Source of the DNA: Candidatus Kaiserbacteria bacterium | GTDB taxonomy: Bacteria > Patescibacteriota > Minisyncoccia > Phycocordibacterales > Phycocordibacteraceae | DNA: 64,000 bases | NCBI GenBank assembly: GCA_963699165.1 | Contig: OY969413.1 | Span: 340,562 to 404,561, forward strand | Reading direction: 5' to 3' | Shown here: positions 1-64,000 of the stretch, piece by piece | Position numbering within the stretch: position 1 is the first letter of the stretch | How the letters are laid out: the number at the start of each line of letters is the position of its first letter | Made by a program: the position numbers and the translations under genes | Notes under the pieces: generated by a model | Seen by the model: the letters and a program-made list of their open reading frames with translations, nothing else | The model's database searches: none | Told to the model about the DNA's origin: nothing

Positions 1-58
1 AGCGGATTTTTCAGCAGAAAAATACCGCGCTCATTTTGAGTGCAGTTTCCGCTCCTCG

Positions 59-1321
59 TTACCTCATCAACTTCGAACGAGCCCGGTGGTGGCGCGCGAG
101 CGAAAAACGGTGCGCCTCGGCATTTGCAAGAACGGCGTCTGACTCGCTCACGCCTGCACGGCGCGCGCCGATGACTTCGCGCGGCCGATGCCGCTCGTCT
201 TTCACCACCGCCGCGACGGGAATCTGAACTCCCACAGTCGCAAGAACACTTTCTGCCGCTTTTTTCTGCGTTGTACCGCCGTCAACGACTATTGCAGTTG
301 GAAATGTCCACTCGGGATGACCAAGCCGGCGCGAAAGAATTTCTTTCAGCGACGCGATGTCGTCATTTTTAGTCACGCCGCGAATGCGAAAGGTGCGGTA
401 CTCGCTCTTTACCGGAACACCGTCGACAACAACCGTCATCACGCCGATGGCGTTCGTTCCGGAAAGATGGGCTGTATCGTATGCCTCAATGCGCCCGCCG
501 CTCCGCTTTTCGCGCGACTCTTCGAGATGCTCGTCTTTAATGAGCGACACGTCCTGAATGTGGTCGAGCGCAAAAAGCGCGCGCCTCGCTTCTGTCGCAT
601 CTTCAAACCGTTCGTCTTTGGCGGCGGCTTTCATTTCCTTTTGAAGCGTCACGCGCAGCTCTTTCCCGCGGCCGCTAAGAAAAAGCATCACGCGGCGGAT
701 TGTGCGGCGGTACTCCGCCGCATCAATCGCGCGCGGGTATTGCCGAATCTGCGTATTGAATTCGATATGCGCCTGCTGATGCTTGCTCTTTGTTCCGACC
801 GGCTTCGGCGTATCAAAAAACGGAAAGATGCGCCGTATAAGCCGCAACCCTTCGCGCAATTGCGGGCCGGAGGGAAACGGACCGTAAATAGCGCGCAGTT
901 TGAATTTTGTTGGAAACAGCATCTCTTTATTTTTAAAATCCATATCTTTCCCGCGAACGACAAGCACGCGCGGAATCTCTTCTTCAGTGATAACTGCATA
1001 CAAAAATGACTTGTCGTCCTTGCCGTCGACGTTTGCGGCAGGCGCGTGCTTTTTGATGAGCGCGGCCTCGCGCACGAGCGCCTCGAGGACGGTCGGCGTC
1101 GCCTCATATCCGATGCGATCGGCTTTTGTCACCATATCGACAATGCGCGGACCGCGCGTCGCGATAAGGTCGTCATCGAAATACGAGCGCACGCGGTCGC
1201 GCAAGGAAGTCGCCTTGCCTACGTACAATATTTTCCTGCCTTGCTTAAAGAGATAAACACCCGGCACATCCGGCAGATTTGCTTTGCTAAACTCGCTTTT
1301 TTCCATAACCCTAGTGTGCAT
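59..1321 (-). CDS. uvrC: Excinuclease ABC subunit C (UvrC-like). Has GIY-YIG and RNase H-like endonuclease regions; ends at 420 aa with no C-terminal (HhH)2 region.
   Basis: N-terminal GIY-YIG motif (GVYLFK...ILYVGKA), UvrC-homology and RNase H-like region (RIEAYDTAHLSGTNAIGVMTVVVDG...AIVVDGG). In-frame stop at 59. Confidence 0.8.
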   Translation of the reverse strand: MHTRVMEKSEFSKANLPDVPGVYLFKQGRKILYVGKATSLRDRVRSYFDDDLIATRGPRIVDMVTKADRIGYEATPTVLEALVREAALIKKHAPAANVDGKDDKSFLYAVITEEEIPRVLVVRGKDMDFKNKEMLFPTKFKLRAIYGPFPSGPQLREGLRLIRRIFPFFDTPKPVGTKSKHQQAHIEFNTQIRQYPRAIDAAEYRRTIRRVMLFLSGRGKELRVTLQKEMKAAAKDERFEDATEARRALFALDHIQDVSLIKDEHLEESREKRSGGRIEAYDTAHLSGTNAIGVMTVVVDGVPVKSEYRTFRIRGVTKNDDIASLKEILSRRLGHPEWTFPTAIVVDGGTTQKKAAESVLATVGVQIPVAAVVKDERHRPREVIGARRAGVSESDAVLANAEAHRFSLARHHRARSKLMR

Positions 1322-1390
1322 TATTTAGCGCTTTTTCAAAGGGATTGACGGCATAACGAAAATACTGTACTAAATATTTAGAGATACCTG

Positions 1391-2451
1391 GGCACCCAAA
1401 CCCCTCAATTCGAACGACGGTTTTTTGCGCTCCTCTGAGCGCGTTGTTTCTTTTCCGCAGCATACGCCTCATCTGGCGTGAGTGAACCGAGCACATCCAT
1501 GAAGCGGCGATTCATCTTTGCTTCGAGTTTCTGCACAAATCTTTTTGAATACTTTGAAATATCCGAGCTTTTCGGGATGTACCGCCGCAAGTCCTTGTTC
1601 AGATTCTCGATTGATGGCTTCTCCCATGGCGCATGCACATGACAGAAATATATCTTCACCCCAAGCACCTTCTCTAGCCGTTTGTGTTCGAGAAAGAGAA
1701 TATCGTTGTCGAATGTGATGGTCTGCATCTCGGGATACCGCTTTTTCATTCTGCGAAGCGCTCGCTCCACGTTTCGCACTGACACTGGCAGGATCCGCTC
1801 CAGCAGGTTTTTGCGCACCCTGCGATCCCGCAGACCAAGAATGATGCCTTGACCGCTCTTGCCCGACACGATGAAGTCGCCCTCCATGTGACCCAATCCC
1901 CATCGCTTGTTGATTTTGCTCGGTCGTTTGTCGATCAGGCGCTTGTCGGCAATGTGTGGTTTCGATGGCCGAGAGCGTCGCCTCTTCTTGAATACCTTTG
2001 CTCGATGCGACTCGATCCGTCTGCCATACGGGCTCTTGATATATCGGCGTATAGCCGAGGATGAAGCATATCCGATATCCTTCTCGATCCGCTTCAATCG
2101 AAGTGAGATGTTTTCGGGCGACTGATCGTCGAAGAGATGCGCCTCGATGAACTTCCGGAGCTTCGGGTCGAGAGCAATCATCTTGCCGACCGCTCGGCTG
2201 TGTTTCCTTCGTACGTATGAAATGTGATGCGCATATGCAGCATCATACGGCCGTCCCTTCCTCTTCTTTTGCGTCTCGTACCATATGACACTCTTCGGTC
2301 GGTCGAGTGCATCTCCGACATCGTGCAAAGAGTATCCCTTCGCTAACAGTATCTGTATTTCGTCTCGTTCGGACCTTGTGAAGTGCGCACCGCCGGAGGT
2401 TTTTTCATTCGCTCAATGTATCAAACGTTCGAATTCAAAAGACTAGTCGCC
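1391..2451 (-). mobile_element. IS30-family insertion sequence, copy 1 (1061 bp) with 3-bp target-site duplication 'ctg'.
   Basis: Near-identical to copy at 23509-24569. Imperfect terminal inverted repeats sharing aattcgaacg. ctg at 1388-1390 and 2452-2454. Confidence 0.8.
1405..2328 (-). CDS. IS30-family transposase
   Basis: 307-aa ORF, basic, with a DDE-type integrase core. Almost identical to the ORF at 23523-24446. Confidence 0.8.
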   Translation of the reverse strand: MHDVGDALDRPKSVIWYETQKKRKGRPYDAAYAHHISYVRRKHSRAVGKMIALDPKLRKFIEAHLFDDQSPENISLRLKRIEKDIGYASSSAIRRYIKSPYGRRIESHRAKVFKKRRRSRPSKPHIADKRLIDKRPSKINKRWGLGHMEGDFIVSGKSGQGIILGLRDRRVRKNLLERILPVSVRNVERALRRMKKRYPEMQTITFDNDILFLEHKRLEKVLGVKIYFCHVHAPWEKPSIENLNKDLRRYIPKSSDISKYSKRFVQKLEAKMNRRFMDVLGSLTPDEAYAAEKKQRAQRSAKNRRSN

Positions 2452-2474
2452 CTGCGACCTGAAGGAGGTAACCA

Positions 2475-2789
2475 ATGAGTTCCTTACCGAGCTTACCCGC
2501 AGGATTGCGTGCTCTCATATGGTACTTGGACGAGCATGGACAAGTCCGAGTACCCCAGACACGTTTTCCGCGAGCCGCTAGGGATTTCCTAAGGGAGGTC
2601 TTTCGTAAACACGAACGCAACTTCGATAATTTTGACGGCAAAATTGCGAAAACAAAAACAGATTACAGTAAAAACAAGAATTCAACGGAAGCAGTTGTTA
2701 TTGAAGGGGATTTCTATTTCATCGATATTCTGTACGGCAACGGTGGGTGGTCAAGCAGAATCGTGTGGAAAGCGGAGGAGGACGACTAG
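2475..2789 (+). CDS. Hypothetical small protein (104 aa).
   Basis: Strong RBS gaaGGAGGtaacca 7 nt upstream of ATG. No recognisable motif. Confidence 0.4.
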   Translation: MSSLPSLPAGLRALIWYLDEHGQVRVPQTRFPRAARDFLREVFRKHERNFDNFDGKIAKTKTDYSKNKNSTEAVVIEGDFYFIDILYGNGGWSSRIVWKAEEDD

Positions 2790-2818
2790 GGCGTTATCGA
2801 GGTCTCCACATGGAGACC

Positions 2819-5455
2819 TCATCGCTTTTTATATGGGCGACGCAACGCCTTCTGCAAATATTCGCCCGTATACGAACCCTTTGTGTCCGCAACTTCTTCC
2901 GGAGTGCCTTTCGCGACTATTTTTCCGCCACCCGCGCCGCCCTCGGGACCGAAGTCGATGACGTAATCAGAACATTTAATGAGGTCGAGATTGTGTTCGA
3001 TGACGACGACCGTGTTTCCGCGCGCAACAAGCTCCTGCAAAATCTCAATGAGCTTGCGCACGTCTTCGTAGTGAAGGCCGACGGTCGGCTCGTCGAGAAG
3101 ATAGATCGTTTTCGCCGTCATCTTTCGATAGAGCTCGCTTGCGATTTTCACGCGCTGGGCTTCCCCGCCGGAAAGCGTCGTCGCGCTCTGCCCGAGCGTG
3201 AGGTATTCGAGGCCGGTCGCATTCAAACTCATAAGCCGATCTGAAATAGCGGGAATGTCGCTAAAAAACTTTTCGGCCTCTTCAACCGTCATCTGAAGCA
3301 CATCGTAAATACTTTTCCCGCGATAGGTGATTTCGAGCGTCTCTTTCATAAAGCGCTTGCCTTCGCAGATGTCGCAGGTCACGTACACGGTCGGCAGGAA
3401 GTGCATTTCGACGGCGATTGAGCCGTTGCCCTGGCACGCTTCACAGCGTCCTCCCGGCACGTTGAAAGAAAATCGTCCCGGTTTCCAGCCGCGTGCGCGC
3501 GCCTCGGCCGTTGCGGCGAAAAGGTCTCGGATCGGCAGAAATGCGCCCGTATACGTCGCCGGATTGCTCCGCGGCGTGCGGCCGATTGGCGACTGGTCGA
3601 TGAGGACGGCGCGCCCGATGTATTCGGTGCCGGTGAGGGACGAAACGTGCTCGAGTTTGGATTCGCGGCGAGCGGAGCGAGCCGCGATATTGCGATGCAG
3701 AATGTCGTACAAAAAAGTCGACTTCCCGCTTCCCGACACGCCGGTGATGCACACGAGCTTTCCGAGCGGCACGTCGATGTTTTGATTCTTCAGGTTGTGG
3801 AGCGTTGCTCCGCGAACTTTTATCCAGCCCTTTTCGCTTTCCCGGCGCTTTTCGGGAATCGCGATTTCTTTTTCTCCGCGCAAATATGAAAGCGTGAGCG
3901 AATTGCTTTCATTCGTTTTCGCGGTCAGAAGGTCGTCGAGCCAGCCGGATGCAACCACCTTTCCGCCGTGCACGCCCGCGCCCGGCCCAATGTCGACGAT
4001 GTAATCGGACGAGTAAATCGTATCCTCGTCGTGCTCAACCACGATGATGGTATTACCGAGCTCTTTCAGAATCAAAAGCGTTTTAATGAGGCGGTCATTG
4101 TCGCGCTGATGCAGGCCGATTGTCGGCTCGTCGAGAACGTACAGCGCGCCCGTGAGTCCGCTGCCGAGCTGCGATGCAAGGCGAATACGCTGCGATTCCC
4201 CGCCGGAAAGCGTCGCTGCAGACCGATTGAGCGTCAGATAATCGAGACCGACGTTTAACATGAATGAAAGGCGGCTGTCGATTTCTTTCAAAATAGGCGC
4301 TGCGATGTCGATTTTCATTTCTGAAAGTTCGATGGTGTCGACAAAGTCCTTTGCTTCTTTAATCGACATGTTCGTAAAATCGACAATGCTCTTACCCAAT
4401 GTTTTATCTTTTTTACTTTTCAGAAACACTCGAAGAGCTTCGGGTCGGAGACGTTTGCCCTCACAAACGGGACACGGCGCTTCGGAGAAGAGCGATTCCG
4501 TGCCGAGACCATGGCACTCGGGACACGCGCCGTAGGGCGAATTGAATGAAAATAAACGCGGCTCGACTTCGGGAAAGGAAGCGCCGTCTTCCGGACAGAT
4601 AAATTTTGATGAAAGCGTTTCGACCGAACCGTCGGCATGCTGAATTTTCACCAAGCCGTCCGCCTGTTTGAGTGCAAGTTCGAGCGCTTCCGAAAGCCGC
4701 TCTCGCGCCGCCTGCGTCGAACGCGCAAATTCAGACACGTAAATCGAATCGACGACGGCATCGATGCTGTGCCGTTTATTTCGGTCGAGCACGATTTTCT
4801 CGCGAAGCGATTGCTGTTTGCCGTCAATAACGACTTTTTCATACCCCTTGCCGAGCAGGTCGTACAACAATTGATAGTATTCGCCCTTTCGGCCGACGAC
4901 GACGGGCGCGAAAATAGTTACTGCGCTTTTATCCACGGCAACACCGAGCACACTGGTACTCGTGCCGGCGCGTTTCGCCTCGACGCGCGCAAATACCATT
5001 TTTATCATTTCTTCTTTCGAGAGCCGCACAATCGGCACGTCATGATGTATGCAGTACGGCTGGCCGGCGCGCGCGTACAGCACGCGGAGATAGTCGTAAA
5101 TTTCAGTTACGGTCGCGACCGTAGAGCGCGGATTATTTGAACGGCTTTTTTGATCTATGGATATGGCCGGCGAAAGACCGACGATTTCGTCAACATCGGG
5201 CTTCGCCATCTGATTGAGAAATTGCCGCGCATATGCGGAAAGCGATTCGACATACCGGCGCTGGCCTTCCGCGAAAATAGTATCAAAGGCAAGCGATGAC
5301 TTCCCGCTTCCGGAAAGCCCTGTGATGACGGTCATAGCGCCACGAGGCATCTCAACGGAAATGTTTTTCAGGTTGTGCGTGCGCGCCCCTTTGACCGCGA
5401 GCCAGTCGCTCCCGTGCTTGTGCGCATGTTCCTCTTTTGAGGTTTGTTTTTTCAT
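2819..5455 (-). CDS. uvrA: Excinuclease ABC subunit A.
   Basis: Two ABC ATPase modules with Walker [13 protein letters not shown] and [10 protein letters not shown]. Zn-finger CxxC pairs and LSGGE signatures. Start taken at MKKQTSKEE (ATG at 5455); ORF extends further upstream to 5542. Confidence 0.9.
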
Positions 5456-5693
5456 TTTATTTAGGGAAATTGAGTCGATCCTACACCAATTGGGACGCGA
5501 AACCCTGCCCGTGGAGGGGCAGGTACGGTATGAGTATAGCATTTTGCTTCTTTCGAAGCGAATGATGTGATTAGCGTTAAATGTACGTTAGTATCGGGTT
5601 GTTGACACTTTTCGCGTCGACGAGTTCATTGAAAGCGCAAAAGGCGCGGTACGATTTTGGTGTTCAGACCATTTAATCGTTAGCGCCTCTTGC

Positions 5694-6398
5694 ATGCACA
5701 AGAATACCAAATTGTTGCCGTACCAACGGCGTGAGATGTTCCGCAGATGGGGTATGGGAGCTCAAGCGACCCATTTGGCCCGAGAATACAAAGTCTCCCG
5801 AGAAACCGTATACGAGACACTTAAAGATGCCCGACTGAACGTCTTCGAGAATCGTTCCTCGATGAATCACCGATATCGCACCATCCTGTACGGGTTCCAA
5901 AAGCTTGCTCGCACCGAAAAGCGCGTGGGAGAGAAGCTCGCCCGCAAAGCCCATCGATTGAACCGATACGAGAAATCGATACCGGGTGAAATGCTGCATC
6001 TCGATACCAAGCGCCTGCCGCTCCTGCGAGGAGAAGCCGCCGCGCAACCGAGAGAATACCTATTTGTCGCCATTGACGACTACTCTCGTACCGCCTTTGC
6101 CGATATCTTCCCCGACAAGACCGCATACTCGGCCGCCATGTTCCTCGCCGAGAGCAAGCGAGTATTGCCGTTCCCCGTGACCGGCATCTATTCCGACAAC
6201 GGGAGCGAGTACCGGGGACGACCGGATCATCCGGTGGCGGCACTCTGCAGGGAAACGGGCATGAGCCAAGCGTTCACGAAAGTGAAGCATCCCTGGACCA
6301 ATGGAAAAGCGGAGCGATTCATCAAAACCCTCATGACCGAATGGCACGGGAAGACACGTTCCAATCACATCTCTCGAGCCCATCGCCGACTGACCTGA
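5694..6398 (+). CDS. IS481-family (rve-type DDE) transposase, apparently 3'-disrupted by the IS3 insertion.
   Basis: N-terminal HTH. DDE core D(HLDTKRL), D(SDNGSEY), E(NGKAERF). Only 234 aa versus 294-347 aa for the other IS481-like ORFs. The stop lies within the IS3 left inverted repeat. Confidence 0.6.
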   Translation: MHKNTKLLPYQRREMFRRWGMGAQATHLAREYKVSRETVYETLKDARLNVFENRSSMNHRYRTILYGFQKLARTEKRVGEKLARKAHRLNRYEKSIPGEMLHLDTKRLPLLRGEAAAQPREYLFVAIDDYSRTAFADIFPDKTAYSAAMFLAESKRVLPFPVTGIYSDNGSEYRGRPDHPVAALCRETGMSQAFTKVKHPWTNGKAERFIKTLMTEWHGKTRSNHISRAHRRLT

Positions 6399-6452
6399 CC
6401 CCCAAATTTCAGACCATGTTCTAGACGGGATTAACCGCTAGAATGACGTCAT

Positions 6453-6710
6453 ATGAAGCAATACCGCATCGCTCCTGAGGTGAAGGAACAAATCATTAAT
6501 CGAATCAAGAACGATGGTGTCACTGTCGCCCAAGCGGCCAAAGAGCATGGTATCCACGAGACCACCATCTATGGCTGGCTTGGTGCGAAAGTGCAAGACG
6601 GTACCGCATCTGTTCTTGAGATTGCGAGACTTCGAAAAGAGAATGACGAACTCCTTCGTCTTGTTGGACTCATGACGCTCAAGCTGTCTGAAACCCAAAA
6701 AAAGAAGTGA
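6453..6710 (+). CDS. IS3 transposase OrfA (HTH).
   Basis: 85-aa HTH protein. Slippery A AAA AAG just before its stop. Confidence 0.75.
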   Translation: MKQYRIAPEVKEQIINRIKNDGVTVAQAAKEHGIHETTIYGWLGAKVQDGTASVLEIARLRKENDELLRLVGLMTLKLSETQKKK

Positions 6711-7519
6711 GCAAAGAATCTCCGATTGGTACGCGCACAACAGCGCGTACTCTTGGTATAGCTCGTTCCACCTTCTGGTATCAAAAGAAGAAGCCTGACA
6801 AAGACTGGGCACTCAAATGCCGTATTGAAGAAGTCCTTCGAGAGTTTCCTTCGTATGGATACCGGAGAGTTGCCCTGTATCTCAAGGAGAACAAAAAGAA
6901 GGTTCAAAGAGTCATGCGACTCTTTGGTATCAAAGCATATCGAAGAAGAGGAAGACGGTGGAGGAAATCAAGGAAACAAGCCGTGGAGTATCCAAATCTC
7001 CTGATGCGGATTGTACCCGCCTATCCGCATCAAGCATGGGTCGCTGATTTCACTCATGTGTATTTCAAAGGGAAAGACATTCGTGTGGCAACCACCATGG
7101 ACGTATACACTCGAAGTGTCGTTGGGCTCGCCATTGGTACGCGAGGTGGAACCGTACTTGTGACGCAGGCATTGTGCGCGGCACTTCTCAACCATCCTCG
7201 TCCCACCATCTTTCACAGCGACAACGGAGTGGAATACAATGCCGCATCCTTCCGAGAGATGCTCATCAATTTCGGCATCAGCATCTCTCGCTCAAAAAAG
7301 GGCTGTCCGTGGGAGAACGGGTACCAAGAATCGTTCTATGGAAAATTCAAAACTGATCTGGGCGATCCCAATCGCTTCGATACGCTTGGTGAACTTGTTG
7401 CTGAAATCTATCAGACAATTCACCGGTACAACACCGTGCGTATACACTCAACACTCAAGATGGCACCGAGAGAGTTTGCGAAATCGCACATCACCCGTAC
7501 ACTATCTTCACTCGTCTAG
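6707..7519 (+). CDS. IS3 transposase OrfB (integrase core), in the -1 frame relative to OrfA.
   Basis: rve integrase core motifs. Frame is -1 relative to orfA, with slippery heptamer cccAAAAAAGaag at ~6697. Confidence 0.75.
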   Translation: MSKESPIGTRTTARTLGIARSTFWYQKKKPDKDWALKCRIEEVLREFPSYGYRRVALYLKENKKKVQRVMRLFGIKAYRRRGRRWRKSRKQAVEYPNLLMRIVPAYPHQAWVADFTHVYFKGKDIRVATTMDVYTRSVVGLAIGTRGGTVLVTQALCAALLNHPRPTIFHSDNGVEYNAASFREMLINFGISISRSKKGCPWENGYQESFYGKFKTDLGDPNRFDTLGELVAEIYQTIHRYNTVRIHSTLKMAPREFAKSHITRTLSSLV

Positions 7520-7557
7520 GAAGTGGTCTGAAGAATAGGGGTCGGTACACGTGGGTA

Positions 7558-8361
7558 TTAAGAACGAGTTGGCACAAGCGTTAATGATTTTAATAAGTAA
7601 GTGCGCGGATTTCCGAACAATTCCGGTGAGGAAAATCTGAAGCAGAATTCCCTCACGTATTGCTCGAGGTTCTCGCTCCAGTGATGATGATACATCCTCC
7701 GCACAAAGGTGCGGTATACGCCGAACACGCCTTCGATTTCGGAGGTATGTTCGAACTCGAATTTTGAATGAATGTCTCTGCTGTGGGAGACCGGCCATCG
7801 CTTGCCGACACCCCGGTATATCGAACCGCCATCGGTCCACAACTCGCTCCCCGGCTTCACTTTGGCAAAGAGAAAGTCCATCACGTCCGTCTTGTTCGGG
7901 AAGCGATTGTGCATGACGGTATAGGCAAGCTTTCTCGTTCCTTTCTGCTTGGCCATCACGAGAGCTGCGTTCTTGAAATATGCCTCGTCCATCTGCACGA
8001 TACGCTCGAGAATATGCTCTTCTTGGGGCAAATGCTCACGAAAGGTGGCATACCAGCGGCGTATCGTTCGTTCAGGCAAATGCGTGAGCTCCATGGCCTG
8101 CAAGACGGGTTCTCGTATCGTCCAGCACCAGAGGAGCATCCACCACGTCTGGAGCGGAAGCTTGAGGTTTGAGAGCCAGGTATGCGAGAGGAGCGAGAAC
8201 CTTCGGCGGCAGGCAACACACCGGTACCGGTCTTCGTACCGCACAATCCTGCGCGAGCGGCAGAGCGGGCAAAACACATTCTTTCCGAACAACGTTCGCC
8301 GCAAAAACTTTCTAATCTGCACTTCAGACGGAATTTGTTTGAGCGTGTACATAGCTTCCAT
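7558..8361 (-). CDS. IS1595-family (ISXO2-like) transposase.
   Basis: N-terminal zinc-ribbon (CPLCRS...CVACRRRF) plus DDE_Tnp_IS1595-like core. Element lies immediately adjacent to the IS3 right end. Confidence 0.7.
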   Translation of the reverse strand: MEAMYTLKQIPSEVQIRKFLRRTLFGKNVFCPLCRSRRIVRYEDRYRCVACRRRFSLLSHTWLSNLKLPLQTWWMLLWCWTIREPVLQAMELTHLPERTIRRWYATFREHLPQEEHILERIVQMDEAYFKNAALVMAKQKGTRKLAYTVMHNRFPNKTDVMDFLFAKVKPGSELWTDGGSIYRGVGKRWPVSHSRDIHSKFEFEHTSEIEGVFGVYRTFVRRMYHHHWSENLEQYVREFCFRFSSPELFGNPRTYLLKSLTLVPTRS

Positions 8362-8456
8362 GATACGGGAGCTGTGCCAACAGAGTCTGAATACCCGTAC
8401 ACGTTAAATTGACAGATATTATATTCATATTATGATTAGAACAGACTGCAACGTCC

Positions 8457-8876
8457 ATGGAGGTTCTTTCAATGCCGCGATTCCTAACCGCCGTCTTCGC
8501 AGCGCTTCTGATGTGCGGATTCGGCACCCCTGCGCTTGCGGATACGAAAGCGCAAAGCAACGATTCGACGACCGCGCAAAACCCCGACATTCGAACGGTG
8601 GTCGTCTGGTACAAAAACCGGACAGACGAAGATGTCTACTTTGACCTCGGCACGTATCAAGGCATCCGCATCGTCCACATGTTCGATCCCGGATCCTCGG
8701 GTTATATCCCTGTCTTCTTTATCGGACGGCAGACGACAGTGGTGATACCTATCGATGAGCATCCTGTTGACGACTATAACGAGGACAAATGGCGGAAGGC
8801 TGGGATACTCACCGTGACGAACCGCAAAGCGAAATTTCAATGGAACGGCAATGCGTCCGGAGATATCCATCACTGA
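8457..8876 (+). CDS. Hypothetical secreted protein (signal peptide).
   Basis: Hydrophobic N-terminus followed by ALADT cleavage-like site. No known motif. Confidence 0.45.
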   Translation: MEVLSMPRFLTAVFAALLMCGFGTPALADTKAQSNDSTTAQNPDIRTVVVWYKNRTDEDVYFDLGTYQGIRIVHMFDPGSSGYIPVFFIGRQTTVVIPIDEHPVDDYNEDKWRKAGILTVTNRKAKFQWNGNASGDIHH

Positions 8877-8979
8877 CTGACCTACTGGCACCCGCACGGG
8901 GAGTTGAGCATCGGCTCCTCTCCAAATGCCCGCAGACGTTGCGTCTGCGGGCATTCGCATTTATTTCTTGAACGCTCGA

Positions 8980-11031
8980 CTACGAACCCGAAAGCGCTTT
9001 GCGTTTTCGGCCTTTCTTTTTCGGACCGTTGCCTTCCAATTTGTAGAGCTCGTCGCGAATGAGCGCAGCCGTCTCGAAATCAAGCTTTTCAACTGCATCG
9101 GCCATTTCATCGCGCTTCCGGTCGATGAATGCCTGCGGATCGTCTTTGTACGCAATTGTATCGAGAGCCAGAAGTTCATCAATGGTACGCTCGTGCTCCG
9201 TGCGCATCGACGCGGCGATGTCGTGAATTTCTTTTTTTATGGTCATCGGCGTAATGCCGTGTTTCTCGTTGTAGGCGAGTTGAATGGAGCGGCGTCGATT
9301 GGTCTCGCCGATGGCGCGGTCAAGCGAACCGGTCATCGTGTCTGCATACAGAATGACGCGGCCGAGCACGTTGCGCGCCGCACGGCCAATCGTTTGAATG
9401 AGCGACGTTTCGCTCCGCAGGAATCCCTCTTTATCGGCATCGAGAATCCCAACGAGTTCCACCTCCGGCAAGTCGAGTCCTTCGCGCAAAAGGTTGACGC
9501 CGACAAGCAAATCAAACTCGCCCTTGCGAAAATTGGTCAGAATATCGATGCGGTCGATGGTCTTCACATCGGAATGCAAATATTCCGCCTTGATACCACG
9601 GTCGCGCAAAAATGACGCAAGGTCCTCCGCCATTTTTTTTGTGAGCGTCGTTGCAAGCGCGCGTCCTCCGCGTTTGATCACCAATTCCGCCTCGTTAATA
9701 AAGTCGGCGATTTGCCCCGGATACTGTCCCGTATCGCTCACGCCGCGAACCGTGAGTTCCGGATCAATGAGGCCGGTCGGACGGATGATTTGCTCGACAA
9801 CCTGCTCGGAGTGCTCGCGCTCATACGGCCCCGGCGTCGCGCTCGTGTACAGCACTTGTCCGATTCGCTGTTCAAATTCCTCAAACCGAAGCGGCCGGTT
9901 GTCGCGGGCAGACGGCAGGCGAAACCCGTACTCAACCAGCACATCCTTGCGTGATTTGTCGCCCGCATACATGCCGCCAATCTGCGGGACCGTTACGTGC
10001 GATTCGTCGATGACGGTGAGAAAATCCGCCGAACCGTCTTTTTTATGCGGGAAATACGAGAGCAAGGTATACGGCGGCTCTCCCGGTTTTCGCCCGTCGA
10101 AATGCCGAGAATAATTTTCAATGCCGTTCGTATATCCGAGCTCGCGAATGAGCGCAATGTCGTGCTGGGTGCGGCGCTTCAATCGCTCGTATTCAAGCGG
10201 CTTTTCTTCGCGCTTGAATTTCGCAAGCTGTTCTTCGAGCTCGAGCTTAATGTCTTCAATGGCGCGGTTGCGCTCTTCCTCGCTCGTGATGAAGTGTTTT
10301 GCCGGAAAAACGAAAACCGAGTTTGGCTCCGCAAGCCGTGCGCGAGACACCGGATCAAGCTGTTCAACGGCCGAAACGATTTCTCCTTCGAACACGATGC
10401 GGTAAATCGCGCGTTCGTTCACGGGCATGAATTCAAGCGAGTTTCCGATGGCTCGCAATTGCCCCGGATTCAAATCCGCCGTGGTGCGTTCAAAATAAAT
10501 ATGCACGAGCTTGCGAATGAGCGCCGCTCTGTCTTCCGTAGCTCCCTTCTCGATTTTTACGTGCACTTTTTCGTATTCTTCCGGCGAACCGAGGCCGTAA
10601 ATAGCCGAAACCGATGCGACGATGATGACATCTTTTCTCGTGAGCAATGCTTGCGTCGCCGCGTGGCGCAAGCGGTCGATTTCGGCGTTAATCATTGCCT
10701 CCTTTTCAATGTAGGTATCCGAATGCGCGATGTACGCCTCCGGCTGATAATAGTCGTAATACGAAACGAAGTAATGCACGGCGTTCTCGGGGAAAAATTC
10801 TCGGTACTCCTGCGCAAGCTGGGCCGCAAGCGTTTTGTTGTGCGCGAGAACGAGCGTCGGCTTGTCATAGTTCGCGATGACATTTGCAACGGTAAATGTC
10901 TTTCCGCTTCCCGTCACGCCGAAAAGCGTCTGGTGATGCAGTCCATCCTTCAATCCGCTTGAAAGCTCCGCAATGGCGGTCGGCTGATCGCCCGCAGGCG
11001 CCCACGGCGTATGCAGTTTAAAGTTAGCCAT
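8980..11031 (-). CDS. uvrB: Excinuclease ABC subunit B.
   Basis: GVTGSGKTFT Walker A, helicase motifs, YVSYYDYYQPEAY beta-hairpin region, C-terminal UvrB/UvrC interaction domain. Confidence 0.9.
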   Translation of the reverse strand: MANFKLHTPWAPAGDQPTAIAELSSGLKDGLHHQTLFGVTGSGKTFTVANVIANYDKPTLVLAHNKTLAAQLAQEYREFFPENAVHYFVSYYDYYQPEAYIAHSDTYIEKEAMINAEIDRLRHAATQALLTRKDVIIVASVSAIYGLGSPEEYEKVHVKIEKGATEDRAALIRKLVHIYFERTTADLNPGQLRAIGNSLEFMPVNERAIYRIVFEGEIVSAVEQLDPVSRARLAEPNSVFVFPAKHFITSEEERNRAIEDIKLELEEQLAKFKREEKPLEYERLKRRTQHDIALIRELGYTNGIENYSRHFDGRKPGEPPYTLLSYFPHKKDGSADFLTVIDESHVTVPQIGGMYAGDKSRKDVLVEYGFRLPSARDNRPLRFEEFEQRIGQVLYTSATPGPYEREHSEQVVEQIIRPTGLIDPELTVRGVSDTGQYPGQIADFINEAELVIKRGGRALATTLTKKMAEDLASFLRDRGIKAEYLHSDVKTIDRIDILTNFRKGEFDLLVGVNLLREGLDLPEVELVGILDADKEGFLRSETSLIQTIGRAARNVLGRVILYADTMTGSLDRAIGETNRRRSIQLAYNEKHGITPMTIKKEIHDIAASMRTEHERTIDELLALDTIAYKDDPQAFIDRKRDEMADAVEKLDFETAALIRDELYKLEGNGPKKKGRKRKALSGS

Positions 11032-12244
11032 GATAGTAGTTTCTCACAAAGTCTGCACGATACTCGTCGAATGTGCCATTAAGAAGCGCTTCGCGCGCAC
11101 CGGTGACAAGCTTCAAAATGAAACCGACATTATGCGTCGACGCGATAATCGAGCCGAGCATTTCGCCGGAGCGCACCAGATGCGACACGTACGCACGCGT
11201 AAACGGCTCAGTTCCTTGCACGACGCACTCCGCATCGAGCGGCGAGTAGTCGTCGCGAAACTGGCCGTTTCTCAAATGAAGAATACCCCGCTTCGTATAG
11301 ATTGAACCATGCCGCCCGATGCGCGTCGCCGCAACGCAATCGAAAAGGTCCATGCCGTTTGCAATGCCCTCAAGAATGTCTCCCGGCTCGCCGATGCCGA
11401 GAAAGTGTCGCGGCAATTCTTCAGGCAATGCATCGACCGCGGCGGAAAGCGCGCCGCGCATGTCTTCTTTTGAAAACGACCCGCCGATGCCGATACCATC
11501 GAAACCGAGCGACGCGATTTCTTTTGCGGATTCTCTGCGCAAGTCCTCGTGGCGCCCTCCCTGCACAATGCCGAAGATGGATTGTTTGTTTGCCGCGTCG
11601 AGATTTTGGCGATGCGCTTTGAGCGAACGGGCCGCCCACCGGTGCGTGCGGTCCATTGCTTCTTTTTGATATGCATAGGGCTCCGTCGGCGATGTGCATT
11701 CGTCAAATGCAAAGAAGATATCCGCTCCGAGCGCATGTTGGATTTCGACGGAGCGTTCCGGCGTGAAGCGATGAAGCGTGCCGTCGAGATGCGATGTGAA
11801 AGAAACGCCTTCGTCGTCGATGACGGCAAGCTGTCCGTGCTGGCTCGCGACGTCGGCATCGTACACTGCGACCGCTTCTTCCTGCGGCGCATCTTCTTTC
11901 GTAAACTTTGAAATCGTTTTTCCGAATGCGGCGCCAAGTGAAAATACTTGAAAACCGCCGGAATCGGTCATCGTCGGACCATCCCAGCCCATAAATTTTC
12001 CAAGACCGCCCGCATCTTTAACGATTTTCTCGCCGGGCTGCAGGTACAGATGGTACGTGTTTGCAAGCACGACTTCGGAGCCGAGCGCGCGAAGCGCGCT
12101 CGGCAAAATGCCCTTCACATTGGCTTTTGTGCCGACGGGAACAAACGCCGGCGTATTGATGATGCCGTGCGGCGTTGTTAGCACGCCGGCGCGGGCGCGG
12201 CCCTGCGGCGCCCGCTTTTGAATTTCAAATATTGTTGCACTCAT
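11024..12244 (-). CDS. tgt: Queuine tRNA-ribosyltransferase (tRNA-guanine transglycosylase).
   Basis: TPHGIINTPAFVPVGT and LANTYHL motifs. Start trimmed to MSATIFEIQKRAPQG; the ORF extends upstream to 12445 over the neighbouring gene. Confidence 0.85.
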   Translation of the reverse strand: MSATIFEIQKRAPQGRARAGVLTTPHGIINTPAFVPVGTKANVKGILPSALRALGSEVVLANTYHLYLQPGEKIVKDAGGLGKFMGWDGPTMTDSGGFQVFSLGAAFGKTISKFTKEDAPQEEAVAVYDADVASQHGQLAVIDDEGVSFTSHLDGTLHRFTPERSVEIQHALGADIFFAFDECTSPTEPYAYQKEAMDRTHRWAARSLKAHRQNLDAANKQSIFGIVQGGRHEDLRRESAKEIASLGFDGIGIGGSFSKEDMRGALSAAVDALPEELPRHFLGIGEPGDILEGIANGMDLFDCVAATRIGRHGSIYTKRGILHLRNGQFRDDYSPLDAECVVQGTEPFTRAYVSHLVRSGEMLGSIIASTHNVGFILKLVTGAREALLNGTFDEYRADFVRNYYHG

Positions 12245-12341
12245 AATATATATGTACCCTAACGCATCGGCACTCGATGAACAAATGCCAAAACGAAAGC
12301 GCGCGCCTTCGGTGCGCGCTTTCCGTTCGGTGTGAATCAGT

Positions 12342-12971
12342 TTAGTGATTCGTATATGGCGTATTCTTCTGGATTTTAACGACTTCGACTTCGAAAACAA
12401 GCGTGGCATTCGGCGGAATAACACCGCCGGCGCCTGCTGCCCCATATCCGAGTGATGGGGGTATTACCAGTTTTCGCTTGCCGCCGACTTTCATGCCGAC
12501 AACCCCCTCATCCCAGCCCGCAATTACTTGGTGCGCGCCGAGCGGGAACGTGAATCCTTGTGAACCGTGATTTGCCGATGCGTCGAACACCGTGCCGTTG
12601 GTGAGCGAACCGACGTACTGCACCGTAACGGTATCGCCCGCCGCAGCAGCCGGACCCTGACCGACTGACTCGTCCGTTATCTGAAGCCCGTCTGCAGTTG
12701 TAATCGTTTGACTTGCCGAGGAACCAGTTCCGTTTTCAGTAGGCATAGAGAGTTGTCCGGTTGATGATGAGACCTGAGTAATTTGCGAATCTCCCGCCGC
12801 GGCCGCCTGCGTGTTGTCCTGCGGCGTTGTCGTAGCCGTCGCCGCGGTTGATTTCCACGGCGACAGGCCGGGGAAGATAAAAATGACTGCTACCACGGCG
12901 ACCGCGAGAGCGGTTGCGATTCCCGTTTGCTTTGGATTCATTTTCGAATTATTTATTTCGTTATGCGCCAT
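12342..12971 (-). CDS. Membrane-anchored FKBP-type peptidyl-prolyl cis-trans isomerase.
   Basis: N-terminal TM helix, S/T-rich linker, C-terminal FKBP domain (VTVQYVGSLTNGTVFDAS...FPLGAHQVIAGWDEGVVGMKVGGKRKLVIPP). Confidence 0.8.
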   Translation of the reverse strand: MAHNEINNSKMNPKQTGIATALAVAVVAVIFIFPGLSPWKSTAATATTTPQDNTQAAAAGDSQITQVSSSTGQLSMPTENGTGSSASQTITTADGLQITDESVGQGPAAAAGDTVTVQYVGSLTNGTVFDASANHGSQGFTFPLGAHQVIAGWDEGVVGMKVGGKRKLVIPPSLGYGAAGAGGVIPPNATLVFEVEVVKIQKNTPYTNH

Positions 12972-13093
12972 AGGATATCACAGGTTATTCTTGAATGGAT
13001 TCGATTAGTTCGCGCAGCTTGGTGCGCAATTCATCGGGGGTGCATTCCCCAAGCCCCGACTGCAGTTCCTCGGAGTACTCTTCGGACATACGT

Positions 13094-15865
13094 TTATCGC
13101 GCGAGATAGCGTTCTCGAATCATGTTCTCGATTGTAGCACGGTCGCGGCCATAGGTAACGGATGACAAGAGGATAAGGTCGTCTATTTGCTCGGGATTTC
13201 CCGGCGGCAAATCCGGTGTGCGAATATCAAACGGTTTTTGCGGCATGCCGCCGGACAGAATTTTAACGTATGCGTTCCTGTTTTCAATATTGACGAAATC
13301 GGCCGTTTCGAAGACGGGGGCGAACTGTTTTGCAAAAAATTCCGCATCCTCTTCACCGACGCGAAACACTGCCATGTTGCCGACGTTGCCGAAAACGGCA
13401 TTGCGCGTTTTTTCTTCGATTTGATTCAAGAATTGGTGCGCAACAGCGAGCGACAGTTTGTATTTTCGCGCTTCGGAAAGAATTCCCGGAATGGTATCGG
13501 TCGTGACGTTTTGAAATTCATCGATATACAGATAAAACGGCGGGAACTGCGCGCGCGGATTGTCGGCGCGCGAAAGCGCAGCCATGAAAAGTTTGCCGAC
13601 GACAATGAGACCGAGTAGGTTTGCATTCCTTTCGCCGAGACGGCCTTTCGAAAGATTGATAAGCAAAATCTTTTTCGTATCCATCACTTCGCGAAATTTG
13701 AACGAAGATTCCTGTTGGCCCACAATCGGGCGAATGAAATCGTTCGCCGTAAAATCATCGAATTTGTTCGTGATATACGGCACAATGTTTTCGAGCGCGG
13801 CATCACCGCCCGCTTTTGTCGCTATCTCGGTCCAGAACTGGTTCACAATCGGATTCATGCTCTTTGCCAGCTTTTGTCTGCGGAATTCGCTGTTTGAAAG
13901 CACCCGCGCAATGTCGAGCATCGTTGAACCGCTCGACGGGTCTTCCATAACTAGCAACGTCGCATTTCTAAAATATTGTTCGAACGCCGGGCCCATGCTC
14001 TCCGGCACGTCGCCGTAGAGGCGATGGAAAATCGCGAGCAGCTCATTCACGATAAATGTTTTTTGTTCCGGGTGCGACAAATCGTACTCGAGGAAATTGA
14101 GACCGAGCGGCCGCGTGAGGTCGGCCGGGTCGAAATAAATCACATCGTTGTATCGCTCCGGTGGAACCGCCGCCAAAATGTCCAAAATATCCGAGCCGTG
14201 CGGATCGATAAAGCAACAGCCCTCGCCGTTTTGAATATCCTGAATAATCATCGACTTCATAAGTCCGGTTTTGCCGGTGCCGGTTTGACCGATGATATAG
14301 AGATGCCGCAGACGGTCTTCCGGATCGAGCCGCACTGACGTCTCCTCGCCGCGGTAGGTGTTTATGCCGAGCAGCGCGCCGGTTTGCGGAAGGGTCAGTG
14401 GCGCGGGCGCATGAGTAAAGCGCGCCTGCTTCAGGTGCGGCGACGAACCGATGCCGGACGGCGGGAAATGATACATCGTCGTCAATTCGCGAAGCGACAG
14501 CGGCAATTCGGAAGAATCCGGCAATCGAAAAGAAAATTGATCGAGGGCCTGCGCCGCGTCTCTGCCGCCCTGCCGCTTGAACTCGAGGCGGTTGCCCTGC
14601 GTATTCGTAAACTGATTGAATGCAGCTTCGAGCTCGCCGAGTATTTGTCCGGCCGCATGTTCGTTTTTTGATGACGCCACGAGCCGAACCGTTACACCGA
14701 CGATGGGCGCCGCCATCTTTTTCTCGACTTGCTCGATGTATGTTTTGTTTTCTTCGATTTGCCGCGTCTCCGCTTCCTTTGCCTTCTGCTCGTCTTTCGG
14801 CTTGCTCGAGAAAAATGTCTTGCCCACTTCAAGCGCGAGTTCGCCAATCAGGGTCTCGGGCGTGTTAAAGGCGGTTGAACGTTTCTCGCCTTTTCGAAGC
14901 GCCTGCAAAATTTTCCGATAATGCTTTACATGCCGGTCGCCGCGCGGCTCGATGATGAACTGCAGCGCCGCGCCTTCACCGACGTGCTGTATTTTTGCGA
15001 ACGCATTCGTAATCGCGTTCAGCGGGTCATAATCAAACTCGGTGTAGTCGGTGAGCGGAAGCGCCGGATTCGCGGCAAGATGCGCGACCGAGGCGAGCGC
15101 CGCGCCGCCCGGAGCGAAAATATTGTAATCGTACGGCTGCACCACGATGTGCGCATCCGGAAAAATAGCGAGCAGCTGTTTCTCGAAAAGATTGCGCTTC
15201 CCGTTCGGAACCGCGGCATAGAAACGAAGCTCCGGACTGTCGGCCGGCACGGCAAGCTCGACCGCGTAATAGTTCGGCTCGCCGGGGGTAGCGTCTTCGA
15301 CGGACATGAGGCCCGCATAAAACTGTTCCATGCCGGAAATGAGTTCTTTGAGTGTTTTTACGCGCGCATTTTGCTCGACGCCTTTCGGCGCGGGGAGCGC
15401 AATTTCGTACAGAGTCATTTTAAGCGCCTTAAAATGCGGCGCCTTCTCATCCACGCCCGGCACAAACAATCCGGTCGCAACATAGCGGACGAGATAGCGG
15501 TGAAAATCGTCGCCAAGCCGCGGATTGCGCAGCTTGTCCAATACCGCGAGCGCATTTTTGATTCCTTTTTCCTCCATCGTCTCCTGCAAACTTTTAATCG
15601 CGCTCTCATTGTCGCCAAGATTAAGTTGCCCCATGATTTCTTCGGCAGCCGCATTTATTTCATTTTTGTCGGAACGATACCCGTCCGACAAAATCGCTTC
15701 CGGCGCGGCGTGATGCTCGTGAATTTGCTCCGACACGATGCGCGTGCGCTCAAGCGCGCCGGGCGCTCGTCCGGTCTGCGCGATTTCCGCTTCTTTGCGC
15801 ATCACCTGCGAACGCAAATACGCGAGCTCCTCTTCGGGCGTAGACAACTTCGGGGACGATTCCAT
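13094..15865 (-). CDS. Large P-loop ATPase of the TraD/TraG/VirD4 coupling-protein type (or HerA-like), with a ~480-aa N-terminal domain of unknown function.
   Basis: Walker A HLYIIGQTGTGKTGLMKS, FIDPHGS, Walker B LYIDEFQNV, C-terminal TraG-D_C-like region. No TM helices detected. Confidence 0.55.
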   Translation of the reverse strand: MESSPKLSTPEEELAYLRSQVMRKEAEIAQTGRAPGALERTRIVSEQIHEHHAAPEAILSDGYRSDKNEINAAAEEIMGQLNLGDNESAIKSLQETMEEKGIKNALAVLDKLRNPRLGDDFHRYLVRYVATGLFVPGVDEKAPHFKALKMTLYEIALPAPKGVEQNARVKTLKELISGMEQFYAGLMSVEDATPGEPNYYAVELAVPADSPELRFYAAVPNGKRNLFEKQLLAIFPDAHIVVQPYDYNIFAPGGAALASVAHLAANPALPLTDYTEFDYDPLNAITNAFAKIQHVGEGAALQFIIEPRGDRHVKHYRKILQALRKGEKRSTAFNTPETLIGELALEVGKTFFSSKPKDEQKAKEAETRQIEENKTYIEQVEKKMAAPIVGVTVRLVASSKNEHAAGQILGELEAAFNQFTNTQGNRLEFKRQGGRDAAQALDQFSFRLPDSSELPLSLRELTTMYHFPPSGIGSSPHLKQARFTHAPAPLTLPQTGALLGINTYRGEETSVRLDPEDRLRHLYIIGQTGTGKTGLMKSMIIQDIQNGEGCCFIDPHGSDILDILAAVPPERYNDVIYFDPADLTRPLGLNFLEYDLSHPEQKTFIVNELLAIFHRLYGDVPESMGPAFEQYFRNATLLVMEDPSSGSTMLDIARVLSNSEFRRQKLAKSMNPIVNQFWTEIATKAGGDAALENIVPYITNKFDDFTANDFIRPIVGQQESSFKFREVMDTKKILLINLSKGRLGERNANLLGLIVVGKLFMAALSRADNPRAQFPPFYLYIDEFQNVTTDTIPGILSEARKYKLSLAVAHQFLNQIEEKTRNAVFGNVGNMAVFRVGEEDAEFFAKQFAPVFETADFVNIENRNAYVKILSGGMPQKPFDIRTPDLPPGNPEQIDDLILLSSVTYGRDRATIENMIRERYLAR

Positions 15866-15888
15866 TCCATCTAGTATACTGCACGAAC

Positions 15889-16506
15889 ATGCTTCAATTT
15901 TTGCTTGCCTGTATACATCTCGACCCGATGGCGATGATTGAGGCCGGCGGGTACCTCGGCATATCTTTTTTGGTCTTTGCGGAAAGCGGACTTTTTTTCG
16001 GGGTCGTGCTTCCGGGCGATTCGCTTCTGTTTACCGCCGGCCTTCTTGCCGCAACCGGAATTCTTTCGGTCGTGCCGCTGATTATATGCGTTGTCGTGTC
16101 CGCCATCGTTGGCGATTCGACCGGATACTGGTTCGGCGCAAAGGCCGGCGGCAATCTTTTCAAACGCGAGGACTCGCGTTTTTTTAAACGTCAATATCTC
16201 ACGCGAACGCAACGCTTTTTTGAAACCCACGGCGGCCGCGCCGTCGTCCTTGCCCGCTTCGTTCCCGTCGTGCGCACTATTGCGCCGATTCTTGCAGGCG
16301 CAGGCCGCATGCGGTACCGACGATTCTTGCCCTATAACGTATTCGGCGGATTGCTCTGGGGCACGGGCATGATTTTATTCGGCTATTTTCTCGGCACGCT
16401 GATTCCGAACAGCGAAAAATACGTATTGCCGCTTTCGCTCGCCATCGTCTTTCTGTCCCTCCTTCCACTCGGTCTGAATTTCATTCGGCGAAAACGCATG
16501 CCGTAA
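15889..16506 (+). CDS. DedA/SNARE-associated family membrane protein.
   Basis: Typical DedA pattern (FAESGLFFGVVLPGDSLLFTAG...ARFVPVVRTIAPILAG). Confidence 0.8.
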   Translation: MLQFLLACIHLDPMAMIEAGGYLGISFLVFAESGLFFGVVLPGDSLLFTAGLLAATGILSVVPLIICVVVSAIVGDSTGYWFGAKAGGNLFKREDSRFFKRQYLTRTQRFFETHGGRAVVLARFVPVVRTIAPILAGAGRMRYRRFLPYNVFGGLLWGTGMILFGYFLGTLIPNSEKYVLPLSLAIVFLSLLPLGLNFIRRKRMP

Positions 16507-16525
16507 TCGATTATACTTATCCCGT

Positions 16526-16819
16526 ATGCGGCATTTATACAACACCGGTTTCAGCAAGAATCACGATATGCTTCTGCCGCAATTGCAGATGCGGGGAAAC
16601 AAACTGTTCGGAACGGTCAATCACCCGGCGTACGGCACGCCGAAAAGTTCGCTCGCAATGCCCTGGTTCGAAATCAAGGGCGATAAGATTTTCACAACGC
16701 GGCACAACCCCCAAGGACACGATTTGCATCCGTGGTACGAAATACGCGGCAACGACGTGTATCAAACTATCAATCATCCGGACGGCTTGAGCCACATGCC
16801 GACATTCCGGATTAAATAA
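16526..16819 (+). CDS. Small protein with three ~25-aa tandem internal repeats.
   Basis: Repeats (R/K)G(N/D)xΦ(F/Y)xTxNHPxG...P(W/T)(F/Y)EI(R/K). No known family recognised. Confidence 0.4.
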   Translation: MRHLYNTGFSKNHDMLLPQLQMRGNKLFGTVNHPAYGTPKSSLAMPWFEIKGDKIFTTRHNPQGHDLHPWYEIRGNDVYQTINHPDGLSHMPTFRIK

Positions 16820-16851
16820 AAATATATCGTGTGTTGACCGATTAAAACCGT

Positions 16852-17196
16852 TCACGCGTGCTTCGGCTCGTCCCAAAAATCGAAAATCCAGTTGACGATG
16901 CCGAGCACCATGGAGAAAAGCAGTGCGGTCCAGAAATCGGAGACGAAAAACCCCGGTACGAGCAACGCCACGAGCATGACGAGCAGTGCATTCACGACAA
17001 GAGTAAAGAGGCCGAGTGTGAGAATGTTTATCGGGAGGGTAAGAACAAGAACTATCGGACGGATGAAGAGGTTGATTGCGCCGAACACGACTGCCGCGAT
17101 GAGTGCGCCGACAATAGTCACATGAATCCCCGGAACGAGATACGCGGCGATGCCGATTGCAACCGAAGCTAACAGCCAGTGAAGAAATATTTTCAT
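16852..17196 (-). CDS. Small 4-TM membrane protein (phage holin family 4 / YvlD-like fold).
   Basis: 114 aa, four hydrophobic helices, GxxxA-rich. Confidence 0.5.
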   Translation of the reverse strand: MKIFLHWLLASVAIGIAAYLVPGIHVTIVGALIAAVVFGAINLFIRPIVLVLTLPINILTLGLFTLVVNALLVMLVALLVPGFFVSDFWTALLFSMVLGIVNWIFDFWDEPKHA

Positions 17197-17227
17197 GCGA
17201 AAATTGTATCAGACGAATGCGAGCGGA

Positions 17228-17971
17228 TTAAGCGCCGCCCGCCGCGCGTACGATGGCGTACAAAAGCGCGGCACCGAAAAGCGTCATCGCGGTCGTCAGC
17301 GCGCGCGGATGGCGGTGATGGCTCTCCGGAATCAGGTCGCTCGCGGAAAGATAAAGAAATGTCCCGACAAACACGGAAAGAACAAGCCCGATGACGGAGT
17401 TTGGAATGCGGAAGAAAAGCGTGGACGCGGCGCCGCAAAGCGGCGCCGCTGCATCCACGAGCAACCACCGGCACGCACGCTTCCATCCGCCGCCGTTGCG
17501 CAAAATGAGATTGACCGTGTTGATGCCGTCTGAAAAATCATGCGTGAGTACGGCCGTCGTCACAATCATGCCAACTGCCGCAGACGCCTGAAAACCGATG
17601 CCAATGGCAATGCCGTCAAGAAAACTGTGCGCGGAAAGCGTCAGCGCGCCGAAAAATCCGCGCGGGACATTTTCGGAGTCGCCGTCTTCTTCGTGTGTGT
17701 GCAAAAGAATCAATCGGTCGAGGACGAGATAACCGAAAAAACCGAGCGCAATGAAAAGCGCGAGCGTATCGGGCGTATGATATGCGGTGCCGAGTTGAAT
17801 CGCTTCCGGCAGAAGATCAAACAGAGCGACGCCCGCAACGGCACCGGCCGAAAATCCGAGAATCAGATGCAGTTTGTCCCGGAATTTGAGCGCAAACGAC
17901 CCGCCCACAAAGGTCGAAACGGAAGCGGTAAAGGCGAGCAATAAGACGTTCATGCCGGAATAATACACCAC
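17228..17971 (-). CDS. ZIP-family metal (zinc) transporter.
   Basis: His-rich loop HEEDGDSE plus HSFLDGIAIGIGF signature. Confidence 0.8.
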   Translation of the reverse strand: MVYYSGMNVLLLAFTASVSTFVGGSFALKFRDKLHLILGFSAGAVAGVALFDLLPEAIQLGTAYHTPDTLALFIALGFFGYLVLDRLILLHTHEEDGDSENVPRGFFGALTLSAHSFLDGIAIGIGFQASAAVGMIVTTAVLTHDFSDGINTVNLILRNGGGWKRACRWLLVDAAAPLCGAASTLFFRIPNSVIGLVLSVFVGTFLYLSASDLIPESHHRHPRALTTAMTLFGAALLYAIVRAAGGA

Positions 17972-17987
17972 GAGCGCCGCAACGCGA

Positions 17988-18584
17988 CTAGAGCCATCCG
18001 AAAGCCGCTAGAATGTACAGAACGGCGAGCGTTGCAAGCACGGTGACGCCCCATGCGACCGCGGCGAGATGCGTCAGATCAGCAATACGGTCCTCGACAA
18101 CGCGCATTGAACGCCCGACCGTTACATATCCGACGCCGGTCGACGTATTGAAACGCACGAGTACGACCGCCTGCCGCACATCGGCGCGCGGTTGCCACGT
18201 TACGCGGGTTTCGGGTCCCGTCGGTGCGGAAAAATATTTTAGCGAACGCCACGAGTTCATATCGAACAGTCCCGCGGGAAGACGCGGCGGAGCGCCATCG
18301 AGAATTCCGGAGGATTCAAGCGGCGTGCCGGAAGAATCGTAAATCGCAGTCCACGAATCCAAGCTCGATGCAATGTCGATTGCCGGCGTTCCGGGCGCAA
18401 TCACATTTGCCGGCGTATAGTCGCGCGCAAGCGAAACAGCCGCATCCTCCGCGATTTGAATTTGCGGGTCGTTTAGCAACTGCCGATAGTTTTGCTGAAC
18501 GGCGAGATAAGAGAACCCGAAAATGCCCGTTATTGCGACAACAAACGGAACCCAGAGCACAAAGACCCGATGGAGATTTTTCAT
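17988..18584 (-). CDS. Hypothetical membrane-anchored exported protein.
   Basis: N-terminal TM anchor. No motif recognised. Confidence 0.4.
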   Translation of the reverse strand: MKNLHRVFVLWVPFVVAITGIFGFSYLAVQQNYRQLLNDPQIQIAEDAAVSLARDYTPANVIAPGTPAIDIASSLDSWTAIYDSSGTPLESSGILDGAPPRLPAGLFDMNSWRSLKYFSAPTGPETRVTWQPRADVRQAVVLVRFNTSTGVGYVTVGRSMRVVEDRIADLTHLAAVAWGVTVLATLAVLYILAAFGWL

Positions 18585-18643
18585 ATAGCAGTGATAACGC
18601 GCTACCTGCTCCGCAGGTAGCGCGTTATCACTGCTTGCAAAAA

Positions 18644-19375
18644 CTACTTCAGAAGCGCGTCGATTGCCGTTTTGAAATTCGCATACGGATACGCGCCTGC
18701 AATCATCTGAGTCCCGATCACGAACGACGGCGTCGCCGAGATGCCGAAATTCGCCGCCTCGTTTTTGTCTGCGTTAATCGCAGTATCGTATGCCGTCTGA
18801 TTCGCAGCAACGGCTGCCTTCACTGCGCTCAAGCTGATTCCGCTTACCGAGCCCGTCACTTTGTTGACAAACGTGAGATTGTCGGCCGCGCTCAAACTGT
18901 TTTCCTGCGGTTCCTGACTGAAGAGCGCGGTGCGCCATGCGCCAAATTGTGCCGGATACAACGCCCACACCGCGCGCGCGTATTCGGCATCAACCATTGA
19001 ATCGGGTCCGAGGAACGGAAAATCCTTGAAAACGATTTTCACTTTACCTGCCGCAACATAGTCCTGAACGATTTGCGGCAGTGTCGTGATTTCGAATTCT
19101 TTGCAGAACGGACACTGATAGTCGGACCATTCTGCGATGGTGACCGGCGCACTTGCCTGGCCGATGAACGGATTTCCGTCCGTCTTCACGTCTTTGATAT
19201 TGACGGCGACGGTCGGCTGCGTGCCTTGCTGTGTGCCGCCCTGTGCCGCCGCGCCGGAACCCGACGAGTGCGAACCGTTCCAAAGCACGGCGCCCGCTAT
19301 AAAAAGACAGCCGACGACGACTGCGATTGGTAAAAATTTGCCATTGCTTGAATCTGATGTTGTTTCGGTTGTCAT
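18644..19375 (-). CDS. DsbA-family thiol:disulfide oxidoreductase (membrane-anchored).
   Basis: CPFC active site and thioredoxin fold. Start set at MTTETTSD; the 435-aa ORF extension upstream runs antisense to the NUDIX gene. Confidence 0.8.
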   Translation of the reverse strand: MTTETTSDSSNGKFLPIAVVVGCLFIAGAVLWNGSHSSGSGAAAQGGTQQGTQPTVAVNIKDVKTDGNPFIGQASAPVTIAEWSDYQCPFCKEFEITTLPQIVQDYVAAGKVKIVFKDFPFLGPDSMVDAEYARAVWALYPAQFGAWRTALFSQEPQENSLSAADNLTFVNKVTGSVSGISLSAVKAAVAANQTAYDTAINADKNEAANFGISATPSFVIGTQMIAGAYPYANFKTAIDALLK

Positions 19376-19939
19376 ATGCGGGAAATGATACCATATACTC
19401 GGGACGTACAAGGGGGACATCGCATGAAAAAGGCAACATTGGCACTGATTATTCGCATGACAGGCGGGATTCTGGAAATCCTGCTCGGACTGAAGCGCGG
19501 CGGTCCGGAAATCGGCGAGGGTATGTATAACGGCCCGGGAGGAAAGCTGAATGAGGGAGAAACCCTGCCCGATTGCCTCGCGCGCGAAGTGGAAGAAGAA
19601 GTGGGCATTCGGCTCGACGCGTCGAAAGCGGTGAAAGTCGCAATCATCACTTTTCATCGGGAAGAAAAGGATTTCGAGGTTCACATATACCGCGTCGACG
19701 TCTCTGAAGGAGAGCCGCGCGAGACCGATAGCATGATTCCCCGCTGGTTTCCCGTCGACAAGATCCCGTGGGATCGCATGCACGCTTCCGATCGCGCATG
19801 GATGCCCGGATTGCTCGCCGGCAAAAAGTTCAATGCGCATGTGTACTATCGCATCGAGCTCTATCACAAGGACGGGAAAGAGATCAAAAAAGAGAGATTT
19901 GACCGGATTGAAATCTTTCTGTTCGAGGACCACGAGTAA
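19376..19939 (+). CDS. NUDIX hydrolase.
   Basis: Nudix box GGKLNEGETLPDCLAREVEEEVGI. The start may instead be MKKATLAL at 19424. Confidence 0.8.
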   Translation: MREMIPYTRDVQGGHRMKKATLALIIRMTGGILEILLGLKRGGPEIGEGMYNGPGGKLNEGETLPDCLAREVEEEVGIRLDASKAVKVAIITFHREEKDFEVHIYRVDVSEGEPRETDSMIPRWFPVDKIPWDRMHASDRAWMPGLLAGKKFNAHVYYRIELYHKDGKEIKKERFDRIEIFLFEDHE

Positions 19940-19986
19940 GCGGCCGCGCAAAACGCGGCCGCTTAACTATTGCACCCGCACGGCAT

Positions 19987-21057
19987 TTACTGATACTGAA
20001 TGTAAATCGGCGCAGGCGTAAGCCCTAAAATCTGCGCCATCGAAAGCATTCCGGTGGAAGGCGGCTTCACATCATTTTTGTAAAAAAGCTTCATGCCGGT
20101 AAATTGAACCGGCTCCGCGGCAATAACGTTTGTGTACGTTCCGATTTTCTTTGCTTGCGTTCCCCATCCGTCCTGATCCATGACAATCTGCACCTCCGGC
20201 AGCGGCTGAATTCTCCGGTAGTTCGTCACCATGTCTTCGGTAAACCGATGCACGATTAGAATTTTCGGCGGGAGATTATTTGCGCGCACAATCGCGGCCA
20301 AATGCTGCGCGGCGTAATTTATATCCGCGGCATCAAACGTGCCGATGACTCGGCCCGGCGGATTGCCGTATTTCATCGAAAATTCAGGGTCGATGGCGAG
20401 ATGCACCTGCGGCATCTTCAAATAATTATCGAGCATCGGCAATTCGTGCTGGAGCGTGCTTTGTCCGACCTGCACGTCGAGTATTACGATGCCGTTTACC
20501 TGCGCCGCCATGTGTATCGCAAGATCGATTTGGTCGTCCGGCATGCGGAGAATATATTTACCCTCTTTACCCGGACTTCCTTGTGCGACGACCGCAATGT
20601 ACTGAATGGCGGGTACAACCGGAGTCGAAGGGTCGGCCGCCGCCCAATCAGCAGATGCGTTCTTAAGCATTTGCAGCATTTGGTCCTGCGGATATTCGCC
20701 GAGCACGCCCATGCCTTTCGAATAAAAATTGCCGTAATACGCGACGACGCGCTTGAACGGCAAAATCGCTCCCGCATTCGGATACACCGTCTTCACCGGC
20801 CAACGGCGCAATGTCGTCGATGCAACCGCCCCGGTTGAAGTCGCCGCAGTCGTCCTGCTCAAATGCACATGCGCGAGCGCGAGCATCCGCGCGTCGTAAT
20901 CGGCCGTATCGAGCGGTGGAACCGCGGAGGTCAGCATTTTCGGCGTGCTCGAAGCGGCCGCGTCGTATTCGCTCCGGCCAAGGTCCGAGAAACCGAACGT
21001 GTAGACAATCACCGCCGCAACAACGGCAAGACAGGCGACCCGAAGGTATTTGGCCAT
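19987..21057 (-). CDS. Hypothetical membrane-anchored protein, possibly TIM-barrel glycoside-hydrolase-like.
   Basis: N-terminal TM. VVAYYGNFYS... pattern resembles GH-like/DUF4015 barrels. Low certainty. Confidence 0.35.
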   Translation of the reverse strand: MAKYLRVACLAVVAAVIVYTFGFSDLGRSEYDAAASSTPKMLTSAVPPLDTADYDARMLALAHVHLSRTTAATSTGAVASTTLRRWPVKTVYPNAGAILPFKRVVAYYGNFYSKGMGVLGEYPQDQMLQMLKNASADWAAADPSTPVVPAIQYIAVVAQGSPGKEGKYILRMPDDQIDLAIHMAAQVNGIVILDVQVGQSTLQHELPMLDNYLKMPQVHLAIDPEFSMKYGNPPGRVIGTFDAADINYAAQHLAAIVRANNLPPKILIVHRFTEDMVTNYRRIQPLPEVQIVMDQDGWGTQAKKIGTYTNVIAAEPVQFTGMKLFYKNDVKPPSTGMLSMAQILGLTPAPIYIQYQ

Positions 21058-21094
21058 GATTGCGGTATATTCTAGCTGAAATTTGCCCGCAGCG

Positions 21095-21337
21095 CTAAAC
21101 AATGAGCTTCAGCTTCTTTTCGCGCGTCAATCGTTTCAGAGCCGCCTCGCGAGCGCGAGCATCATGCAAGTTTGAAAATGTCTCCGAATACTTCAAAACG
21201 ACCGGCCGGCGTATTTTCGTATAATGCGCTCCTTGTTTGGAATGATTGTGCTCCCTGACCCGCTTTTCGAGATTGTTTGTGCAGCCGACATACAGAGACC
21301 TGTCGGCGCATTCGAGTATGTACACAAAATGAGGCAT
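21095..21337 (-). CDS. Small GIY-YIG nuclease-family protein.
   Basis: FVYILECADRSLYVGCTNNLEKRVREHN motif. Confidence 0.75.
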   Translation of the reverse strand: MPHFVYILECADRSLYVGCTNNLEKRVREHNHSKQGAHYTKIRRPVVLKYSETFSNLHDARAREAALKRLTREKKLKLIV

Positions 21338-21399
21338 CGCCTTAATTCTACATTGAGATATCCACTGATTTTTCATAAAGCGCATGGTACTGTCTTTTC

Positions 21400-22092
21400 A
21401 TGAATATCAAAGACAAGGTCGCGGTCATCACGGGCGCGTCGAAAGGCATCGGACTTGCAACGGCAAAGGAGCTTGCAAAACGCGGTGCAAAGGTTGTACT
21501 CGCGGCGCGATCGACCGCGGTATTGAAAAAACTTTCGGCCGAAATCCCCGATTCCCTCGCAATCGCTACCGACGTGTGCAAACCGAAAGACATCCGCAAC
21601 CTCGTTAGAAAAACACTCAAGACGTACGGTCGCATCGACATTTTCATAAACAACGCCGGACAGGGCTTGCGATCCCCGGTGGAATCAATCGACCTTGAAA
21701 ACTACAAAGCCATCATGGAGCTCAATGTGTTTGCAGTCGTACGCACAATGGAGGAAGTGATTCCGATTATGCGCAAACAGGGCGGCGGCATGATTATAAA
21801 CGTAAGCTCGATGGTCTCGAAAAATTATTATCCGGGACTTGCCGCGTACGCGTCCACCAAATACGCATTGAATGCCCTTTCATTTACCGCGCGCGTCGAA
21901 CTCGCGAAAGACGACATCGTCGTCAGCGTTTTCCATCCGAAAATGACCGCGACCGACTTCGGCGCAAACTCTCTCGGCGAAAAATATGATTCGTCCTCGG
22001 GTCGTCCCGGCATGGAAGTCGATACGGCCGAAGAAGTAGCGGAAAAAATCGCGGACCTTATCGAATCGGAGGAACCGGAAGCGCAGATGTGA
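21400..22092 (+). CDS. Short-chain dehydrogenase/reductase (SDR).
   Basis: TGASKGIGLATAKEL Rossmann motif, NNAG, YxxxK catalytic region. Confidence 0.85.
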   Translation: MNIKDKVAVITGASKGIGLATAKELAKRGAKVVLAARSTAVLKKLSAEIPDSLAIATDVCKPKDIRNLVRKTLKTYGRIDIFINNAGQGLRSPVESIDLENYKAIMELNVFAVVRTMEEVIPIMRKQGGGMIINVSSMVSKNYYPGLAAYASTKYALNALSFTARVELAKDDIVVSVFHPKMTATDFGANSLGEKYDSSSGRPGMEVDTAEEVAEKIADLIESEEPEAQM

Positions 22093-22214
22093 ATCGGCGC
22101 AAGCGTTTTCCACAGCGCCGATAGCACCCAAAGAGATTCGCGTGGTAGCTTGTTTAGATACGGACTTGATGTTCGTATAAAAACGCATCGCACATAAACA
22201 TAAGGAGAATGCAT

Positions 22215-22241
22215 ATGAAGTGCGCCTGCTGCAAGTGCTAG
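22215..22241 (+). other. 8-codon Cys-rich mini-ORF (MKCACCKC) with a good RBS.
   Basis: aaggaga 6 nt upstream. ATG AAG TGC GCC TGC TGC AAG TGC TAG. Immediately followed by a terminator. Confidence 0.3.
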
Positions 22242-22246
22242 AACCC

Positions 22247-22280
22247 CGGACGTCCGCAAGGACGTCCGACTTATTTTTTA
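22247..22280 (+). terminator. Rho-independent terminator.
   Basis: Hairpin cggacgtcc-gcaa-ggacgtccg followed by ttatttttta. Confidence 0.7.
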
Positions 22281-22344
22281 TATCAATGCTTGAAATAGAA
22301 AGCGTGTGATGATAAGAAAGGAGTTTCGCCTTCCTCACCACAAC

Positions 22345-22371
22345 GGGCGGCCTAATAAGCCGCCCGTTTTT
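22345..22371 (+). terminator. Rho-independent terminator.
   Basis: Hairpin gggcggc-ctaataa-gccgccc followed by gttttt. Confidence 0.7.
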
Positions 22372-22423
22372 CAATGGCTGCATAAGTTCAGATACATTTG
22401 GCAGTCCTCATAACCGAGGATAT

Positions 22424-23467
22424 ATGCGCATCAGAAGCAATTTCAGGGGTACGAAGGGCTGGTTGAGCATGTGGGAAAGGACGATACGATTGCGGCATAT
22501 GCGGAAACCAAAGGAAGTCGACAGACGGGTGAAGATATTGGGATTCTGGGACATGCACGGGACGGAGGCCACATACGACGCCTTTGGCACCTCGGAGCGC
22601 ACCTTGTATCGCTGGAAGGAGGAACTCAAAGCCCACGAGGGCCGCATTGATGCACTTGACCCGAAGAGCACTGCGCCGAAGGCGCGTCGAAGGAGGACTG
22701 TTCTGCCCGAGGTCGAGGATTTCATCATCCGCGAACGACAGGCGCATCCCCGGCTTGGGAAAGCAAAGCTTGCCGTTCTCCTGCGCGAAGAAGGGTACTC
22801 CGTGTCGGAGTCATACGTTGGGCGGGTCATTCTGGATTTGAAGAACCGCGGTCTGCTCCCGCAGCAGAGCCGGCTCTCGTTCCACGCACGTACGGGCAAT
22901 CACACGGAAACACCGCAGAAACGCCGTACCAAGCTTCGCCGCACCGGCAAGCGCGGCATGGAGCTCGATACCGTCGTCCGCTTCATCGACGGCGTGAAGC
23001 GGTACGTCCTCACGGCAGTGGACGTGGAGCGGAAGTTCGCCTTTGCGGGCGCGTATACGAACCACTCGTCGAGAAGCGCGGACGACTTCCTTCGCCGAGT
23101 CATCGAGGTCTGTCCCTTCGATATCGACGAGTTGCAGACCGACAACGGGAGCGAGTTCGCCAAACACTTCGAGGATGCCTGTGCCGAACTCGGGCTCACG
23201 CACTTTCACACCCGCCCCCGCACTCCCAAGATGAATGCCCACGTCGAACGATTCAATCGCACCGTCTCCGAGGACTTCATCATGCTGAATCGGGGCCTGC
23301 TGCGGGACGATATTCATTCCTTCAATCTGAAGCTTGTCGACTGGCTGATCTGGTACAACACCAAACGCCCGCACCAGTCGCTCGGCATGGTGTCCCCCTT
23401 GCGGTATATTGTGTGTACATTAACCGTCGGGGACTGCCAAAAGTACTGGACGCGTACACACAATTGA
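22424..23467 (+). CDS. IS481-family transposase.
   Basis: HTH followed by rve core (DNGSEF...HTRPRTPKMNAHVERFNRT). Confidence 0.8.
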   Translation: MRIRSNFRGTKGWLSMWERTIRLRHMRKPKEVDRRVKILGFWDMHGTEATYDAFGTSERTLYRWKEELKAHEGRIDALDPKSTAPKARRRRTVLPEVEDFIIRERQAHPRLGKAKLAVLLREEGYSVSESYVGRVILDLKNRGLLPQQSRLSFHARTGNHTETPQKRRTKLRRTGKRGMELDTVVRFIDGVKRYVLTAVDVERKFAFAGAYTNHSSRSADDFLRRVIEVCPFDIDELQTDNGSEFAKHFEDACAELGLTHFHTRPRTPKMNAHVERFNRTVSEDFIMLNRGLLRDDIHSFNLKLVDWLIWYNTKRPHQSLGMVSPLRYIVCTLTVGDCQKYWTRTHN

Positions 23468-23508
23468 CGATAATGCGTACGTACGTTACTGTCCGGCGGA
23501 GCTTGCAC

Positions 23509-24569
23509 GGCACCCAAACCCCTCAATTCGAACGACGGTTTTTTGCGCTCCTCTGAGCGCGTTGTTTCTTTTCCGCAGCATACGCCTCATCTGGCGTGAG
23601 TGAACCGAGCACATCCATGAAGCGGCGATTCATCTTTGCTTCGAGTTTCTGCACAAATCTTTTTGAATACTTTGAAATATCCGAGCTTTTCGGGATGTAC
23701 CGCCGCAAGTCCTTGTTCAGATTCTCGATTGATGGCTTCTCCCATGGCGCATGCACATGACAGAAATATATCTTCACCCCAAGCACCTTCTCTAGCCGTT
23801 TGTGTTCGAGAAAGAGAATATCGTTGTCGAATGTGATGGTCTGCATCTCGGGATACCGCTTTTTCATTCTGCGAAGCGCTCGCTCCACGTTTCGCACTGA
23901 CACTGGCAGGATCCGCTCCAGCAGGTTTTTGCGCACCCTGCGATCCCGCAGACCAAGAATGATGCCTTGACCGCTCTTGCCCGACACGATGAAGTCGCCC
24001 TCCATGTGACCCAATCCCCATCGCTTGTTGATTTTGCTCGGTCGTTTGTCGATCAGGCGCTTGTCGGCAATGTGTGGTTTCGATGGCCGAGAGCGTCGCC
24101 TCTTCTTGAATAACTTTGCTCGATGCGACTCGATCCGTCTGCCATACGGGCTCTTGATATATCGGCGTATAGCCGAGGATGAAGCATATCCGATATCCTT
24201 CTCGATCCGCTTCAATCGAAGTGAGATGTTTTCGGGCGACTGATCGTCGAAGAGATGCGCCTCGATGAACTTCCGGAGCTTCGGGTCGAGAGCAATCATC
24301 TTGCCGACCGCTCGGCTGTATTTCCTTCGTACGTATGAAATGTGATGCGCATATGCAGCATCATACGGCCGTCCCTTCCTCTTCTTTTGCGTCTCGTACC
24401 ATATGACACTCTTCGGTCGGTCGAGTGCATCTCCGACATCTTGCAAAGAGTATCCCTTCGCTAACAGTATCTGTATTTCGTCTCGTTCGGACCTTGTGAA
24501 GTGCGCACCGCCGGAGGTTTTTTCATTCGCTCAATGTATCAAACGTTCGAATTCAAAAGACTAGTCGCC
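23509..24569 (-). mobile_element. IS30-family insertion sequence, copy 2 (1061 bp), with no flanking target-site duplication.
   Basis: Collinear with copy 1 over the full 1061 bp with only a few substitutions. Flanks are cac / gag. Confidence 0.8.
23523..24446 (-). CDS. IS30-family transposase, copy 2.
   Basis: Differs from copy 1 by about three residues. Confidence 0.8.
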   Translation of the reverse strand: MQDVGDALDRPKSVIWYETQKKRKGRPYDAAYAHHISYVRRKYSRAVGKMIALDPKLRKFIEAHLFDDQSPENISLRLKRIEKDIGYASSSAIRRYIKSPYGRRIESHRAKLFKKRRRSRPSKPHIADKRLIDKRPSKINKRWGLGHMEGDFIVSGKSGQGIILGLRDRRVRKNLLERILPVSVRNVERALRRMKKRYPEMQTITFDNDILFLEHKRLEKVLGVKIYFCHVHAPWEKPSIENLNKDLRRYIPKSSDISKYSKRFVQKLEAKMNRRFMDVLGSLTPDEAYAAEKKQRAQRSAKNRRSN

Positions 24570-24990
24570 GAGCCACCCGAATATCGATTCGGGGCATCCG
24601 CTCCGGGCTCAGGGCACTCATTGTCGCTCATTACAAGTCGGCGTTGACCGGCGATGGTCTACGCCAAGGAGGAACGCCAGTGGGAACGAATCACAGTCCC
24701 CCGGGCACCGCGCCCCACTTGATGCAATATGATGCAATCACCGCCGGAGCGCAAGAGCGCGCGACGACGGTCACCGACGCGATCGCCGACAACTAGACCG
24801 GCGCCGAGCAGCGAACCGGTTAGGCCCAGAGGAGGGGCCAGATGTGACCCGATGTTGTAGTTAACATTTTACGGCGGGCGCTCCGAGATTCTCGGGCGCC
24901 CGCCCCCCGAACCTTCCCCGAAATCTCACTCTAGGCGTCGCTCACTGCGGCGCCTGTTTCTATTTATACTCGGACTTTCGCGTCAGATTT

Positions 24991-25326
24991 TTAATACAAC
25001 CTCCCGCCAAGTTGCGGGTTTCCTTTATCGGGGACAATCAAAATCACTTTCCCATTTTCGTCAGGTACGCCAAGCGTGAGTACTTCCGATTCAAAGGGGC
25101 CAATCCTTCGCGGCGGGAAATTCACGACGCCGAGCATAAGCTTTCCGACCAATTCGTCTTTGGTGTATAAATCGACAATTTGCGCAGAGGAATATTTGAT
25201 TCCGAGTTCTTCCCCGAAATCGATTTTGAGTTTATATGCGGGCTTTCGCGCTTCCGGAAAATCATTTACTTCGACTATCTTTCCGACGCGTATATCCAGT
25301 TTCTGAAAATCTTCGACCGTAGCCAT
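24991..25326 (-). CDS. tRNA-binding domain protein (CsaA/Trbp111/EMAP-like).
   Basis: MATVEDFQKLDIRVGKIVEV...KPAYKLKIDFGEELG matches the OB-fold tRNA-binding domain. Confidence 0.75.
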   Translation of the reverse strand: MATVEDFQKLDIRVGKIVEVNDFPEARKPAYKLKIDFGEELGIKYSSAQIVDLYTKDELVGKLMLGVVNFPPRRIGPFESEVLTLGVPDENGKVILIVPDKGNPQLGGRLY

Positions 25327-25329
25327 AGT

Positions 25330-25962
25330 TCAAATTGTCTGCGCAAAATAATCCGAAACGGCGACAGGTATCTCGTTTGGCGCTTCCACCAAACGGAACG
25401 GCTTGCCCTCCCGAAGGGTGTCCGGCGTCTGGAATCCCCACGTCACGGCAATTGAGTCCACATCCGCCCCTCGCGCTTCGCGAATATCGCCAAGCGTATC
25501 GGTGATGAAAATGCATTCGTCGTGCGTGACGCCGTATTTCTCGAAAACCATTTTTATTTTTTGCGTTTTGTTCCAATGCACATCCGAGCCCATAATCCAT
25601 TCAAAGTATCCCGCCAAATCGTGTGCGGCCAAAAACTCCGAAATGGCGTGCGAAAGCGTTGAAGAAATCACGGCGAGCGAATAATCTTTCTCAAGCGAAA
25701 TTATGACTTCGCGCATCCCGGGCACGATGTGCACCGCGCCTTTCATTCTTGCGGAATACTCCGAAATCGAATCGACCCCTTCCCGTTTTTTCGCGTTTCG
25801 CTTTGCCATCGCCTCTTTCCAATCATGGATATTGCCGTCAAATGCTTCGCGAAACTCGGCAATGGTCAAATCGGGATAGACCGACTTATATACGTTAAAA
25901 CCTACCTGAAAAGAATTTGCTATGACTCCGTCAAAATCAAAGAGTACGAATTTTTTTACCAT
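25330..25962 (-). CDS. HAD-superfamily hydrolase / phosphatase.
   Basis: FDFDGVIANS motif I plus motifs II-IV of HAD. Confidence 0.75.
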   Translation of the reverse strand: MVKKFVLFDFDGVIANSFQVGFNVYKSVYPDLTIAEFREAFDGNIHDWKEAMAKRNAKKREGVDSISEYSARMKGAVHIVPGMREVIISLEKDYSLAVISSTLSHAISEFLAAHDLAGYFEWIMGSDVHWNKTQKIKMVFEKYGVTHDECIFITDTLGDIREARGADVDSIAVTWGFQTPDTLREGKPFRLVEAPNEIPVAVSDYFAQTI

Positions 25963-26020
25963 GAATGAAGTATACCCGATGCTCTTTTACTTGGAAGCTT
26001 CGCTTCCAAGTAAATAAATA

Positions 26021-26344
26021 TCACTTGCTAAGAGACGTCACGATAACGAGGGCTATCGTCGCCAACGCAAGCACCCCTGTGGCCGTAGCTAAAATCCAAG
26101 TTGCACGAGTCAGAGCTTCTGCATGTTTATCTGCTGAATTCGATGCCTTATCAATTGCAGCAGACATTTCTTTTGTCGCTTCCTGTAGTGTCGCTTTGGC
26201 GTGATTTAAGGCCGTCGATGTTTTAGAGCCAGAATTGAATATAGCTACCGTAAGCTTATGGATGGCGCGGTTGATGCCAGTGCCGACAGTGCCACCGTTG
26301 GTATTTATATTTTCCCAATCATCGAGTTCCCAGTTATCAGACAT
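26021..26344 (-). CDS. Hypothetical protein with C-terminal TM helix.
   Basis: ORF only. Hydrophobic C-terminus. Confidence 0.35.
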   Translation of the reverse strand: MSDNWELDDWENINTNGGTVGTGINRAIHKLTVAIFNSGSKTSTALNHAKATLQEATKEMSAAIDKASNSADKHAEALTRATWILATATGVLALATIALVIVTSLSK

Positions 26345-26353
26345 GGCCTCAAA

Positions 26354-26719
26354 TTATTTTGCCGAGTTGCCTGTACACAAGTTCATATCGGACTCGTAAG
26401 TTTTGTAAAGCAACGCGAAATCTCCGGTTGGATTTGTTCCTAATTGAAGCATTCCGAACCCTGACGCGCTGGCGAAATCCGTAGTATCGCAAGAAGGTGA
26501 CGGCTGTTCTTTTTTACAGAGAGTTATAAAATCTCGGAGATACACATTCTGTGCGAGTTGCAAGCAAGTCTGTGCCTCAGCTTCGTACATCTTTTCCTTG
26601 CTTTGGATGAGCGATTGTACATTGCTTGTATTCGACGAACTTGAGGCCAAGAGAAAATGTCCGCCCAAAAAGCCGATGACCAAGGCGGCTATTCCCACGG
26701 CAGTAATTTTCATATTCAT
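26354..26719 (-). CDS. Hypothetical secreted/membrane-anchored protein.
   Basis: N-terminal signal/TM segment and conserved Cys pairs. Confidence 0.4.
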   Translation of the reverse strand: MNMKITAVGIAALVIGFLGGHFLLASSSSNTSNVQSLIQSKEKMYEAEAQTCLQLAQNVYLRDFITLCKKEQPSPSCDTTDFASASGFGMLQLGTNPTGDFALLYKTYESDMNLCTGNSAK

Positions 26720-26990
26720 GAGTTTATTGTATCGCTTTCACCCGCCTTGTAAACGACGTGTCTCGTGCGGGATAACCCACCTCAAACTGGCTGGGAGACA
26801 AGGACCGCGATTACGCTTATCGCTCCTTACAGGAGCAGTACACCTTAGGGAACGTCGTCGGTTTTACTTGGATAAAGCAAAACCGACGCGAATTCAAGCA
26901 AAAGAAAAGCTGCCCGTGCGGACAGCTTTTCTTGCAGTAATTCATCGTCGAAATCTGCTGATTTCGACGCGATTTTTACGCTTAAAAATC

Positions 26991-27065
26991 GGCTGGGGAG
27001 CTAGGGAACGATCCTAGAGTCTCCTGCTCCAAAGGCAGGCGTGTTACCAGTTACACCACTCCCCA
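26991..27065 (-). tRNA. tRNA-Gln (anticodon TTG).
   Basis: Reverse complement reads TGGGGAGTGGTGTAACTGGTAACACG-CCTGC-CTTTGGA-GCAGG...CTCCCCAGCC. This gives the U1-A72 acceptor pair, and a UGGGG...CCCCAGCC end architecture like E. coli tRNA-Gln. CCA is not encoded. T-loop atypical. Confidence 0.7.
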
Positions 27066-27738
27066 ATGACGCTACGATACCATATACCCAACCGTTGATT
27101 TTTCGATTCAGAATCGTGCTTGAATTCACTTTAATCCTTATGAGACCGTGATACAAGTCGGCTATATTTTTTCGATTCGTTTTTGGATTTCCCTTTTTGA
27201 AGTAGACTCTCTCGAGTTTGCCGTTGGGTATCGCTAACTCACGAGTCCACCAGCGCACAAAGGCAGGAGCATCGGTCTTCCTCGTCTCATGTACATATAA
27301 CTCCAAATAGATTTCAGATTGCGGAACCTTCATTTGCTCGAGCCATCGTAAAAACACCCGAATCATGCGCACGTCAGAATTGGCAAACATGATGCCCGTG
27401 CTTGGGGAATGCTCATATTGTTTCGAACCCTCTGCCCAATACAGCGCAATTCCGATTAACCAAAGTTCACGCTCTGAAAGATTGCCAATATCAACGACAC
27501 CGACTTGCTCAAACGAATGCGTTTCCAAAACTCGTGCGTCGTGCCGCGATTGCGCGCCTCGTAATCGCGCCGCAATACGCTTCTGCGTTATGCGTTGCTT
27601 TTGCGGCTTTGCGAGATGTACAGACTTTAACCATTCCGAGAGCGTCGACTTTGCAACGGGAATTTCTGACAAAATTTCAGAATACGTCCGTCCTAATTTT
27701 CGCAAAGCAATTGCTTTTTCTTTTTGTTTACTTTTCAC
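27001..27738 (-). CDS. HTH-domain protein with a possible degenerate LAGLIDADG-like motif. Its 3' end overlaps tRNA-Gln on the same strand.
   Basis: N-terminal HTH (KEKAIALRKLGRTYSEILSEIPVAKSTLSEWL). LWLIGIALYWAEGSK resembles LAGLIDADG/GxxDGEGS. The last ~21 codons are encoded by tRNA sequence. Confidence 0.4.
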   Translation of the reverse strand: MKSKQKEKAIALRKLGRTYSEILSEIPVAKSTLSEWLKSVHLAKPQKQRITQKRIAARLRGAQSRHDARVLETHSFEQVGVVDIGNLSERELWLIGIALYWAEGSKQYEHSPSTGIMFANSDVRMIRVFLRWLEQMKVPQSEIYLELYVHETRKTDAPAFVRWWTRELAIPNGKLERVYFKKGNPKTNRKNIADLYHGLIRIKVNSSTILNRKINGWVYGIVASLGSGVTGNTPAFGAGDSRIVP

Positions 27739-27793
27739 ACAGGTAGTATACCAGTACCAGTGCCGCTATTGATATTACTGATTGTGGAAAATC

Positions 27794-28597
27794 CTATCCC
27801 CCGCACACGGCTTTGAGTGCCGCGAGGTCGTCGGCGGTTGGCACGAGATTTCCGCTTTCGTTTTGCGCGTACATTATTGATTTCGGATTGGTGTTATGGC
27901 CAAGGCCGATGGCATGGCCGAATTCGTGCGCGAGAACGCGCTCAAGCTGGGTATTGCCGACAAATTCAAAGACGCTGATTCGCTTTCCGGAATCATCCTG
28001 CACGTACTCGCCTTCTTCAAACGTGTGGCCCGCCGTCTGGTCATACTGTTCTACTTCAGCGTTCAGCGATGCAATGCTCGCATTGTATCGTTCGACTTCT
28101 GCATTGATAGAATCCGCCGTTTGTTTGAGTGCATCGCGTTCAAGGTTTAATGCGGCCGCTTCGCTCGGTGTGGCGCCGCCATGCGCGTTTACCTCGCTCA
28201 CTTTTTGATTATACGACTGCTGGTCGGCGATAAATTGCGCCTGCGCTACATCGAGCGCTGTGCGGGCTGTGTCGGCATTTGCTTGGGCGCTTGCAATCGC
28301 GGTGCCGATTTTCGCATTCGCCTGCCGCTCGTCGTAAATCAAGCTGATTTTAAGCGCGGCGGTCGGGTCGTATTTGAGAATCGTCTTTCCTTCCGCCTGG
28401 TTCCAAATATCCGCAGCGGCTTCCGCTTCATTCAAAACCGCCGTGCTTGAAATTCCAAAACGCGGGTCAACGGCGCCGACGGAATACGGAATCGGCTCGG
28501 CGCACGGCCGCGTCTGTTGGTAATCGGCATACATGCCAGCTCCCGCAATCGCGACGACAAAACACAACACCCACCATCGAATTGCATCTCCGCTCAT
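27794..28597 (-). CDS. Membrane-anchored zinc metalloprotease (matrixin/M10-like HEFGHAIGLGH) with a coiled-coil region.
   Basis: HExxHxxGxxH zincin motif, N-terminal TM, long alpha-helical A/Q/E-rich segment. Confidence 0.75.
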   Translation of the reverse strand: MSGDAIRWWVLCFVVAIAGAGMYADYQQTRPCAEPIPYSVGAVDPRFGISSTAVLNEAEAAADIWNQAEGKTILKYDPTAALKISLIYDERQANAKIGTAIASAQANADTARTALDVAQAQFIADQQSYNQKVSEVNAHGGATPSEAAALNLERDALKQTADSINAEVERYNASIASLNAEVEQYDQTAGHTFEEGEYVQDDSGKRISVFEFVGNTQLERVLAHEFGHAIGLGHNTNPKSIMYAQNESGNLVPTADDLAALKAVCGG

Positions 28598-29649
28598 TCG
28601 GGAAAGAGTTCCAAAACGGCAAGCTCAAGCGGAAGCGACTTAATGGGCGCGTAGCGTATGCGGTCTGCCGCAGTGAGAAATGCGAGTATCGTTGTATGCG
28701 TAATGCCTTCTTTGGGCGACCCGGCTTTGCCGGGTTTAGCCTCGGCCGCGAATTTTTCAAGAGCGGAGAATTCGTCCGCGCCGAGCTCGTCAGCGAGCGA
28801 GGCGCGGAGTTCTGGGGCATAGCGCAGCAAAAGCGTCGAGCGCAGCGTTTCGAGCACAAGCTGCAGAAATATTTTCATATCGGCGTCCGACTTCACCGCC
28901 TGCTCGATTGCAGTGAGCGCGCCTGCGCGCTCGCCTTTGGCGAGCGCGCGTACGAGCGCATGCACCTGTTCCCTCTTCGGCGCGCCCGTTGCCGCTTCAA
29001 CCGACTCGCGCGAAAGCGTTTTCCCTTCCGTCGCCGCCAAAACTTTTTGAAGCACCGAAAGCGCATCGCGATACGAACCTTCCGCAAGCATCGCGATGAG
29101 TTCGCCCGCGTCCGGCGCAAGCGAGTACCCTTCTTTCTTTGCTACCGCCGCAGTCATTTTCGCTAAAATCGCACGCGTCGGTTTTTTAAATTCAAACACC
29201 TGGCAGCGCGACTGCACGGTTTCCGGCACTTTCTCCAATTCCGTCGTCGCCAAAATAAAAACCGCATGCGCGGGCGGCTCTTCAAGCGTCTTCAAAAAAG
29301 CGTTCCACGCGCTTTTTGAAAGCATGTGGACTTCGTCCAATATATACACTTTGTACGGCGACTGAAACGGCAGCGTGTACACGCCTTCGGTCAGAGCCCG
29401 GATGTCTTCGACGGTGTTGTTGCTCGCGGCATCTATTTCATATAAATCGTTTTCCGTGCAACCGATTGCGTTTGCAAAAATGCGCGCAACCGACGTTTTC
29501 CCGAGGCCTCGCGAACCTGAAAAAAGATATGCATGTCCGATTTTCTTCGACTTCACTTCTTCCTCGAGCGGCTTGGTAACCTGCTCTTGTCCGACCACGT
29601 CGGCAAATGTCGCGGGACGATACGTGCGGTAAAGTGACTGATGCGCCAT
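28594..29649 (-). CDS. dnaX: DNA polymerase III subunit gamma/tau (short form).
   Basis: YRPATFADVVGQEQV...GHAYLFSGSRGLGKTS and a clamp-loader AAA+ module. Confidence 0.85.
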   Translation of the reverse strand: MAHQSLYRTYRPATFADVVGQEQVTKPLEEEVKSKKIGHAYLFSGSRGLGKTSVARIFANAIGCTENDLYEIDAASNNTVEDIRALTEGVYTLPFQSPYKVYILDEVHMLSKSAWNAFLKTLEEPPAHAVFILATTELEKVPETVQSRCQVFEFKKPTRAILAKMTAAVAKKEGYSLAPDAGELIAMLAEGSYRDALSVLQKVLAATEGKTLSRESVEAATGAPKREQVHALVRALAKGERAGALTAIEQAVKSDADMKIFLQLVLETLRSTLLLRYAPELRASLADELGADEFSALEKFAAEAKPGKAGSPKEGITHTTILAFLTAADRIRYAPIKSLPLELAVLELFPE

Positions 29650-29720
29650 ACGGGCAGTATAACCCAAAAACGAAAGCGGTCTCAAAAGAGAGACCGCTTC
29701 CCGAACGCAGCATCCGAGCT

Positions 29721-30197
29721 TCACTCGTAATGCCAGTCGACGGGCATCCGTACTACACCCTCCCCCTTGGCAACGATTCGATTGTCAGCCAAGTCGATAA
29801 CGTCGACCGAAACCCGTGCGAGCCTCGCGTTTCCTTTGCCGCTAATCACGATGTTGATGCGGGGTACTGAGCCAACGTGCAAATCGCCCCTGAAGCTGAT
29901 TTGCATGGCGGAGAACACTACGCACGATATTTTGGCGGAAACCATTGCAGCCGCCCACGTGATGAGAGCCGTACCGGGCAGAATCATTCCGGATGCAAAG
30001 TTCTGGCGTGCTGCCTCCAGATCATCGCGATGCAGAGGATTGACGTCCTTGCTGTCTCCATCGATGCCATCTGCCATGCCGATGATTTTCTCGATGGTGA
30101 GGGGCGCGAATATCTTGCTGATTTCGACTTGCCAGAGAGCTCGGTTTGCAGTTCCAACTGCGTGAGCTCCAAGTGCTGACTTAGACATTCCAGACAC
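29721..30197 (-). CDS. MaoC-like (hot-dog fold) dehydratase.
   Basis: NPLHRD motif and hot-dog fold pattern. Confidence 0.7.
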   Translation of the reverse strand: MSGMSKSALGAHAVGTANRALWQVEISKIFAPLTIEKIIGMADGIDGDSKDVNPLHRDDLEAARQNFASGMILPGTALITWAAAMVSAKISCVVFSAMQISFRGDLHVGSVPRINIVISGKGNARLARVSVDVIDLADNRIVAKGEGVVRMPVDWHYE

Positions 30198-30307
30198 GGG
30201 TCACTCCTTCATTGGCGAGTTGCTTCTAACCTCTAGAATGCCCTATTTCGCGAAAAAATCAAGCAGCCCGTAATGGTTCAATAGCTTGGACGCGATATCA
30301 TCGCGTC

Positions 30308-31192
30308 ATGGCATACACACAAAACCCGCACATGCCCAAGGTCAGAAGGGATGCTGCAGACATGGTGAGGAGAGGATATACGCCCACCGAGGTTGGCCGT
30401 CGGTTCGGCGTCGGGTCGAGTACGGTATGCAAATGGGTGAAGAAGGCGAAGATATACGGGTATCATCCGATTCCGACGCTCTCATCAAAACCGAGGAATC
30501 ATCCAAACGAGCTGCCGTCGAAGATTGTGAACAAGATTGTCGAGAAGCGTCTCGTACTCAAACGCTCGGCCGAGGTCGTACACCGGGCGCTCGAAGACGA
30601 GGGTGTCTCGGTGTCGCTCTCGTCGGTGAAGCGGACGCTCGGTCGTTTCGGCCTCATCAAAAAGCGGAGCCCGTGGAAACGGTACCACCCGCACTCGGAA
30701 CGTCCGGAAGCCGCATATCCGGGCGCTCTTGTGGAGGTGGACACCATCCATCTGGCACTCCACGGCAAAACGGTTCTGTACGTGTATACACTAATCGATG
30801 TATACAGCCGTTGGGCGTACGCCTGGGCGACCCCGCGCATCAACTGCCGCGTCTCTCTCCTCTTCGTGAAGCGGGCACAGGTTGCGGCACCATTCCTGTT
30901 CGAGTGCGTGCAGACCGACAATGGCCCCGAGTTCTCCATGCACTTCACCGAACGCCTCTCGATACGCCATCGACACACGAGAGTCAGGCAGAGCAACGAC
31001 AATGCGCACGTCGAGCGATTCAATCGCACACTGCGTGAAGAGTGTCTTGATGCTCTTTCGATTGAGATACGGGCAATCAATGCGATTCTGCCGACCTATC
31101 TGAGCGGGTACAACACCACCCGCCACCACTTCGGGCTCGACCTCAAAACGCCGCTCGCCATATTAACAGAATGCGTCCAAGCTATTGATTAG
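30308..31192 (+). CDS. IS481-family transposase (third, distinct family member).
   Basis: HTH followed by rve core (DNGPEF...NAHVERFNRTLREE). Confidence 0.75.
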   Translation: MAYTQNPHMPKVRRDAADMVRRGYTPTEVGRRFGVGSSTVCKWVKKAKIYGYHPIPTLSSKPRNHPNELPSKIVNKIVEKRLVLKRSAEVVHRALEDEGVSVSLSSVKRTLGRFGLIKKRSPWKRYHPHSERPEAAYPGALVEVDTIHLALHGKTVLYVYTLIDVYSRWAYAWATPRINCRVSLLFVKRAQVAAPFLFECVQTDNGPEFSMHFTERLSIRHRHTRVRQSNDNAHVERFNRTLREECLDALSIEIRAINAILPTYLSGYNTTRHHFGLDLKTPLAILTECVQAID

Positions 31193-31231
31193 AAAACGGC
31201 AGCCGGTCGGATAAACCGCCGGCTGTTGGAT

Positions 31232-31663
31232 TTAGGTTGCGACCCGTTTCGTTTTGAAGTCAATTTCATCCGGGAGCGGCAAGAAATCCTCGCCACACGG
31301 TTCGAAAGTCGGCAAAATGCTTTCGGTCCCGGAAATTTCCTCCGGAGGCGTCACCGCAATGAAATGATTGCCTGCCGTGAACATCCGCATATGAGAAAGG
31401 CAGCCCGTCGTATCTTTCCACCACCCATCTCCTTTATCGGGTACTCTTGAAACTCTAAAGTGCTCGTTTTCTGCTCCGTTCCTATCTTGTGCCTCACAAG
31501 AACGAAACAAGAATGTTCCATTTGTCTCCCGGTGAAAGTACAAGATGAATCGAGGAAGATTGGATTGTTGAGTGGAAAACTCCACCAAAGTCAATCTTTC
31601 GCCCGGCCTCATCACCCTGTCGCCAATCAGCCGAGCAAACAATTTCCGTGATTGTGTTGTCAT
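31232..31663 (-). CDS. Hypothetical protein in a low-GC insert.
   Basis: ORF. Local GC is about 50% against ~57% background. Confidence 0.4.
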   Translation of the reverse strand: MTTQSRKLFARLIGDRVMRPGERLTLVEFSTQQSNLPRFILYFHRETNGTFLFRSCEAQDRNGAENEHFRVSRVPDKGDGWWKDTTGCLSHMRMFTAGNHFIAVTPPEEISGTESILPTFEPCGEDFLPLPDEIDFKTKRVAT

Positions 31664-31669
31664 TTCAAC

Positions 31670-32134
31670 TCACCCTTTCGTCAATGCGAGGTCGCCCGCC
31701 GTCGTTGTTTCTTCCGTCGAATCAAGCATGAAGGGCGGCGGGTTAACTTTCTTCCATGCACCCACCTCCCAATCAGCCGTGTCGTTTTCGGCGTCCGATG
31801 CGCTAACGAGCCAACGGACGTCGTCACTCCAGCGACCGTTGTACTCATCCAGCGGTTGTTTATCCGCCAAATGAGTACATATCGTTACAAACCTCTCGTG
31901 AGCGTCTTGCTCCGTTTCCGATTCCGAATTCAACCGTAAAACGCGTTTTGCCAGAAGACGATTGGAACTTCCGCGCTTCAGACCGCACGGTACCGTCTTG
32001 ACGTAGTACACGATGAACTCCTCCGCCGGAGGCATACTGCGATCGCCGCACCCATACTTGCATGCGAACAGAATAAGAGAGACGCTCCCCAATCTGTACT
32101 CTGCAATCTTTTGTACAGCAGAGCTTTTGACCAT
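31670..32134 (-). CDS. Hypothetical protein in a low-GC insert.
   Basis: ORF 7 nt upstream of the previous one. Same strand and same compositional shift. Confidence 0.4.
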   Translation of the reverse strand: MVKSSAVQKIAEYRLGSVSLILFACKYGCGDRSMPPAEEFIVYYVKTVPCGLKRGSSNRLLAKRVLRLNSESETEQDAHERFVTICTHLADKQPLDEYNGRWSDDVRWLVSASDAENDTADWEVGAWKKVNPPPFMLDSTEETTTAGDLALTKG

Positions 32135-32185
32135 GAAAGAACTCCTGTCTCCCTTTCTCGGGCGACGATAGCAACTTTTTTGAGT

Positions 32186-33223
32186 TTACGCGCTTCGCAC
32201 GTATTTATCAATAACTCGCGCGAGGTCGGCGGCGGATTCCGTCTGCATCAGCCGCAAGCGAAGCTCGGCCGCGCCGTCAAAGCCGGTGACAAATGCCTTG
32301 ATGTGTTTTTTGAGAACCGCGAAATTCTTTGGCGGCGTGATTTTTTCGAAATTTTCGGCAAGCGAGGAGAGCGCCGCGAGCTTCTCGGCGAGCGGCGTGT
32401 CTTCTGTTTTTCGTCCGGCGAAGACCCACGGATTGCCGAACATCGCGCGGCCGAGCATTGCGCCGTCGCACCCCGCTTCCGCGACTTTTGCTTTTCCATC
32501 CTCAAGATTTTGGACATCGCCGTTGCCGATGAGGAGCACCTTCGGATTGATGCGATTGCGAATCTCGACCGCTTTTTTCATAAGTTCCCAATCTGCGGGA
32601 ACAAGCGACATTTCTTTCCGCGTGCGCAGGTGAAGCGTGATGGCGGCCGGCTCGGCTTCGAGAAGCGCCGTGAGCCACTCGTCGAGCGACTCTTTGTTGT
32701 AGCCGATTCTTGTTTTCACCGATACCGGCAAATCGCTCGCCTCCTTTGCTGCGCGAATAAGCTCGACCGCAAGTTTAGGGTTTTTTACGAGCGCAGCTCC
32801 CGCTCCCTGCTTTTCGATTGCGCGGTCCGGACAGCCCATGTTTAGGTCGACGCCATCGAAGCCGAGTTCGGCCACAAGTTTCGCCGCATACGATATCATG
32901 TCCGGCTTCGATGAAAAAATTTGCGCGACTATCGGACGCTCGTGTTCTGTGAATGCCAAGTCGCGCAGAAGCGGATTTTCTTCGTCGCTCATTTTTTTTA
33001 TTTCTCTTGTCACGTTAGAGACGCCCGGCGAAGCCGAGCCAGGTTCCTGTGGAACCTTGTCTCTAACGTGACGCGTATGGTACAAGCCGTCCGCCGAGAC
33101 GAATTCCGTCCAGAAGACATCCGGCGCTCCGCTGTTGGCGACCAACGCGCGGAACGCAACATCGGTCACATCCGCCATCGGCGCCATAACGAAAAACGGT
33201 TTATGCAGTTTTTCCCAAAACAT
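32186..33223 (-). CDS. dus: tRNA-dihydrouridine synthase.
   Basis: MAPMADVTDVAFR motif and FMN-binding TIM-barrel. Confidence 0.85.
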   Translation of the reverse strand: MFWEKLHKPFFVMAPMADVTDVAFRALVANSGAPDVFWTEFVSADGLYHTRHVRDKVPQEPGSASPGVSNVTREIKKMSDEENPLLRDLAFTEHERPIVAQIFSSKPDMISYAAKLVAELGFDGVDLNMGCPDRAIEKQGAGAALVKNPKLAVELIRAAKEASDLPVSVKTRIGYNKESLDEWLTALLEAEPAAITLHLRTRKEMSLVPADWELMKKAVEIRNRINPKVLLIGNGDVQNLEDGKAKVAEAGCDGAMLGRAMFGNPWVFAGRKTEDTPLAEKLAALSSLAENFEKITPPKNFAVLKKHIKAFVTGFDGAAELRLRLMQTESAADLARVIDKYVRSA

Positions 33224-33238
33224 ATCCGCACACTAGCA

Positions 33239-34090
33239 CTATTTCTTTTTCAGATACACCTTGCCGTCAAAGCGCAAATCCACGTATTCAATCGAGCCGT
33301 CGGCCAGATTGAGATTGCCGGACGCGGATGTGAGCGCCGTAAACGCGTTCTGCTCGTTACCGAGAACATAGGTAATGCGAGTCCCGCTTTTTAAGTAATC
33401 ATCAATTTCGTCCGCGCGGAAAACGATAGTCATGACGGGCGAACCGAACGTGCCAAGCTGCCGCGCAAAATCGAACGCCGCCGGAAGTTTCCCGACGTTC
33501 GGCAGAGTAACGCCGAGCGGCGAACTTGATGCAGTGCGTCCCGACAGCGGTTCATATACCGAAAAAGCATTTATCGGTTGAATCGCATCGCTTGCCGTTG
33601 CATACACGAAGCCGCTTGCATCAAACAGGTAGCAGGCGGGTGTCGGCGGCTCCGCGGGAGTAGTGCTTGCGTTTTCTGCCGCGGCGGGCGCAAAACCGCA
33701 CCAGCGCGCAATCGGCACCCGAGTGTCCACTTTAATCGAGACGCTCGAGAGTCCGGTTCGAAAAATAGAAACTGCGGCAATGTCCGAGTCGGCCGCAAAG
33801 AGTGCCGCGCGAATGTCGGATTCCGGTAAGAAGAAAGTCGAATTGCGCGGAACCACACCGAAATAACTTCCGCGCATTTGCGATATGGCAACGTCCGCAA
33901 GGGATTGGTCGGCTCCGAAAATCTGCACGCGCGATATGCGTACGGCGTTCTGGTTGAGTTCGTAAACGATTCCGACGCACGCAAACAGAAGGATAATTAA
34001 AAAAACGATGAAGGCGCGGCGGCGGCGCAGCCGCCGCCGCGCCGCAAGTCCTTTGCTATCCCGCTTTGCCGATGATTGTCTTTCCGACAT
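33239..34090 (-). CDS. FtsQ/DivIB-like cell-division protein (N-terminal cytoplasmic tail, TM, POTRA).
   Basis: R-rich N-terminus, TM, VRISRVQIFGADQ...DVAIS POTRA-like start. Confidence 0.5.
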   Translation of the reverse strand: MSERQSSAKRDSKGLAARRRLRRRRAFIVFLIILLFACVGIVYELNQNAVRISRVQIFGADQSLADVAISQMRGSYFGVVPRNSTFFLPESDIRAALFAADSDIAAVSIFRTGLSSVSIKVDTRVPIARWCGFAPAAAENASTTPAEPPTPACYLFDASGFVYATASDAIQPINAFSVYEPLSGRTASSSPLGVTLPNVGKLPAAFDFARQLGTFGSPVMTIVFRADEIDDYLKSGTRITYVLGNEQNAFTALTSASGNLNLADGSIEYVDLRFDGKVYLKKK

Positions 34091-35324
34091 ACGGCACAAG
34101 AGCATCAGGCACCTTAATCGTTCCATCGGCCTGCTGATAATTTTCTACGATGGAAACAAGAATGCGCGGCGTCGGAATGGCGGTCGAATTAAGCGAATGA
34201 GGAAAGCGCATATTCCCGTCCGCATCGCGGTAACGGATATTCAAACGGCGTGTCTGGAAATCATGGAAGTACGAAGCCGAGCTGATTTCCCGATACGTCT
34301 TTTCTCCCGGCACCCACAATTCGATATCGTATTTTTTTACCTGTCCGAGACCCAAATCCCCGCCGCAGTTTACAACGGTGTGATACGGGATGTTCAACAG
34401 CTCGATAAATTCTTCGGTATTGTGATTCAGCCATTCGTGCAAACGAACAGATTCGTCGTGTTCGGCCTTGCACAAAACAACCTGTTCCCATTTGAAAAAC
34501 TCATGCACACGGATGAGCCCGCGTACATCCTTGCCGTGCGCACCCGCTTCACGGCGAAAGCACGGTGAGAACGCGAGAAATTGCACTGGGAAATCATCAC
34601 TGCTAAGCGTCTCGTTCATGTAATAGCTCATCGTCGCAACCTCAGCGGTTCCCGCGAGATAGTCGCCATCTTGCGTTTTATACAAATCTTCCTCGCCTTG
34701 CGGCAAATAACCGGTGCCGAGGAATGCTTCGCGCCGCACCAAGCTCGGCGCGCTAAGCGGCACCAATCCTTTTGCAGCGAAATGTTTCAGCGCTAATTGC
34801 CAAACGGCATTAGCAAGCAAAACGCCGTCTCCTTTTAAGAAGTAGCCGCGGAAACCCGCCACTTTGCTTCCCCGCTCAAAATCCGCGATGTCGAGCGCCG
34901 TCATGAGCTCGACATGGTCTTTCGGCGTGAACGCAAACTCGGTCGGCGTTCCCCATTTTTTCACCTCGAGATTATCGGCATCGCTTTCGCCGTCCGGCAC
35001 CGACATATCCGGAATGTTCGGGACGGTCAGCATCAACTTCTGCCACTCGACCATTACTTCTTTCAATTTCTCTTCGCTTTCGACCATGCCGTTTTTGAGC
35101 TGGCGCATCGCCTCAAGCAGTTTTTCTTTTTCGAATCCTTCGGCGCGCTGAATTTCATTGCTTCGGCGATTCTGCTCAGCGCGCTTCGTATCGAGCTCCA
35201 GGCGAAGTTTTTTCCGCTCATCGTCAACGGCAATCAGTCGGTCGATATCAACTTCCATGCGTTTTTTCGCCGCGCCCGCTTTGATAATATCCGCGTTTTC
35301 CCGAATGAAATGTATATCCAACAT
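34056..35324 (-). CDS. serS: Seryl-tRNA synthetase.
   Basis: N-terminal coiled-coil arm plus class II aaRS motifs. Confidence 0.9.
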   Translation of the reverse strand: MLDIHFIRENADIIKAGAAKKRMEVDIDRLIAVDDERKKLRLELDTKRAEQNRRSNEIQRAEGFEKEKLLEAMRQLKNGMVESEEKLKEVMVEWQKLMLTVPNIPDMSVPDGESDADNLEVKKWGTPTEFAFTPKDHVELMTALDIADFERGSKVAGFRGYFLKGDGVLLANAVWQLALKHFAAKGLVPLSAPSLVRREAFLGTGYLPQGEEDLYKTQDGDYLAGTAEVATMSYYMNETLSSDDFPVQFLAFSPCFRREAGAHGKDVRGLIRVHEFFKWEQVVLCKAEHDESVRLHEWLNHNTEEFIELLNIPYHTVVNCGGDLGLGQVKKYDIELWVPGEKTYREISSASYFHDFQTRRLNIRYRDADGNMRFPHSLNSTAIPTPRILVSIVENYQQADGTIKVPDALVPYVGKTIIGKAG

Positions 35325-35348
35325 GGTGTCTCCTAGTATACTGCACCT

Positions 35349-36203
35349 ATGGACATTCGCGAAATGAAAGACACGGAGCGGCCTGCAAAACTTTCAGAGA
35401 TTCCGCAGCCGCCGGAACGGTTGTGGATTTCCGGGTCGATGCCGCCCGCCGGAACAAAACTGCTTGCCGTTGTCGGCTCGCGCGCCTTAACGCGCTATGG
35501 GCAGGAAGCGTGCGAAAAATTGATTTCGGGACTTGCAGGATATCCGATTTCAATCGTAAGCGGACTCGCGCTCGGCGGCGACACATGCGCCCACCGCGCC
35601 GCGCTTCGCGCCGGACTGCACACCGTCGCCATTCCGGGTTCCGGTCTTGATGAGGAATTTTTATATCCGCGCGCGAACCTCGGACTTGCTAAAGAAATTC
35701 TGGCTGCGGGCGGTGCGCTTGTGAGCGAGCATGAGCCGCAGTACACGGCGCGCGCGTATGACTTTCCCTCGAGAAATCGGATCGTTGTCGGCATGAGCGA
35801 TGCGGTGCTTATTATCGAGGCAGGTGAAAATTCCGGCACACTTATTACCGCGCGGCTTGCGAGCGAATACAATCGCGAACTGCTCTGTATTCCCCACCGC
35901 ATCGGCGACCCGCACTCATTCGGCTCGCATCTGTTCATCCGACTTGGAGCGGCGCTCACGAGCGACCCCCTGCACATTCTCGAAGCACTCGGCATCGCCC
36001 CGCGCATGGAGAGCGCTGATTCCGCTCCAGTTGAACTTGATGGCGCGGAACTTGAAATCTGGGGTATGCTGGACGAGCCGAAGACGCGGGATGAAATTTT
36101 GCGAAGCACTGAAAGCGCAACGGGCGAAGTGCTCACGGCACTCGTCGCGCTTGAACTGCGCGGTCTCGCAAAAGAAGAATTCGGCCAATGGCACCGAGTA
36201 TGA
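35349..36203 (+). CDS. dprA: DNA processing protein DprA/Smf.
   Basis: LAVVGSR...IVSGLALGGDTCAHRAAL...GSGLD...GALVSE Rossmann-like DprA core. Confidence 0.85.
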   Translation: MDIREMKDTERPAKLSEIPQPPERLWISGSMPPAGTKLLAVVGSRALTRYGQEACEKLISGLAGYPISIVSGLALGGDTCAHRAALRAGLHTVAIPGSGLDEEFLYPRANLGLAKEILAAGGALVSEHEPQYTARAYDFPSRNRIVVGMSDAVLIIEAGENSGTLITARLASEYNRELLCIPHRIGDPHSFGSHLFIRLGAALTSDPLHILEALGIAPRMESADSAPVELDGAELEIWGMLDEPKTRDEILRSTESATGEVLTALVALELRGLAKEEFGQWHRV

Positions 36204-37000
36204 AAATCTATTCTTGGAACATGCTGTATCGGAACGCGGAACTCGACCGCGCTTTCGCGTTTATCCGGGAAAGCGATTTCGATATTTTTTGCCTTCAGGA
36301 AGTGCCGGAGAATTTTTTGGAGCGGCTGCAAACGCTGGATTGCAATATCGCCTACCGCACCGATGCGGAACGAGTATCAGCCGACGGGAGCGTGCGTATA
36401 TTCACCGTTATTCTGACGAAATATCCTATTGCCGGACAGGGTGAAATATCTTATGACGAGTATTGGCCGGATTACCCGCTACGCGCCCGCATTTTTACCC
36501 GGCTTATGAAGCCGTTTCATTTTGCGAAAATCGTGAACCGACACGCAGTGTTTGCCGATATCGTTCTTCCGAATATGCCGAGTCCGGTGCGCGTGTTCTG
36601 CATCCATCTTTCCTTAACGCACCCAGTACGGCGCCTTTCGGAATTCGAAGAGGTCATGACGTATTGCGACGATACCCGTCCAATGATTGTCTGCGGCGAT
36701 TTCAATATTCTTGAAGCGCCGCACATCACGATTTTGAATTGGATTTTCGGCGGCCGCCTGAGCGATTTCTTTCTCTACCGGCGAGAACGCGCGAACATCG
36801 AGCGCGTCTTTGCGAAATACAAATTGAAGAATGCGCTTCGCGGTAAAATCACGCATCCCCTCTCGCGCTCGCAGCTCGACCACATTCTTGTCTCGGATGC
36901 ATTTTCCGCGGCAAAAGCCGAGGTCATTCCCGACCGAATCGGCTCCGACCATCATCCGATTTTTGCCGAAATCGTCTTTCCACAACTTGACCATATATAG
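36188..37000 (+). CDS. Endonuclease/exonuclease/phosphatase (EEP) family protein.
   Basis: YSWNMLY...CLQEV and C-terminal GSDHHP motif. Confidence 0.75.
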   Translation: MAPSMKIYSWNMLYRNAELDRAFAFIRESDFDIFCLQEVPENFLERLQTLDCNIAYRTDAERVSADGSVRIFTVILTKYPIAGQGEISYDEYWPDYPLRARIFTRLMKPFHFAKIVNRHAVFADIVLPNMPSPVRVFCIHLSLTHPVRRLSEFEEVMTYCDDTRPMIVCGDFNILEAPHITILNWIFGGRLSDFFLYRRERANIERVFAKYKLKNALRGKITHPLSRSQLDHILVSDAFSAAKAEVIPDRIGSDHHPIFAEIVFPQLDHI

Positions 37001-37022
37001 GTGTCCGCGTTATGAGTGATGC

Positions 37023-39485
37023 ATGGACAAACGATTGCTTATCGTCGAATCGCCGACCAAGGCGCGTACTATCGGCCAATATCTGGGCAAGGACTATACG
37101 GTTCTCGCTTCGGTCGGCCATGTGCGCGACTTGCCGAAATCAAACAAAGACGCCGTCGATATCGAGGGCGGTTTCGTGCCGCGCTACGTCATTTCCGCAG
37201 ACAAGCGCGAGGTGATTGAAAAAATCGAGCACGCGGCCGCAAAAGTCGCGCCGAGCGAAATCTATCTCGCGACCGACCCCGACCGCGAAGGCGAAGCGAT
37301 TGCGTGGCACATCCAGCAAGTCGCGAAACTCAAAAAACCAAAGCGCGTGGTCTTCCACGAAATCACGAAGGCGGCCATCGAAGAGGCGCTCGCGCATCCG
37401 CGCATGATTGATGAAAATTTGCGCCGCGCGCAAGAGGCGCGCCGCGTTCTCGACCGCATCGTGGGCTACGACCTCTCCGGACTTATCTGGAAAAAGGTGC
37501 GCTACGGACTCTCCGCCGGCCGCGTGCAATCCCCCGCGCTTCGCATACTAGCCGAACGCGAGCGCGAAATTAAGTCCTTCATTCCCGTTACCTATTTTGT
37601 TTTGAAGGCGCTTTTTCGTGCGAAGGACGACGCATCAAACAAAATGGAGTTGCTGACTACGTGCGTAGAACAGCCCGCTTCAAGAGAAGAAGCCGAACGA
37701 ATTGCGCGAATGGGCAAAAGCGCAACGTGGAGCATCGCCGACATCGGCGAACGGGCCGAGGAGCGAAATCCGCGCGCGCCGTTCACGACGTCAACACTGC
37801 AACAAACCGCCTCGACGCGCCTCGGCTTCGCCCCGTCGCGCACAATGCGCGCCGCGCAAAAACTGTACGAAGCGGGCCATATCACCTACATGCGCACCGA
37901 CTCCGTCAATCTCGCGAAAGAAGCGGTTGCAAAAATGGCAGCGGTCGTCGAAAAGGACTTCGGGAAAGAATATCTAAAAATCCGCGCATACAAAACGACA
38001 AGCAAAAATGCCCAGGAAGCGCACGAGGCAATCCGTCCGACCGACCCGCTTCGCGAACATGCCGGCGCGACAGCCGACGAAGTCGAGCTCTATCAACTCA
38101 TCCGCATACGCGCACTCGCGTCGCAAATGGCGGCCGCGCAAATCATGCGCACAACAGTCACCGCAAAAGCCGACGCGGCTAAAGCTGCCGAAGGCAGCTC
38201 GCCCGACGCATCCTCGAGTGATGCGCCTAGGGATATTCCGCCTTTCACCGCAAGCGGCTCACGCACGCTCTTCCCCGGATGGCTCGCGCTCGATACGCGC
38301 GCGCGCGGCGAAGATGTCGAACTTCCAAAACTTGCCGTCAACTCTGCGCTTGAATTGCTGTCGCTTGATACGGAAGAGAAGCAAACCGAGCCGCCGAATA
38401 GATATACCGAAGCCGGCCTCATCAAAGAACTCGAGAAACGCGGCATCGGCCGTCCTTCCACGTACGCCTCTATTATGAAAACCATCGGGGATCGCGGCTA
38501 CGTGGAAAAGCTCGGGCGCGCTTTAAAGCCGACCGCGACCGGCATGGTTGTCTCCGGCTGGCTTGAGGAAAACTTTCCCGAATACGTGAGTGACACATTT
38601 ACCGCCGAAATGGAAAACGAGCTTGACGAAATCGCGCGCGGCGAGCGCGGCTATACGGAAACGCTTTCCGAATTTTACGGGCCGTTTGAGAAAGCCGTGC
38701 AGGCAAAGGACAAACTGCCGAAGGCGACATCGCTCGGCGATGCCGGAAAAGAATTCCCCTGTCCCCTCTGCGGGAGCCCGATGGAATTTAAACTTGGCCG
38801 CGGCGGCATTTTCATGAGCTGCAAGCGGTATCCCGATTGCACCGGGGTGCGAACCGAAGAAGGCACCGAGTTGAAGAGCGATGAGCCGCTCGGCATTCAT
38901 CCGGAAACCGGAGCTCCGATATATTTAAAAAACGGACGTTTCGGACCGTATGTTGAAATGCCCTTGCCGGAACCGGCACCCGAAACGAAAGTCGAGGCCG
39001 CTCCCGTAAAAGGCAAAAGAAAAAGCCGCGCAAAGAAAGTGCGCGTGAATGCAAAACGCGCAACGGTGCCGCCCGGCACCGACCTCGCGAAAATCACGCT
39101 CGCCGATGCGGTCAAATATCTGGCCCTTCCACGCGAGCTTGGCATGCATCCCGTCACCGGCAAACCGGTATTCGCTTCAACGGGACGCTTTGGACCGTAT
39201 GTCGGCAGCGATGGCGAATTTCGTTCGCTTAAGGCCGCCATTGCCGATCCATACACCGTGACGTTCGAGCAGGCCCTTGCGATTCTCGCCGAACCGAAAC
39301 GCCCGCCGAAAGGCGTCGAAATCGTGCGGGAAATAGGCAAACATCCGAAGACCGGAAAATCGCTCGTGCTCTACAAATCAAAGCAGGGTCTGTTCCTCAA
39401 AAAGGGATTGCGCCGCATCTATCTGCCCGAAACGGTAAAAGCCGACTCGCTCACGCCGGAAGAAGTCGCCGAATACCTAAAATAG
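37023..39485 (+). CDS. topA: DNA topoisomerase I.
   Basis: TOPRIM LLIVESPTKARTI. Catalytic Tyr region and C-terminal Zn-ribbons (CPLCGSPM...CKRYPDC). Confidence 0.9.
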   Translation: MDKRLLIVESPTKARTIGQYLGKDYTVLASVGHVRDLPKSNKDAVDIEGGFVPRYVISADKREVIEKIEHAAAKVAPSEIYLATDPDREGEAIAWHIQQVAKLKKPKRVVFHEITKAAIEEALAHPRMIDENLRRAQEARRVLDRIVGYDLSGLIWKKVRYGLSAGRVQSPALRILAEREREIKSFIPVTYFVLKALFRAKDDASNKMELLTTCVEQPASREEAERIARMGKSATWSIADIGERAEERNPRAPFTTSTLQQTASTRLGFAPSRTMRAAQKLYEAGHITYMRTDSVNLAKEAVAKMAAVVEKDFGKEYLKIRAYKTTSKNAQEAHEAIRPTDPLREHAGATADEVELYQLIRIRALASQMAAAQIMRTTVTAKADAAKAAEGSSPDASSSDAPRDIPPFTASGSRTLFPGWLALDTRARGEDVELPKLAVNSALELLSLDTEEKQTEPPNRYTEAGLIKELEKRGIGRPSTYASIMKTIGDRGYVEKLGRALKPTATGMVVSGWLEENFPEYVSDTFTAEMENELDEIARGERGYTETLSEFYGPFEKAVQAKDKLPKATSLGDAGKEFPCPLCGSPMEFKLGRGGIFMSCKRYPDCTGVRTEEGTELKSDEPLGIHPETGAPIYLKNGRFGPYVEMPLPEPAPETKVEAAPVKGKRKSRAKKVRVNAKRATVPPGTDLAKITLADAVKYLALPRELGMHPVTGKPVFASTGRFGPYVGSDGEFRSLKAAIADPYTVTFEQALAILAEPKRPPKGVEIVREIGKHPKTGKSLVLYKSKQGLFLKKGLRRIYLPETVKADSLTPEEVAEYLK

Positions 39486-39492
39486 CAAGCGG

Positions 39493-41109
39493 GTGTATAG
39501 TGTCCCCATGACGACCGCCAAAGAAATCATTGGCGCAATGGCGCATCCTTCGCCGGAGGATGTCGCTCTCGTTGAAAAGGCCTACGAATACTCGAAAAAA
39601 GCGCACGAGGGACAGACGCGCTATTCGGGCGAGCCGTATTTCATCCATCCGGCCGCTACCGCCAAAATCCTCGCCGAATACGGGATGGACGCAACGACCA
39701 TCGCGGCAGGCCTTCTGCACGATGCGGTTGAAGACGCGCGCGTCTCGCGCGAAGACCTCGAAAAAGAATTCGGGTCCGAATTGCTTTTCATCATCGACGG
39801 GGTAACGAAACTCGGCACGCACAAATACCGCGGCGCGGAACGCCACGCGGAGAGTTTGCGGCGGCTGTTGGTCGCGACCGCAAGCGACATTCGCGTGCTC
39901 ATCGTGAAGCTCGCCGACCGTTACCACAACATGCAGACGCTTGAGCATGTGCCGGAACATAAACGCCGCCGCATCGCGCTCGAAACGCTTGAGATTTACG
40001 CGCCGATAGCCGACCGGCTCGGCATGGGCAGGATGAAAAACGGTCTCGAGGACCTTGCATTCCCTTTTATCGACTCCGATGCGAGCAGCCATGTGTCCGA
40101 GGTTCGGAAATTAAAAAAACAGGAAACGGAAACCGGCCTTGCGAAAGTGCAAAAGGAAATCGGACGCGAGCTTGCGAAAAAAGGAATGCGCTCTTTCCAT
40201 ACCGACATCCGCATGAAAGGACTATGGAGTTTGCATAAAAAACTGGAGCGCAAACATGACGACATCAGCTTGATTCACGACATTGCGGCGCTCCGCATCA
40301 TCGTGCCGAGCATCGAGGATTGCTATGCGACCCTCGGCGTCGTGCACGCGCTCTACAAACCGCTGCCCGGAGAGTTTAAGGACTACATCGCTTTTCCGAA
40401 ACCGAACGGCTACCAGTCGCTTCACACGACCGTCGTCACGCCGGAGACCGGCATCGTCGAAATACAAATCCGCACGGAAGACATGCACCGCGACGCGCAG
40501 TTCGGCATCGCTTCGCACATGTCATACAAGCAATTGGGGAAAGACATCGGGAAGCTGGATAAGGAAGTCCAAAAAAATAAATTTTCTTCTCTGTCGTTTC
40601 CGTGGGTCCGTTCGCTCATTCCTTCCCTTATGCGCATGTCGCAAAAAGAGATCGGTGAAAAAGAACCGATGAAGATTCCGTTATGGCTCGCCGACCTCGC
40701 GAAAGCGCATGCGGAAATCGCCGGCTCGCAAGAATTCGTCGAAGGACTCAAGGAGGATTTTTTTTCGCACCGCGTGTTCGTGTTTACGCCGCGCGGCGAC
40801 GTCATCGACTTGCCGTCGCAATCGACGCCGATTGATTTTGCGTATGCGATACACAGCGATCTCGGCGACCATTTGCAGGGCGCGAAAGTGAACGGGAAAA
40901 TGGTCTCGTTTGATACGATATTGAACAACGGCGATGTCGTTGAAATCATCCGGCGCGATGCCGCACATCCGTCGCCGAAATGGCTCGAAACCGCGCGCAC
41001 GTCGCTTGCGCGAAGGCACATCAAAAATACGCTCGGCATCGTCACGAAGGCGACCCGGGCTTCCCGTCCGCCGCGCAACAAACGCGGAGACAAATCGGTT
41101 AAACCGTAA
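39493..41109 (+). CDS. Bifunctional (p)ppGpp synthetase/hydrolase (Rel/SpoT, short form).
   Basis: HD hydrolase HDAVED, synthetase domain, TGS domain. Confidence 0.85.
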   Translation: MYSVPMTTAKEIIGAMAHPSPEDVALVEKAYEYSKKAHEGQTRYSGEPYFIHPAATAKILAEYGMDATTIAAGLLHDAVEDARVSREDLEKEFGSELLFIIDGVTKLGTHKYRGAERHAESLRRLLVATASDIRVLIVKLADRYHNMQTLEHVPEHKRRRIALETLEIYAPIADRLGMGRMKNGLEDLAFPFIDSDASSHVSEVRKLKKQETETGLAKVQKEIGRELAKKGMRSFHTDIRMKGLWSLHKKLERKHDDISLIHDIAALRIIVPSIEDCYATLGVVHALYKPLPGEFKDYIAFPKPNGYQSLHTTVVTPETGIVEIQIRTEDMHRDAQFGIASHMSYKQLGKDIGKLDKEVQKNKFSSLSFPWVRSLIPSLMRMSQKEIGEKEPMKIPLWLADLAKAHAEIAGSQEFVEGLKEDFFSHRVFVFTPRGDVIDLPSQSTPIDFAYAIHSDLGDHLQGAKVNGKMVSFDTILNNGDVVEIIRRDAAHPSPKWLETARTSLARRHIKNTLGIVTKATRASRPPRNKRGDKSVKP

Positions 41110-42118
41110 ATCCGGTTATTGAATACAAGCCATCGTCGTCCGCGGCTTCCTCGGGCGCTGCCGGCGCAATCGGATCTTCGTGTGATAGTTGCGTTGTATT
41201 TGGGAAAACGGGCGGCGCATCCGTTTGCTCCGTTTGCGCAACCGCTTCGGCGTTGGACGCATGCGGCGCCGAAATTTTCTGCTCCGCGGCAAGCGCACTG
41301 ACCAGCTGATTCAAATCGTCGGGTGAGAAAAACTCAATCATGAGTCGGCCGCCTTCCGCGTTCGTTTCAATGATGACGCGCGTGCCAAGGGTTTCGGTGA
41401 GCGATTTTTCCATCTCAAGCATCTCCGGCGACTTGCGATGATGCGGCCGAACGCGCTCCTGCGCAATCGAACGGGCAATGCGCTCAGCAGTTCGCACGGG
41501 CAATTTCTTCAAAATGATTTCCTTGAAAAGCGTTTCCTGCTCTTCGGGCCGGCTTGTAAGCGCGAGCAGGGGGCGCGCGTGGCCTTCGTTTATTTCGCGC
41601 GCCACGATTGCATTTTGCATATGTTCGGGGAGCGTCAGGAGGCGCAAGCTGTTGGAAACGTATTCGCGGCTCTTGCCGATTTTTGCCGCGGTCTCCGCGT
41701 GCGAGATGCCGAATTCATCGATAAGTTTTTGCAATGCCTTTGCCCGGTCAATCGCATTCAAATCCTCGCGTTGAAGATTCTCGATAATGGCGAGTTCGAG
41801 TTTCGTGAGATTGCTTTCGCCGTGGCGGATTACGACCGGCAGCTGCTTGAGTCCGGCAATCTTGCTCGCGCGAAGTCGACGCTCGCCGGCGATGAGCTCG
41901 TACACGCTCTCGAGGCCGCCCTCCGGCTTTTCCTTTTCCGTGCGGCTGACCACCAAGGGTTGCAGCACGCCGTATTGGCGAATGCTCTCCGCGAGCGATG
42001 AAAGTCCCGCCTCGCTGAACTCTTTGCGCGGCTGATACGGATTGGGCACAATCCTGTCGATATCAATCCAAAAAACCGAGTCGTATTTTGTCGGCACGTA
42101 TCCCGCATCTTCGCTCAT
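41099..42118 (-). CDS. parB: ParB/Spo0J-like partition protein.
   Basis: ParB N-terminal box GERRLRA and an HTH. Confidence 0.8.
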   Translation of the reverse strand: MSEDAGYVPTKYDSVFWIDIDRIVPNPYQPRKEFSEAGLSSLAESIRQYGVLQPLVVSRTEKEKPEGGLESVYELIAGERRLRASKIAGLKQLPVVIRHGESNLTKLELAIIENLQREDLNAIDRAKALQKLIDEFGISHAETAAKIGKSREYVSNSLRLLTLPEHMQNAIVAREINEGHARPLLALTSRPEEQETLFKEIILKKLPVRTAERIARSIAQERVRPHHRKSPEMLEMEKSLTETLGTRVIIETNAEGGRLMIEFFSPDDLNQLVSALAAEQKISAPHASNAEAVAQTEQTDAPPVFPNTTQLSHEDPIAPAAPEEAADDDGLYSITGFTV

Positions 42119-42143
42119 ATGAAAAATATATTAGCATAGGTTA

Positions 42144-43805
42144 CTACTGAGTTCTCAAGATTTGAATAACCTCCTCAAGTGAAGAACCTTGCCGTGACCT
42201 GATCAATGAGAGAATATCTTCTCGGGCAAATCCCGCAACGTGCATGTCATCAGCCGCTCGTATGGCTTCTCCAAATAGCGGGCCGGGCTTAAATCCTAAC
42301 GCGATAAGATCCCTTCCAAATAAGACCGGCGCCGGTTTGTTTTCATAAATGCCAAGTTCGGCGGCTTTTTGCAACAGCCACTTGCCGGCAGGATAGTCTA
42401 TTGGCATGAATGACTTTTCTGGTTCGTCTGGATCAACGAAAGGTCCGCGACCGCGATGATCTGCTTCAGCAACGCAGACCAAATGTCTGAGTGTTGCAGG
42501 ACTGATTCTTGTTGCCAATCGTTTAATCGCCCCATCGCTAATCCGTATCCCTCCGTGCACCTCCTCAAGATAAAATATGGTAGGCCGTAAATGCTCGACT
42601 ACTACATGTGCAATCGGAATGCGCAACGAGGCCTCAATGCCGATTTCGTGGAGAAACCGTAACGCTGGCTCAGCGCCGGCTTCTTCGTGACCTATCGATC
42701 TGACGCGGCCGTCTGTTTCTTCCGTGGTCAGCGGCTTACCAAAATCATGACAAAATGCTCCCAGCATGACAAGAAGTGCGTCGTCTCCTTTCAACTGTTC
42801 TCGTTCAATAATTTTAGCCGCCTCATCTACAACCATTAGCGTGTGCATCCATACATCGCCTTCGGGATGCCATTCCGGCTCTTGGGGTGTATTTTGCAAT
42901 TCAATGAGTTCGGGGTGCATTTCATGAAAAATGCCCCACTCCATTGCCGTTTGGAGGCCGAGCGACGGCTTTCTGGATTTTAGAAATAACTTTATCCATT
43001 CTTCCCGCAAGCGCTCTTTTGGCAAATGCTTTAACTCGCCGCGCATTTCCCGCATAATCCTTGCCGTCGTGTCGTCAACCGTTAGACCAAATCGACCTAC
43101 GAATTGCACGCCGCGCAAAACCCTTAACGGGTCATCTCGAAACCGTTCCTCATCCGTAACCCGTAAAATCCTATGTTGAATATCATGTATACCGCCGAAA
43201 TAATCGTATATTTCTCCGGTCAAGATATCTTTCGCCAAGGAATTCATTGTGAAGTCGCGTCTACGGGCCGCCTCTTTAATGCTCATAGTTGGATCGGCGC
43301 TTATAGAGAAGTCCTTATGTCCTTTGCCGGTTTTTGACTCCCGGCGAGGCAGAGATACGTCGATATCAATATTTCCGATCCTGACTTTTAGAATTCCGAA
43401 CGCGGCTCCAACTTCATTAACATCCCCGAAGGCCTTCGCGAGTTCCCTAAGTTGATCCGGCGCAACGCCGTACACTTCGACATCGAAGTCCTTTGGGGGC
43501 ATGCCGAGCAACTCATCGCGAACGGCCCCTCCAACCAAACAAGCCCTTCCTCCGATTGCTTCAACCGCTTTTGCAAACTCAACGAGCTTTGCGAAAGCGT
43601 CGGCTTCTTCGATGAAGCCGCCATCAAGAAATCGTTCTCTTTCCTTCACCGCATCGGCTCTGTGAAGAATCTTTGCTTCCCAATACTCCGGGGTTTCTTG
43701 CGCGGCATGCAATAGGTGACGGCGCCTCTCCTTCACCGGCTCGGCTTGTATCTCCGCGGCAAGTGCATTGCGATATTTCACGTGTTTTTGATTTTCAATA
43801 CCCAT
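42144..43805 (-). CDS. cca: CCA-adding tRNA nucleotidyltransferase with HD domain.
   Basis: GGAVRDELLG polymerase-beta head and HD motif. Confidence 0.8.
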   Translation of the reverse strand: MGIENQKHVKYRNALAAEIQAEPVKERRRHLLHAAQETPEYWEAKILHRADAVKERERFLDGGFIEEADAFAKLVEFAKAVEAIGGRACLVGGAVRDELLGMPPKDFDVEVYGVAPDQLRELAKAFGDVNEVGAAFGILKVRIGNIDIDVSLPRRESKTGKGHKDFSISADPTMSIKEAARRRDFTMNSLAKDILTGEIYDYFGGIHDIQHRILRVTDEERFRDDPLRVLRGVQFVGRFGLTVDDTTARIMREMRGELKHLPKERLREEWIKLFLKSRKPSLGLQTAMEWGIFHEMHPELIELQNTPQEPEWHPEGDVWMHTLMVVDEAAKIIEREQLKGDDALLVMLGAFCHDFGKPLTTEETDGRVRSIGHEEAGAEPALRFLHEIGIEASLRIPIAHVVVEHLRPTIFYLEEVHGGIRISDGAIKRLATRISPATLRHLVCVAEADHRGRGPFVDPDEPEKSFMPIDYPAGKWLLQKAAELGIYENKPAPVLFGRDLIALGFKPGPLFGEAIRAADDMHVAGFAREDILSLIRSRQGSSLEEVIQILRTQ

Positions 43806-43910
43806 ATTCCAACTGCGCCACCCCGTGTCCAGCGTCGCCGCTCATATGTATGATATTTTATCATAGCGAGGTCCTTCAAATTCTCAAAGCAACCGCCGAA
43901 ATGGTGATAC

Positions 43911-43937
43911 TTGACATATCTATAAGTATGGTATAGC
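43911..43937 (+). promoter_or_regulatory. Candidate sigma70-type promoter (TTGACA, 15 nt spacer, extended -10 TGgTATAGC) driving the structured leader and tRNA-Leu.
   Basis: Read directly. Divergent from cca. Confidence 0.4.
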
Positions 43938-44221
43938 GTAATAATTCCGGCGATTTGCTGGCGCTTAAATGAGGACCTCTGATGTTGAATGCTGTTCGGG
44001 CGTGGTTAGCCCGTCCTCTTCTATGCAAGTTCGGCTTACACGGACAAATGGAGTCCGTCGTTGGGTCTAGGTTCCTAGACCCGTGCAGGAAGGAGTGGTG
44101 GGGGCCGTGTGAACGGTGCCACGTCACGATCTTCGAAATCTGAGCGTCCTCCCCCTGGATTGGTAGGCGCGAGGCGTTTCGTGTGACGCCATAGACACAA
44201 TGCAGAAGTGACACGACACTT

Positions 44222-44280
44222 CTGCTCCGTCTCGAGATGTGTGTCCCGACTGATGAGCTCGAAAGAGCGAAACGGAATGA
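44222..44280 (+). ncRNA. Candidate type III hammerhead ribozyme.
   Basis: GUC cleavage triplet (44229-44231). Stem I ucgaga/ucccga with loop ugugug. Core CUGAUGA. Stem II gcuc-GAAA-gagc. GAAAC. Stem III ACGGA:UCCGU with the conserved A15.1-U16.1 pair. Confidence 0.5.
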
Positions 44281-44315
44281 AATACGCGTAGTGATATGCT
44301 ACTCTGCAATCCAGA

Positions 44316-44397
44316 GCCGGGATGGCGGAATTGGTAGACGCAACGGATTCAAAACCCGTCGACGCAAGTCATGAGAGTTCGATTCTCTCTCCCGGCA
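44316..44397 (+). tRNA. tRNA-Leu (anticodon CAA), class II.
   Basis: GCCGGGA acceptor, D-arm, anticodon loop TTCAAAA, long variable arm, GAGAG-TTCGATT-CTCTC T-arm, TCCCGGC-A. No encoded CCA. Confidence 0.85.
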
Positions 44398-45072
44398 CAA
44401 CAGCGAGCGAAGCGAGGCGTTGTGCCGAGAAGCACGGCATCTGCATGCCGTGCGCGAGAGAATCGAATGGCTCGGCCATGTCCGAGGATCTGCGAGGACG
44501 GCGAGCCGGGGTCGAGAGCGCTTAGCGAATTGCGAATGCCTGGAGCAATCCGCTTAGCGACTCGCGGCCGATTCTCTCTCCCGGCACAACAGCGAGCGAA
44601 GCGAGGCGTTGTGCCGAGAAGCACGGCATCTGCATGCCGTGCGCGAGAGAATCGAATGGCTCGGCCATGTCCGAGGATCTGCGAGGACGGCGAGCCGGGG
44701 TCGAGAGCGCTTAGCGAATTGCGAATGCCTGGAGCAATCCGCTTAGCGACTCGCGGCCGATTCTCTCTCCCGGCACAACAGCGAGCGAAGCGAGGCGTTG
44801 TGCCGAGAAGCACGGCATCTGCATGCCGTGCGCGAGAGAATCGAATGGCTCGGCCATGTCCGAGGATCTGCGAGGACGGCGAGCCGGGGTCGAGAGCGCT
44901 TAGCGAATTGCGAATGCCTGGAGCAATCCGCTTAGCGACTCGCGGCCGATTCTCTCTCCCGGCACAACAGCGAGCGAAGCGATGCGTTGTGCCGAGAAGC
45001 ACGGCATCTGCATGCCGTGCGCGAGAGAATCGAATGGCTCGGCCATGTCCGAGGATCTGCGAGGACGGCGAG
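44381..45072 (+). repeat. Tandem array of a 189-bp unit (3 identical copies plus a 4th variant). Each unit begins with the last 20 nt of tRNA-Leu.
   Basis: Unit starts at 44381, 44570, 44759 and 44948. Each unit contains hairpins ggcacaac..gttgtgcc and gcacggcat-ctgc-atgccgtgc. It also has an inverted copy of the T-arm segment (gagagaatcgaa). Confidence 0.9.
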
Positions 45073-45197
45073 AAGGGCTCCCGGTTTGTCCAAGAGCGAA
45101 GCGATTGGTATCAAACCGCAGTCCTGTGAGGAGCGGAGAGCGCTTAGCGAAATGCGAGTCGCCGAAGGGCGCGACGCATTTCGGTTAACGACTCATA

Positions 45198-45857
45198 CTA
45201 CAGCTTTCCCACCAAGTCGAGGCCGGGCTCAAGCGTGTCGCCGCCCGGCTCCCACGATGCCGGACAAACCTTGCCTTTGTGCGTCTCCACATACTGCGCT
45301 GCCTGCAGTTTTCGCAACGTCTCGCTGGCTTTTCGCCCGATTGAATTGTCATTTACTTCCATCGTGCGAAGCGTTCCCGACGGGTCAATGATGAACGTGC
45401 CGCGAAGCGCGAGTCCTTCGTCCGGCGTGAGGGCCGCCTCGCCTCCTTCGATAAGCACGCCGAAGGCATAGGAGAGTTTTCCGGAAGGATCGGCCGCCAT
45501 TGGATATGTGATTTTCTTTATTCCCGCAGACGTGTCATGCCACGCCTTATGGGTGTAAACCGTGTCCGACGATACGGAAATTATTTCGGCGTTCAGCGCT
45601 TGGAATTTCGGATAGAGCGCGGCAAGCTCTTCGAGCTCGGTCGGACAGATGAACGTGAAGTCGGCCGGATAAAACGCAAGCACGACCCACTTGCCGCGGA
45701 GTTTTGACAAGCTCATCGTCTTGATTTCGTCCTCATGATAGACCTCAAATTCGAAGTCCGGCACCGTCTCGCCCACTTTCACCTGAAGCGTAAAGTCGCG
45801 AACCTGGTCGTGGAACTCGCCGCAATGCTCGCAATAATTGCTTTTTGTTTCTTTCAT
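45198..45857 (-). CDS. 2-Cys peroxiredoxin (AhpC/Tsa family).
   Basis: FTFICPTE peroxidatic Cys motif and resolving Cys near the C-terminus. Start at MKETKSNY. Confidence 0.85.
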   Translation of the reverse strand: MKETKSNYCEHCGEFHDQVRDFTLQVKVGETVPDFEFEVYHEDEIKTMSLSKLRGKWVVLAFYPADFTFICPTELEELAALYPKFQALNAEIISVSSDTVYTHKAWHDTSAGIKKITYPMAADPSGKLSYAFGVLIEGGEAALTPDEGLALRGTFIIDPSGTLRTMEVNDNSIGRKASETLRKLQAAQYVETHKGKVCPASWEPGGDTLEPGLDLVGKL

Positions 45858-45881
45858 AGGTGTTCGTATTATGGTGCGGCC

Positions 45882-46748
45882 ATGATACCATCCCGCCTGA
45901 TGGCTGCCAAAATACTTTGCATCGCCGGGCCAACTGCCTCGGGAAAATCCGTGCGCGGAATCGAGGAAGCGCTTTCGCGCTGCGGTGAAATCATCTCCGT
46001 CGACAGCCGCCAAGTGTATCGCGGGCTTGATATCGGCACTGAGAAACTTACCGCGGCAGAGATGCACGGCGTTCCGCATTATCTCATCGATATACGAAAT
46101 CCCGATGAACGATATTCAGCGGGAGATTTTGCGTCCGATGCAGCTCGATTGATTGGAGAAATATCAAGCCGAGGAAAACTGCCGATACTTGTAGGCGGGA
46201 CGCACTTTTATTTTGATGCATTGCTGCATGGATTGCCCGCAGCAGTCGACGCAAACCTGAAACTGCGCGATGCACTTGAAACATTGCCGACAGAGGAGCT
46301 TTACTCGCGCGTCCGCTCCGCGGACGCGCGACGGTCTGCCGAACTTGACCCGAAAAATCGCCGACGGCTCGTTCGCGCGCTTGAAATCGCCGCGGCAAAC
46401 GGAACGATTCCGGCGCGGACGAAGTCCGCGCCGGCCTATGAGTGCGAATGGATTGTCATCGACCCGCCGCGCGATGAACTGCGCGCGCGCATCGGCGCGC
46501 GGCTCGCGGGCGCCTTTGAGCGCGGATTGACTGCGGAGGTTGCGCGAATCCGCAACTCCGTTGCGGATTCGCGCTTAAATGAATTCGGCCTCGAATACAA
46601 AATCGTCGGCGAATATCTCCGCGGCGAGCGCACCGAGGAATCCCTCATGCCGGCGTTATCGGCAAAATTATGGCACTATGCCCGCCGCCAAAAAGCATGG
46701 CTGCGGAAACTACATGACGAAGGCACTATGGGAGCGACACTGCATTAG
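45882..46748 (+). CDS. miaA: tRNA dimethylallyltransferase.
   Basis: P-loop GPTASGKS and DSRQVYRGLDIGT motifs. Confidence 0.85.
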   Translation: MIPSRLMAAKILCIAGPTASGKSVRGIEEALSRCGEIISVDSRQVYRGLDIGTEKLTAAEMHGVPHYLIDIRNPDERYSAGDFASDAARLIGEISSRGKLPILVGGTHFYFDALLHGLPAAVDANLKLRDALETLPTEELYSRVRSADARRSAELDPKNRRRLVRALEIAAANGTIPARTKSAPAYECEWIVIDPPRDELRARIGARLAGAFERGLTAEVARIRNSVADSRLNEFGLEYKIVGEYLRGERTEESLMPALSAKLWHYARRQKAWLRKLHDEGTMGATLH

Positions 46749-47289
46749 GACAGAATGAGAGACCGAATTCTTCACCTGCTAATTGTGGATTTATGTCCGC
46801 GGTAGTCGTGACAGAAACATGCAATGTACACAGCACTGTATTTGATAGACCGGTCATCGAACGCAACGCATTCTCTGCCTTAAGTCGCGTTGCACCAAGC
46901 GGCTCGGCTTCAAGAATAATTTGAAACGATGAATCAGCAGGCGTGAATTGAATGCCGTATGGACTGCCTGTATTCGAGTTAACAATGTCATACACATTGC
47001 CAATCGGCAGGCCTGTTGGGATTGGAGTCACGCCGATAGTAAAGTCTTTCGAATATACAACCGCACCAGCTGTGGTTGAAAGTGGTAACGCACCAGTACT
47101 CCCCGTAACGTTAGTAGGGGTGGATGTCGTCGCTGGTGTACCAAAGGGATTTTGGTTTTGATTTTGTCCTGATCCACTTCCAGAACCCGGGGAAGGACGC
47201 AGGTACTGGACAAACAGAAAACCTGCCCATGCTCCAAGTCCCACAAGAATGAGCGCCCCACAAACGATGATGCTGTTGCGAATGTTCAT
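46726..47289 (-). CDS. Membrane-anchored secreted protein, paralog of 48371-48919 (partner of hydrolase module 1).
   Basis: TM, G/S/T-rich linker and a C-terminal domain alignable to 48371-48919 (SPY.I...F.I.L...FC...LP). Confidence 0.5.
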   Translation of the reverse strand: MNIRNSIIVCGALILVGLGAWAGFLFVQYLRPSPGSGSGSGQNQNQNPFGTPATTSTPTNVTGSTGALPLSTTAGAVVYSKDFTIGVTPIPTGLPIGNVYDIVNSNTGSPYGIQFTPADSSFQIILEAEPLGATRLKAENALRSMTGLSNTVLCTLHVSVTTTADINPQLAGEEFGLSFCPNAVSLP

Positions 47290-48305
47290 GGTGAGGTTGA
47301 ATTAGTGAACAGTGTACCTCTATCGCACAAAAGAGCGAGCATTGATTTCTCCTCACCCGCGAATGAAAGACCGCATTCCCGTGCGGTTGACCACGCGCTC
47401 CAATTCCAGCTCGAGTTGTATGTTGCTACTGCCTCGGCAATGTTGTTGCTAGCAATCTCTGCCGCAGCAACGCACTGAGCGTACAAAGATTCATTTATTA
47501 CTCTTGCGCCGTAGTCGGTTCCCGAGAAAGCGCTCGGGCAATTGAGTCCTGCCATGGAATGCACCGTAAGATTAATTTGAAATAGCCCCCATGAGAAAAC
47601 ACGGCCGTCATAACTCATTTTGTCGGTCGCACTCGCCTTGTCAGTCACACCGCCGCTCTCAGCCGTGCAGATTTCCGCAGCTTGAGAAGAAGCGTTCCCA
47701 AATGCGCTGAGGTTTGAAGGGCTGCAAGGACCGGATGTTGGTACGGTACACGAACCCGCTCCGCCTCCGCCGCCAGTTGTCGTGACGGGCGTCGTCGGCG
47801 TACTTCCCGTAATCGAACCCACATAGCCCGAACCTTCTTTGAACTGACCGAGAGAACCTTCTTGAATGAGGCATGGATTAATACCCCCCGACGTAATGAG
47901 TGACGACCAGGTACCCCACGTGGAGTCGCTTGGATGATAGAGCACTGCCATAACGGCATCCACGATGAGCCAACCCGCAAGAGCTACAACAATGCCGATG
48001 ACGATATTGAGCAATATTTTTCTCGCCGTACTTTGCGCGCCCGGATTAAACGGATTGACTACGAGCAGAAAGCCCGCATACGCAATCATGATGGGCGCCA
48101 CGAAGACGACGGCGATGGTGATAAGGAAACTGATGAGGTTATTGATGACGTCGATGACCATGCCCCAGCTTGCGGGGCAGAGATTGATGGCCGAGGGAAT
48201 GATGGGGTCGAAAAACGGTATTGCGGCGTGGGTTGCCGAAGGCAGCGCGAAAGTACCGGCGAGCGCCGAAACGAGAAGGAGTGCGGAGCGAAATCGCATA
48301 TTCAT
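47286..48305 (-). CDS. Membrane-anchored protein with a TrbC/VirB2-pilin-like N-terminal module (signal peptide plus two TM helices) and a C-terminal lytic-transglycosylase-like domain.
   Basis: N-terminal ~175 aa nearly identical to paralog 48927-49862. C-terminus has ESGG...GLFQIN...YNSS, resembling the SLT catalytic motifs. Confidence 0.5.
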   Translation of the reverse strand: MNMRFRSALLLVSALAGTFALPSATHAAIPFFDPIIPSAINLCPASWGMVIDVINNLISFLITIAVVFVAPIMIAYAGFLLVVNPFNPGAQSTARKILLNIVIGIVVALAGWLIVDAVMAVLYHPSDSTWGTWSSLITSGGINPCLIQEGSLGQFKEGSGYVGSITGSTPTTPVTTTGGGGGAGSCTVPTSGPCSPSNLSAFGNASSQAAEICTAESGGVTDKASATDKMSYDGRVFSWGLFQINLTVHSMAGLNCPSAFSGTDYGARVINESLYAQCVAAAEIASNNIAEAVATYNSSWNWSAWSTARECGLSFAGEEKSMLALLCDRGTLFTNSTSP

Positions 48306-48370
48306 ATCATACCGCCGCACGCAGCGAACGGACGCGGCTTTCCCCACCGAACACTCGTCTGCGCGGTGCA

Positions 48371-48919
48371 TCACGGAAGCGCGGTTGCTCCACGACAAAA
48401 GCTGAATTTCAAATTCGTATGCAAATAAGCGTCCGCAACGCCGGGCATCGTCACTACAAACGCATCAAGCCGGCACATGTCTTGCGCGGAAATGCCCAGT
48501 TTCTGCTCGAGTTCTTGCTGCGCCTGTAAACGGTATTGATCGACGGGATTCTTATACAACAGGATATAGAACGTCTGCGTATCGCCGTCGTATCCGATTT
48601 GGTATGGTGAGCCGGTCTGCGACGGGTCTAGTCCGCCCGAAAGTGCGTAATACGTCTCGTCCCCTTCGTCTTTGGCGACCGAGGAGTCGCTCAAAAAATT
48701 GCGTGTCGGAATTATTTTGCCGTCGGTACTCGGTACCGAAAATGCGTACGCGCTTGTTGTAGTCGCGACGACGGTGTTTTGCGCAATCGGCAATGTCGTC
48801 GTTGTTGTCGACGTCGGCACGAATGCCAGTTGTCTTTGCGATTCAAATATGCGAACCGCAATGAAAAAACTGCCGAGCAGAAGAAGCATTGCACCGAATA
48901 TCCATGCTGCTGTTTTCAT
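48371..48919 (-). CDS. Membrane-anchored secreted protein (partner of hydrolase module 2).
   Basis: TM, poly-Thr linker, C-terminal domain homologous to 46726-47289. Confidence 0.5.
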   Translation of the reverse strand: MKTAAWIFGAMLLLLGSFFIAVRIFESQRQLAFVPTSTTTTTLPIAQNTVVATTTSAYAFSVPSTDGKIIPTRNFLSDSSVAKDEGDETYYALSGGLDPSQTGSPYQIGYDGDTQTFYILLYKNPVDQYRLQAQQELEQKLGISAQDMCRLDAFVVTMPGVADAYLHTNLKFSFCRGATALP

Positions 48920-48926
48920 ATATGTA

Positions 48927-49862
48927 TCAATTACAACCGCACGATGCGCCGACGCTGACGTGCAAGTGGTCTGCCTCGGGACCTTGCCATGTCGAGCCGC
49001 AAGCGGTTGCGGCGCTTTCTATTGCGGCATTTTGCGCTGACGTTCCCCACGCTATGTCCACGGCATACGACTTCCCGACGCAGCTTACTCCCCCGTAATG
49101 GCAAGAGTGAACGGTATGCGCGCAGCCGACCGATTGTCCGCCCACGTCACACTCTTGAAATGTTTTCAAATGCTCCGGTGTAATCACGTGATCGGAAATC
49201 GACGTGACATCGAACCCCGTCTTCGTTCCCATGCATTGGATGAGTTGAGACAGGAGCGGAGAAGCGTCGCCCATTTCCGCTTGCGCATCCGGTTCGTAGG
49301 TAACCGATCCGCCGAGTGTCAATGTCGAGCCGCCCGTTGTAGTCGTTTCAACGGGATTGCTCCCAGAAATCGAGCCCACATACCCATTGCCTTCGTTCAA
49401 CTGATACAGCGAACCGGCCTGTGGCAAGCACGGAGGAATCCCGCCCGACGTAATGAGTGACGACCAGGTACCCCACGTGGAGTCGCTTGGATGATAAAGC
49501 ACTGCCATAACGGCATCCACGATGAGCCAACCCGCAAGAGCTACAACAATGCCGATGACGATATTGAGCAATATTTTTCTCGCCGTACTTTGCGCGCCCG
49601 GATTAAACGGATTGACTACGAGCAGAAAGCCCGCATACGCAATCATGATGGGCGCCACGAAGACGACGGCGATGGTGATAAGGAAACTGATGATGTTATT
49701 GATGACGTCGATGACCATGCCCCAGCTTGCGGGGCAGAGATTGATGGCCGAGGGAATGATGGGGTCGAAAAACGGTATTGCGGCGTGGGTTGCCGAAGGC
49801 AGCGCGAAAGTACCGGCGAGCGCCGAAACGAGAAGGAGTGCGGAGCGAAATCGCATATTCAT
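48927..49862 (-). CDS. Paralog with the same VirB2-like N-terminal module. It has a different, Cys/His-rich C-terminal domain, possibly a zinc D,D-peptidase.
   Basis: N-terminal region ~98% nt-identical to 47880-48340. C-terminus has SISDHVITPEHL...CAHTVHSCH (H-x6-D...H-x-H type). Confidence 0.45.
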   Translation of the reverse strand: MNMRFRSALLLVSALAGTFALPSATHAAIPFFDPIIPSAINLCPASWGMVIDVINNIISFLITIAVVFVAPIMIAYAGFLLVVNPFNPGAQSTARKILLNIVIGIVVALAGWLIVDAVMAVLYHPSDSTWGTWSSLITSGGIPPCLPQAGSLYQLNEGNGYVGSISGSNPVETTTTGGSTLTLGGSVTYEPDAQAEMGDASPLLSQLIQCMGTKTGFDVTSISDHVITPEHLKTFQECDVGGQSVGCAHTVHSCHYGGVSCVGKSYAVDIAWGTSAQNAAIESAATACGSTWQGPEADHLHVSVGASCGCN

Positions 49863-49976
49863 ATCATACCGCCGCACGCAGCGAACGGACGCGGCTTTCC
49901 CCACTGTCGTTCGTCTGATATCTTTTAGTCACGGCGCAACATCCTCCTCATCTTGCGCCTAATTTGGCATCGATTC

Positions 49977-50047
49977 GGGCCTATAGTTTAGAGGTAAAAC
50001 AGTGGTCTCCAAAACCACCGTCCCAGGTTCGAGTCCTGGTGGGCCCG
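49977..50047 (+). tRNA. tRNA-Trp (anticodon CCA).
   Basis: GGGCCTA acceptor, anticodon loop CTCCAAA, T-arm CCAGG-TTCGAGT-CCTGG, TGGGCCC-G. Confidence 0.85.
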
Positions 50048-50093
50048 CAAATCAAAAAACTGCCTTTAGGGCGGTTTTTTGATTTGCGGGCCC
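50041..50093 (+). terminator. Perfect 20-bp inverted repeat including the tRNA-Trp 3' end; likely bidirectional terminator.
   Basis: gggcccgcaaatcaaaaaac ... gttttttgatttgcgggccc. Confidence 0.6.
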
Positions 50094-50228
50094 AAGCACG
50101 CGCGGGGCGCGTGCGTCCAGAACTCGAAAACCTTGCGAGCATATTTTGCGATTTCCTGAAGCAAAATATCCGCAAGGTGTACTGACCCTGTAAGGGCCGA
50201 GAAGCGTAATCGCGGTCCTGGTGTCCCG

Positions 50229-50270
50229 CCAACAAGAAAAACCTGGACTGCTCCAGGTTTTTCTTGTTGG
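50229..50270 (+). terminator. Perfect 19-bp palindromic hairpin with A/T runs (bidirectional terminator-like).
   Basis: ccaacaagaaaaacctgga-ctgc-tccaggtttttcttgttgg. Confidence 0.6.
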
Positions 50271-50425
50271 CGAGTGCGGGAGATCTATCGAGCCAGCGGG
50301 CGACGCATCGTCGTGCTGTCGAGTGCGAGATGGCGAGGCGGGCTCCCGTTTTGTCCACGAGCGAAGCGATTGGTTTACAAACCGCAGTCCTTTAGGAGTC
50401 GCGAAAATTTTCGATCGACCCAAGA

Positions 50426-50470
50426 AGGTGATTCTGCTGAATCACCCAGATAGGTGATTCTGCTGAATCA
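50426..50470 (+). promoter_or_regulatory. Two tandem copies of a 19-bp site containing the palindrome TGATTC-TGCT-GAATCA. Candidate operator pair.
   Basis: aggtgattctgctgaatca at 50426-50444 and again at 50452-50470. Promoter (-35 TTGATA 50507-50512, 17 nt, -10 TATACA 50530-50535) follows. Confidence 0.5.
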
Positions 50471-50578
50471 GGCGAGGAAAGTATTTGTGAACGCAAAATA
50501 CAATCCTTGATATATTTCCCATTACAGTTTATACAAAAGCCAGGTACGGCTTTCGTCCGTACAGTTTGAGAGGTTTTT

Positions 50579-50863
50579 ATGTTCCGTAGTATCGCGCTCA
50601 AAGTCGCCACCGTTGACGGTGGAAGGCAAGTGTGCGCCATCGGACTTTCAGAACGGCAAATTAGCGAGCTGAAAGCGAGTCCACATCAACAGCTATTCCT
50701 GTCATTCGGCGACAACTCGTGCGGGGCCGAAATTTGGGTCGCGTTTGGACCGGGCGCAACGCCGGAAGGTTCTTGCCGAATCAGCGAACAAGCTGCTGCA
50801 GTGCTTAATCTCACGGCCGGCCTGAGCATCAGGGTATCAAATCCCTCGCTTCAATTCCTGTAA
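50579..50863 (+). CDS. Small protein (94 aa), possibly with AbrB/MazE-like swapped-hairpin DNA-binding repeats.
   Basis: RBS gagagg. LKVATVDGGRQVCAIGLSERQISEL and RISEQAAAVLNLTAGLSIRV resemble AbrB-type segments. Weak call. Confidence 0.4.
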   Translation: MFRSIALKVATVDGGRQVCAIGLSERQISELKASPHQQLFLSFGDNSCGAEIWVAFGPGATPEGSCRISEQAAAVLNLTAGLSIRVSNPSLQFL

Positions 50864-50912
50864 GAGCCGCACGGGGGAGACGCACCCCCGACGTGCGGCT
50901 CTTCCCTTTTAT
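50864..50912 (+). terminator. Bidirectional rho-independent terminator between the small ORF and metK.
   Basis: agagccgcac...gtgcggctct 10-bp stem plus tcccttttattt. Confidence 0.7.
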
Positions 50913-51893
50913 TTACTTGTCCCACACAAAACCGTTCCCGAAATGGCCGTACTTTGACGTCTCGCGAAATTGCGGTTTTCGGAGTTTCAGCAGTTTGATG
51001 ATGGCATGCGGTCGCAAATCGTATCCTTTGATTTCCTCTTGTTTGCCGTCAATCGTAACAACGGCCATAAGCGGCTCGGCAACGCCAATAGCGTAGGCGA
51101 TGTGCGCATACACTTCTTTCGCTTTTCGTTTCTTCAGATAGGCAACCGCGATTTTTCGCGCGATGTATGCCCCGCTTCGGTCCACTTTCGTCGCGTCTTT
51201 TCCGGAAAAACAGCCGCCGCCAAGAGGAACATTTGGGCCGTAGTTATCGACGGCGAGTTTTCTTCCCGTGAGTCCCGTGTCCGCATTGAACCCGCCGACG
51301 AGCCACTCGCCATTCGGATTTTTCAGCCATACTTTCTCAAGCTTCAAACCTTTCGCGAGCAATGGCTCGATTTCTTTTTTGACGACTTTTACAAGCGGCG
51401 AATTTTTACCGTAGTCGGCCTTGCACACCGAAGTCAAAATCGAAATCACGTTGCCGTTATCGACCGTCACTTGCGCTTTGCCGTCGGTTGCTCCCATCGC
51501 CTTGGTGAGTTTCCGCGCAAGCACGACTTCAAGCGGCAAAAGCTCCGGCGTTTCGCTCGTCGCATACCCGACCATAATTCCCTGGTCGCCCGCGCCGTCA
51601 TTATCGACGCCATGCTGGATTTCGGGACTTTGTTCGACGACATTCACCGTAATGCCGATGCCTTCGTTGTAGCCGCACTCTTTGTACACCTGCTCTGCTA
51701 TTTTTCTGATGTTGATGCGCGCCTTCGTCGTAAGCTCGCCGGTAACCGTGATGATGCCGTGGCCGCCGAGCACTTCAATCGCCGAACGCGTATACGGGTC
51801 CTGTGCAAGACATGCGTCGAGAATTGCGTCTGAAATCTGGTCGCACACTTTATCGGGGTGGCCAATTGAAACCGATTCTGCCGTCCTAATCAT
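50913..51893 (-). CDS. metK: S-adenosylmethionine synthetase.
   Basis: GHPDK and GGGCFSGKD motifs; shorter than typical bacterial MetK. Confidence 0.85.
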   Translation of the reverse strand: MIRTAESVSIGHPDKVCDQISDAILDACLAQDPYTRSAIEVLGGHGIITVTGELTTKARINIRKIAEQVYKECGYNEGIGITVNVVEQSPEIQHGVDNDGAGDQGIMVGYATSETPELLPLEVVLARKLTKAMGATDGKAQVTVDNGNVISILTSVCKADYGKNSPLVKVVKKEIEPLLAKGLKLEKVWLKNPNGEWLVGGFNADTGLTGRKLAVDNYGPNVPLGGGCFSGKDATKVDRSGAYIARKIAVAYLKKRKAKEVYAHIAYAIGVAEPLMAVVTIDGKQEEIKGYDLRPHAIIKLLKLRKPQFRETSKYGHFGNGFVWDK

Positions 51894-51919
51894 GTTGGTG
51901 AATTGCTAGATAATAAAAA

Positions 51920-52060
51920 CTCCTTCCGTTTAGGAAAGTGTCTTTATGTAGGAGACATTATCTTTCCCTTTCGGGATTGGATGGAGCACCTTCTTTAATT
52001 TCTTAAAGGGTTGCCGGGAGATTGTCGAGCCAATACTCTACCTCCGCTCTTGATAACGTA
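51920..52060 (-). ncRNA. SAM-I (S-box) riboswitch in the metK leader, with a terminator-like expression platform.
   Basis: Minus strand reads CGUUAUCAAGAGCGGAGGUAGAGUAUUGGCUCGACAAUCUCCCGGCAACC...AAGAAGGUGCUCCAUCCAAUCCCGAAAGGGAAAGAUAAUG. This matches the S-box consensus UUAUCAAGAG.GG.GGAGG.A.UGGCCC.A.GAA.CCCGGCAACC...GGUGC. A hairpin and U-run follow. Confidence 0.85.
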
Positions 52061-52141
52061 TGGAGTTGTCTTTGCATCATATAGTCACGAGACGCATTGC
52101 GCAAATTGCGCTGTGGAAATCGCCGCGGATTGAGAAATTTT

Positions 52142-53191
52142 TTAATCGGCGCTGATTTTCTGATAGACCAGTTTGGATATTTGCGCAATGACGGCGTCGA
52201 GCGCCGTGGGATTTTTCCCTTCGGTCATTGCGCACAAAAAGTACGGACGCGGAGTGTAGTATACGATTCCGCAATCGCTCAATTCGACGTCATTGACGAC
52301 GTTATTCGAGCCGTCGACGTGTTCTCCGTACTTGTGCGCTACCGTAATGCCGCTCGGTATACCCGCCGCAAGTCCCTCCGTATACGTTGACTGGCTCAAG
52401 TCCTCGAGAATTTGCTCCGAATCCGCCCAATTCAAGCTAAGCGTCCCGTTGTACAAAATTCGAAAGAATCTCGAATATTCACGAGGCGAAATTTTGTATC
52501 CTACCGAACTCGTCGCACTCGGAGATGGTATGGAAAGATCGCCGTACACGGCATCGAGCACTTGCTGATTTATCGAGTTGAGCAGCGTGTAGACGGCGCC
52601 ATTATCCGAATCGGTCAGCTCCTTCTCGACTAGCGCGGGCACCGTGTACGATTGCCCTACCTGAAGATCCGACGGCAGTGCGAAAGCAAGCTGTGCATTT
52701 ATTTGCGCGAGCGCGGGTGTGTAGGTAAGCGGCGTTGAAAGAAACTCGGGCTGCTGTTCCGCCTGCCGATAGGCGGCAATCGCCACCACGACCTTCAGCA
52801 TGCTGGCCGGATCATACAAATCGTTCTCGTTTATTCCCTCCCACTTGCCGCTGTTGAGGTCGCGCAAATACACGGCATATCGCGTAACCGTGCCGGCAGG
52901 AAGAGCGGAAACCGACGATTGTATTTCGCTCCGCACATCCGGAAAACCGTTGCCGAATTGGTCGCCCGGAAGCGAAATGCCGATGATGGGATGCAGAAGT
53001 TTGTACGGAGAAGACGGCACGAAAATCGGATGCGCTAGCGCGAGAAGATTTTCATAATATATTTTCGTCGCGAAATACGTTCCGGTGCCGACCATAAGTA
53101 TGGCCGCAACCACTCCGCCCACAGCAAGCGCGAGCGTTCGGGCGAATCTGCCCGATTGTTTCCGCGAAATTTCGTCTTTACTCTTTGCCAC
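52142..53191 (-). CDS. Membrane-anchored class-A beta-lactamase-like serine hydrolase.
   Basis: SMLK (SxxK), SDN and K(Y)G motifs, N-terminal TM. Confidence 0.65.
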   Translation of the reverse strand: MAKSKDEISRKQSGRFARTLALAVGGVVAAILMVGTGTYFATKIYYENLLALAHPIFVPSSPYKLLHPIIGISLPGDQFGNGFPDVRSEIQSSVSALPAGTVTRYAVYLRDLNSGKWEGINENDLYDPASMLKVVVAIAAYRQAEQQPEFLSTPLTYTPALAQINAQLAFALPSDLQVGQSYTVPALVEKELTDSDNGAVYTLLNSINQQVLDAVYGDLSIPSPSATSSVGYKISPREYSRFFRILYNGTLSLNWADSEQILEDLSQSTYTEGLAAGIPSGITVAHKYGEHVDGSNNVVNDVELSDCGIVYYTPRPYFLCAMTEGKNPTALDAVIAQISKLVYQKISAD

Positions 53192-53259
53192 CTACAACAG
53201 TATAGCAAAACGAACGCCCGTGAAAAACACGAGGCACGCAATGCATTCACGGCTTCATG

Positions 53260-54357
53260 TCAACGCCGACGTCGACGGTTGCTGTCTTCGGTCGTGTGGA
53301 AGAATCCGATCCAATTAAGAAATTCGCGGAATCGAGGCGGGAGCGGGTCTCTTCTTAACACAGGGAGTTTCCAATGTTCCTGCGCCTCGTTCGGCAAGGG
53401 TGCATGTTCGGGTTCGGAACCTGCTTCGTTCGGAGCGGTTTCTCTGTTTCGCCCATTCGCATTCGCAAAGAAACGAGGGTCGAATGCTGTTGGAATTTCC
53501 GGTCGCGGACTCTTTTCAGATATCTCGGCGGGTGTTTCAATTTTTCCTTTTAGTTCTTGCTTTTCCTCCGGTCCTTTCGGTCCAATGTCAGGTTCCGGCG
53601 CGGCGATTTCCGGCGCCGCTTGGTTCTGTCGTGTCTCCGATCGGTTACTTTCCGCGGCGGTAACCGCTCCCGCCTCTATCCACGACCCGACCTTCTCCCG
53701 CAATCTGAACACCGGCGGAAGTTTCTCGAGTATCGTCACATCTTTTGCTTCCATCGCCGCATTGATGATTTCTTTGATTCTGCGCGGCGGATACATCTGC
53801 CCTTTGAATTGCATATTCCCTACTCTGTCGAGCGACTTGTATAATTCTTCGATCGTAGTTGCTTCTTCAACTCGGCGGTGGCGCTCGACTTTTGGAACGA
53901 CAGCCACTTCAGGCATTTTCTTCGTCGATGAAGCCGCATCGGGCCCGGCCTTTTCGGCGGACGGCGGTTCGGCAGAATTCTCGGCTGAAGTTTTAGCGGG
54001 AGTGTTTTCGGACGACGGAACCGGCGTCGATTCTTGCACCGGAATATCGTTCGGATTCAGTATTGAGGCGGCCGTTTCCCGAAATCCGCCGATTTCCGGA
54101 ATGAGTCGAATGCTTTTCTCTTTCCTTTTAATTTGACGAAGTAACGCATTCAAATATTCCCTAACTTCCTGAGGACTTTGGTGTCGCAAATGGACATTGT
54201 TATCTTTCGCAAGCTCGTCGAGCTCCTTTTCGTTTAAATTATCGATGGCGATATGCAGCGCCTCAAGCGAATGCGCATTTTTTATTCCGTCGAAAAGTTC
54301 GTGTGCCGGTGCGGATTCAGTCGGAGCTGCTGCTGCGGGTTTGCTTTCGAGAGACAT
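53260..54357 (-). CDS. Hypothetical low-complexity (P/E/A-rich, disordered) protein.
   Basis: ORF only. Confidence 0.4.
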   Translation of the reverse strand: MSLESKPAAAAPTESAPAHELFDGIKNAHSLEALHIAIDNLNEKELDELAKDNNVHLRHQSPQEVREYLNALLRQIKRKEKSIRLIPEIGGFRETAASILNPNDIPVQESTPVPSSENTPAKTSAENSAEPPSAEKAGPDAASSTKKMPEVAVVPKVERHRRVEEATTIEELYKSLDRVGNMQFKGQMYPPRRIKEIINAAMEAKDVTILEKLPPVFRLREKVGSWIEAGAVTAAESNRSETRQNQAAPEIAAPEPDIGPKGPEEKQELKGKIETPAEISEKSPRPEIPTAFDPRFFANANGRNRETAPNEAGSEPEHAPLPNEAQEHWKLPVLRRDPLPPRFREFLNWIGFFHTTEDSNRRRRR

Positions 54358-54992
54358 AGCGGTTATATTAATTTTCGTACGTTCAGTATAGCAGGACTTT
54401 TTTCACCCGATCGGGCATGCAGCCGGTGAATTCCCGAATGCGGAAACCGCACTGCATTTCATCTTGAAACTTCTGCGATACTTCCTCGGTTCTAGTCGAT
54501 GAAAGCACCTTACGGCGGGAAAGATGCAACCGAGACGCGCCATTTGTCTCGCCGATTCGTTTACTCGAACCGGCTTACCAATCAGTTTATTCCCATGGGA
54601 ATTTTCCGCGCCATCGGTTCGGGCATGTTTCTTGCCATCATCGCTCTTATGATGCCGACTGTTTTCTCGGAACTTACCAAAACGCTTATTGTGTTTCTGC
54701 GGAGTTCTCAAGAAGCGCTCACGGCAGCCGGAATTCTTGCGTCGTATGCCGGACAGATTGCTCCGGTCCATTAAATTCTCAACCGCCTATCTTCGGAAGG
54801 TGGTTGTTTGATTACTGATGCCGACAAAATAAACGGTATCTAGCCAAATGAAGCCGTGCCGCGCGATTTTTGGCGGACAGCGCACCGTTCCGGCATGTAA
54901 TGGTTGCAACTCGACTTCGGCCATAGGTGCAGCAGGAGGAACTGCAGCGCATCGCGATGCGCAAGCTGTTTTATACACATAACCAACACTTC

Positions 54993-55193
54993 ATGAAAAA
55001 TCTTAACGTGCTTGATTGGATAGCGTTCGTGCTGCTCGTCATCGGCGGATTGAACTGGGGCCTTATCGGCTTCTTCAATTTCGACCTCGTGGCCGCTGCG
55101 TTCGGCGTACTGTCGGTCGCGAGCCGCGTTGTGTATTCCATAGTCGGTCTCTCGGCAATATACGTGATTTTCGTCCTCCTCGCGAAATCCTAG
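54993..55193 (+). CDS. DUF378-family small membrane protein.
   Basis: NVLDWIAFVLLVIGGLNWGLIGFFNFDLVAAAFG...SRVVYSIVGLSAIY is the DUF378 signature. Start chosen at MKNLNV. Confidence 0.7.
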   Translation: MKNLNVLDWIAFVLLVIGGLNWGLIGFFNFDLVAAAFGVLSVASRVVYSIVGLSAIYVIFVLLAKS

Positions 55194-55272
55194 AGCCGAT
55201 TCAATTGCGGAACCTCACGCCGCCGATGCAGCGAAGCTGCGTCGGCGGCGTTGCGCGCTATACTGTCAGCAC

Positions 55273-55833
55273 ATGAGCGATGAGTTGCAAGAAAAAACCG
55301 ATGAGGAGCTCGCCGCGCTTGTTCAAGGAAATAATGAGGCGGCATTCGGTGTACTTATGAGTAGGTATCAGCCGAAGATGCTTCGGTACGGCAGAAAGTT
55401 TCTATCGGAAAATGCTCCCATCGAGGACGTCGTGCAGGAAGTATTTATCAAGACGTATCAAAACATTCGAAGCTTCGATGCCTCGCGGCCGTTCTCGCCG
55501 TGGATATACCGCATCGCGCATAACATGTTCGCAAACACGCTTCGCACCGACAGCCGCCGGCCCTTCGTCACGGTCAACCTCGACCTGTTTTCGGCGCACA
55601 CGGCGTATGAAATCGACCCGGCGGGCGACGAAGAGCGCGAGGAAATGCGTGCGCTCGTGGAAAGCGGCCTTGCGTCGCTTGCCCCGATGTATCGGGAAAT
55701 CCTCGTGCTGTATTATCTGGAACAATTGGGCTATCGGGAAATCGCCGACGTGCTTCGCGTGCCGGTCGGAACGGTCGGCATCCGCCTGCGACGAGCGCGC
55801 GAGGCATTGAAAAAATATGTTGAACGAAACTGA
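55273..55833 (+). CDS. ECF-subfamily RNA polymerase sigma-70 factor.
   Basis: Sigma70 region 2 (YQPKMLRYGRKFL...DVVQEVFIKTYQ) and region 4 HTH. Confidence 0.85.
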   Translation: MSDELQEKTDEELAALVQGNNEAAFGVLMSRYQPKMLRYGRKFLSENAPIEDVVQEVFIKTYQNIRSFDASRPFSPWIYRIAHNMFANTLRTDSRRPFVTVNLDLFSAHTAYEIDPAGDEEREEMRALVESGLASLAPMYREILVLYYLEQLGYREIADVLRVPVGTVGIRLRRAREALKKYVERN

Positions 55834-56527
55834 TATCCAAGAAAGTGTGCTCGATAAAATCCGTTCCGGCGGCGCGCCGATGCATTCGCGGCGGTATTTC
55901 GTGCTGCGCGCGCTCCTCACGGGCGCCGTTGCCACCTTTATTCTCGCATGCGCGCTTTTCGTGCTCAGTTTTGCCGCATGGAGCTCGGCCGCAAGCGGCA
56001 AACAGTTCCTGCTCGAATTTGGCGAGCGCGGCGTCTTTGCATTTCTCGCGCTGTTCCCGTGGCAATTTGTCATTTTTTCTTTCGCACTCTTGGCCGTGCT
56101 TGAGCTTTTTATGCGCGAATATACGCCCATATACCGATTTCCGCTGCTGCGGGTCTTTGCGTGGATTGTCGGCATCGGCATCGTCGGAAGCGCCTTGCTC
56201 GCGCTCACGCCGCTCCATTCGTTTTTGCTTTCGGAAGCCGACCGCGATCGCCTCCCGATTATCGGCGGCGTATATGAGCAAATTCACGATTCGCACGAGG
56301 AACAGGGTGTGTATCGCGGAGACGTCACCGCATTTACCGCAACCGGCTTCGTCATTTCCCATAATGACAATGACCGCGACTCCGATGATGGAACGTGGAC
56401 CGTTGTGCCGCCCGCCGGATTTAATGCGCACACGCTTTCCGTCGGGGAGAAAGTGTATGTTGCCGGACCGCTCGTGGACGGAATCGTGCACGCCTACGGC
56501 GTTCATCCGCTTCCAAACGGCGAGTGA
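55817..56527 (+). CDS. Multi-TM membrane protein immediately downstream of the ECF sigma; candidate anti-sigma factor.
   Basis: Overlaps the sigma gene stop. Several TM helices. No zinc-finger anti-sigma motif seen. Confidence 0.4.
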   Translation: MLNETDIQESVLDKIRSGGAPMHSRRYFVLRALLTGAVATFILACALFVLSFAAWSSAASGKQFLLEFGERGVFAFLALFPWQFVIFSFALLAVLELFMREYTPIYRFPLLRVFAWIVGIGIVGSALLALTPLHSFLLSEADRDRLPIIGGVYEQIHDSHEEQGVYRGDVTAFTATGFVISHNDNDRDSDDGTWTVVPPAGFNAHTLSVGEKVYVAGPLVDGIVHAYGVHPLPNGE

Positions 56528-56561
56528 AATAATTATGAGCCGCCGGTGTATCAACTAGGTA

Positions 56562-57368
56562 ATGACTACTCCAAAACTTATCGCATTCGTTCGCGGGCAG
56601 CTCGCCGCAGGCGTACCTGCTGCCGCCCTTCGGCAAACGCTTATTGCAAACGGCTGGACGGAAAACGACATTTCCGAGGTATTTTCGGTTGTTGCGGGAG
56701 GAACGCCGGCGAAGACCGCGGCTGATGTCAGACCGGCTCAGCGAACCGCGCTCCCGGGCGGCAAAATCGCGCTTTCGGCAGGCACCATCGTTGTGTCGAT
56801 CGGGTACGCGTTGTGGGTCAATCTCGGCGGCGTGCAATCCGTAACGTCGGCGCCCGCATCTTTGCCGAGTCAGGACTTGCAGACACCTATAACTATTTCC
56901 ACGGTTGCACCATCGCCTTCCGCGCCATCACCGGCGAGCGCGAATACGGCGCAAATCGCAACGGCTCCAAAGTCGCCTCCGTCGGCCAAAGCAACGGCAC
57001 CGGCGCGTACGATCCCCGTGGCAACCGAGACGGCTCCTGCCGCACCGGCACCTGCCCCCGCCGCTCCGCCGAAACCCGCGGGCGCATATGCCGACGGCTC
57101 GTATACCGGCACGGCTGAAAACGCGTATTATGGAACCGTGCAGGTGAAGGCGGTTATTTCCGGCGGCAAGATTTCGGATGTGCAGTTTCTCCAATATCCG
57201 AATGACCGTTCGAACTCGAGATTCATCAACGGCCGGGCCATGCCGCTGCTTACGCAGGAAGCAATCTCGGCGCAAAATGCCAATGTCGACGGCGTCTCGG
57301 GCGCGACATTCACCAGCCAGGCCTTTCAGCAATCGCTCGCATCGGCACTTGCGCTCGCAAAAAACTAA
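56562..57368 (+). CDS. Membrane-anchored FMN-binding domain protein (NqrC/RnfG-like).
   Basis: C-terminal FMN_bind domain GSYTGTAENAYYGTVQVKAVI...VDGVSGATFTS; P/A-rich linker. Confidence 0.7.
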   Translation: MTTPKLIAFVRGQLAAGVPAAALRQTLIANGWTENDISEVFSVVAGGTPAKTAADVRPAQRTALPGGKIALSAGTIVVSIGYALWVNLGGVQSVTSAPASLPSQDLQTPITISTVAPSPSAPSPASANTAQIATAPKSPPSAKATAPARTIPVATETAPAAPAPAPAAPPKPAGAYADGSYTGTAENAYYGTVQVKAVISGGKISDVQFLQYPNDRSNSRFINGRAMPLLTQEAISAQNANVDGVSGATFTSQAFQQSLASALALAKN

Positions 57369-58883
57369 ATGAAATTTGTCGACGGTTTTCTGAATAAAAT
57401 CACGATGTACCGCCTTGTGCTGTACTATCTCGTCGCGCTGCTCGGCATTGCGGCCGTTTTTGGCCTGTTCGGCGTTCTTCCGTACAATCCCGCAAATATC
57501 GCCTTCTCGGCGGCAATCATCCTCGCGGTCTGCCGGGCGGCAAACACGATCTTCGCAAAAGCGTTCGGCGCAACAACCAACGTCGAATCGGTCTACATCA
57601 CGGCCCTCATTTTGGCGCTCATCATCACGCCGGTTGCCCCGACCGACCCTGCGGGCATCGGATTTCTCATTTTCGCATCGGCATGGGCGATGGCATCGAA
57701 ATACATTTTCGCAATCGGCAAGAAGCATATTTTCAATCCGGCCGCGTTCGGCGTCGCGCTTTCGGCGATTGCCATAAATCAGTCGGCAACCTGGTGGGTC
57801 GCAGGAAATATTCCGCTTCTGCCGTTCGTCCTTGTGGGCGGACTACTTATCGTCCGCAAAATCCGCCGCGAGGATTTGGTCGTTGCGTTTGCCATCGTCG
57901 CTCTTGTGACTATAGCGCTCACGGGCGGCGGCGATTATCTAAAGTCGATTTCGCAAACGCTTCTGCACTCGTCATTCTTCTTCCTCGGACTCGTCATGCT
58001 TACCGAGCCGCTTACCATGCCGCCGAATCGGTTTCTGCGCATTGTGTACGCATCAATCGTCGGATTTTTGTTTGCGCCTAACATTCATCTCGGTTCGCTT
58101 TATCTTTCGCCCGAGCTTGCGCTTCTCGTCGGAAATATATTCGTCTACATTGTCAGCCCTAAAGGACGCTTTATGCTGTCGCTCGTCGAGAAAAACAAGC
58201 TCGCCGACGGCACGTACGAATTCGTGTTCGCTCCCGACCGCGCATTCGAGTCCTTCAATCCGGGCCAATATCTCGAATGGACGCTCGGACACCGTTTTGC
58301 CGATAATCGCGGCAACCGCCGGTATTTCACCATTGCATCGTCGCCGACCGAAAATTCCGTGCATCTCGGCGTAAAGTTTTACGAACCGAAAAGCACATTC
58401 AAACGGGCGCTGGATGCGATGCGGCCGGGCGATGTCATATCGGTCTCGAATCTTGCGGGCGATTTTACGCTTCCGAAAAACAAAAAGAAGAAATTGGTAT
58501 TTATTGCGGGCGGCATCGGCGTCACGCCGTTTCGCAGCATGGTGCAGTATCTTGTCGATACGAGCGACACACGGCCGGTAACACTGCTCTTTTCAAACAA
58601 AACCGCGTCCGAAATCGCATACAAGGATGTCTTTGATGCGGCCGCAGTGAAAATCGGTCTCAAAACCGTGTATGCGCTGACAAACGAACCGGCGCCCGTT
58701 CCCGGCACCTATGCGGGTATGATTGACCGCGCGCTCATTGAACGCGAAATTCCCGACTTCGCCGAGCGCACGTTTTATATTTCCGGCACACACGGCATGG
58801 TTGAAGCATTCAAGAAGACGCTGCGCGGCATGGGCGTGTCGCCATTCCGCATTAAGACCGACTACTTCCCCGGTTTCGCATAA
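57369..58883 (+). CDS. Fusion of an RnfD/NqrB-like polytopic membrane domain with a ferredoxin-NADP-reductase-type FAD/NAD-binding domain.
   Basis: HIFNPAAFG and LTEPLTMPP motifs. C-terminal RYFTIASSP (FAD), GGIGVTPF (NAD). Confidence 0.6.
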   Translation: MKFVDGFLNKITMYRLVLYYLVALLGIAAVFGLFGVLPYNPANIAFSAAIILAVCRAANTIFAKAFGATTNVESVYITALILALIITPVAPTDPAGIGFLIFASAWAMASKYIFAIGKKHIFNPAAFGVALSAIAINQSATWWVAGNIPLLPFVLVGGLLIVRKIRREDLVVAFAIVALVTIALTGGGDYLKSISQTLLHSSFFFLGLVMLTEPLTMPPNRFLRIVYASIVGFLFAPNIHLGSLYLSPELALLVGNIFVYIVSPKGRFMLSLVEKNKLADGTYEFVFAPDRAFESFNPGQYLEWTLGHRFADNRGNRRYFTIASSPTENSVHLGVKFYEPKSTFKRALDAMRPGDVISVSNLAGDFTLPKNKKKKLVFIAGGIGVTPFRSMVQYLVDTSDTRPVTLLFSNKTASEIAYKDVFDAAAVKIGLKTVYALTNEPAPVPGTYAGMIDRALIEREIPDFAERTFYISGTHGMVEAFKKTLRGMGVSPFRIKTDYFPGFA

Positions 58884-58908
58884 AAAACCGACCTGCGCTG
58901 AGGTCGGT
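58881..58908 (-). terminator. Rho-independent terminator for the minus-strand yvcK transcript.
   Basis: accgacct-gcgctg-aggtcggt followed by a U-run on the minus strand. Confidence 0.55.
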
Positions 58909-58915
58909 AGGGTGC

Positions 58916-59110
58916 ACGAGATGAAAAGAAGAAAGAAGAAGGAATGAGGATGAAGAACGGGAAGATGGGATGAGAGAGAGAAAGAGCAGAATGATTGTGC
59001 GCGGGTGCGGGATTGTTAATAATTAACCCCGCGAAGAAAGAGCGAAAGGAGCTTGAAATGTATATAGAGATGATGTAGAGAACCGGAAAAGGGGAAATCC
59101 GAGTGACGAG
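58916..59110 (+). repeat. ~190-bp GA-rich polypurine/polypyrimidine tract.
   Basis: Plus strand almost entirely purine (gaaaagaagaaagaagaaggaatgaggatgaagaacgggaagatgggatgagagagagaaagag...). Confidence 0.7.
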
Positions 59111-59207
59111 CGTAAAGCCGTACTCGAAAAGTTCCGCGCAAGTCCGGATTTCTACAGTCGATTTCAAGCTCCCTCCGATTAGTACAACGCACGGCGTCGA
59201 AAAAAAG

Positions 59208-60206
59208 TTACGCGGAATGCGCGGCGGCTCCTCTCGAAACCGCATATTGCATGGGAAACATTTTCAAAATGGTCTTGCGAAGCGCGACGGCATCGGTCAG
59301 CACCTGATCCGATTCTGAAATCATCGCAAGCGGCACGGAAACGATTCTCGGGTCGCGCGGGTTTTTAAACGAATCGAGTTCGACTTTTTGTTCGAGCGAA
59401 TATTTAAGCAGGATATCTTCGGGAATCGCAGCGCTGTTGCAAATGATAGAGTCGGCTTCCCTGCCGAGGTATGTTTCAATCTTCTCGACGAAGTCGCTCG
59501 CGGTATAGTTATCCGTCTCGCCCTTTTTCGTCATGATGTTGAGTATCAAAATGATTTTCGCATGCGAGGCCCGCAGGGATTCTTCCATGCCGCGCGGAAG
59601 CAAAATCGGAATGATGCTGGAATATAAATCGCCCGGACAAACGACGATGTAATCGGCATCCTTGATTGCGTCCGTCACGCATTCCGATGCGGAAACTTCG
59701 GGTTTCAGATAAATTTCCGCAATGGAATGCACCTCGGGATTCCAGAGCGGATTCTTCGCAATAGTATCGATGTTGGTTTCGCCGAAAATGGTGTTGCCCA
59801 TGCGGAGCGAGGCGCACAATTCCGTTTTCTCGTTCGTGACCGGAAGCACGCGATGCGCGCCCAGTCCGGCAATCCGCCACATCGTCTCGAGCGCATCCTC
59901 CGTGCCGCCGACTTTCTCAAGCGCATGGAAAAGAAGATTTTTCACCGAGTGGGAGTGCAAAGCGCCGCCTTCGTAGCGGTACATGAGAGCTTTCGAAAGC
60001 GCTTCGTCGTCGCAGAGCGCGGCAATGCATTTTGTCACGTCGCCCGTATATCCGGCGCCGTTGTATTCCCGCTGAAGCACGCCGGTCGAGCCGCCCGAAT
60101 CGGTGCTCGGACAGATGCCGGTAATTTGGATGTCCGAAATGCCTTTGAGCGCAGCAAGCACCTGCGAATGTCCGGTCCCGCCGCCTATGGTGACAAATTT
60201 TCTCAT
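59208..60206 (-). CDS. yvcK: YvcK/CofD-like gluconeogenesis factor (UPF0052).
   Basis: MRKFVTIGGGTGHSQVLAALKG N-terminal motif. Confidence 0.8.
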   Translation of the reverse strand: MRKFVTIGGGTGHSQVLAALKGISDIQITGICPSTDSGGSTGVLQREYNGAGYTGDVTKCIAALCDDEALSKALMYRYEGGALHSHSVKNLLFHALEKVGGTEDALETMWRIAGLGAHRVLPVTNEKTELCASLRMGNTIFGETNIDTIAKNPLWNPEVHSIAEIYLKPEVSASECVTDAIKDADYIVVCPGDLYSSIIPILLPRGMEESLRASHAKIILILNIMTKKGETDNYTASDFVEKIETYLGREADSIICNSAAIPEDILLKYSLEQKVELDSFKNPRDPRIVSVPLAMISESDQVLTDAVALRKTILKMFPMQYAVSRGAAAHSA

Positions 60207-60285
60207 GGATGGTCTATGCATATGCAGACGGCGTTGGTATCAAAATATAACACGGCTCTTCGGGGTATAGTTTCAATTCGCTCCT

Positions 60286-60306
60286 CAAAAACCGCCTTTC
60301 GGCGGT
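60286..60306 (-). terminator. Terminator downstream of rpmG.
   Basis: accgcc-tttc-ggcggt with flanking A/T runs. Confidence 0.55.
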
Positions 60307-60318
60307 TTTCGGCTTGCC

Positions 60319-60474
60319 CTACTTCTTCGCTTCCTTGAAAACCACGCGCTTTCTAAGTGTCGGGTCAAACTTGGTGACTTCGATTTTGCGGGCAACGGAT
60401 TTCTTGTTCTTGCGCGTCCAAATAACGTGCGGCGACTTGGTCGAACGAAGCTTGATGAGGCGGTCTTGTGACAT
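60319..60474 (-). CDS. rpmG: 50S ribosomal protein L33 (Cys-less type).
   Basis: LIKLRSTKSPHVIWTRKNKKSVARKIEVTKFDPTLRKRVVFKEAK aligns to E. coli L33 ([45 protein letters not shown]). Confidence 0.8.
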   Translation of the reverse strand: MSQDRLIKLRSTKSPHVIWTRKNKKSVARKIEVTKFDPTLRKRVVFKEAKK

Positions 60475-60546
60475 GTGAAGAAATCTAACAGAATATGCGG
60501 TTTTCTGCAATGGAGCCAGTCGTATCCGCTAGCGATTTGTGATAGC

Positions 60547-61374
60547 ATGATTCCAATGGCAAACCACGGAGAACTGCCGCGATTCCCCACTTCCACGGAA
60601 GGCATAGTTGACAGCGCATACTCAATCTTAGCCAATGAGGAATGCACGGGCAGGACATTTCGAAAGCGCGTTGATGCTCTAATTCCTCTCGAAGAGCGGG
60701 ATTTCCACGAGGACGAATCAATTCCGGCAAAGGATATTCAAGAAGTTTTTTCGGCCGCAGAGTATCATTTGATTCACGAAGAGGCCATGAAAGCTCTTCT
60801 TGAGCGCGGGTTTGAACCTGTGACCATCAACGGCACAATAGATCCGGACGCCGAACTAAATGACCTTTTGAAACCAATCGTTATGAAATATTGGGAGAAT
60901 AACGTGGACGTCCGGGAATACGAACAAAACATTCGGGAGTACGAGTTGCATGGCGAACACGATGTACGAAATTGGATTGCGGAATCGATTGGTGAAACTC
61001 CTGATGTCGTTTCCTTCGGGGATAGAATCAAGATACAGAGTAGAGTCATTGCGAAGTATCGTGAAAATCCTTCAGTGAGTTTGAAAGAGCTTACGCCCGA
61101 TTGCGCGAGGGAGTACTTTAAAGAGAAAACTATTTCTAGTTTTGAGAATATGTCTCTAGATGTTTTCCGAAAAAAAGTAGCTGACGTAGAGCCGAAAAAA
61201 GGCAAGCCATTAAGCAAGGCCGACCTCGAAATAATGCAAGCTGCAGTAGTCAGTAGATTGCGCGAGAGCGACTTCGGCAAAATGTCGACTGTTGTTCAGC
61301 GTGCTATCTCAACCGTATATCTGGGCCGCATGGAAGCAAAAGAGGCGCTGGGGTTGAGTACGAACGACGTGTAG
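60547..61374 (+). CDS. Hypothetical protein (lower GC, ~47%).
   Basis: ORF only. Start uncertain (60475-60547). Confidence 0.4.
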   Translation: MIPMANHGELPRFPTSTEGIVDSAYSILANEECTGRTFRKRVDALIPLEERDFHEDESIPAKDIQEVFSAAEYHLIHEEAMKALLERGFEPVTINGTIDPDAELNDLLKPIVMKYWENNVDVREYEQNIREYELHGEHDVRNWIAESIGETPDVVSFGDRIKIQSRVIAKYRENPSVSLKELTPDCAREYFKEKTISSFENMSLDVFRKKVADVEPKKGKPLSKADLEIMQAAVVSRLRESDFGKMSTVVQRAISTVYLGRMEAKEALGLSTNDV

Positions 61375-61426
61375 TGGTAACGCGCCAGAATTTCTCCCTA
61401 GTTACGCGAGTGAGGTATATAAACCG

Positions 61427-63988
61427 TCAGGCAACCGACGCTTCGATTCGATTCTTTCGTGAGCGTGTCTTTTTCTCGACATCGAAGTATGGTTCGTTGT
61501 TTTTTATGGACACCGTCACTGTTCCACCTTCCATGACGCCGTGGTCAACCATCATCGACGCGAGCGGCGTCAATATTTTATCCTGGATGGCGCGGCGAAG
61601 CGGACGCGCGCCATATTGCGAGCTAAAGCCCTTCTCCGCGAGCCACTGCCGCACTTCCGGCTCGACGCGTAGCACGATGCGCTTTTGCGCGAGCCGCGTC
61701 ATCACTTCTTCGACTTGCGTGTCGACGATTTTCGCAAGCGCTTCTTTCGAGAGAACGTCGAAGATGATGATGTCGTCGAGACGATTCAAAAATTCCGGAC
61801 GGAAATGTTCGCGAAGCGCATCCATGACTTTCTCTTTCGTCTCTTCGTAGCGGGTGACGTCGGTTGCACCCGCGGTGCCGAAACCGATATGCGCGAGCCG
61901 GTCGATGAATTCACCGCCGATGTTGCTCGTAAGAACGATGATGGTGTTTTTGAAATTCACCTTGCGGCCTTTTCCATCCGTCAAATGGCCGGAGTCGAGC
62001 ACCTGGAGCAAAATGTTGAACACTTCGGGATGCGCTTTCTCGATTTCGTCGAACAAAACGACCGCGTACGGGCGATGGCGGATGCGCTCGGTGAGCGTGC
62101 CGGATTCTTCGTAGCCGACATAGCCCGGCGGCGCGCCGATGAGTTTTGCGACCGAATGCTTTTCCATAAATTCGCTCATGTCCACGCGCACGAGCGCATC
62201 GGGGTCGTTAAACATGAATTCCGCGAGCCGCTTCGAAAGTTCTGTCTTGCCGACGCCCGTCGGCCCGAGGAACAGGAACGAACCGATTGGCCGGTTCGGG
62301 TCGCTGATGCCGACGCGCGAGCGCTTCACCGCATCGGTCACCTTCTTTACGGCGATATCCTGTCCGATGATGTTCTTCTTGAGCGATTCTTCCATGCGGC
62401 TCAATTTCGCCGCTTCTTCTTCGAGCATGCGCGCGACCGGAATGCCGGTCCAGCGGGAGACGACCGCAGCAATGTCTTGCTCTGTGACCTCTTCGTTCAG
62501 CACGCGCCGCGATTTTTGGAGCGTCTTCAATCGCTTGAGTTTTATCTCGAGATCCTTCTGCAAATGCGGGATGCGGCCGTAACGAATTTCGGCGACAGTG
62601 CCGAGGTCGGCGGCTATTTCGGCGTTGTCCGCCTGCACCTTAAGTTTTTCGATTTCCGTTTTATTGGAGCGAATTCCAACCAAGACCTCTTTTTCATTTT
62701 TCCATTTAAGCTCGAGTTCGCTTGTCTTCTCTTTCAAATCCGCAATTTCTTCGTCGATTACTTTGAGCCGGCTTTTAATTTCCTTGGAGTCCTCGCTGTT
62801 TAAGTCCTTCTGAAGCGCCTGCCGTTCGATTTCGAGGCGGCGGATTTTGCGGTCGGTTTCTTCCAAAAGCGGCGGCTTGTTTTCAAGCGCGATGCGAAGG
62901 CCGGACGCGGCCTCGTCGATAAGGTCGATGGCTTTGTCGGGCAAGAAACGGTCGCTGATATAGCGCGACGAAAGTTCGACTGCTGCGACGATTGCGCCAT
63001 CGGTGATGCGTACGCCGTGGAAGAGTTCGTATTTATCGCGCAGGCCGCGCAAAATGGCGATGCCGTCTTCAATGGATGGCTCTTGTACGAACACGGACTG
63101 GAACCGGCGCGTGAGCGCGGCGTCCTTTTCGATGTATTTTTGATATTCCTTCAGCGTCGTCGCACCGATGACGCGAATCTCGCCGCGCGAAAGCGCGGGC
63201 TTCAGCATGTTCGATGCGTCAAGCGAACCCTCCGCGCCGCCGGCGCCCACGAGCGTGTGCAGTTCGTCTACGAAAAGAACGACTTTCCCTTCCGCGCGTT
63301 CGACTTCTTTCATTACGTTTTTCATCCGCTCTTCGAATTCGCCGCGATATTTTGTGCCCGCAATCATAAGACCGAGGTCGAGCGAGAGAAGCTCTTTCCC
63401 TTTGAGCGATTCCGGTACGTCGCCGGTCGCCATTCGCGCGGCAAGCCCTTCGGCAATCGCCGTCTTCCCGACGCCCGCTTCGCCGATGAGGACCGGGTTG
63501 TTTTTCGTGCGGCGCGCGAGAATCTGGATGACGCGGTTGATTTCGATGTCGCGGCCGATGACCGGATCGAGTTTGTTTTCCGCGGCAAGCTTCGTCAGGT
63601 TGCGTGCATATTTCGCGAGCGCGCGAAAACGTTTCGGCTCCGCCGGCTGGCCGTCTTTTGAATTTTTAATCTCTTTAAGAACGGCGAGCGCGCCGTCGCG
63701 GGTGATGGAAAAGCGCGTCAAAATGTCGGCTGCGGCGCCCGGATGTTCGATGACGGCAAGAAAAAGATGTTCCGTGCCGACAAAGGCATCGTTCATGCGC
63801 GCGGCGATTTTTCCTGCTTCCTCGAGCGCCTGTGCGAGATCCGGCGTCAGGTAAATCTGGTACGAGGGCGAAAGCACCGACGCGGTCTCGGGCGACTCCA
63901 AATGTTCCAGCACGGCATCGGCGAGCATAATGGTGTCGACTTCCATGCGGTCCAAGATGGAAAACACGAGCGATTCTTCCTGCAGCAC
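61427..63988 (-). CDS. clpB: ATP-dependent chaperone ClpB, N-terminus beyond the window end.
   Basis: Two AAA+ modules (GEAGVGKTAIAEGLA; GPTGVGKTELSKRLA) with long coiled-coil M-domain between. Confidence 0.9.
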   Translation of the reverse strand: MLQEESLVFSILDRMEVDTIMLADAVLEHLESPETASVLSPSYQIYLTPDLAQALEEAGKIAARMNDAFVGTEHLFLAVIEHPGAAADILTRFSITRDGALAVLKEIKNSKDGQPAEPKRFRALAKYARNLTKLAAENKLDPVIGRDIEINRVIQILARRTKNNPVLIGEAGVGKTAIAEGLAARMATGDVPESLKGKELLSLDLGLMIAGTKYRGEFEERMKNVMKEVERAEGKVVLFVDELHTLVGAGGAEGSLDASNMLKPALSRGEIRVIGATTLKEYQKYIEKDAALTRRFQSVFVQEPSIEDGIAILRGLRDKYELFHGVRITDGAIVAAVELSSRYISDRFLPDKAIDLIDEAASGLRIALENKPPLLEETDRKIRRLEIERQALQKDLNSEDSKEIKSRLKVIDEEIADLKEKTSELELKWKNEKEVLVGIRSNKTEIEKLKVQADNAEIAADLGTVAEIRYGRIPHLQKDLEIKLKRLKTLQKSRRVLNEEVTEQDIAAVVSRWTGIPVARMLEEEAAKLSRMEESLKKNIIGQDIAVKKVTDAVKRSRVGISDPNRPIGSFLFLGPTGVGKTELSKRLAEFMFNDPDALVRVDMSEFMEKHSVAKLIGAPPGYVGYEESGTLTERIRHRPYAVVLFDEIEKAHPEVFNILLQVLDSGHLTDGKGRKVNFKNTIIVLTSNIGGEFIDRLAHIGFGTAGATDVTRYEETKEKVMDALREHFRPEFLNRLDDIIIFDVLSKEALAKIVDTQVEEVMTRLAQKRIVLRVEPEVRQWLAEKGFSSQYGARPLRRAIQDKILTPLASMMVDHGVMEGGTVTVSIKNNEPYFDVEKKTRSRKNRIEASVA

Positions 63989-64000
63989 GAGCGCGGCAAG

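What the first reader, a model, noticed from the sequence alone, without database searches (positions are those of the whole stretch)
46726..49904. Duplicated two-gene modules: VirB2-pilin-like N-terminus fused to different peptidoglycan-hydrolase domains, each with a small partner protein
The genes at 48927-49862 and 47286-48305 share a near-identical N-terminal module. It has a signal peptide and two TM helices, in a TrbC/VirB2-like arrangement. The shared region (47880-48340 vs 49440-49900) is about 98% nt identical over ~460 bp, consistent with recent duplication or gene conversion. The C-termini differ. One has lytic-transglycosylase-like motifs (ESGG, GLFQIN, YNSS). The other is Cys/His-rich with a D,D-peptidase-like H-x6-D...H-x-H pattern. 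Each is followed by a homologous small membrane-anchored protein (48371-48919 and 46726-47289). This combinatorial layout of a shared delivery or anchor module, variable cell-wall-degrading domains and a cognate partner recalls polymorphic effector/immunity systems. It also recalls T4SS-associated VirB1/PrgK-type hydrolases. The locus lies between two tRNA genes.
Basis: partly seen in the sequence, partly recalled or inferred. Interest (0 to 1): 0.7.

Follow-up and report, generated by a model that had tools for sequence, protein, structure and literature searches.

The report
Pilin-anchored cell-wall hydrolases with swappable ends
In a tiny-genome (Patescibacteria/CPR) bacterium, two neighbouring genes fuse the same secretion-pilus-like membrane module to two different cell-wall-cutting enzymes, at a chromosomal spot where related species swap such enzyme ends (one class together with a small partner gene), which may show how these epibionts breach cell walls.

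Summary
Genes A (47286-48305, -) and B (48927-49862, -) share a 5' tract running from -43 to codon 139. It has 2 mismatches in 460 nt, then drops abruptly into synonymously saturated and then unrelated sequence. This is recent gene conversion, not duplication and not an assembly artefact: three other assemblies break at this repeat.

The shared module is a conserved subfamily of the Patescibacteria VirB2-like T4SS pilin (PF18895). A's C-terminus is an SLT_3 lysozyme-like domain with invariant E-S and GLFQIN. B's is probably a Hedgehog/DD-peptidase (LAS)-like zinc peptidase with H-x13-D rather than H-x6-D.

In 75 of 80 species representatives the locus has the same order: tRNA-Trp, pilin-hydrolase, (partner), miaA, peroxiredoxin, tRNA-Leu, parB. 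So the tRNAs mark core synteny, not an island. At this site the C-terminus switches among at least 7 hydrolase classes.

The partner tracks only the lysozyme-like class (39/41 and 66/70 loci). It co-diverges with that domain (rho about 0.7) but not with the module or miaA. pB next to B is therefore atypical, and pA and pB are not recent duplicates (31% identity).

I read this as pilin-anchored, VirB1-like cell-wall hydrolases with cassette-like ends. A T4SS or toxin role remains inferred.

The parts
48927..49862 (-). Gene B (311 aa): signal peptide, VirB2-like pilin module, low-complexity linker, and a Cys/His-rich Hedgehog/DD-peptidase (LAS)-like domain
   Evidence: ORF. PF18895 E 0.012 for the protein itself; NF045849 pilin-like conjugal transfer protein E 7e-4. 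AF2 model.
48930..49304 (-). C-terminal domain of B (aa 187-311). Invariant residues: C210, C247, H249, C254, H255, G257, G258, S265, D269, C288, H299, H301. E296 is nearly invariant. Putative zinc peptidoglycan peptidase.
   Evidence: Alignments. phmmer finds 272 representative clusters, with the domain at the C-terminal end in all but one of the 150 listed. PDB profile search: the top 15 hits are Hedgehog N-domains, E 0.037-0.14, and they align H255/D269/H299-H301 with Shh H141/D148/H181-H183. hhalign to the VanY-like class: 78.5%. One relative, P0254, combines this domain with PG_binding_1.
48371..48919 (-). Partner pB (182 aa): N-terminal TM anchor, Thr-rich linker and a conserved extracytoplasmic domain ending ...FSFCRGATALP. 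Sits atypically after a B-type gene and directly upstream of gene A.
   Evidence: Its closest partner relatives are in other genomes (44-47%), against 31% to pA.
47286..48305 (-). Gene A (339 aa): signal peptide, VirB2-like pilin module, Gly/Thr/Pro linker, SLT_3 lysozyme-like domain and a 27-aa tail
   Evidence: The public record's start (P0001, 361 aa) is probably too far upstream.
47370..47720 (-). Lysozyme-like (SLT_3/GH23-type) catalytic domain of A (aa ~196-312), with invariant E216-S217, D228, G240-L-F-Q243-I-N245 and four conserved Cys
   Evidence: Alignment A10. 23/26 homologues hit PF18896, best E 1e-8, and 3 hit PF01464 SLT. The best, non-significant PDB match is a c-type lysozyme aligned on GLFQIN.
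46726..47289 (-). Partner pA (187 aa), canonical partner of the lysozyme-like gene. Its ATG overlaps A's stop codon (ATGA).
47889..48348 (-). Gene-conversion tract, copy A: 43 nt of 5' leader with a TATGAT box, the signal peptide, and the pilin module to codon 139
   Evidence: 2 mismatches in 460 nt against copy B, with sharp boundaries.
49446..49905 (-). Gene-conversion tract, copy B
   Evidence: Independent assemblies break here.
49977..50048 (+). tRNA-Trp(CCA), the conserved upstream boundary of the locus
   Evidence: Found in the same position in all 48 related loci scanned.
45885..46748 (+). miaA (tRNA isopentenyltransferase), convergent; the conserved downstream boundary of the locus
   Evidence: Present in 75/80 related loci immediately after the pilin-hydrolase gene or its partner.

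Best explanation
The locus is a conserved but hypervariable core-genome site of Kaiserbacteria/Paceibacteria-type Patescibacteria. It encodes peptidoglycan hydrolases whose N-terminus is a strongly conserved VirB2-like T4SS-pilin module.

Shown:
- The module is a signal peptide plus a two-helix membrane hairpin of the PF18895 family.
- The catalytic domain follows it after a flexible linker.
- The window carries two such genes. B carries a probable Hedgehog/DD-peptidase-like zinc peptidase. A carries an SLT_3 lysozyme-like glycan-cleaving enzyme.
- Across species the same site carries at least 7 alternative hydrolase classes on the same module.
- The lysozyme-like class travels with a small membrane-anchored partner as one cassette.
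- The two modules in this genome were recently homogenised by gene conversion.

Inferred:
- After signal-peptide cleavage the hairpin sits N-out, loop-in, C-out, as in VirB2. This places the enzyme outside the membrane.
- The protein is either a membrane-tethered subunit or a minor subunit of the T4SS pilus.
- It cuts glycan strands (A) and stem peptides (B) locally. That would be a VirB1/PrgK-like wall-opening function, for the organism's own T4SS or pilus and/or against the host bacterium's wall.
- The partner is most likely a cognate inhibitor or modulator of the lysozyme-like domain that protects the producer's own wall.
- pB is either a second paralogue of this kind or an orphan left by a C-terminal replacement.
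For: Module identity:
- PF18895 is hit by 18/20 and 23/26 family members, best E 5e-11; 3 also hit TrbC PF04956.
- NF045849, the Mycoplasma ICE pilin-like protein, matches at E about 1e-3.
- The AF2 hairpin has pLDDT about 80.
- Mean module identity between species is 60%. That is lower than flanking MiaA (72%) but well above the ~25% average reported for CPR pilin arrays (PMC12102498).

Hydrolase identity:
- for A; for B.
- Sister classes on the same module include VanY-like (PF02557, E 3e-5), SLT (PF01464) and CHAP (PF05257).

Synteny and switching:
- 75/80 loci share tRNA-Trp | gene | miaA | prx | tRNA-Leu | parB.
- Seven C-terminal clusters occur at this site.
- The nearest neighbour by MiaA shares the C-terminal class in only 33/69 cases, against 22.5 expected by chance.

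Cassette:
- The partner follows 39/41 lysozyme-like genes and none of the 35 other genes outside this window.
- From the partner side, 66/70 have a lysozyme-like gene upstream.
- Divergence of the C-terminal domain versus the partner gives Spearman 0.68-0.70, with 0/1000 permutations reaching this.
- Against the module the values are 0.07 and 0.11; against MiaA, 0.14 and 0.09.
- The A stop codon and pA start codon overlap.

Gene conversion.

Peptidase-plus-glycosidase tandems recur:
- P0122 and P0123, B's closest relatives, sit immediately upstream of a pilin-SLT/SLT_3 gene beside miaA or the partner.
- 12 metagenome loci have at least 2 module genes.

Literature gap: most Patescibacteria with VirB2 homologues lack a recognisable VirB1 (PMC12102498).
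Against: - No T4SS gene is adjacent, here or in the 75 syntenic loci. The only T4SS-like gene in the window, a VirD4/TraD-like ATPase at 13094-15865, is 31 kb away.
- The window's own proteins score below Pfam thresholds: PF18895 16 bits against 26.6, and PF18896 13 bits against 27.
- B's assignment rests on marginal E-values (0.04) and motif alignment. Its AF2 model was poor (pLDDT 56) and both fold searches were uninformative.
- The canonical H-x6-D spacing is not met.
- The partner has no recognisable fold relative, so the inhibitor role is inference from linkage and co-divergence.
- Pilus incorporation of a subunit carrying a 170-190 aa C-terminal extension has no precedent that I could cite.
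Confidence: 0.55

Rival explanations
1. Polymorphic toxin/immunity system. The pilin-like module is a delivery or export handle. The C-terminal hydrolases are antibacterial effectors exported, possibly by the T4SS, to lyse host or competitor cells. The partner is the cognate immunity protein. Tandem copies and extra partners are displaced or orphan cassettes.
For: - A constant N-terminus carries at least 7 variable C-termini at one locus.
- The C-terminal domain and partner co-diverge as a unit, independent of backbone.
- A and pA are translationally coupled.
- The partner evolves fast: 25-45% identity.
- Arrays exist with two tandem partner genes (L094, L101) and with extra module genes.
- pB is mismatched with B, like an orphan immunity gene.
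- The 5' homology tract is the kind of substrate that drives C-terminal replacement in Rhs/CDI-type systems. This point rests on my own knowledge of those systems, not on a test here.
Against: - Five of the six larger classes have no downstream partner at all, in 34 loci; the gene abuts convergent miaA. These classes include peptidases that should be as dangerous to the producer.
- The handle is an integral-membrane hairpin, not a soluble secretion domain, and no release or cleavage site is evident.
- It is a single conserved core-genome locus, not on a mobile element.
- No T4SS, T6SS or T7SS genes are adjacent.
Confidence: 0.25
2. Housekeeping autolysins. The two-helix hairpin is merely a membrane anchor that happens to descend from a pilin. 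The enzymes remodel the cell's own wall (growth, division, daughter-cell separation). The partner is a regulator, as with other controlled autolysins. There is no link to T4SS or to the host.
For: - The position is core-genome and syntenic, near parB, in 75/80 species, usually as a single copy.
- T4SS genes are not adjacent.
- Reduced genomes have few other peptidoglycan hydrolases. This is general knowledge and was not tested here.
Against: - Related species carry chemically different enzymes (muramidase/LT, DD-peptidase-like, VanY-like, CHAP) at the same site, with little phylogenetic signal. That is unusual for a dedicated housekeeping step.
- The module is conserved (60%) well beyond what I would expect of a plain TM anchor. 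It keeps pilin-family features and a conserved mature N-terminus, IPFFGPI(I/V)P.
- The C-terminal domain and partner behave as a horizontally exchanged cassette.
Confidence: 0.19
3. Assembly artefact. The near-identical N-terminal regions result from mis-assembly or collapsed/duplicated reads.
For: None beyond the high identity itself.
Against: - The copies differ at 2 positions and have different flanks on both sides.
- Three other assemblies end or start inside the repeat exactly as expected for a genuine two-copy repeat.
- Tandem module genes recur in other genomes.
Confidence: 0.01

Closest known systems
VirB2-like pilins and pilin arrays of Patescibacteria T4SS (PF18895; Quinonero-Coronel et al. 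2025, PMC12102498; Wang et al. 2023, PMC10633639)
   Same: Same Pfam family. Same signal peptide plus two-helix hairpin. Same phylum. [quoted passage not shown]
   Different: - The described pilins are short, and the reported arrays are highly divergent (mean 25%, maximum 54% identity). Many lie near virB4.
- Here the module is 60% conserved across species and 99.6% identical (nt) within the genome.
- It carries a 170-190 aa hydrolase domain.
- It sits at a miaA/parB-linked site away from virB4.
- I found no mention of hydrolase fusions in the papers read.
VirB1 / PrgK (pCF10) / TraG (pIP501) T4SS-associated peptidoglycan hydrolases
   Same: Membrane-anchored, extracytoplasmic SLT-type and peptidase-type (CHAP/LytM) domains that open the wall for a monoderm T4SS. 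Glycosidase and peptidase activities are combined. This description is as summarised in PMC12102498.
   Different: - The two activities are on separate genes, not one multidomain protein.
- The anchor is a pilin-like hairpin rather than a single TM helix.
- The genes are not in a T4SS operon.
- The enzyme class is exchangeable between species.
Hedgehog/DD-peptidase (LAS, MEROPS M15-type) zinc peptidases, including bacterial Hh-like proteins (Roelink 2018, PMC6027127)
   Same: B's domain aligns S-x-H-Y-x-G...A-V-D and E...H-x-H with Shh H141/D148/E177/H181-H183. [quoted passage not shown]
   Different: - A 7-residue Cys-containing insertion gives H-x13-D instead of H-x6-D.
- There are seven conserved Cys.
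- No Pfam model detects it.
- Similarity is marginal (E about 0.04).
Polymorphic toxin systems with C-terminal replacement (CdiA-CT/CdiI, Rhs-CT/RhsI)
   Same: Conserved N-terminal region, variable C-terminal domain, and a downstream small gene that co-varies with the C-terminus. Tandem or orphan copies occur. A homology tract is suited to recombination.
   Different: - Only one of the seven C-terminal classes has the partner.
- The N-terminus is a small membrane hairpin.
- No dedicated secretion genes are adjacent.
- All cargo domains are cell-wall hydrolases.

Membership tests
VirB2/TrbC-type T4SS pilin (Pfam PF18895 T4SS_pilin, PF04956 TrbC) | The protein's own sequence reaches the curated profile threshold | tested here: not met
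   PF18895 scores 16.1 bits, E 0.012, against a cutoff of 26.6 for both A and B. The module alone scores 18.7 bits.
VirB2/TrbC-type T4SS pilin (Pfam PF18895 T4SS_pilin, PF04956 TrbC) | Family-level homology: close homologues match the profile | tested here: met
   18/20 module homologues and 23/26 full-length homologues hit PF18895 at E<=0.01, best 5e-11; 3 hit PF04956. NCBI names several relatives 'pilin'.
VirB2/TrbC-type T4SS pilin (Pfam PF18895 T4SS_pilin, PF04956 TrbC) | Cleavable signal peptide followed by two hydrophobic helices joined by a short basic loop | tested here: met
   Sequence: MNMRF...ATHA|AIPFF, then TM1, then the loop NPFNPGAQSTARK, then TM2. The AF2 model has helices at 4-26, 47-83 and 88-123, with pLDDT about 80 for the hairpin. 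Cleavage itself was not tested.
VirB2/TrbC-type T4SS pilin (Pfam PF18895 T4SS_pilin, PF04956 TrbC) | Small protein with no appended globular domain | tested here: not met
   A 170-190 aa linker plus catalytic domain follows the hairpin.
VirB2/TrbC-type T4SS pilin (Pfam PF18895 T4SS_pilin, PF04956 TrbC) | Encoded with virB4 and other T4SS genes | tested here: not met
   None within the conserved tRNA-Trp...parB neighbourhood in 75 loci. The only T4SS-like gene in the window is a VirD4/TraD-like ATPase 31 kb away. The rest of the 993-kb genome could not be read.
VirB2/TrbC-type T4SS pilin (Pfam PF18895 T4SS_pilin, PF04956 TrbC) | Polymerises into, or is required for, a T4SS pilus | not testable with these tools
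   Needs microscopy or genetics.
Lysozyme-like / lytic transglycosylase superfamily (Pfam PF18896 SLT_3, PF01464 SLT) - gene A | Profile match | tested here: inconclusive
   A's own sequence gives E 0.12, 13.3 bits against a cutoff of 27. However, 23/26 homologues at 41-52% identity hit PF18896 (best 1.2e-8) and 3 hit PF01464.
Lysozyme-like / lytic transglycosylase superfamily (Pfam PF18896 SLT_3, PF01464 SLT) - gene A | Catalytic Glu in an E-S motif, and the G-L-x-Q-I/V substrate-binding motif | tested here: met
   E216, S217, G240, L241, Q243, I244 and N245 are invariant in 26 sequences. GLFQIN aligns with the same motif of a c-type lysozyme, 1iiz.
Lysozyme-like / lytic transglycosylase superfamily (Pfam PF18896 SLT_3, PF01464 SLT) - gene A | Lysozyme fold; muramidase or lytic transglycosylase activity | not tested
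Activity needs experiment.
LAS / Hedgehog-DD-peptidase zinc peptidases (M15-type) - gene B | H-x6-D zinc-ligand motif | tested here: not met
   The conserved pair is H255...D269 (H-x13-D). When aligned to Shh SLH141YEGRAVD148, a 7-residue insertion is required. The motif definition is from PMC6027127.
LAS / Hedgehog-DD-peptidase zinc peptidases (M15-type) - gene B | H-x-H motif with an upstream catalytic Glu | tested here: met
   H299 and H301 are invariant and E296 is at least 90% conserved in 40 diverse members. They align with Shh H181/H183, and E296 lies one residue offset from E177.
LAS / Hedgehog-DD-peptidase zinc peptidases (M15-type) - gene B | Significant profile or fold similarity to a family member | tested here: inconclusive
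   - hmmsearch of the 40-sequence profile against PDB: the top 15 hits are all Hedgehog N-domains, but E is 0.037-0.14.
- hhalign against the VanY-like sister class: 78.5%, E 1.7e-5.
- No Pfam hit in 40 members.
Polymorphic toxin / immunity systems | Conserved N-terminal region with alternative, unrelated C-terminal domains at one locus | tested here: met
   Seven C-terminal clusters sit on one module at a syntenic site. The module-versus-C-terminus divergence correlation is 0.07.
Polymorphic toxin / immunity systems | A cognate small gene immediately downstream of every toxin type | tested here: not met
   Present after 39/41 lysozyme-like genes. Absent after all 35 genes of the six other classes outside this window.
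Polymorphic toxin / immunity systems | C-terminal domain and downstream gene inherited and co-diverging as one cassette | tested here: met
   Spearman 0.68-0.70, with 0/1000 permutations reaching it. There is no correlation with the module or MiaA.
Polymorphic toxin / immunity systems | Toxicity to target cells, and neutralisation by the downstream protein | not testable with these tools
   Needs expression or co-culture experiments, or at least complex prediction, which was not available.
VirB1/PrgK/TraG-type T4SS wall hydrolases | Membrane-anchored extracytoplasmic SLT-, CHAP- or metallopeptidase-type domain | tested here: met
   Classes on the module include SLT_3, SLT, CHAP, VanY-like and Hh/DD-peptidase-like.
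VirB1/PrgK/TraG-type T4SS wall hydrolases | Encoded in, and required for, a T4SS | tested here: not met
   Not in a T4SS cluster. The requirement itself is not testable here.

The most novel reading that the evidence does not exclude
Kaiserbacteria-type CPR bacteria display exchangeable cell-wall-degrading enzymes on VirB2-like pilin subunits. The T4SS pilus, or the membrane at the contact site, would then act as an enzymatic drill against the host bacterium's wall. On this reading the family supplies the 'missing VirB1' of Patescibacteria T4SSs. The conserved pilin module also serves as the recombination handle by which enzyme cassettes are swapped between lineages to match host wall chemistry; for the lysozyme-like class the cassette includes its self-protecting partner. 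Gene conversion keeps co-resident modules identical so that both enzymes fit the same machine.
Probability: 0.25. Interest if true: 0.85.

Novelty: new variant of a known kind. Interest (0 to 1): 0.62.

Why it matters
- Patescibacteria are a large share of bacterial diversity and live attached to other microbes. Their T4SS and its unusual pilins are essential for epibiotic growth in the one species tested, yet what the system does is unknown (PMC10633639, PMC12857230).
- A widespread family joins the pilin module directly to peptidoglycan hydrolases. It has hundreds of members, and 80 species representatives were retrieved here. This gives a concrete, testable hypothesis for how these cells open a wall, either their own or the host's.
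- It may also explain why most of these genomes lack a recognisable VirB1.
- The syntenic locus carries interchangeable enzyme classes and one co-evolving partner family of unknown fold. It is a natural experiment in domain shuffling and a possible determinant of host range.
- The B-type domain extends the Hedgehog/DD-peptidase superfamily into CPR bacteria with a new spacing of the zinc motif.
- None of this was described in the papers I could search. The domain combination is, however, visible in database annotations, so the novelty lies in the interpretation and the evolutionary pattern, not in the existence of the genes.

Tried and rejected
- Direct sequence searches of each C-terminal domain against PDB gave only chance hits.
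- NCBIfam and PHROGs gave nothing for the C-terminal domains or the partners.
- The first shallow B-type profile (13 sequences) found nothing in PDB and gave only 15% hhalign probability to the VanY-like class. The deeper 40-sequence profile was needed.
- The class 1 domain (GYKVDL...HWDITV) looks LAS-like by motif. hhalign to B-type gave only 32% and PDB gave nothing, so it is left unassigned. The VanY-like class profile also found nothing in PDB.
- The promoter/terminator consensus scan found nothing above shuffle expectation.
- Ideas considered and rejected: a tRNA-flanked genomic island (the synteny is conserved); a recent whole-module tandem duplication (the partners are only 31% identical and the identity boundary is sharp); a holin-endolysin or phage origin (no PHROG hits and no phage genes nearby).

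Full report
**1. What is in the sequence**

Four co-oriented minus-strand ORFs fill 46726-49862:
- B: 48927-49862, 311 aa
- pB: 48371-48919, 182 aa
- A: 47286-48305, 339 aa
- pA: 46726-47289, 187 aa

The spacing is tight.
- B's stop and pB's start are 7 nt apart.
- A's stop overlaps pA's start (ATGA).
- pB and A are 65 nt apart.

A and B share 160 of their first 170 residues.

At nucleotide level the identity is block-like.
- From 43 nt upstream of the ATG to codon 139 (47889-48348 versus 49446-49905) there are 2 mismatches in 460 nt.
- From codon 140 to 170, 22 of 31 codons differ. Many differ at third positions while the amino acids stay similar.
- Beyond about codon 170 the genes are unrelated.

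pA and pB share 33% identity over their C-terminal 83 residues (E 9e-13). No other copy of any of the four proteins exists in the 64-kb window.

**2. The repeat is real and results from gene conversion**

An abrupt step from about 0.4% to saturated synonymous divergence is not what a recent whole-gene duplication leaves. It is what a recent conversion or recombination tract leaves on top of an older homology.

The partners support this. pA and pB are 31% identical over the domain, and each is closer (44-47%) to partners in other genomes than to the other.

Independent assemblies exclude an artefact.
- A 1,684-bp contig of another MAG equals window 49624-47941 (1 mismatch) and ends inside both copies.
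- Two Logan contigs are 100% identical to the window and begin at 47916, 27 nt inside copy A.

The converted tract includes a TATGAT box 6-11 nt upstream of the ATG. The same box appears as a conserved '...RYD/RYN' in over-extended homologue ORFs. Each gene may therefore carry its own promoter and a very short leader. This is inference only; the consensus scan was silent.

**3. Organism and neighbourhood**

The exact proteins come from a 993,452-bp contig in NCBI/ENA.

Homologues are annotated Minisyncoccota, Paceibacterota, Kaiserbacteria or Parcubacteria, so this is a Patescibacteria (CPR) genome.

A profile of the shared module retrieved 80 loci from GTDB species representatives. In 75 of them the gene order matches the window: tRNA-Trp, pilin-hydrolase gene, optional partner, convergent miaA, usually a peroxiredoxin, tRNA-Leu, parB. 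The two tRNAs are therefore core synteny, not island borders.

No T4SS gene lies in this neighbourhood. The window does hold a VirD4/TraD-like ATPase at 13094-15865 (DUF87 plus TraG-D_C) and a DsbA-like protein at 18644-19951. The latter fits with the Cys-rich exported domains.

**4. The shared module**

The window proteins hit PF18895 (T4SS_pilin) only below threshold (E 0.012). They hit the Mycoplasma ICE pilin-like family NF045849 at E about 1e-3.

At family level the assignment is solid. 18/20 and 23/26 homologues hit PF18895 (best 5e-11), and 3 hit TrbC/VirB2 PF04956.

The AF2 model shows a signal-peptide helix followed by a helical hairpin at 47-83/88-123, pLDDT about 80.

The mature N-terminus IPFFGPI(I/V)P is nearly invariant. 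So is one Cys before TM1 and one after TM2 (C43, C145).

Mean pairwise module identity between species is 60%, compared with 72% for flanking MiaA. CPR pilin arrays in the literature average 25% and reach at most 54% (PMC12102498). This is a distinct, strongly constrained subfamily, which argues for specific protein contacts rather than a generic anchor.

By analogy with VirB2, the C-terminus is predicted to be outside the membrane. This is inference.

**5. The two catalytic domains**

A:
- 23/26 homologues hit PF18896 SLT_3 (best 1.2e-8) and 3 hit SLT.
- E216-S217, D228, G240-L-F-Q-I-N245 and four Cys are invariant.
- This is a lysozyme-like glycan-cleaving domain. Whether it acts as a muramidase or a lytic transglycosylase is open.

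B:
- The word-indexed search found only 4 relatives.
- An exhaustive phmmer search found 272 representative clusters, with the domain at the C-terminal end in all but one of the 150 listed.
- Of the 147 top representatives examined, 115 carry the same module. Six of seven of the others with two TM helices that I scanned also matched PF18895 (E 2e-8 to 0.024). One combines the domain with PG_binding_1.
- In 40 diverse members C210, C247, H249, C254, H255, G257, G258, S265, D269, C288, H299 and H301 are invariant, and E296 is nearly so.
- That profile's 15 best PDB matches are all Hedgehog N-terminal domains (E 0.037-0.14). They align SCH255YGG...AVD269 with SLH141YEGRAVD148, and E296..H299-x-H301 with E177...H181-x-H183.
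- hhalign to a sister class that itself hits VanY (PF02557, E 3e-5) gives 78.5%.

I therefore read B as a divergent LAS-type zinc peptidoglycan peptidase with a 7-residue insertion (H-x13-D). I put this at about 0.7, because each score is marginal and the structure route failed.

**6. One module, many enzymes**

Clustering the C-terminal parts of the 80 loci plus the window gives seven classes.
- Lysozyme-like: 41
- 'GYKVDL...HWDITV': 14
- B-type: 7
- SLT (PF01464-like): 6
- VanY-like: 6
- Two small classes: 2 and 1

CHAP also occurs among database homologues.

The nearest neighbour by MiaA shares the C-terminal class in only 33/69 cases, against 22.5 expected by chance. Module and C-terminal divergence are uncorrelated (rho 0.07). 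The enzyme end has therefore been replaced repeatedly on a stable module at a stable site.

**7. The partner**

A partner HMM finds the gene immediately downstream of 39/41 lysozyme-like genes. It finds none downstream of the 35 genes of other classes outside this window; those abut convergent miaA.

A partner-seeded metagenome scan is an independent test. Of 70 partner genes with upstream sequence, 66 follow a lysozyme-like gene.

Partner divergence tracks the lysozyme-like domain (Spearman 0.68-0.70; 0/1000 permutations). It does not track the module (0.11) or MiaA (0.09). The lysozyme-like domain and its partner therefore move and evolve as one cassette.

In the window, pA is the canonical partner of A. 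pB, sitting after a B-type gene, is the only such case among the seven B-type loci.

Elsewhere two partner genes can follow one lysozyme-like gene (L094, L101). B-type genes also sit directly beside lysozyme-like genes without a partner between them (P0122, P0123/L082).

So pB is better seen as a second partner paralogue beside A, or as an orphan from a replaced cassette, than as 'B's partner'.

**8. How it most likely works**

Shown:
- exported, membrane-anchored hydrolase architectures
- class switching between species
- cassette behaviour of the lysozyme-like domain and its partner
- gene conversion between the two modules

Inferred:
- The pilin-like hairpin presents the enzyme on the outer face of the membrane or on a T4SS pilus.
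- A glycan-cutter (A) and a peptide-cutter (B) act together, as the SLT and CHAP domains of PrgK/TraG do in monoderm T4SSs.
- They open peptidoglycan locally.
- The partner restrains or guides the lysozyme-like enzyme.

This would fill the gap noted by Quinonero-Coronel et al., that most Patescibacteria with VirB2-like pilins lack VirB1. The missing genomic link to T4SS genes keeps my confidence at about 0.55.

The toxin/immunity rival (0.25) explains the cassette behaviour well. It does not explain why the other classes lack a partner.

The housekeeping-autolysin rival (0.19) explains the core position. It does not explain class switching or module conservation.

**9. Novelty**

VirB2-like pilins and their arrays in Patescibacteria are published. 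The Pfam models for both halves exist, and NCBI labels relatives 'pilin'.

The following appear in none of the papers I could search or read:
- the fusion family
- its syntenic hypervariable locus
- the partner family and its co-divergence with the lysozyme-like domain
- the Hh/DD-peptidase-like class
- the conversion-homogenised tandem

I rate it a new variant of known kinds, with interest 0.62.

Noticed in passing
window 44224-44278 (+): Type III hammerhead ribozyme-like match: Rfam RF00008, 42.4 bits, below the 48.5 gathering score, E 8e-7, full model length. It lies 38 nt upstream of tRNA-Leu(CAA).
   Followed up: no
window 44380-45072: A 189-nt unit is repeated 3.7 times at 99-100% identity, starting inside the 3' end of tRNA-Leu (44316-44398). 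The long ORFs on both strands here (44349-45002, 44371-45129) are repeat artefacts. The origin is unknown; an integration scar, a satellite, or an element related to the nearby hammerhead-like motif are possibilities.
   Followed up: partly
window 45064-45109 and 50329-50374: A 46-nt sequence, 89% identical between the two sites, lies downstream of tRNA-Leu (just after the 189-nt repeats) and about 280 nt downstream of tRNA-Trp. 50050-50580 has no convincing ORF and no Rfam hit.
   Followed up: no
window 13094-15865 (-): A 923-aa ATPase with DUF87/HerA and TraG-D_C domains, and weak VirD4/TraD coupling-protein matches. It is the only T4SS-like gene in the window and stands alone between tgt and a DedA-like gene.
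   Followed up: partly
window 1405-2328 (-) and 23523-24446 (-): Two 307-aa ORFs with near-identical N-termini (MHDVGDALDRPKSVIWYETQKKRKGRPYD...). They look like a repeated, possibly IS/transposase-like gene. A further HTH/transposase-like cluster lies at 5694-7519.
   Followed up: no
window 18644-19951 (-) and 52142-53191 (-): A DsbA/thioredoxin-like exported protein, relevant to the many conserved Cys in the hydrolase and partner ectodomains. Also a membrane-anchored class-A beta-lactamase/DD-carboxypeptidase-like protein two genes beyond tRNA-Trp.
   Followed up: no
window 48306-48398; public protein P0001: The public annotation of gene A (361 aa) starts upstream at an ATG that overlaps pB. 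Homology between the two copies begins only 43 nt before the MNMRF start, and homologues begin at MR(S/F)R. The shorter start (48305) is therefore more likely.
   Followed up: partly
L094 1649-4748; L101 2-2723; L029 5926-8444; L082 1413-3546: Other genomes hold arrays at this kind of locus.
- Lysozyme-like gene, two tandem partner genes, then a class 1 or B-type gene (L094, L101).
- Class 1 gene, then a lysozyme-like gene with partner (L029).
- B-type gene, then a lysozyme-like gene with partner (L082).
12 of 80 partner-seeded metagenome loci have at least 2 module genes.
   Followed up: partly
window 47289-47369 (tail of A) versus the C-termini of pA/pB: A-type hydrolases often carry a short tail after the catalytic domain (...CGLSF......VSLLP). 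It resembles the partner's invariant C-terminal ...GLSFCPxAxxLP. This may be chance or a shared docking or sorting peptide.
   Followed up: no
contig npamlLLC (JGI 3300045391): In the lineage of B's closest relative, the tandem pilin-hydrolase pair, miaA and parB are followed directly by type IV pilus genes (T2SSE/PilB-like and T2SSF/PilC-like).
   Followed up: no
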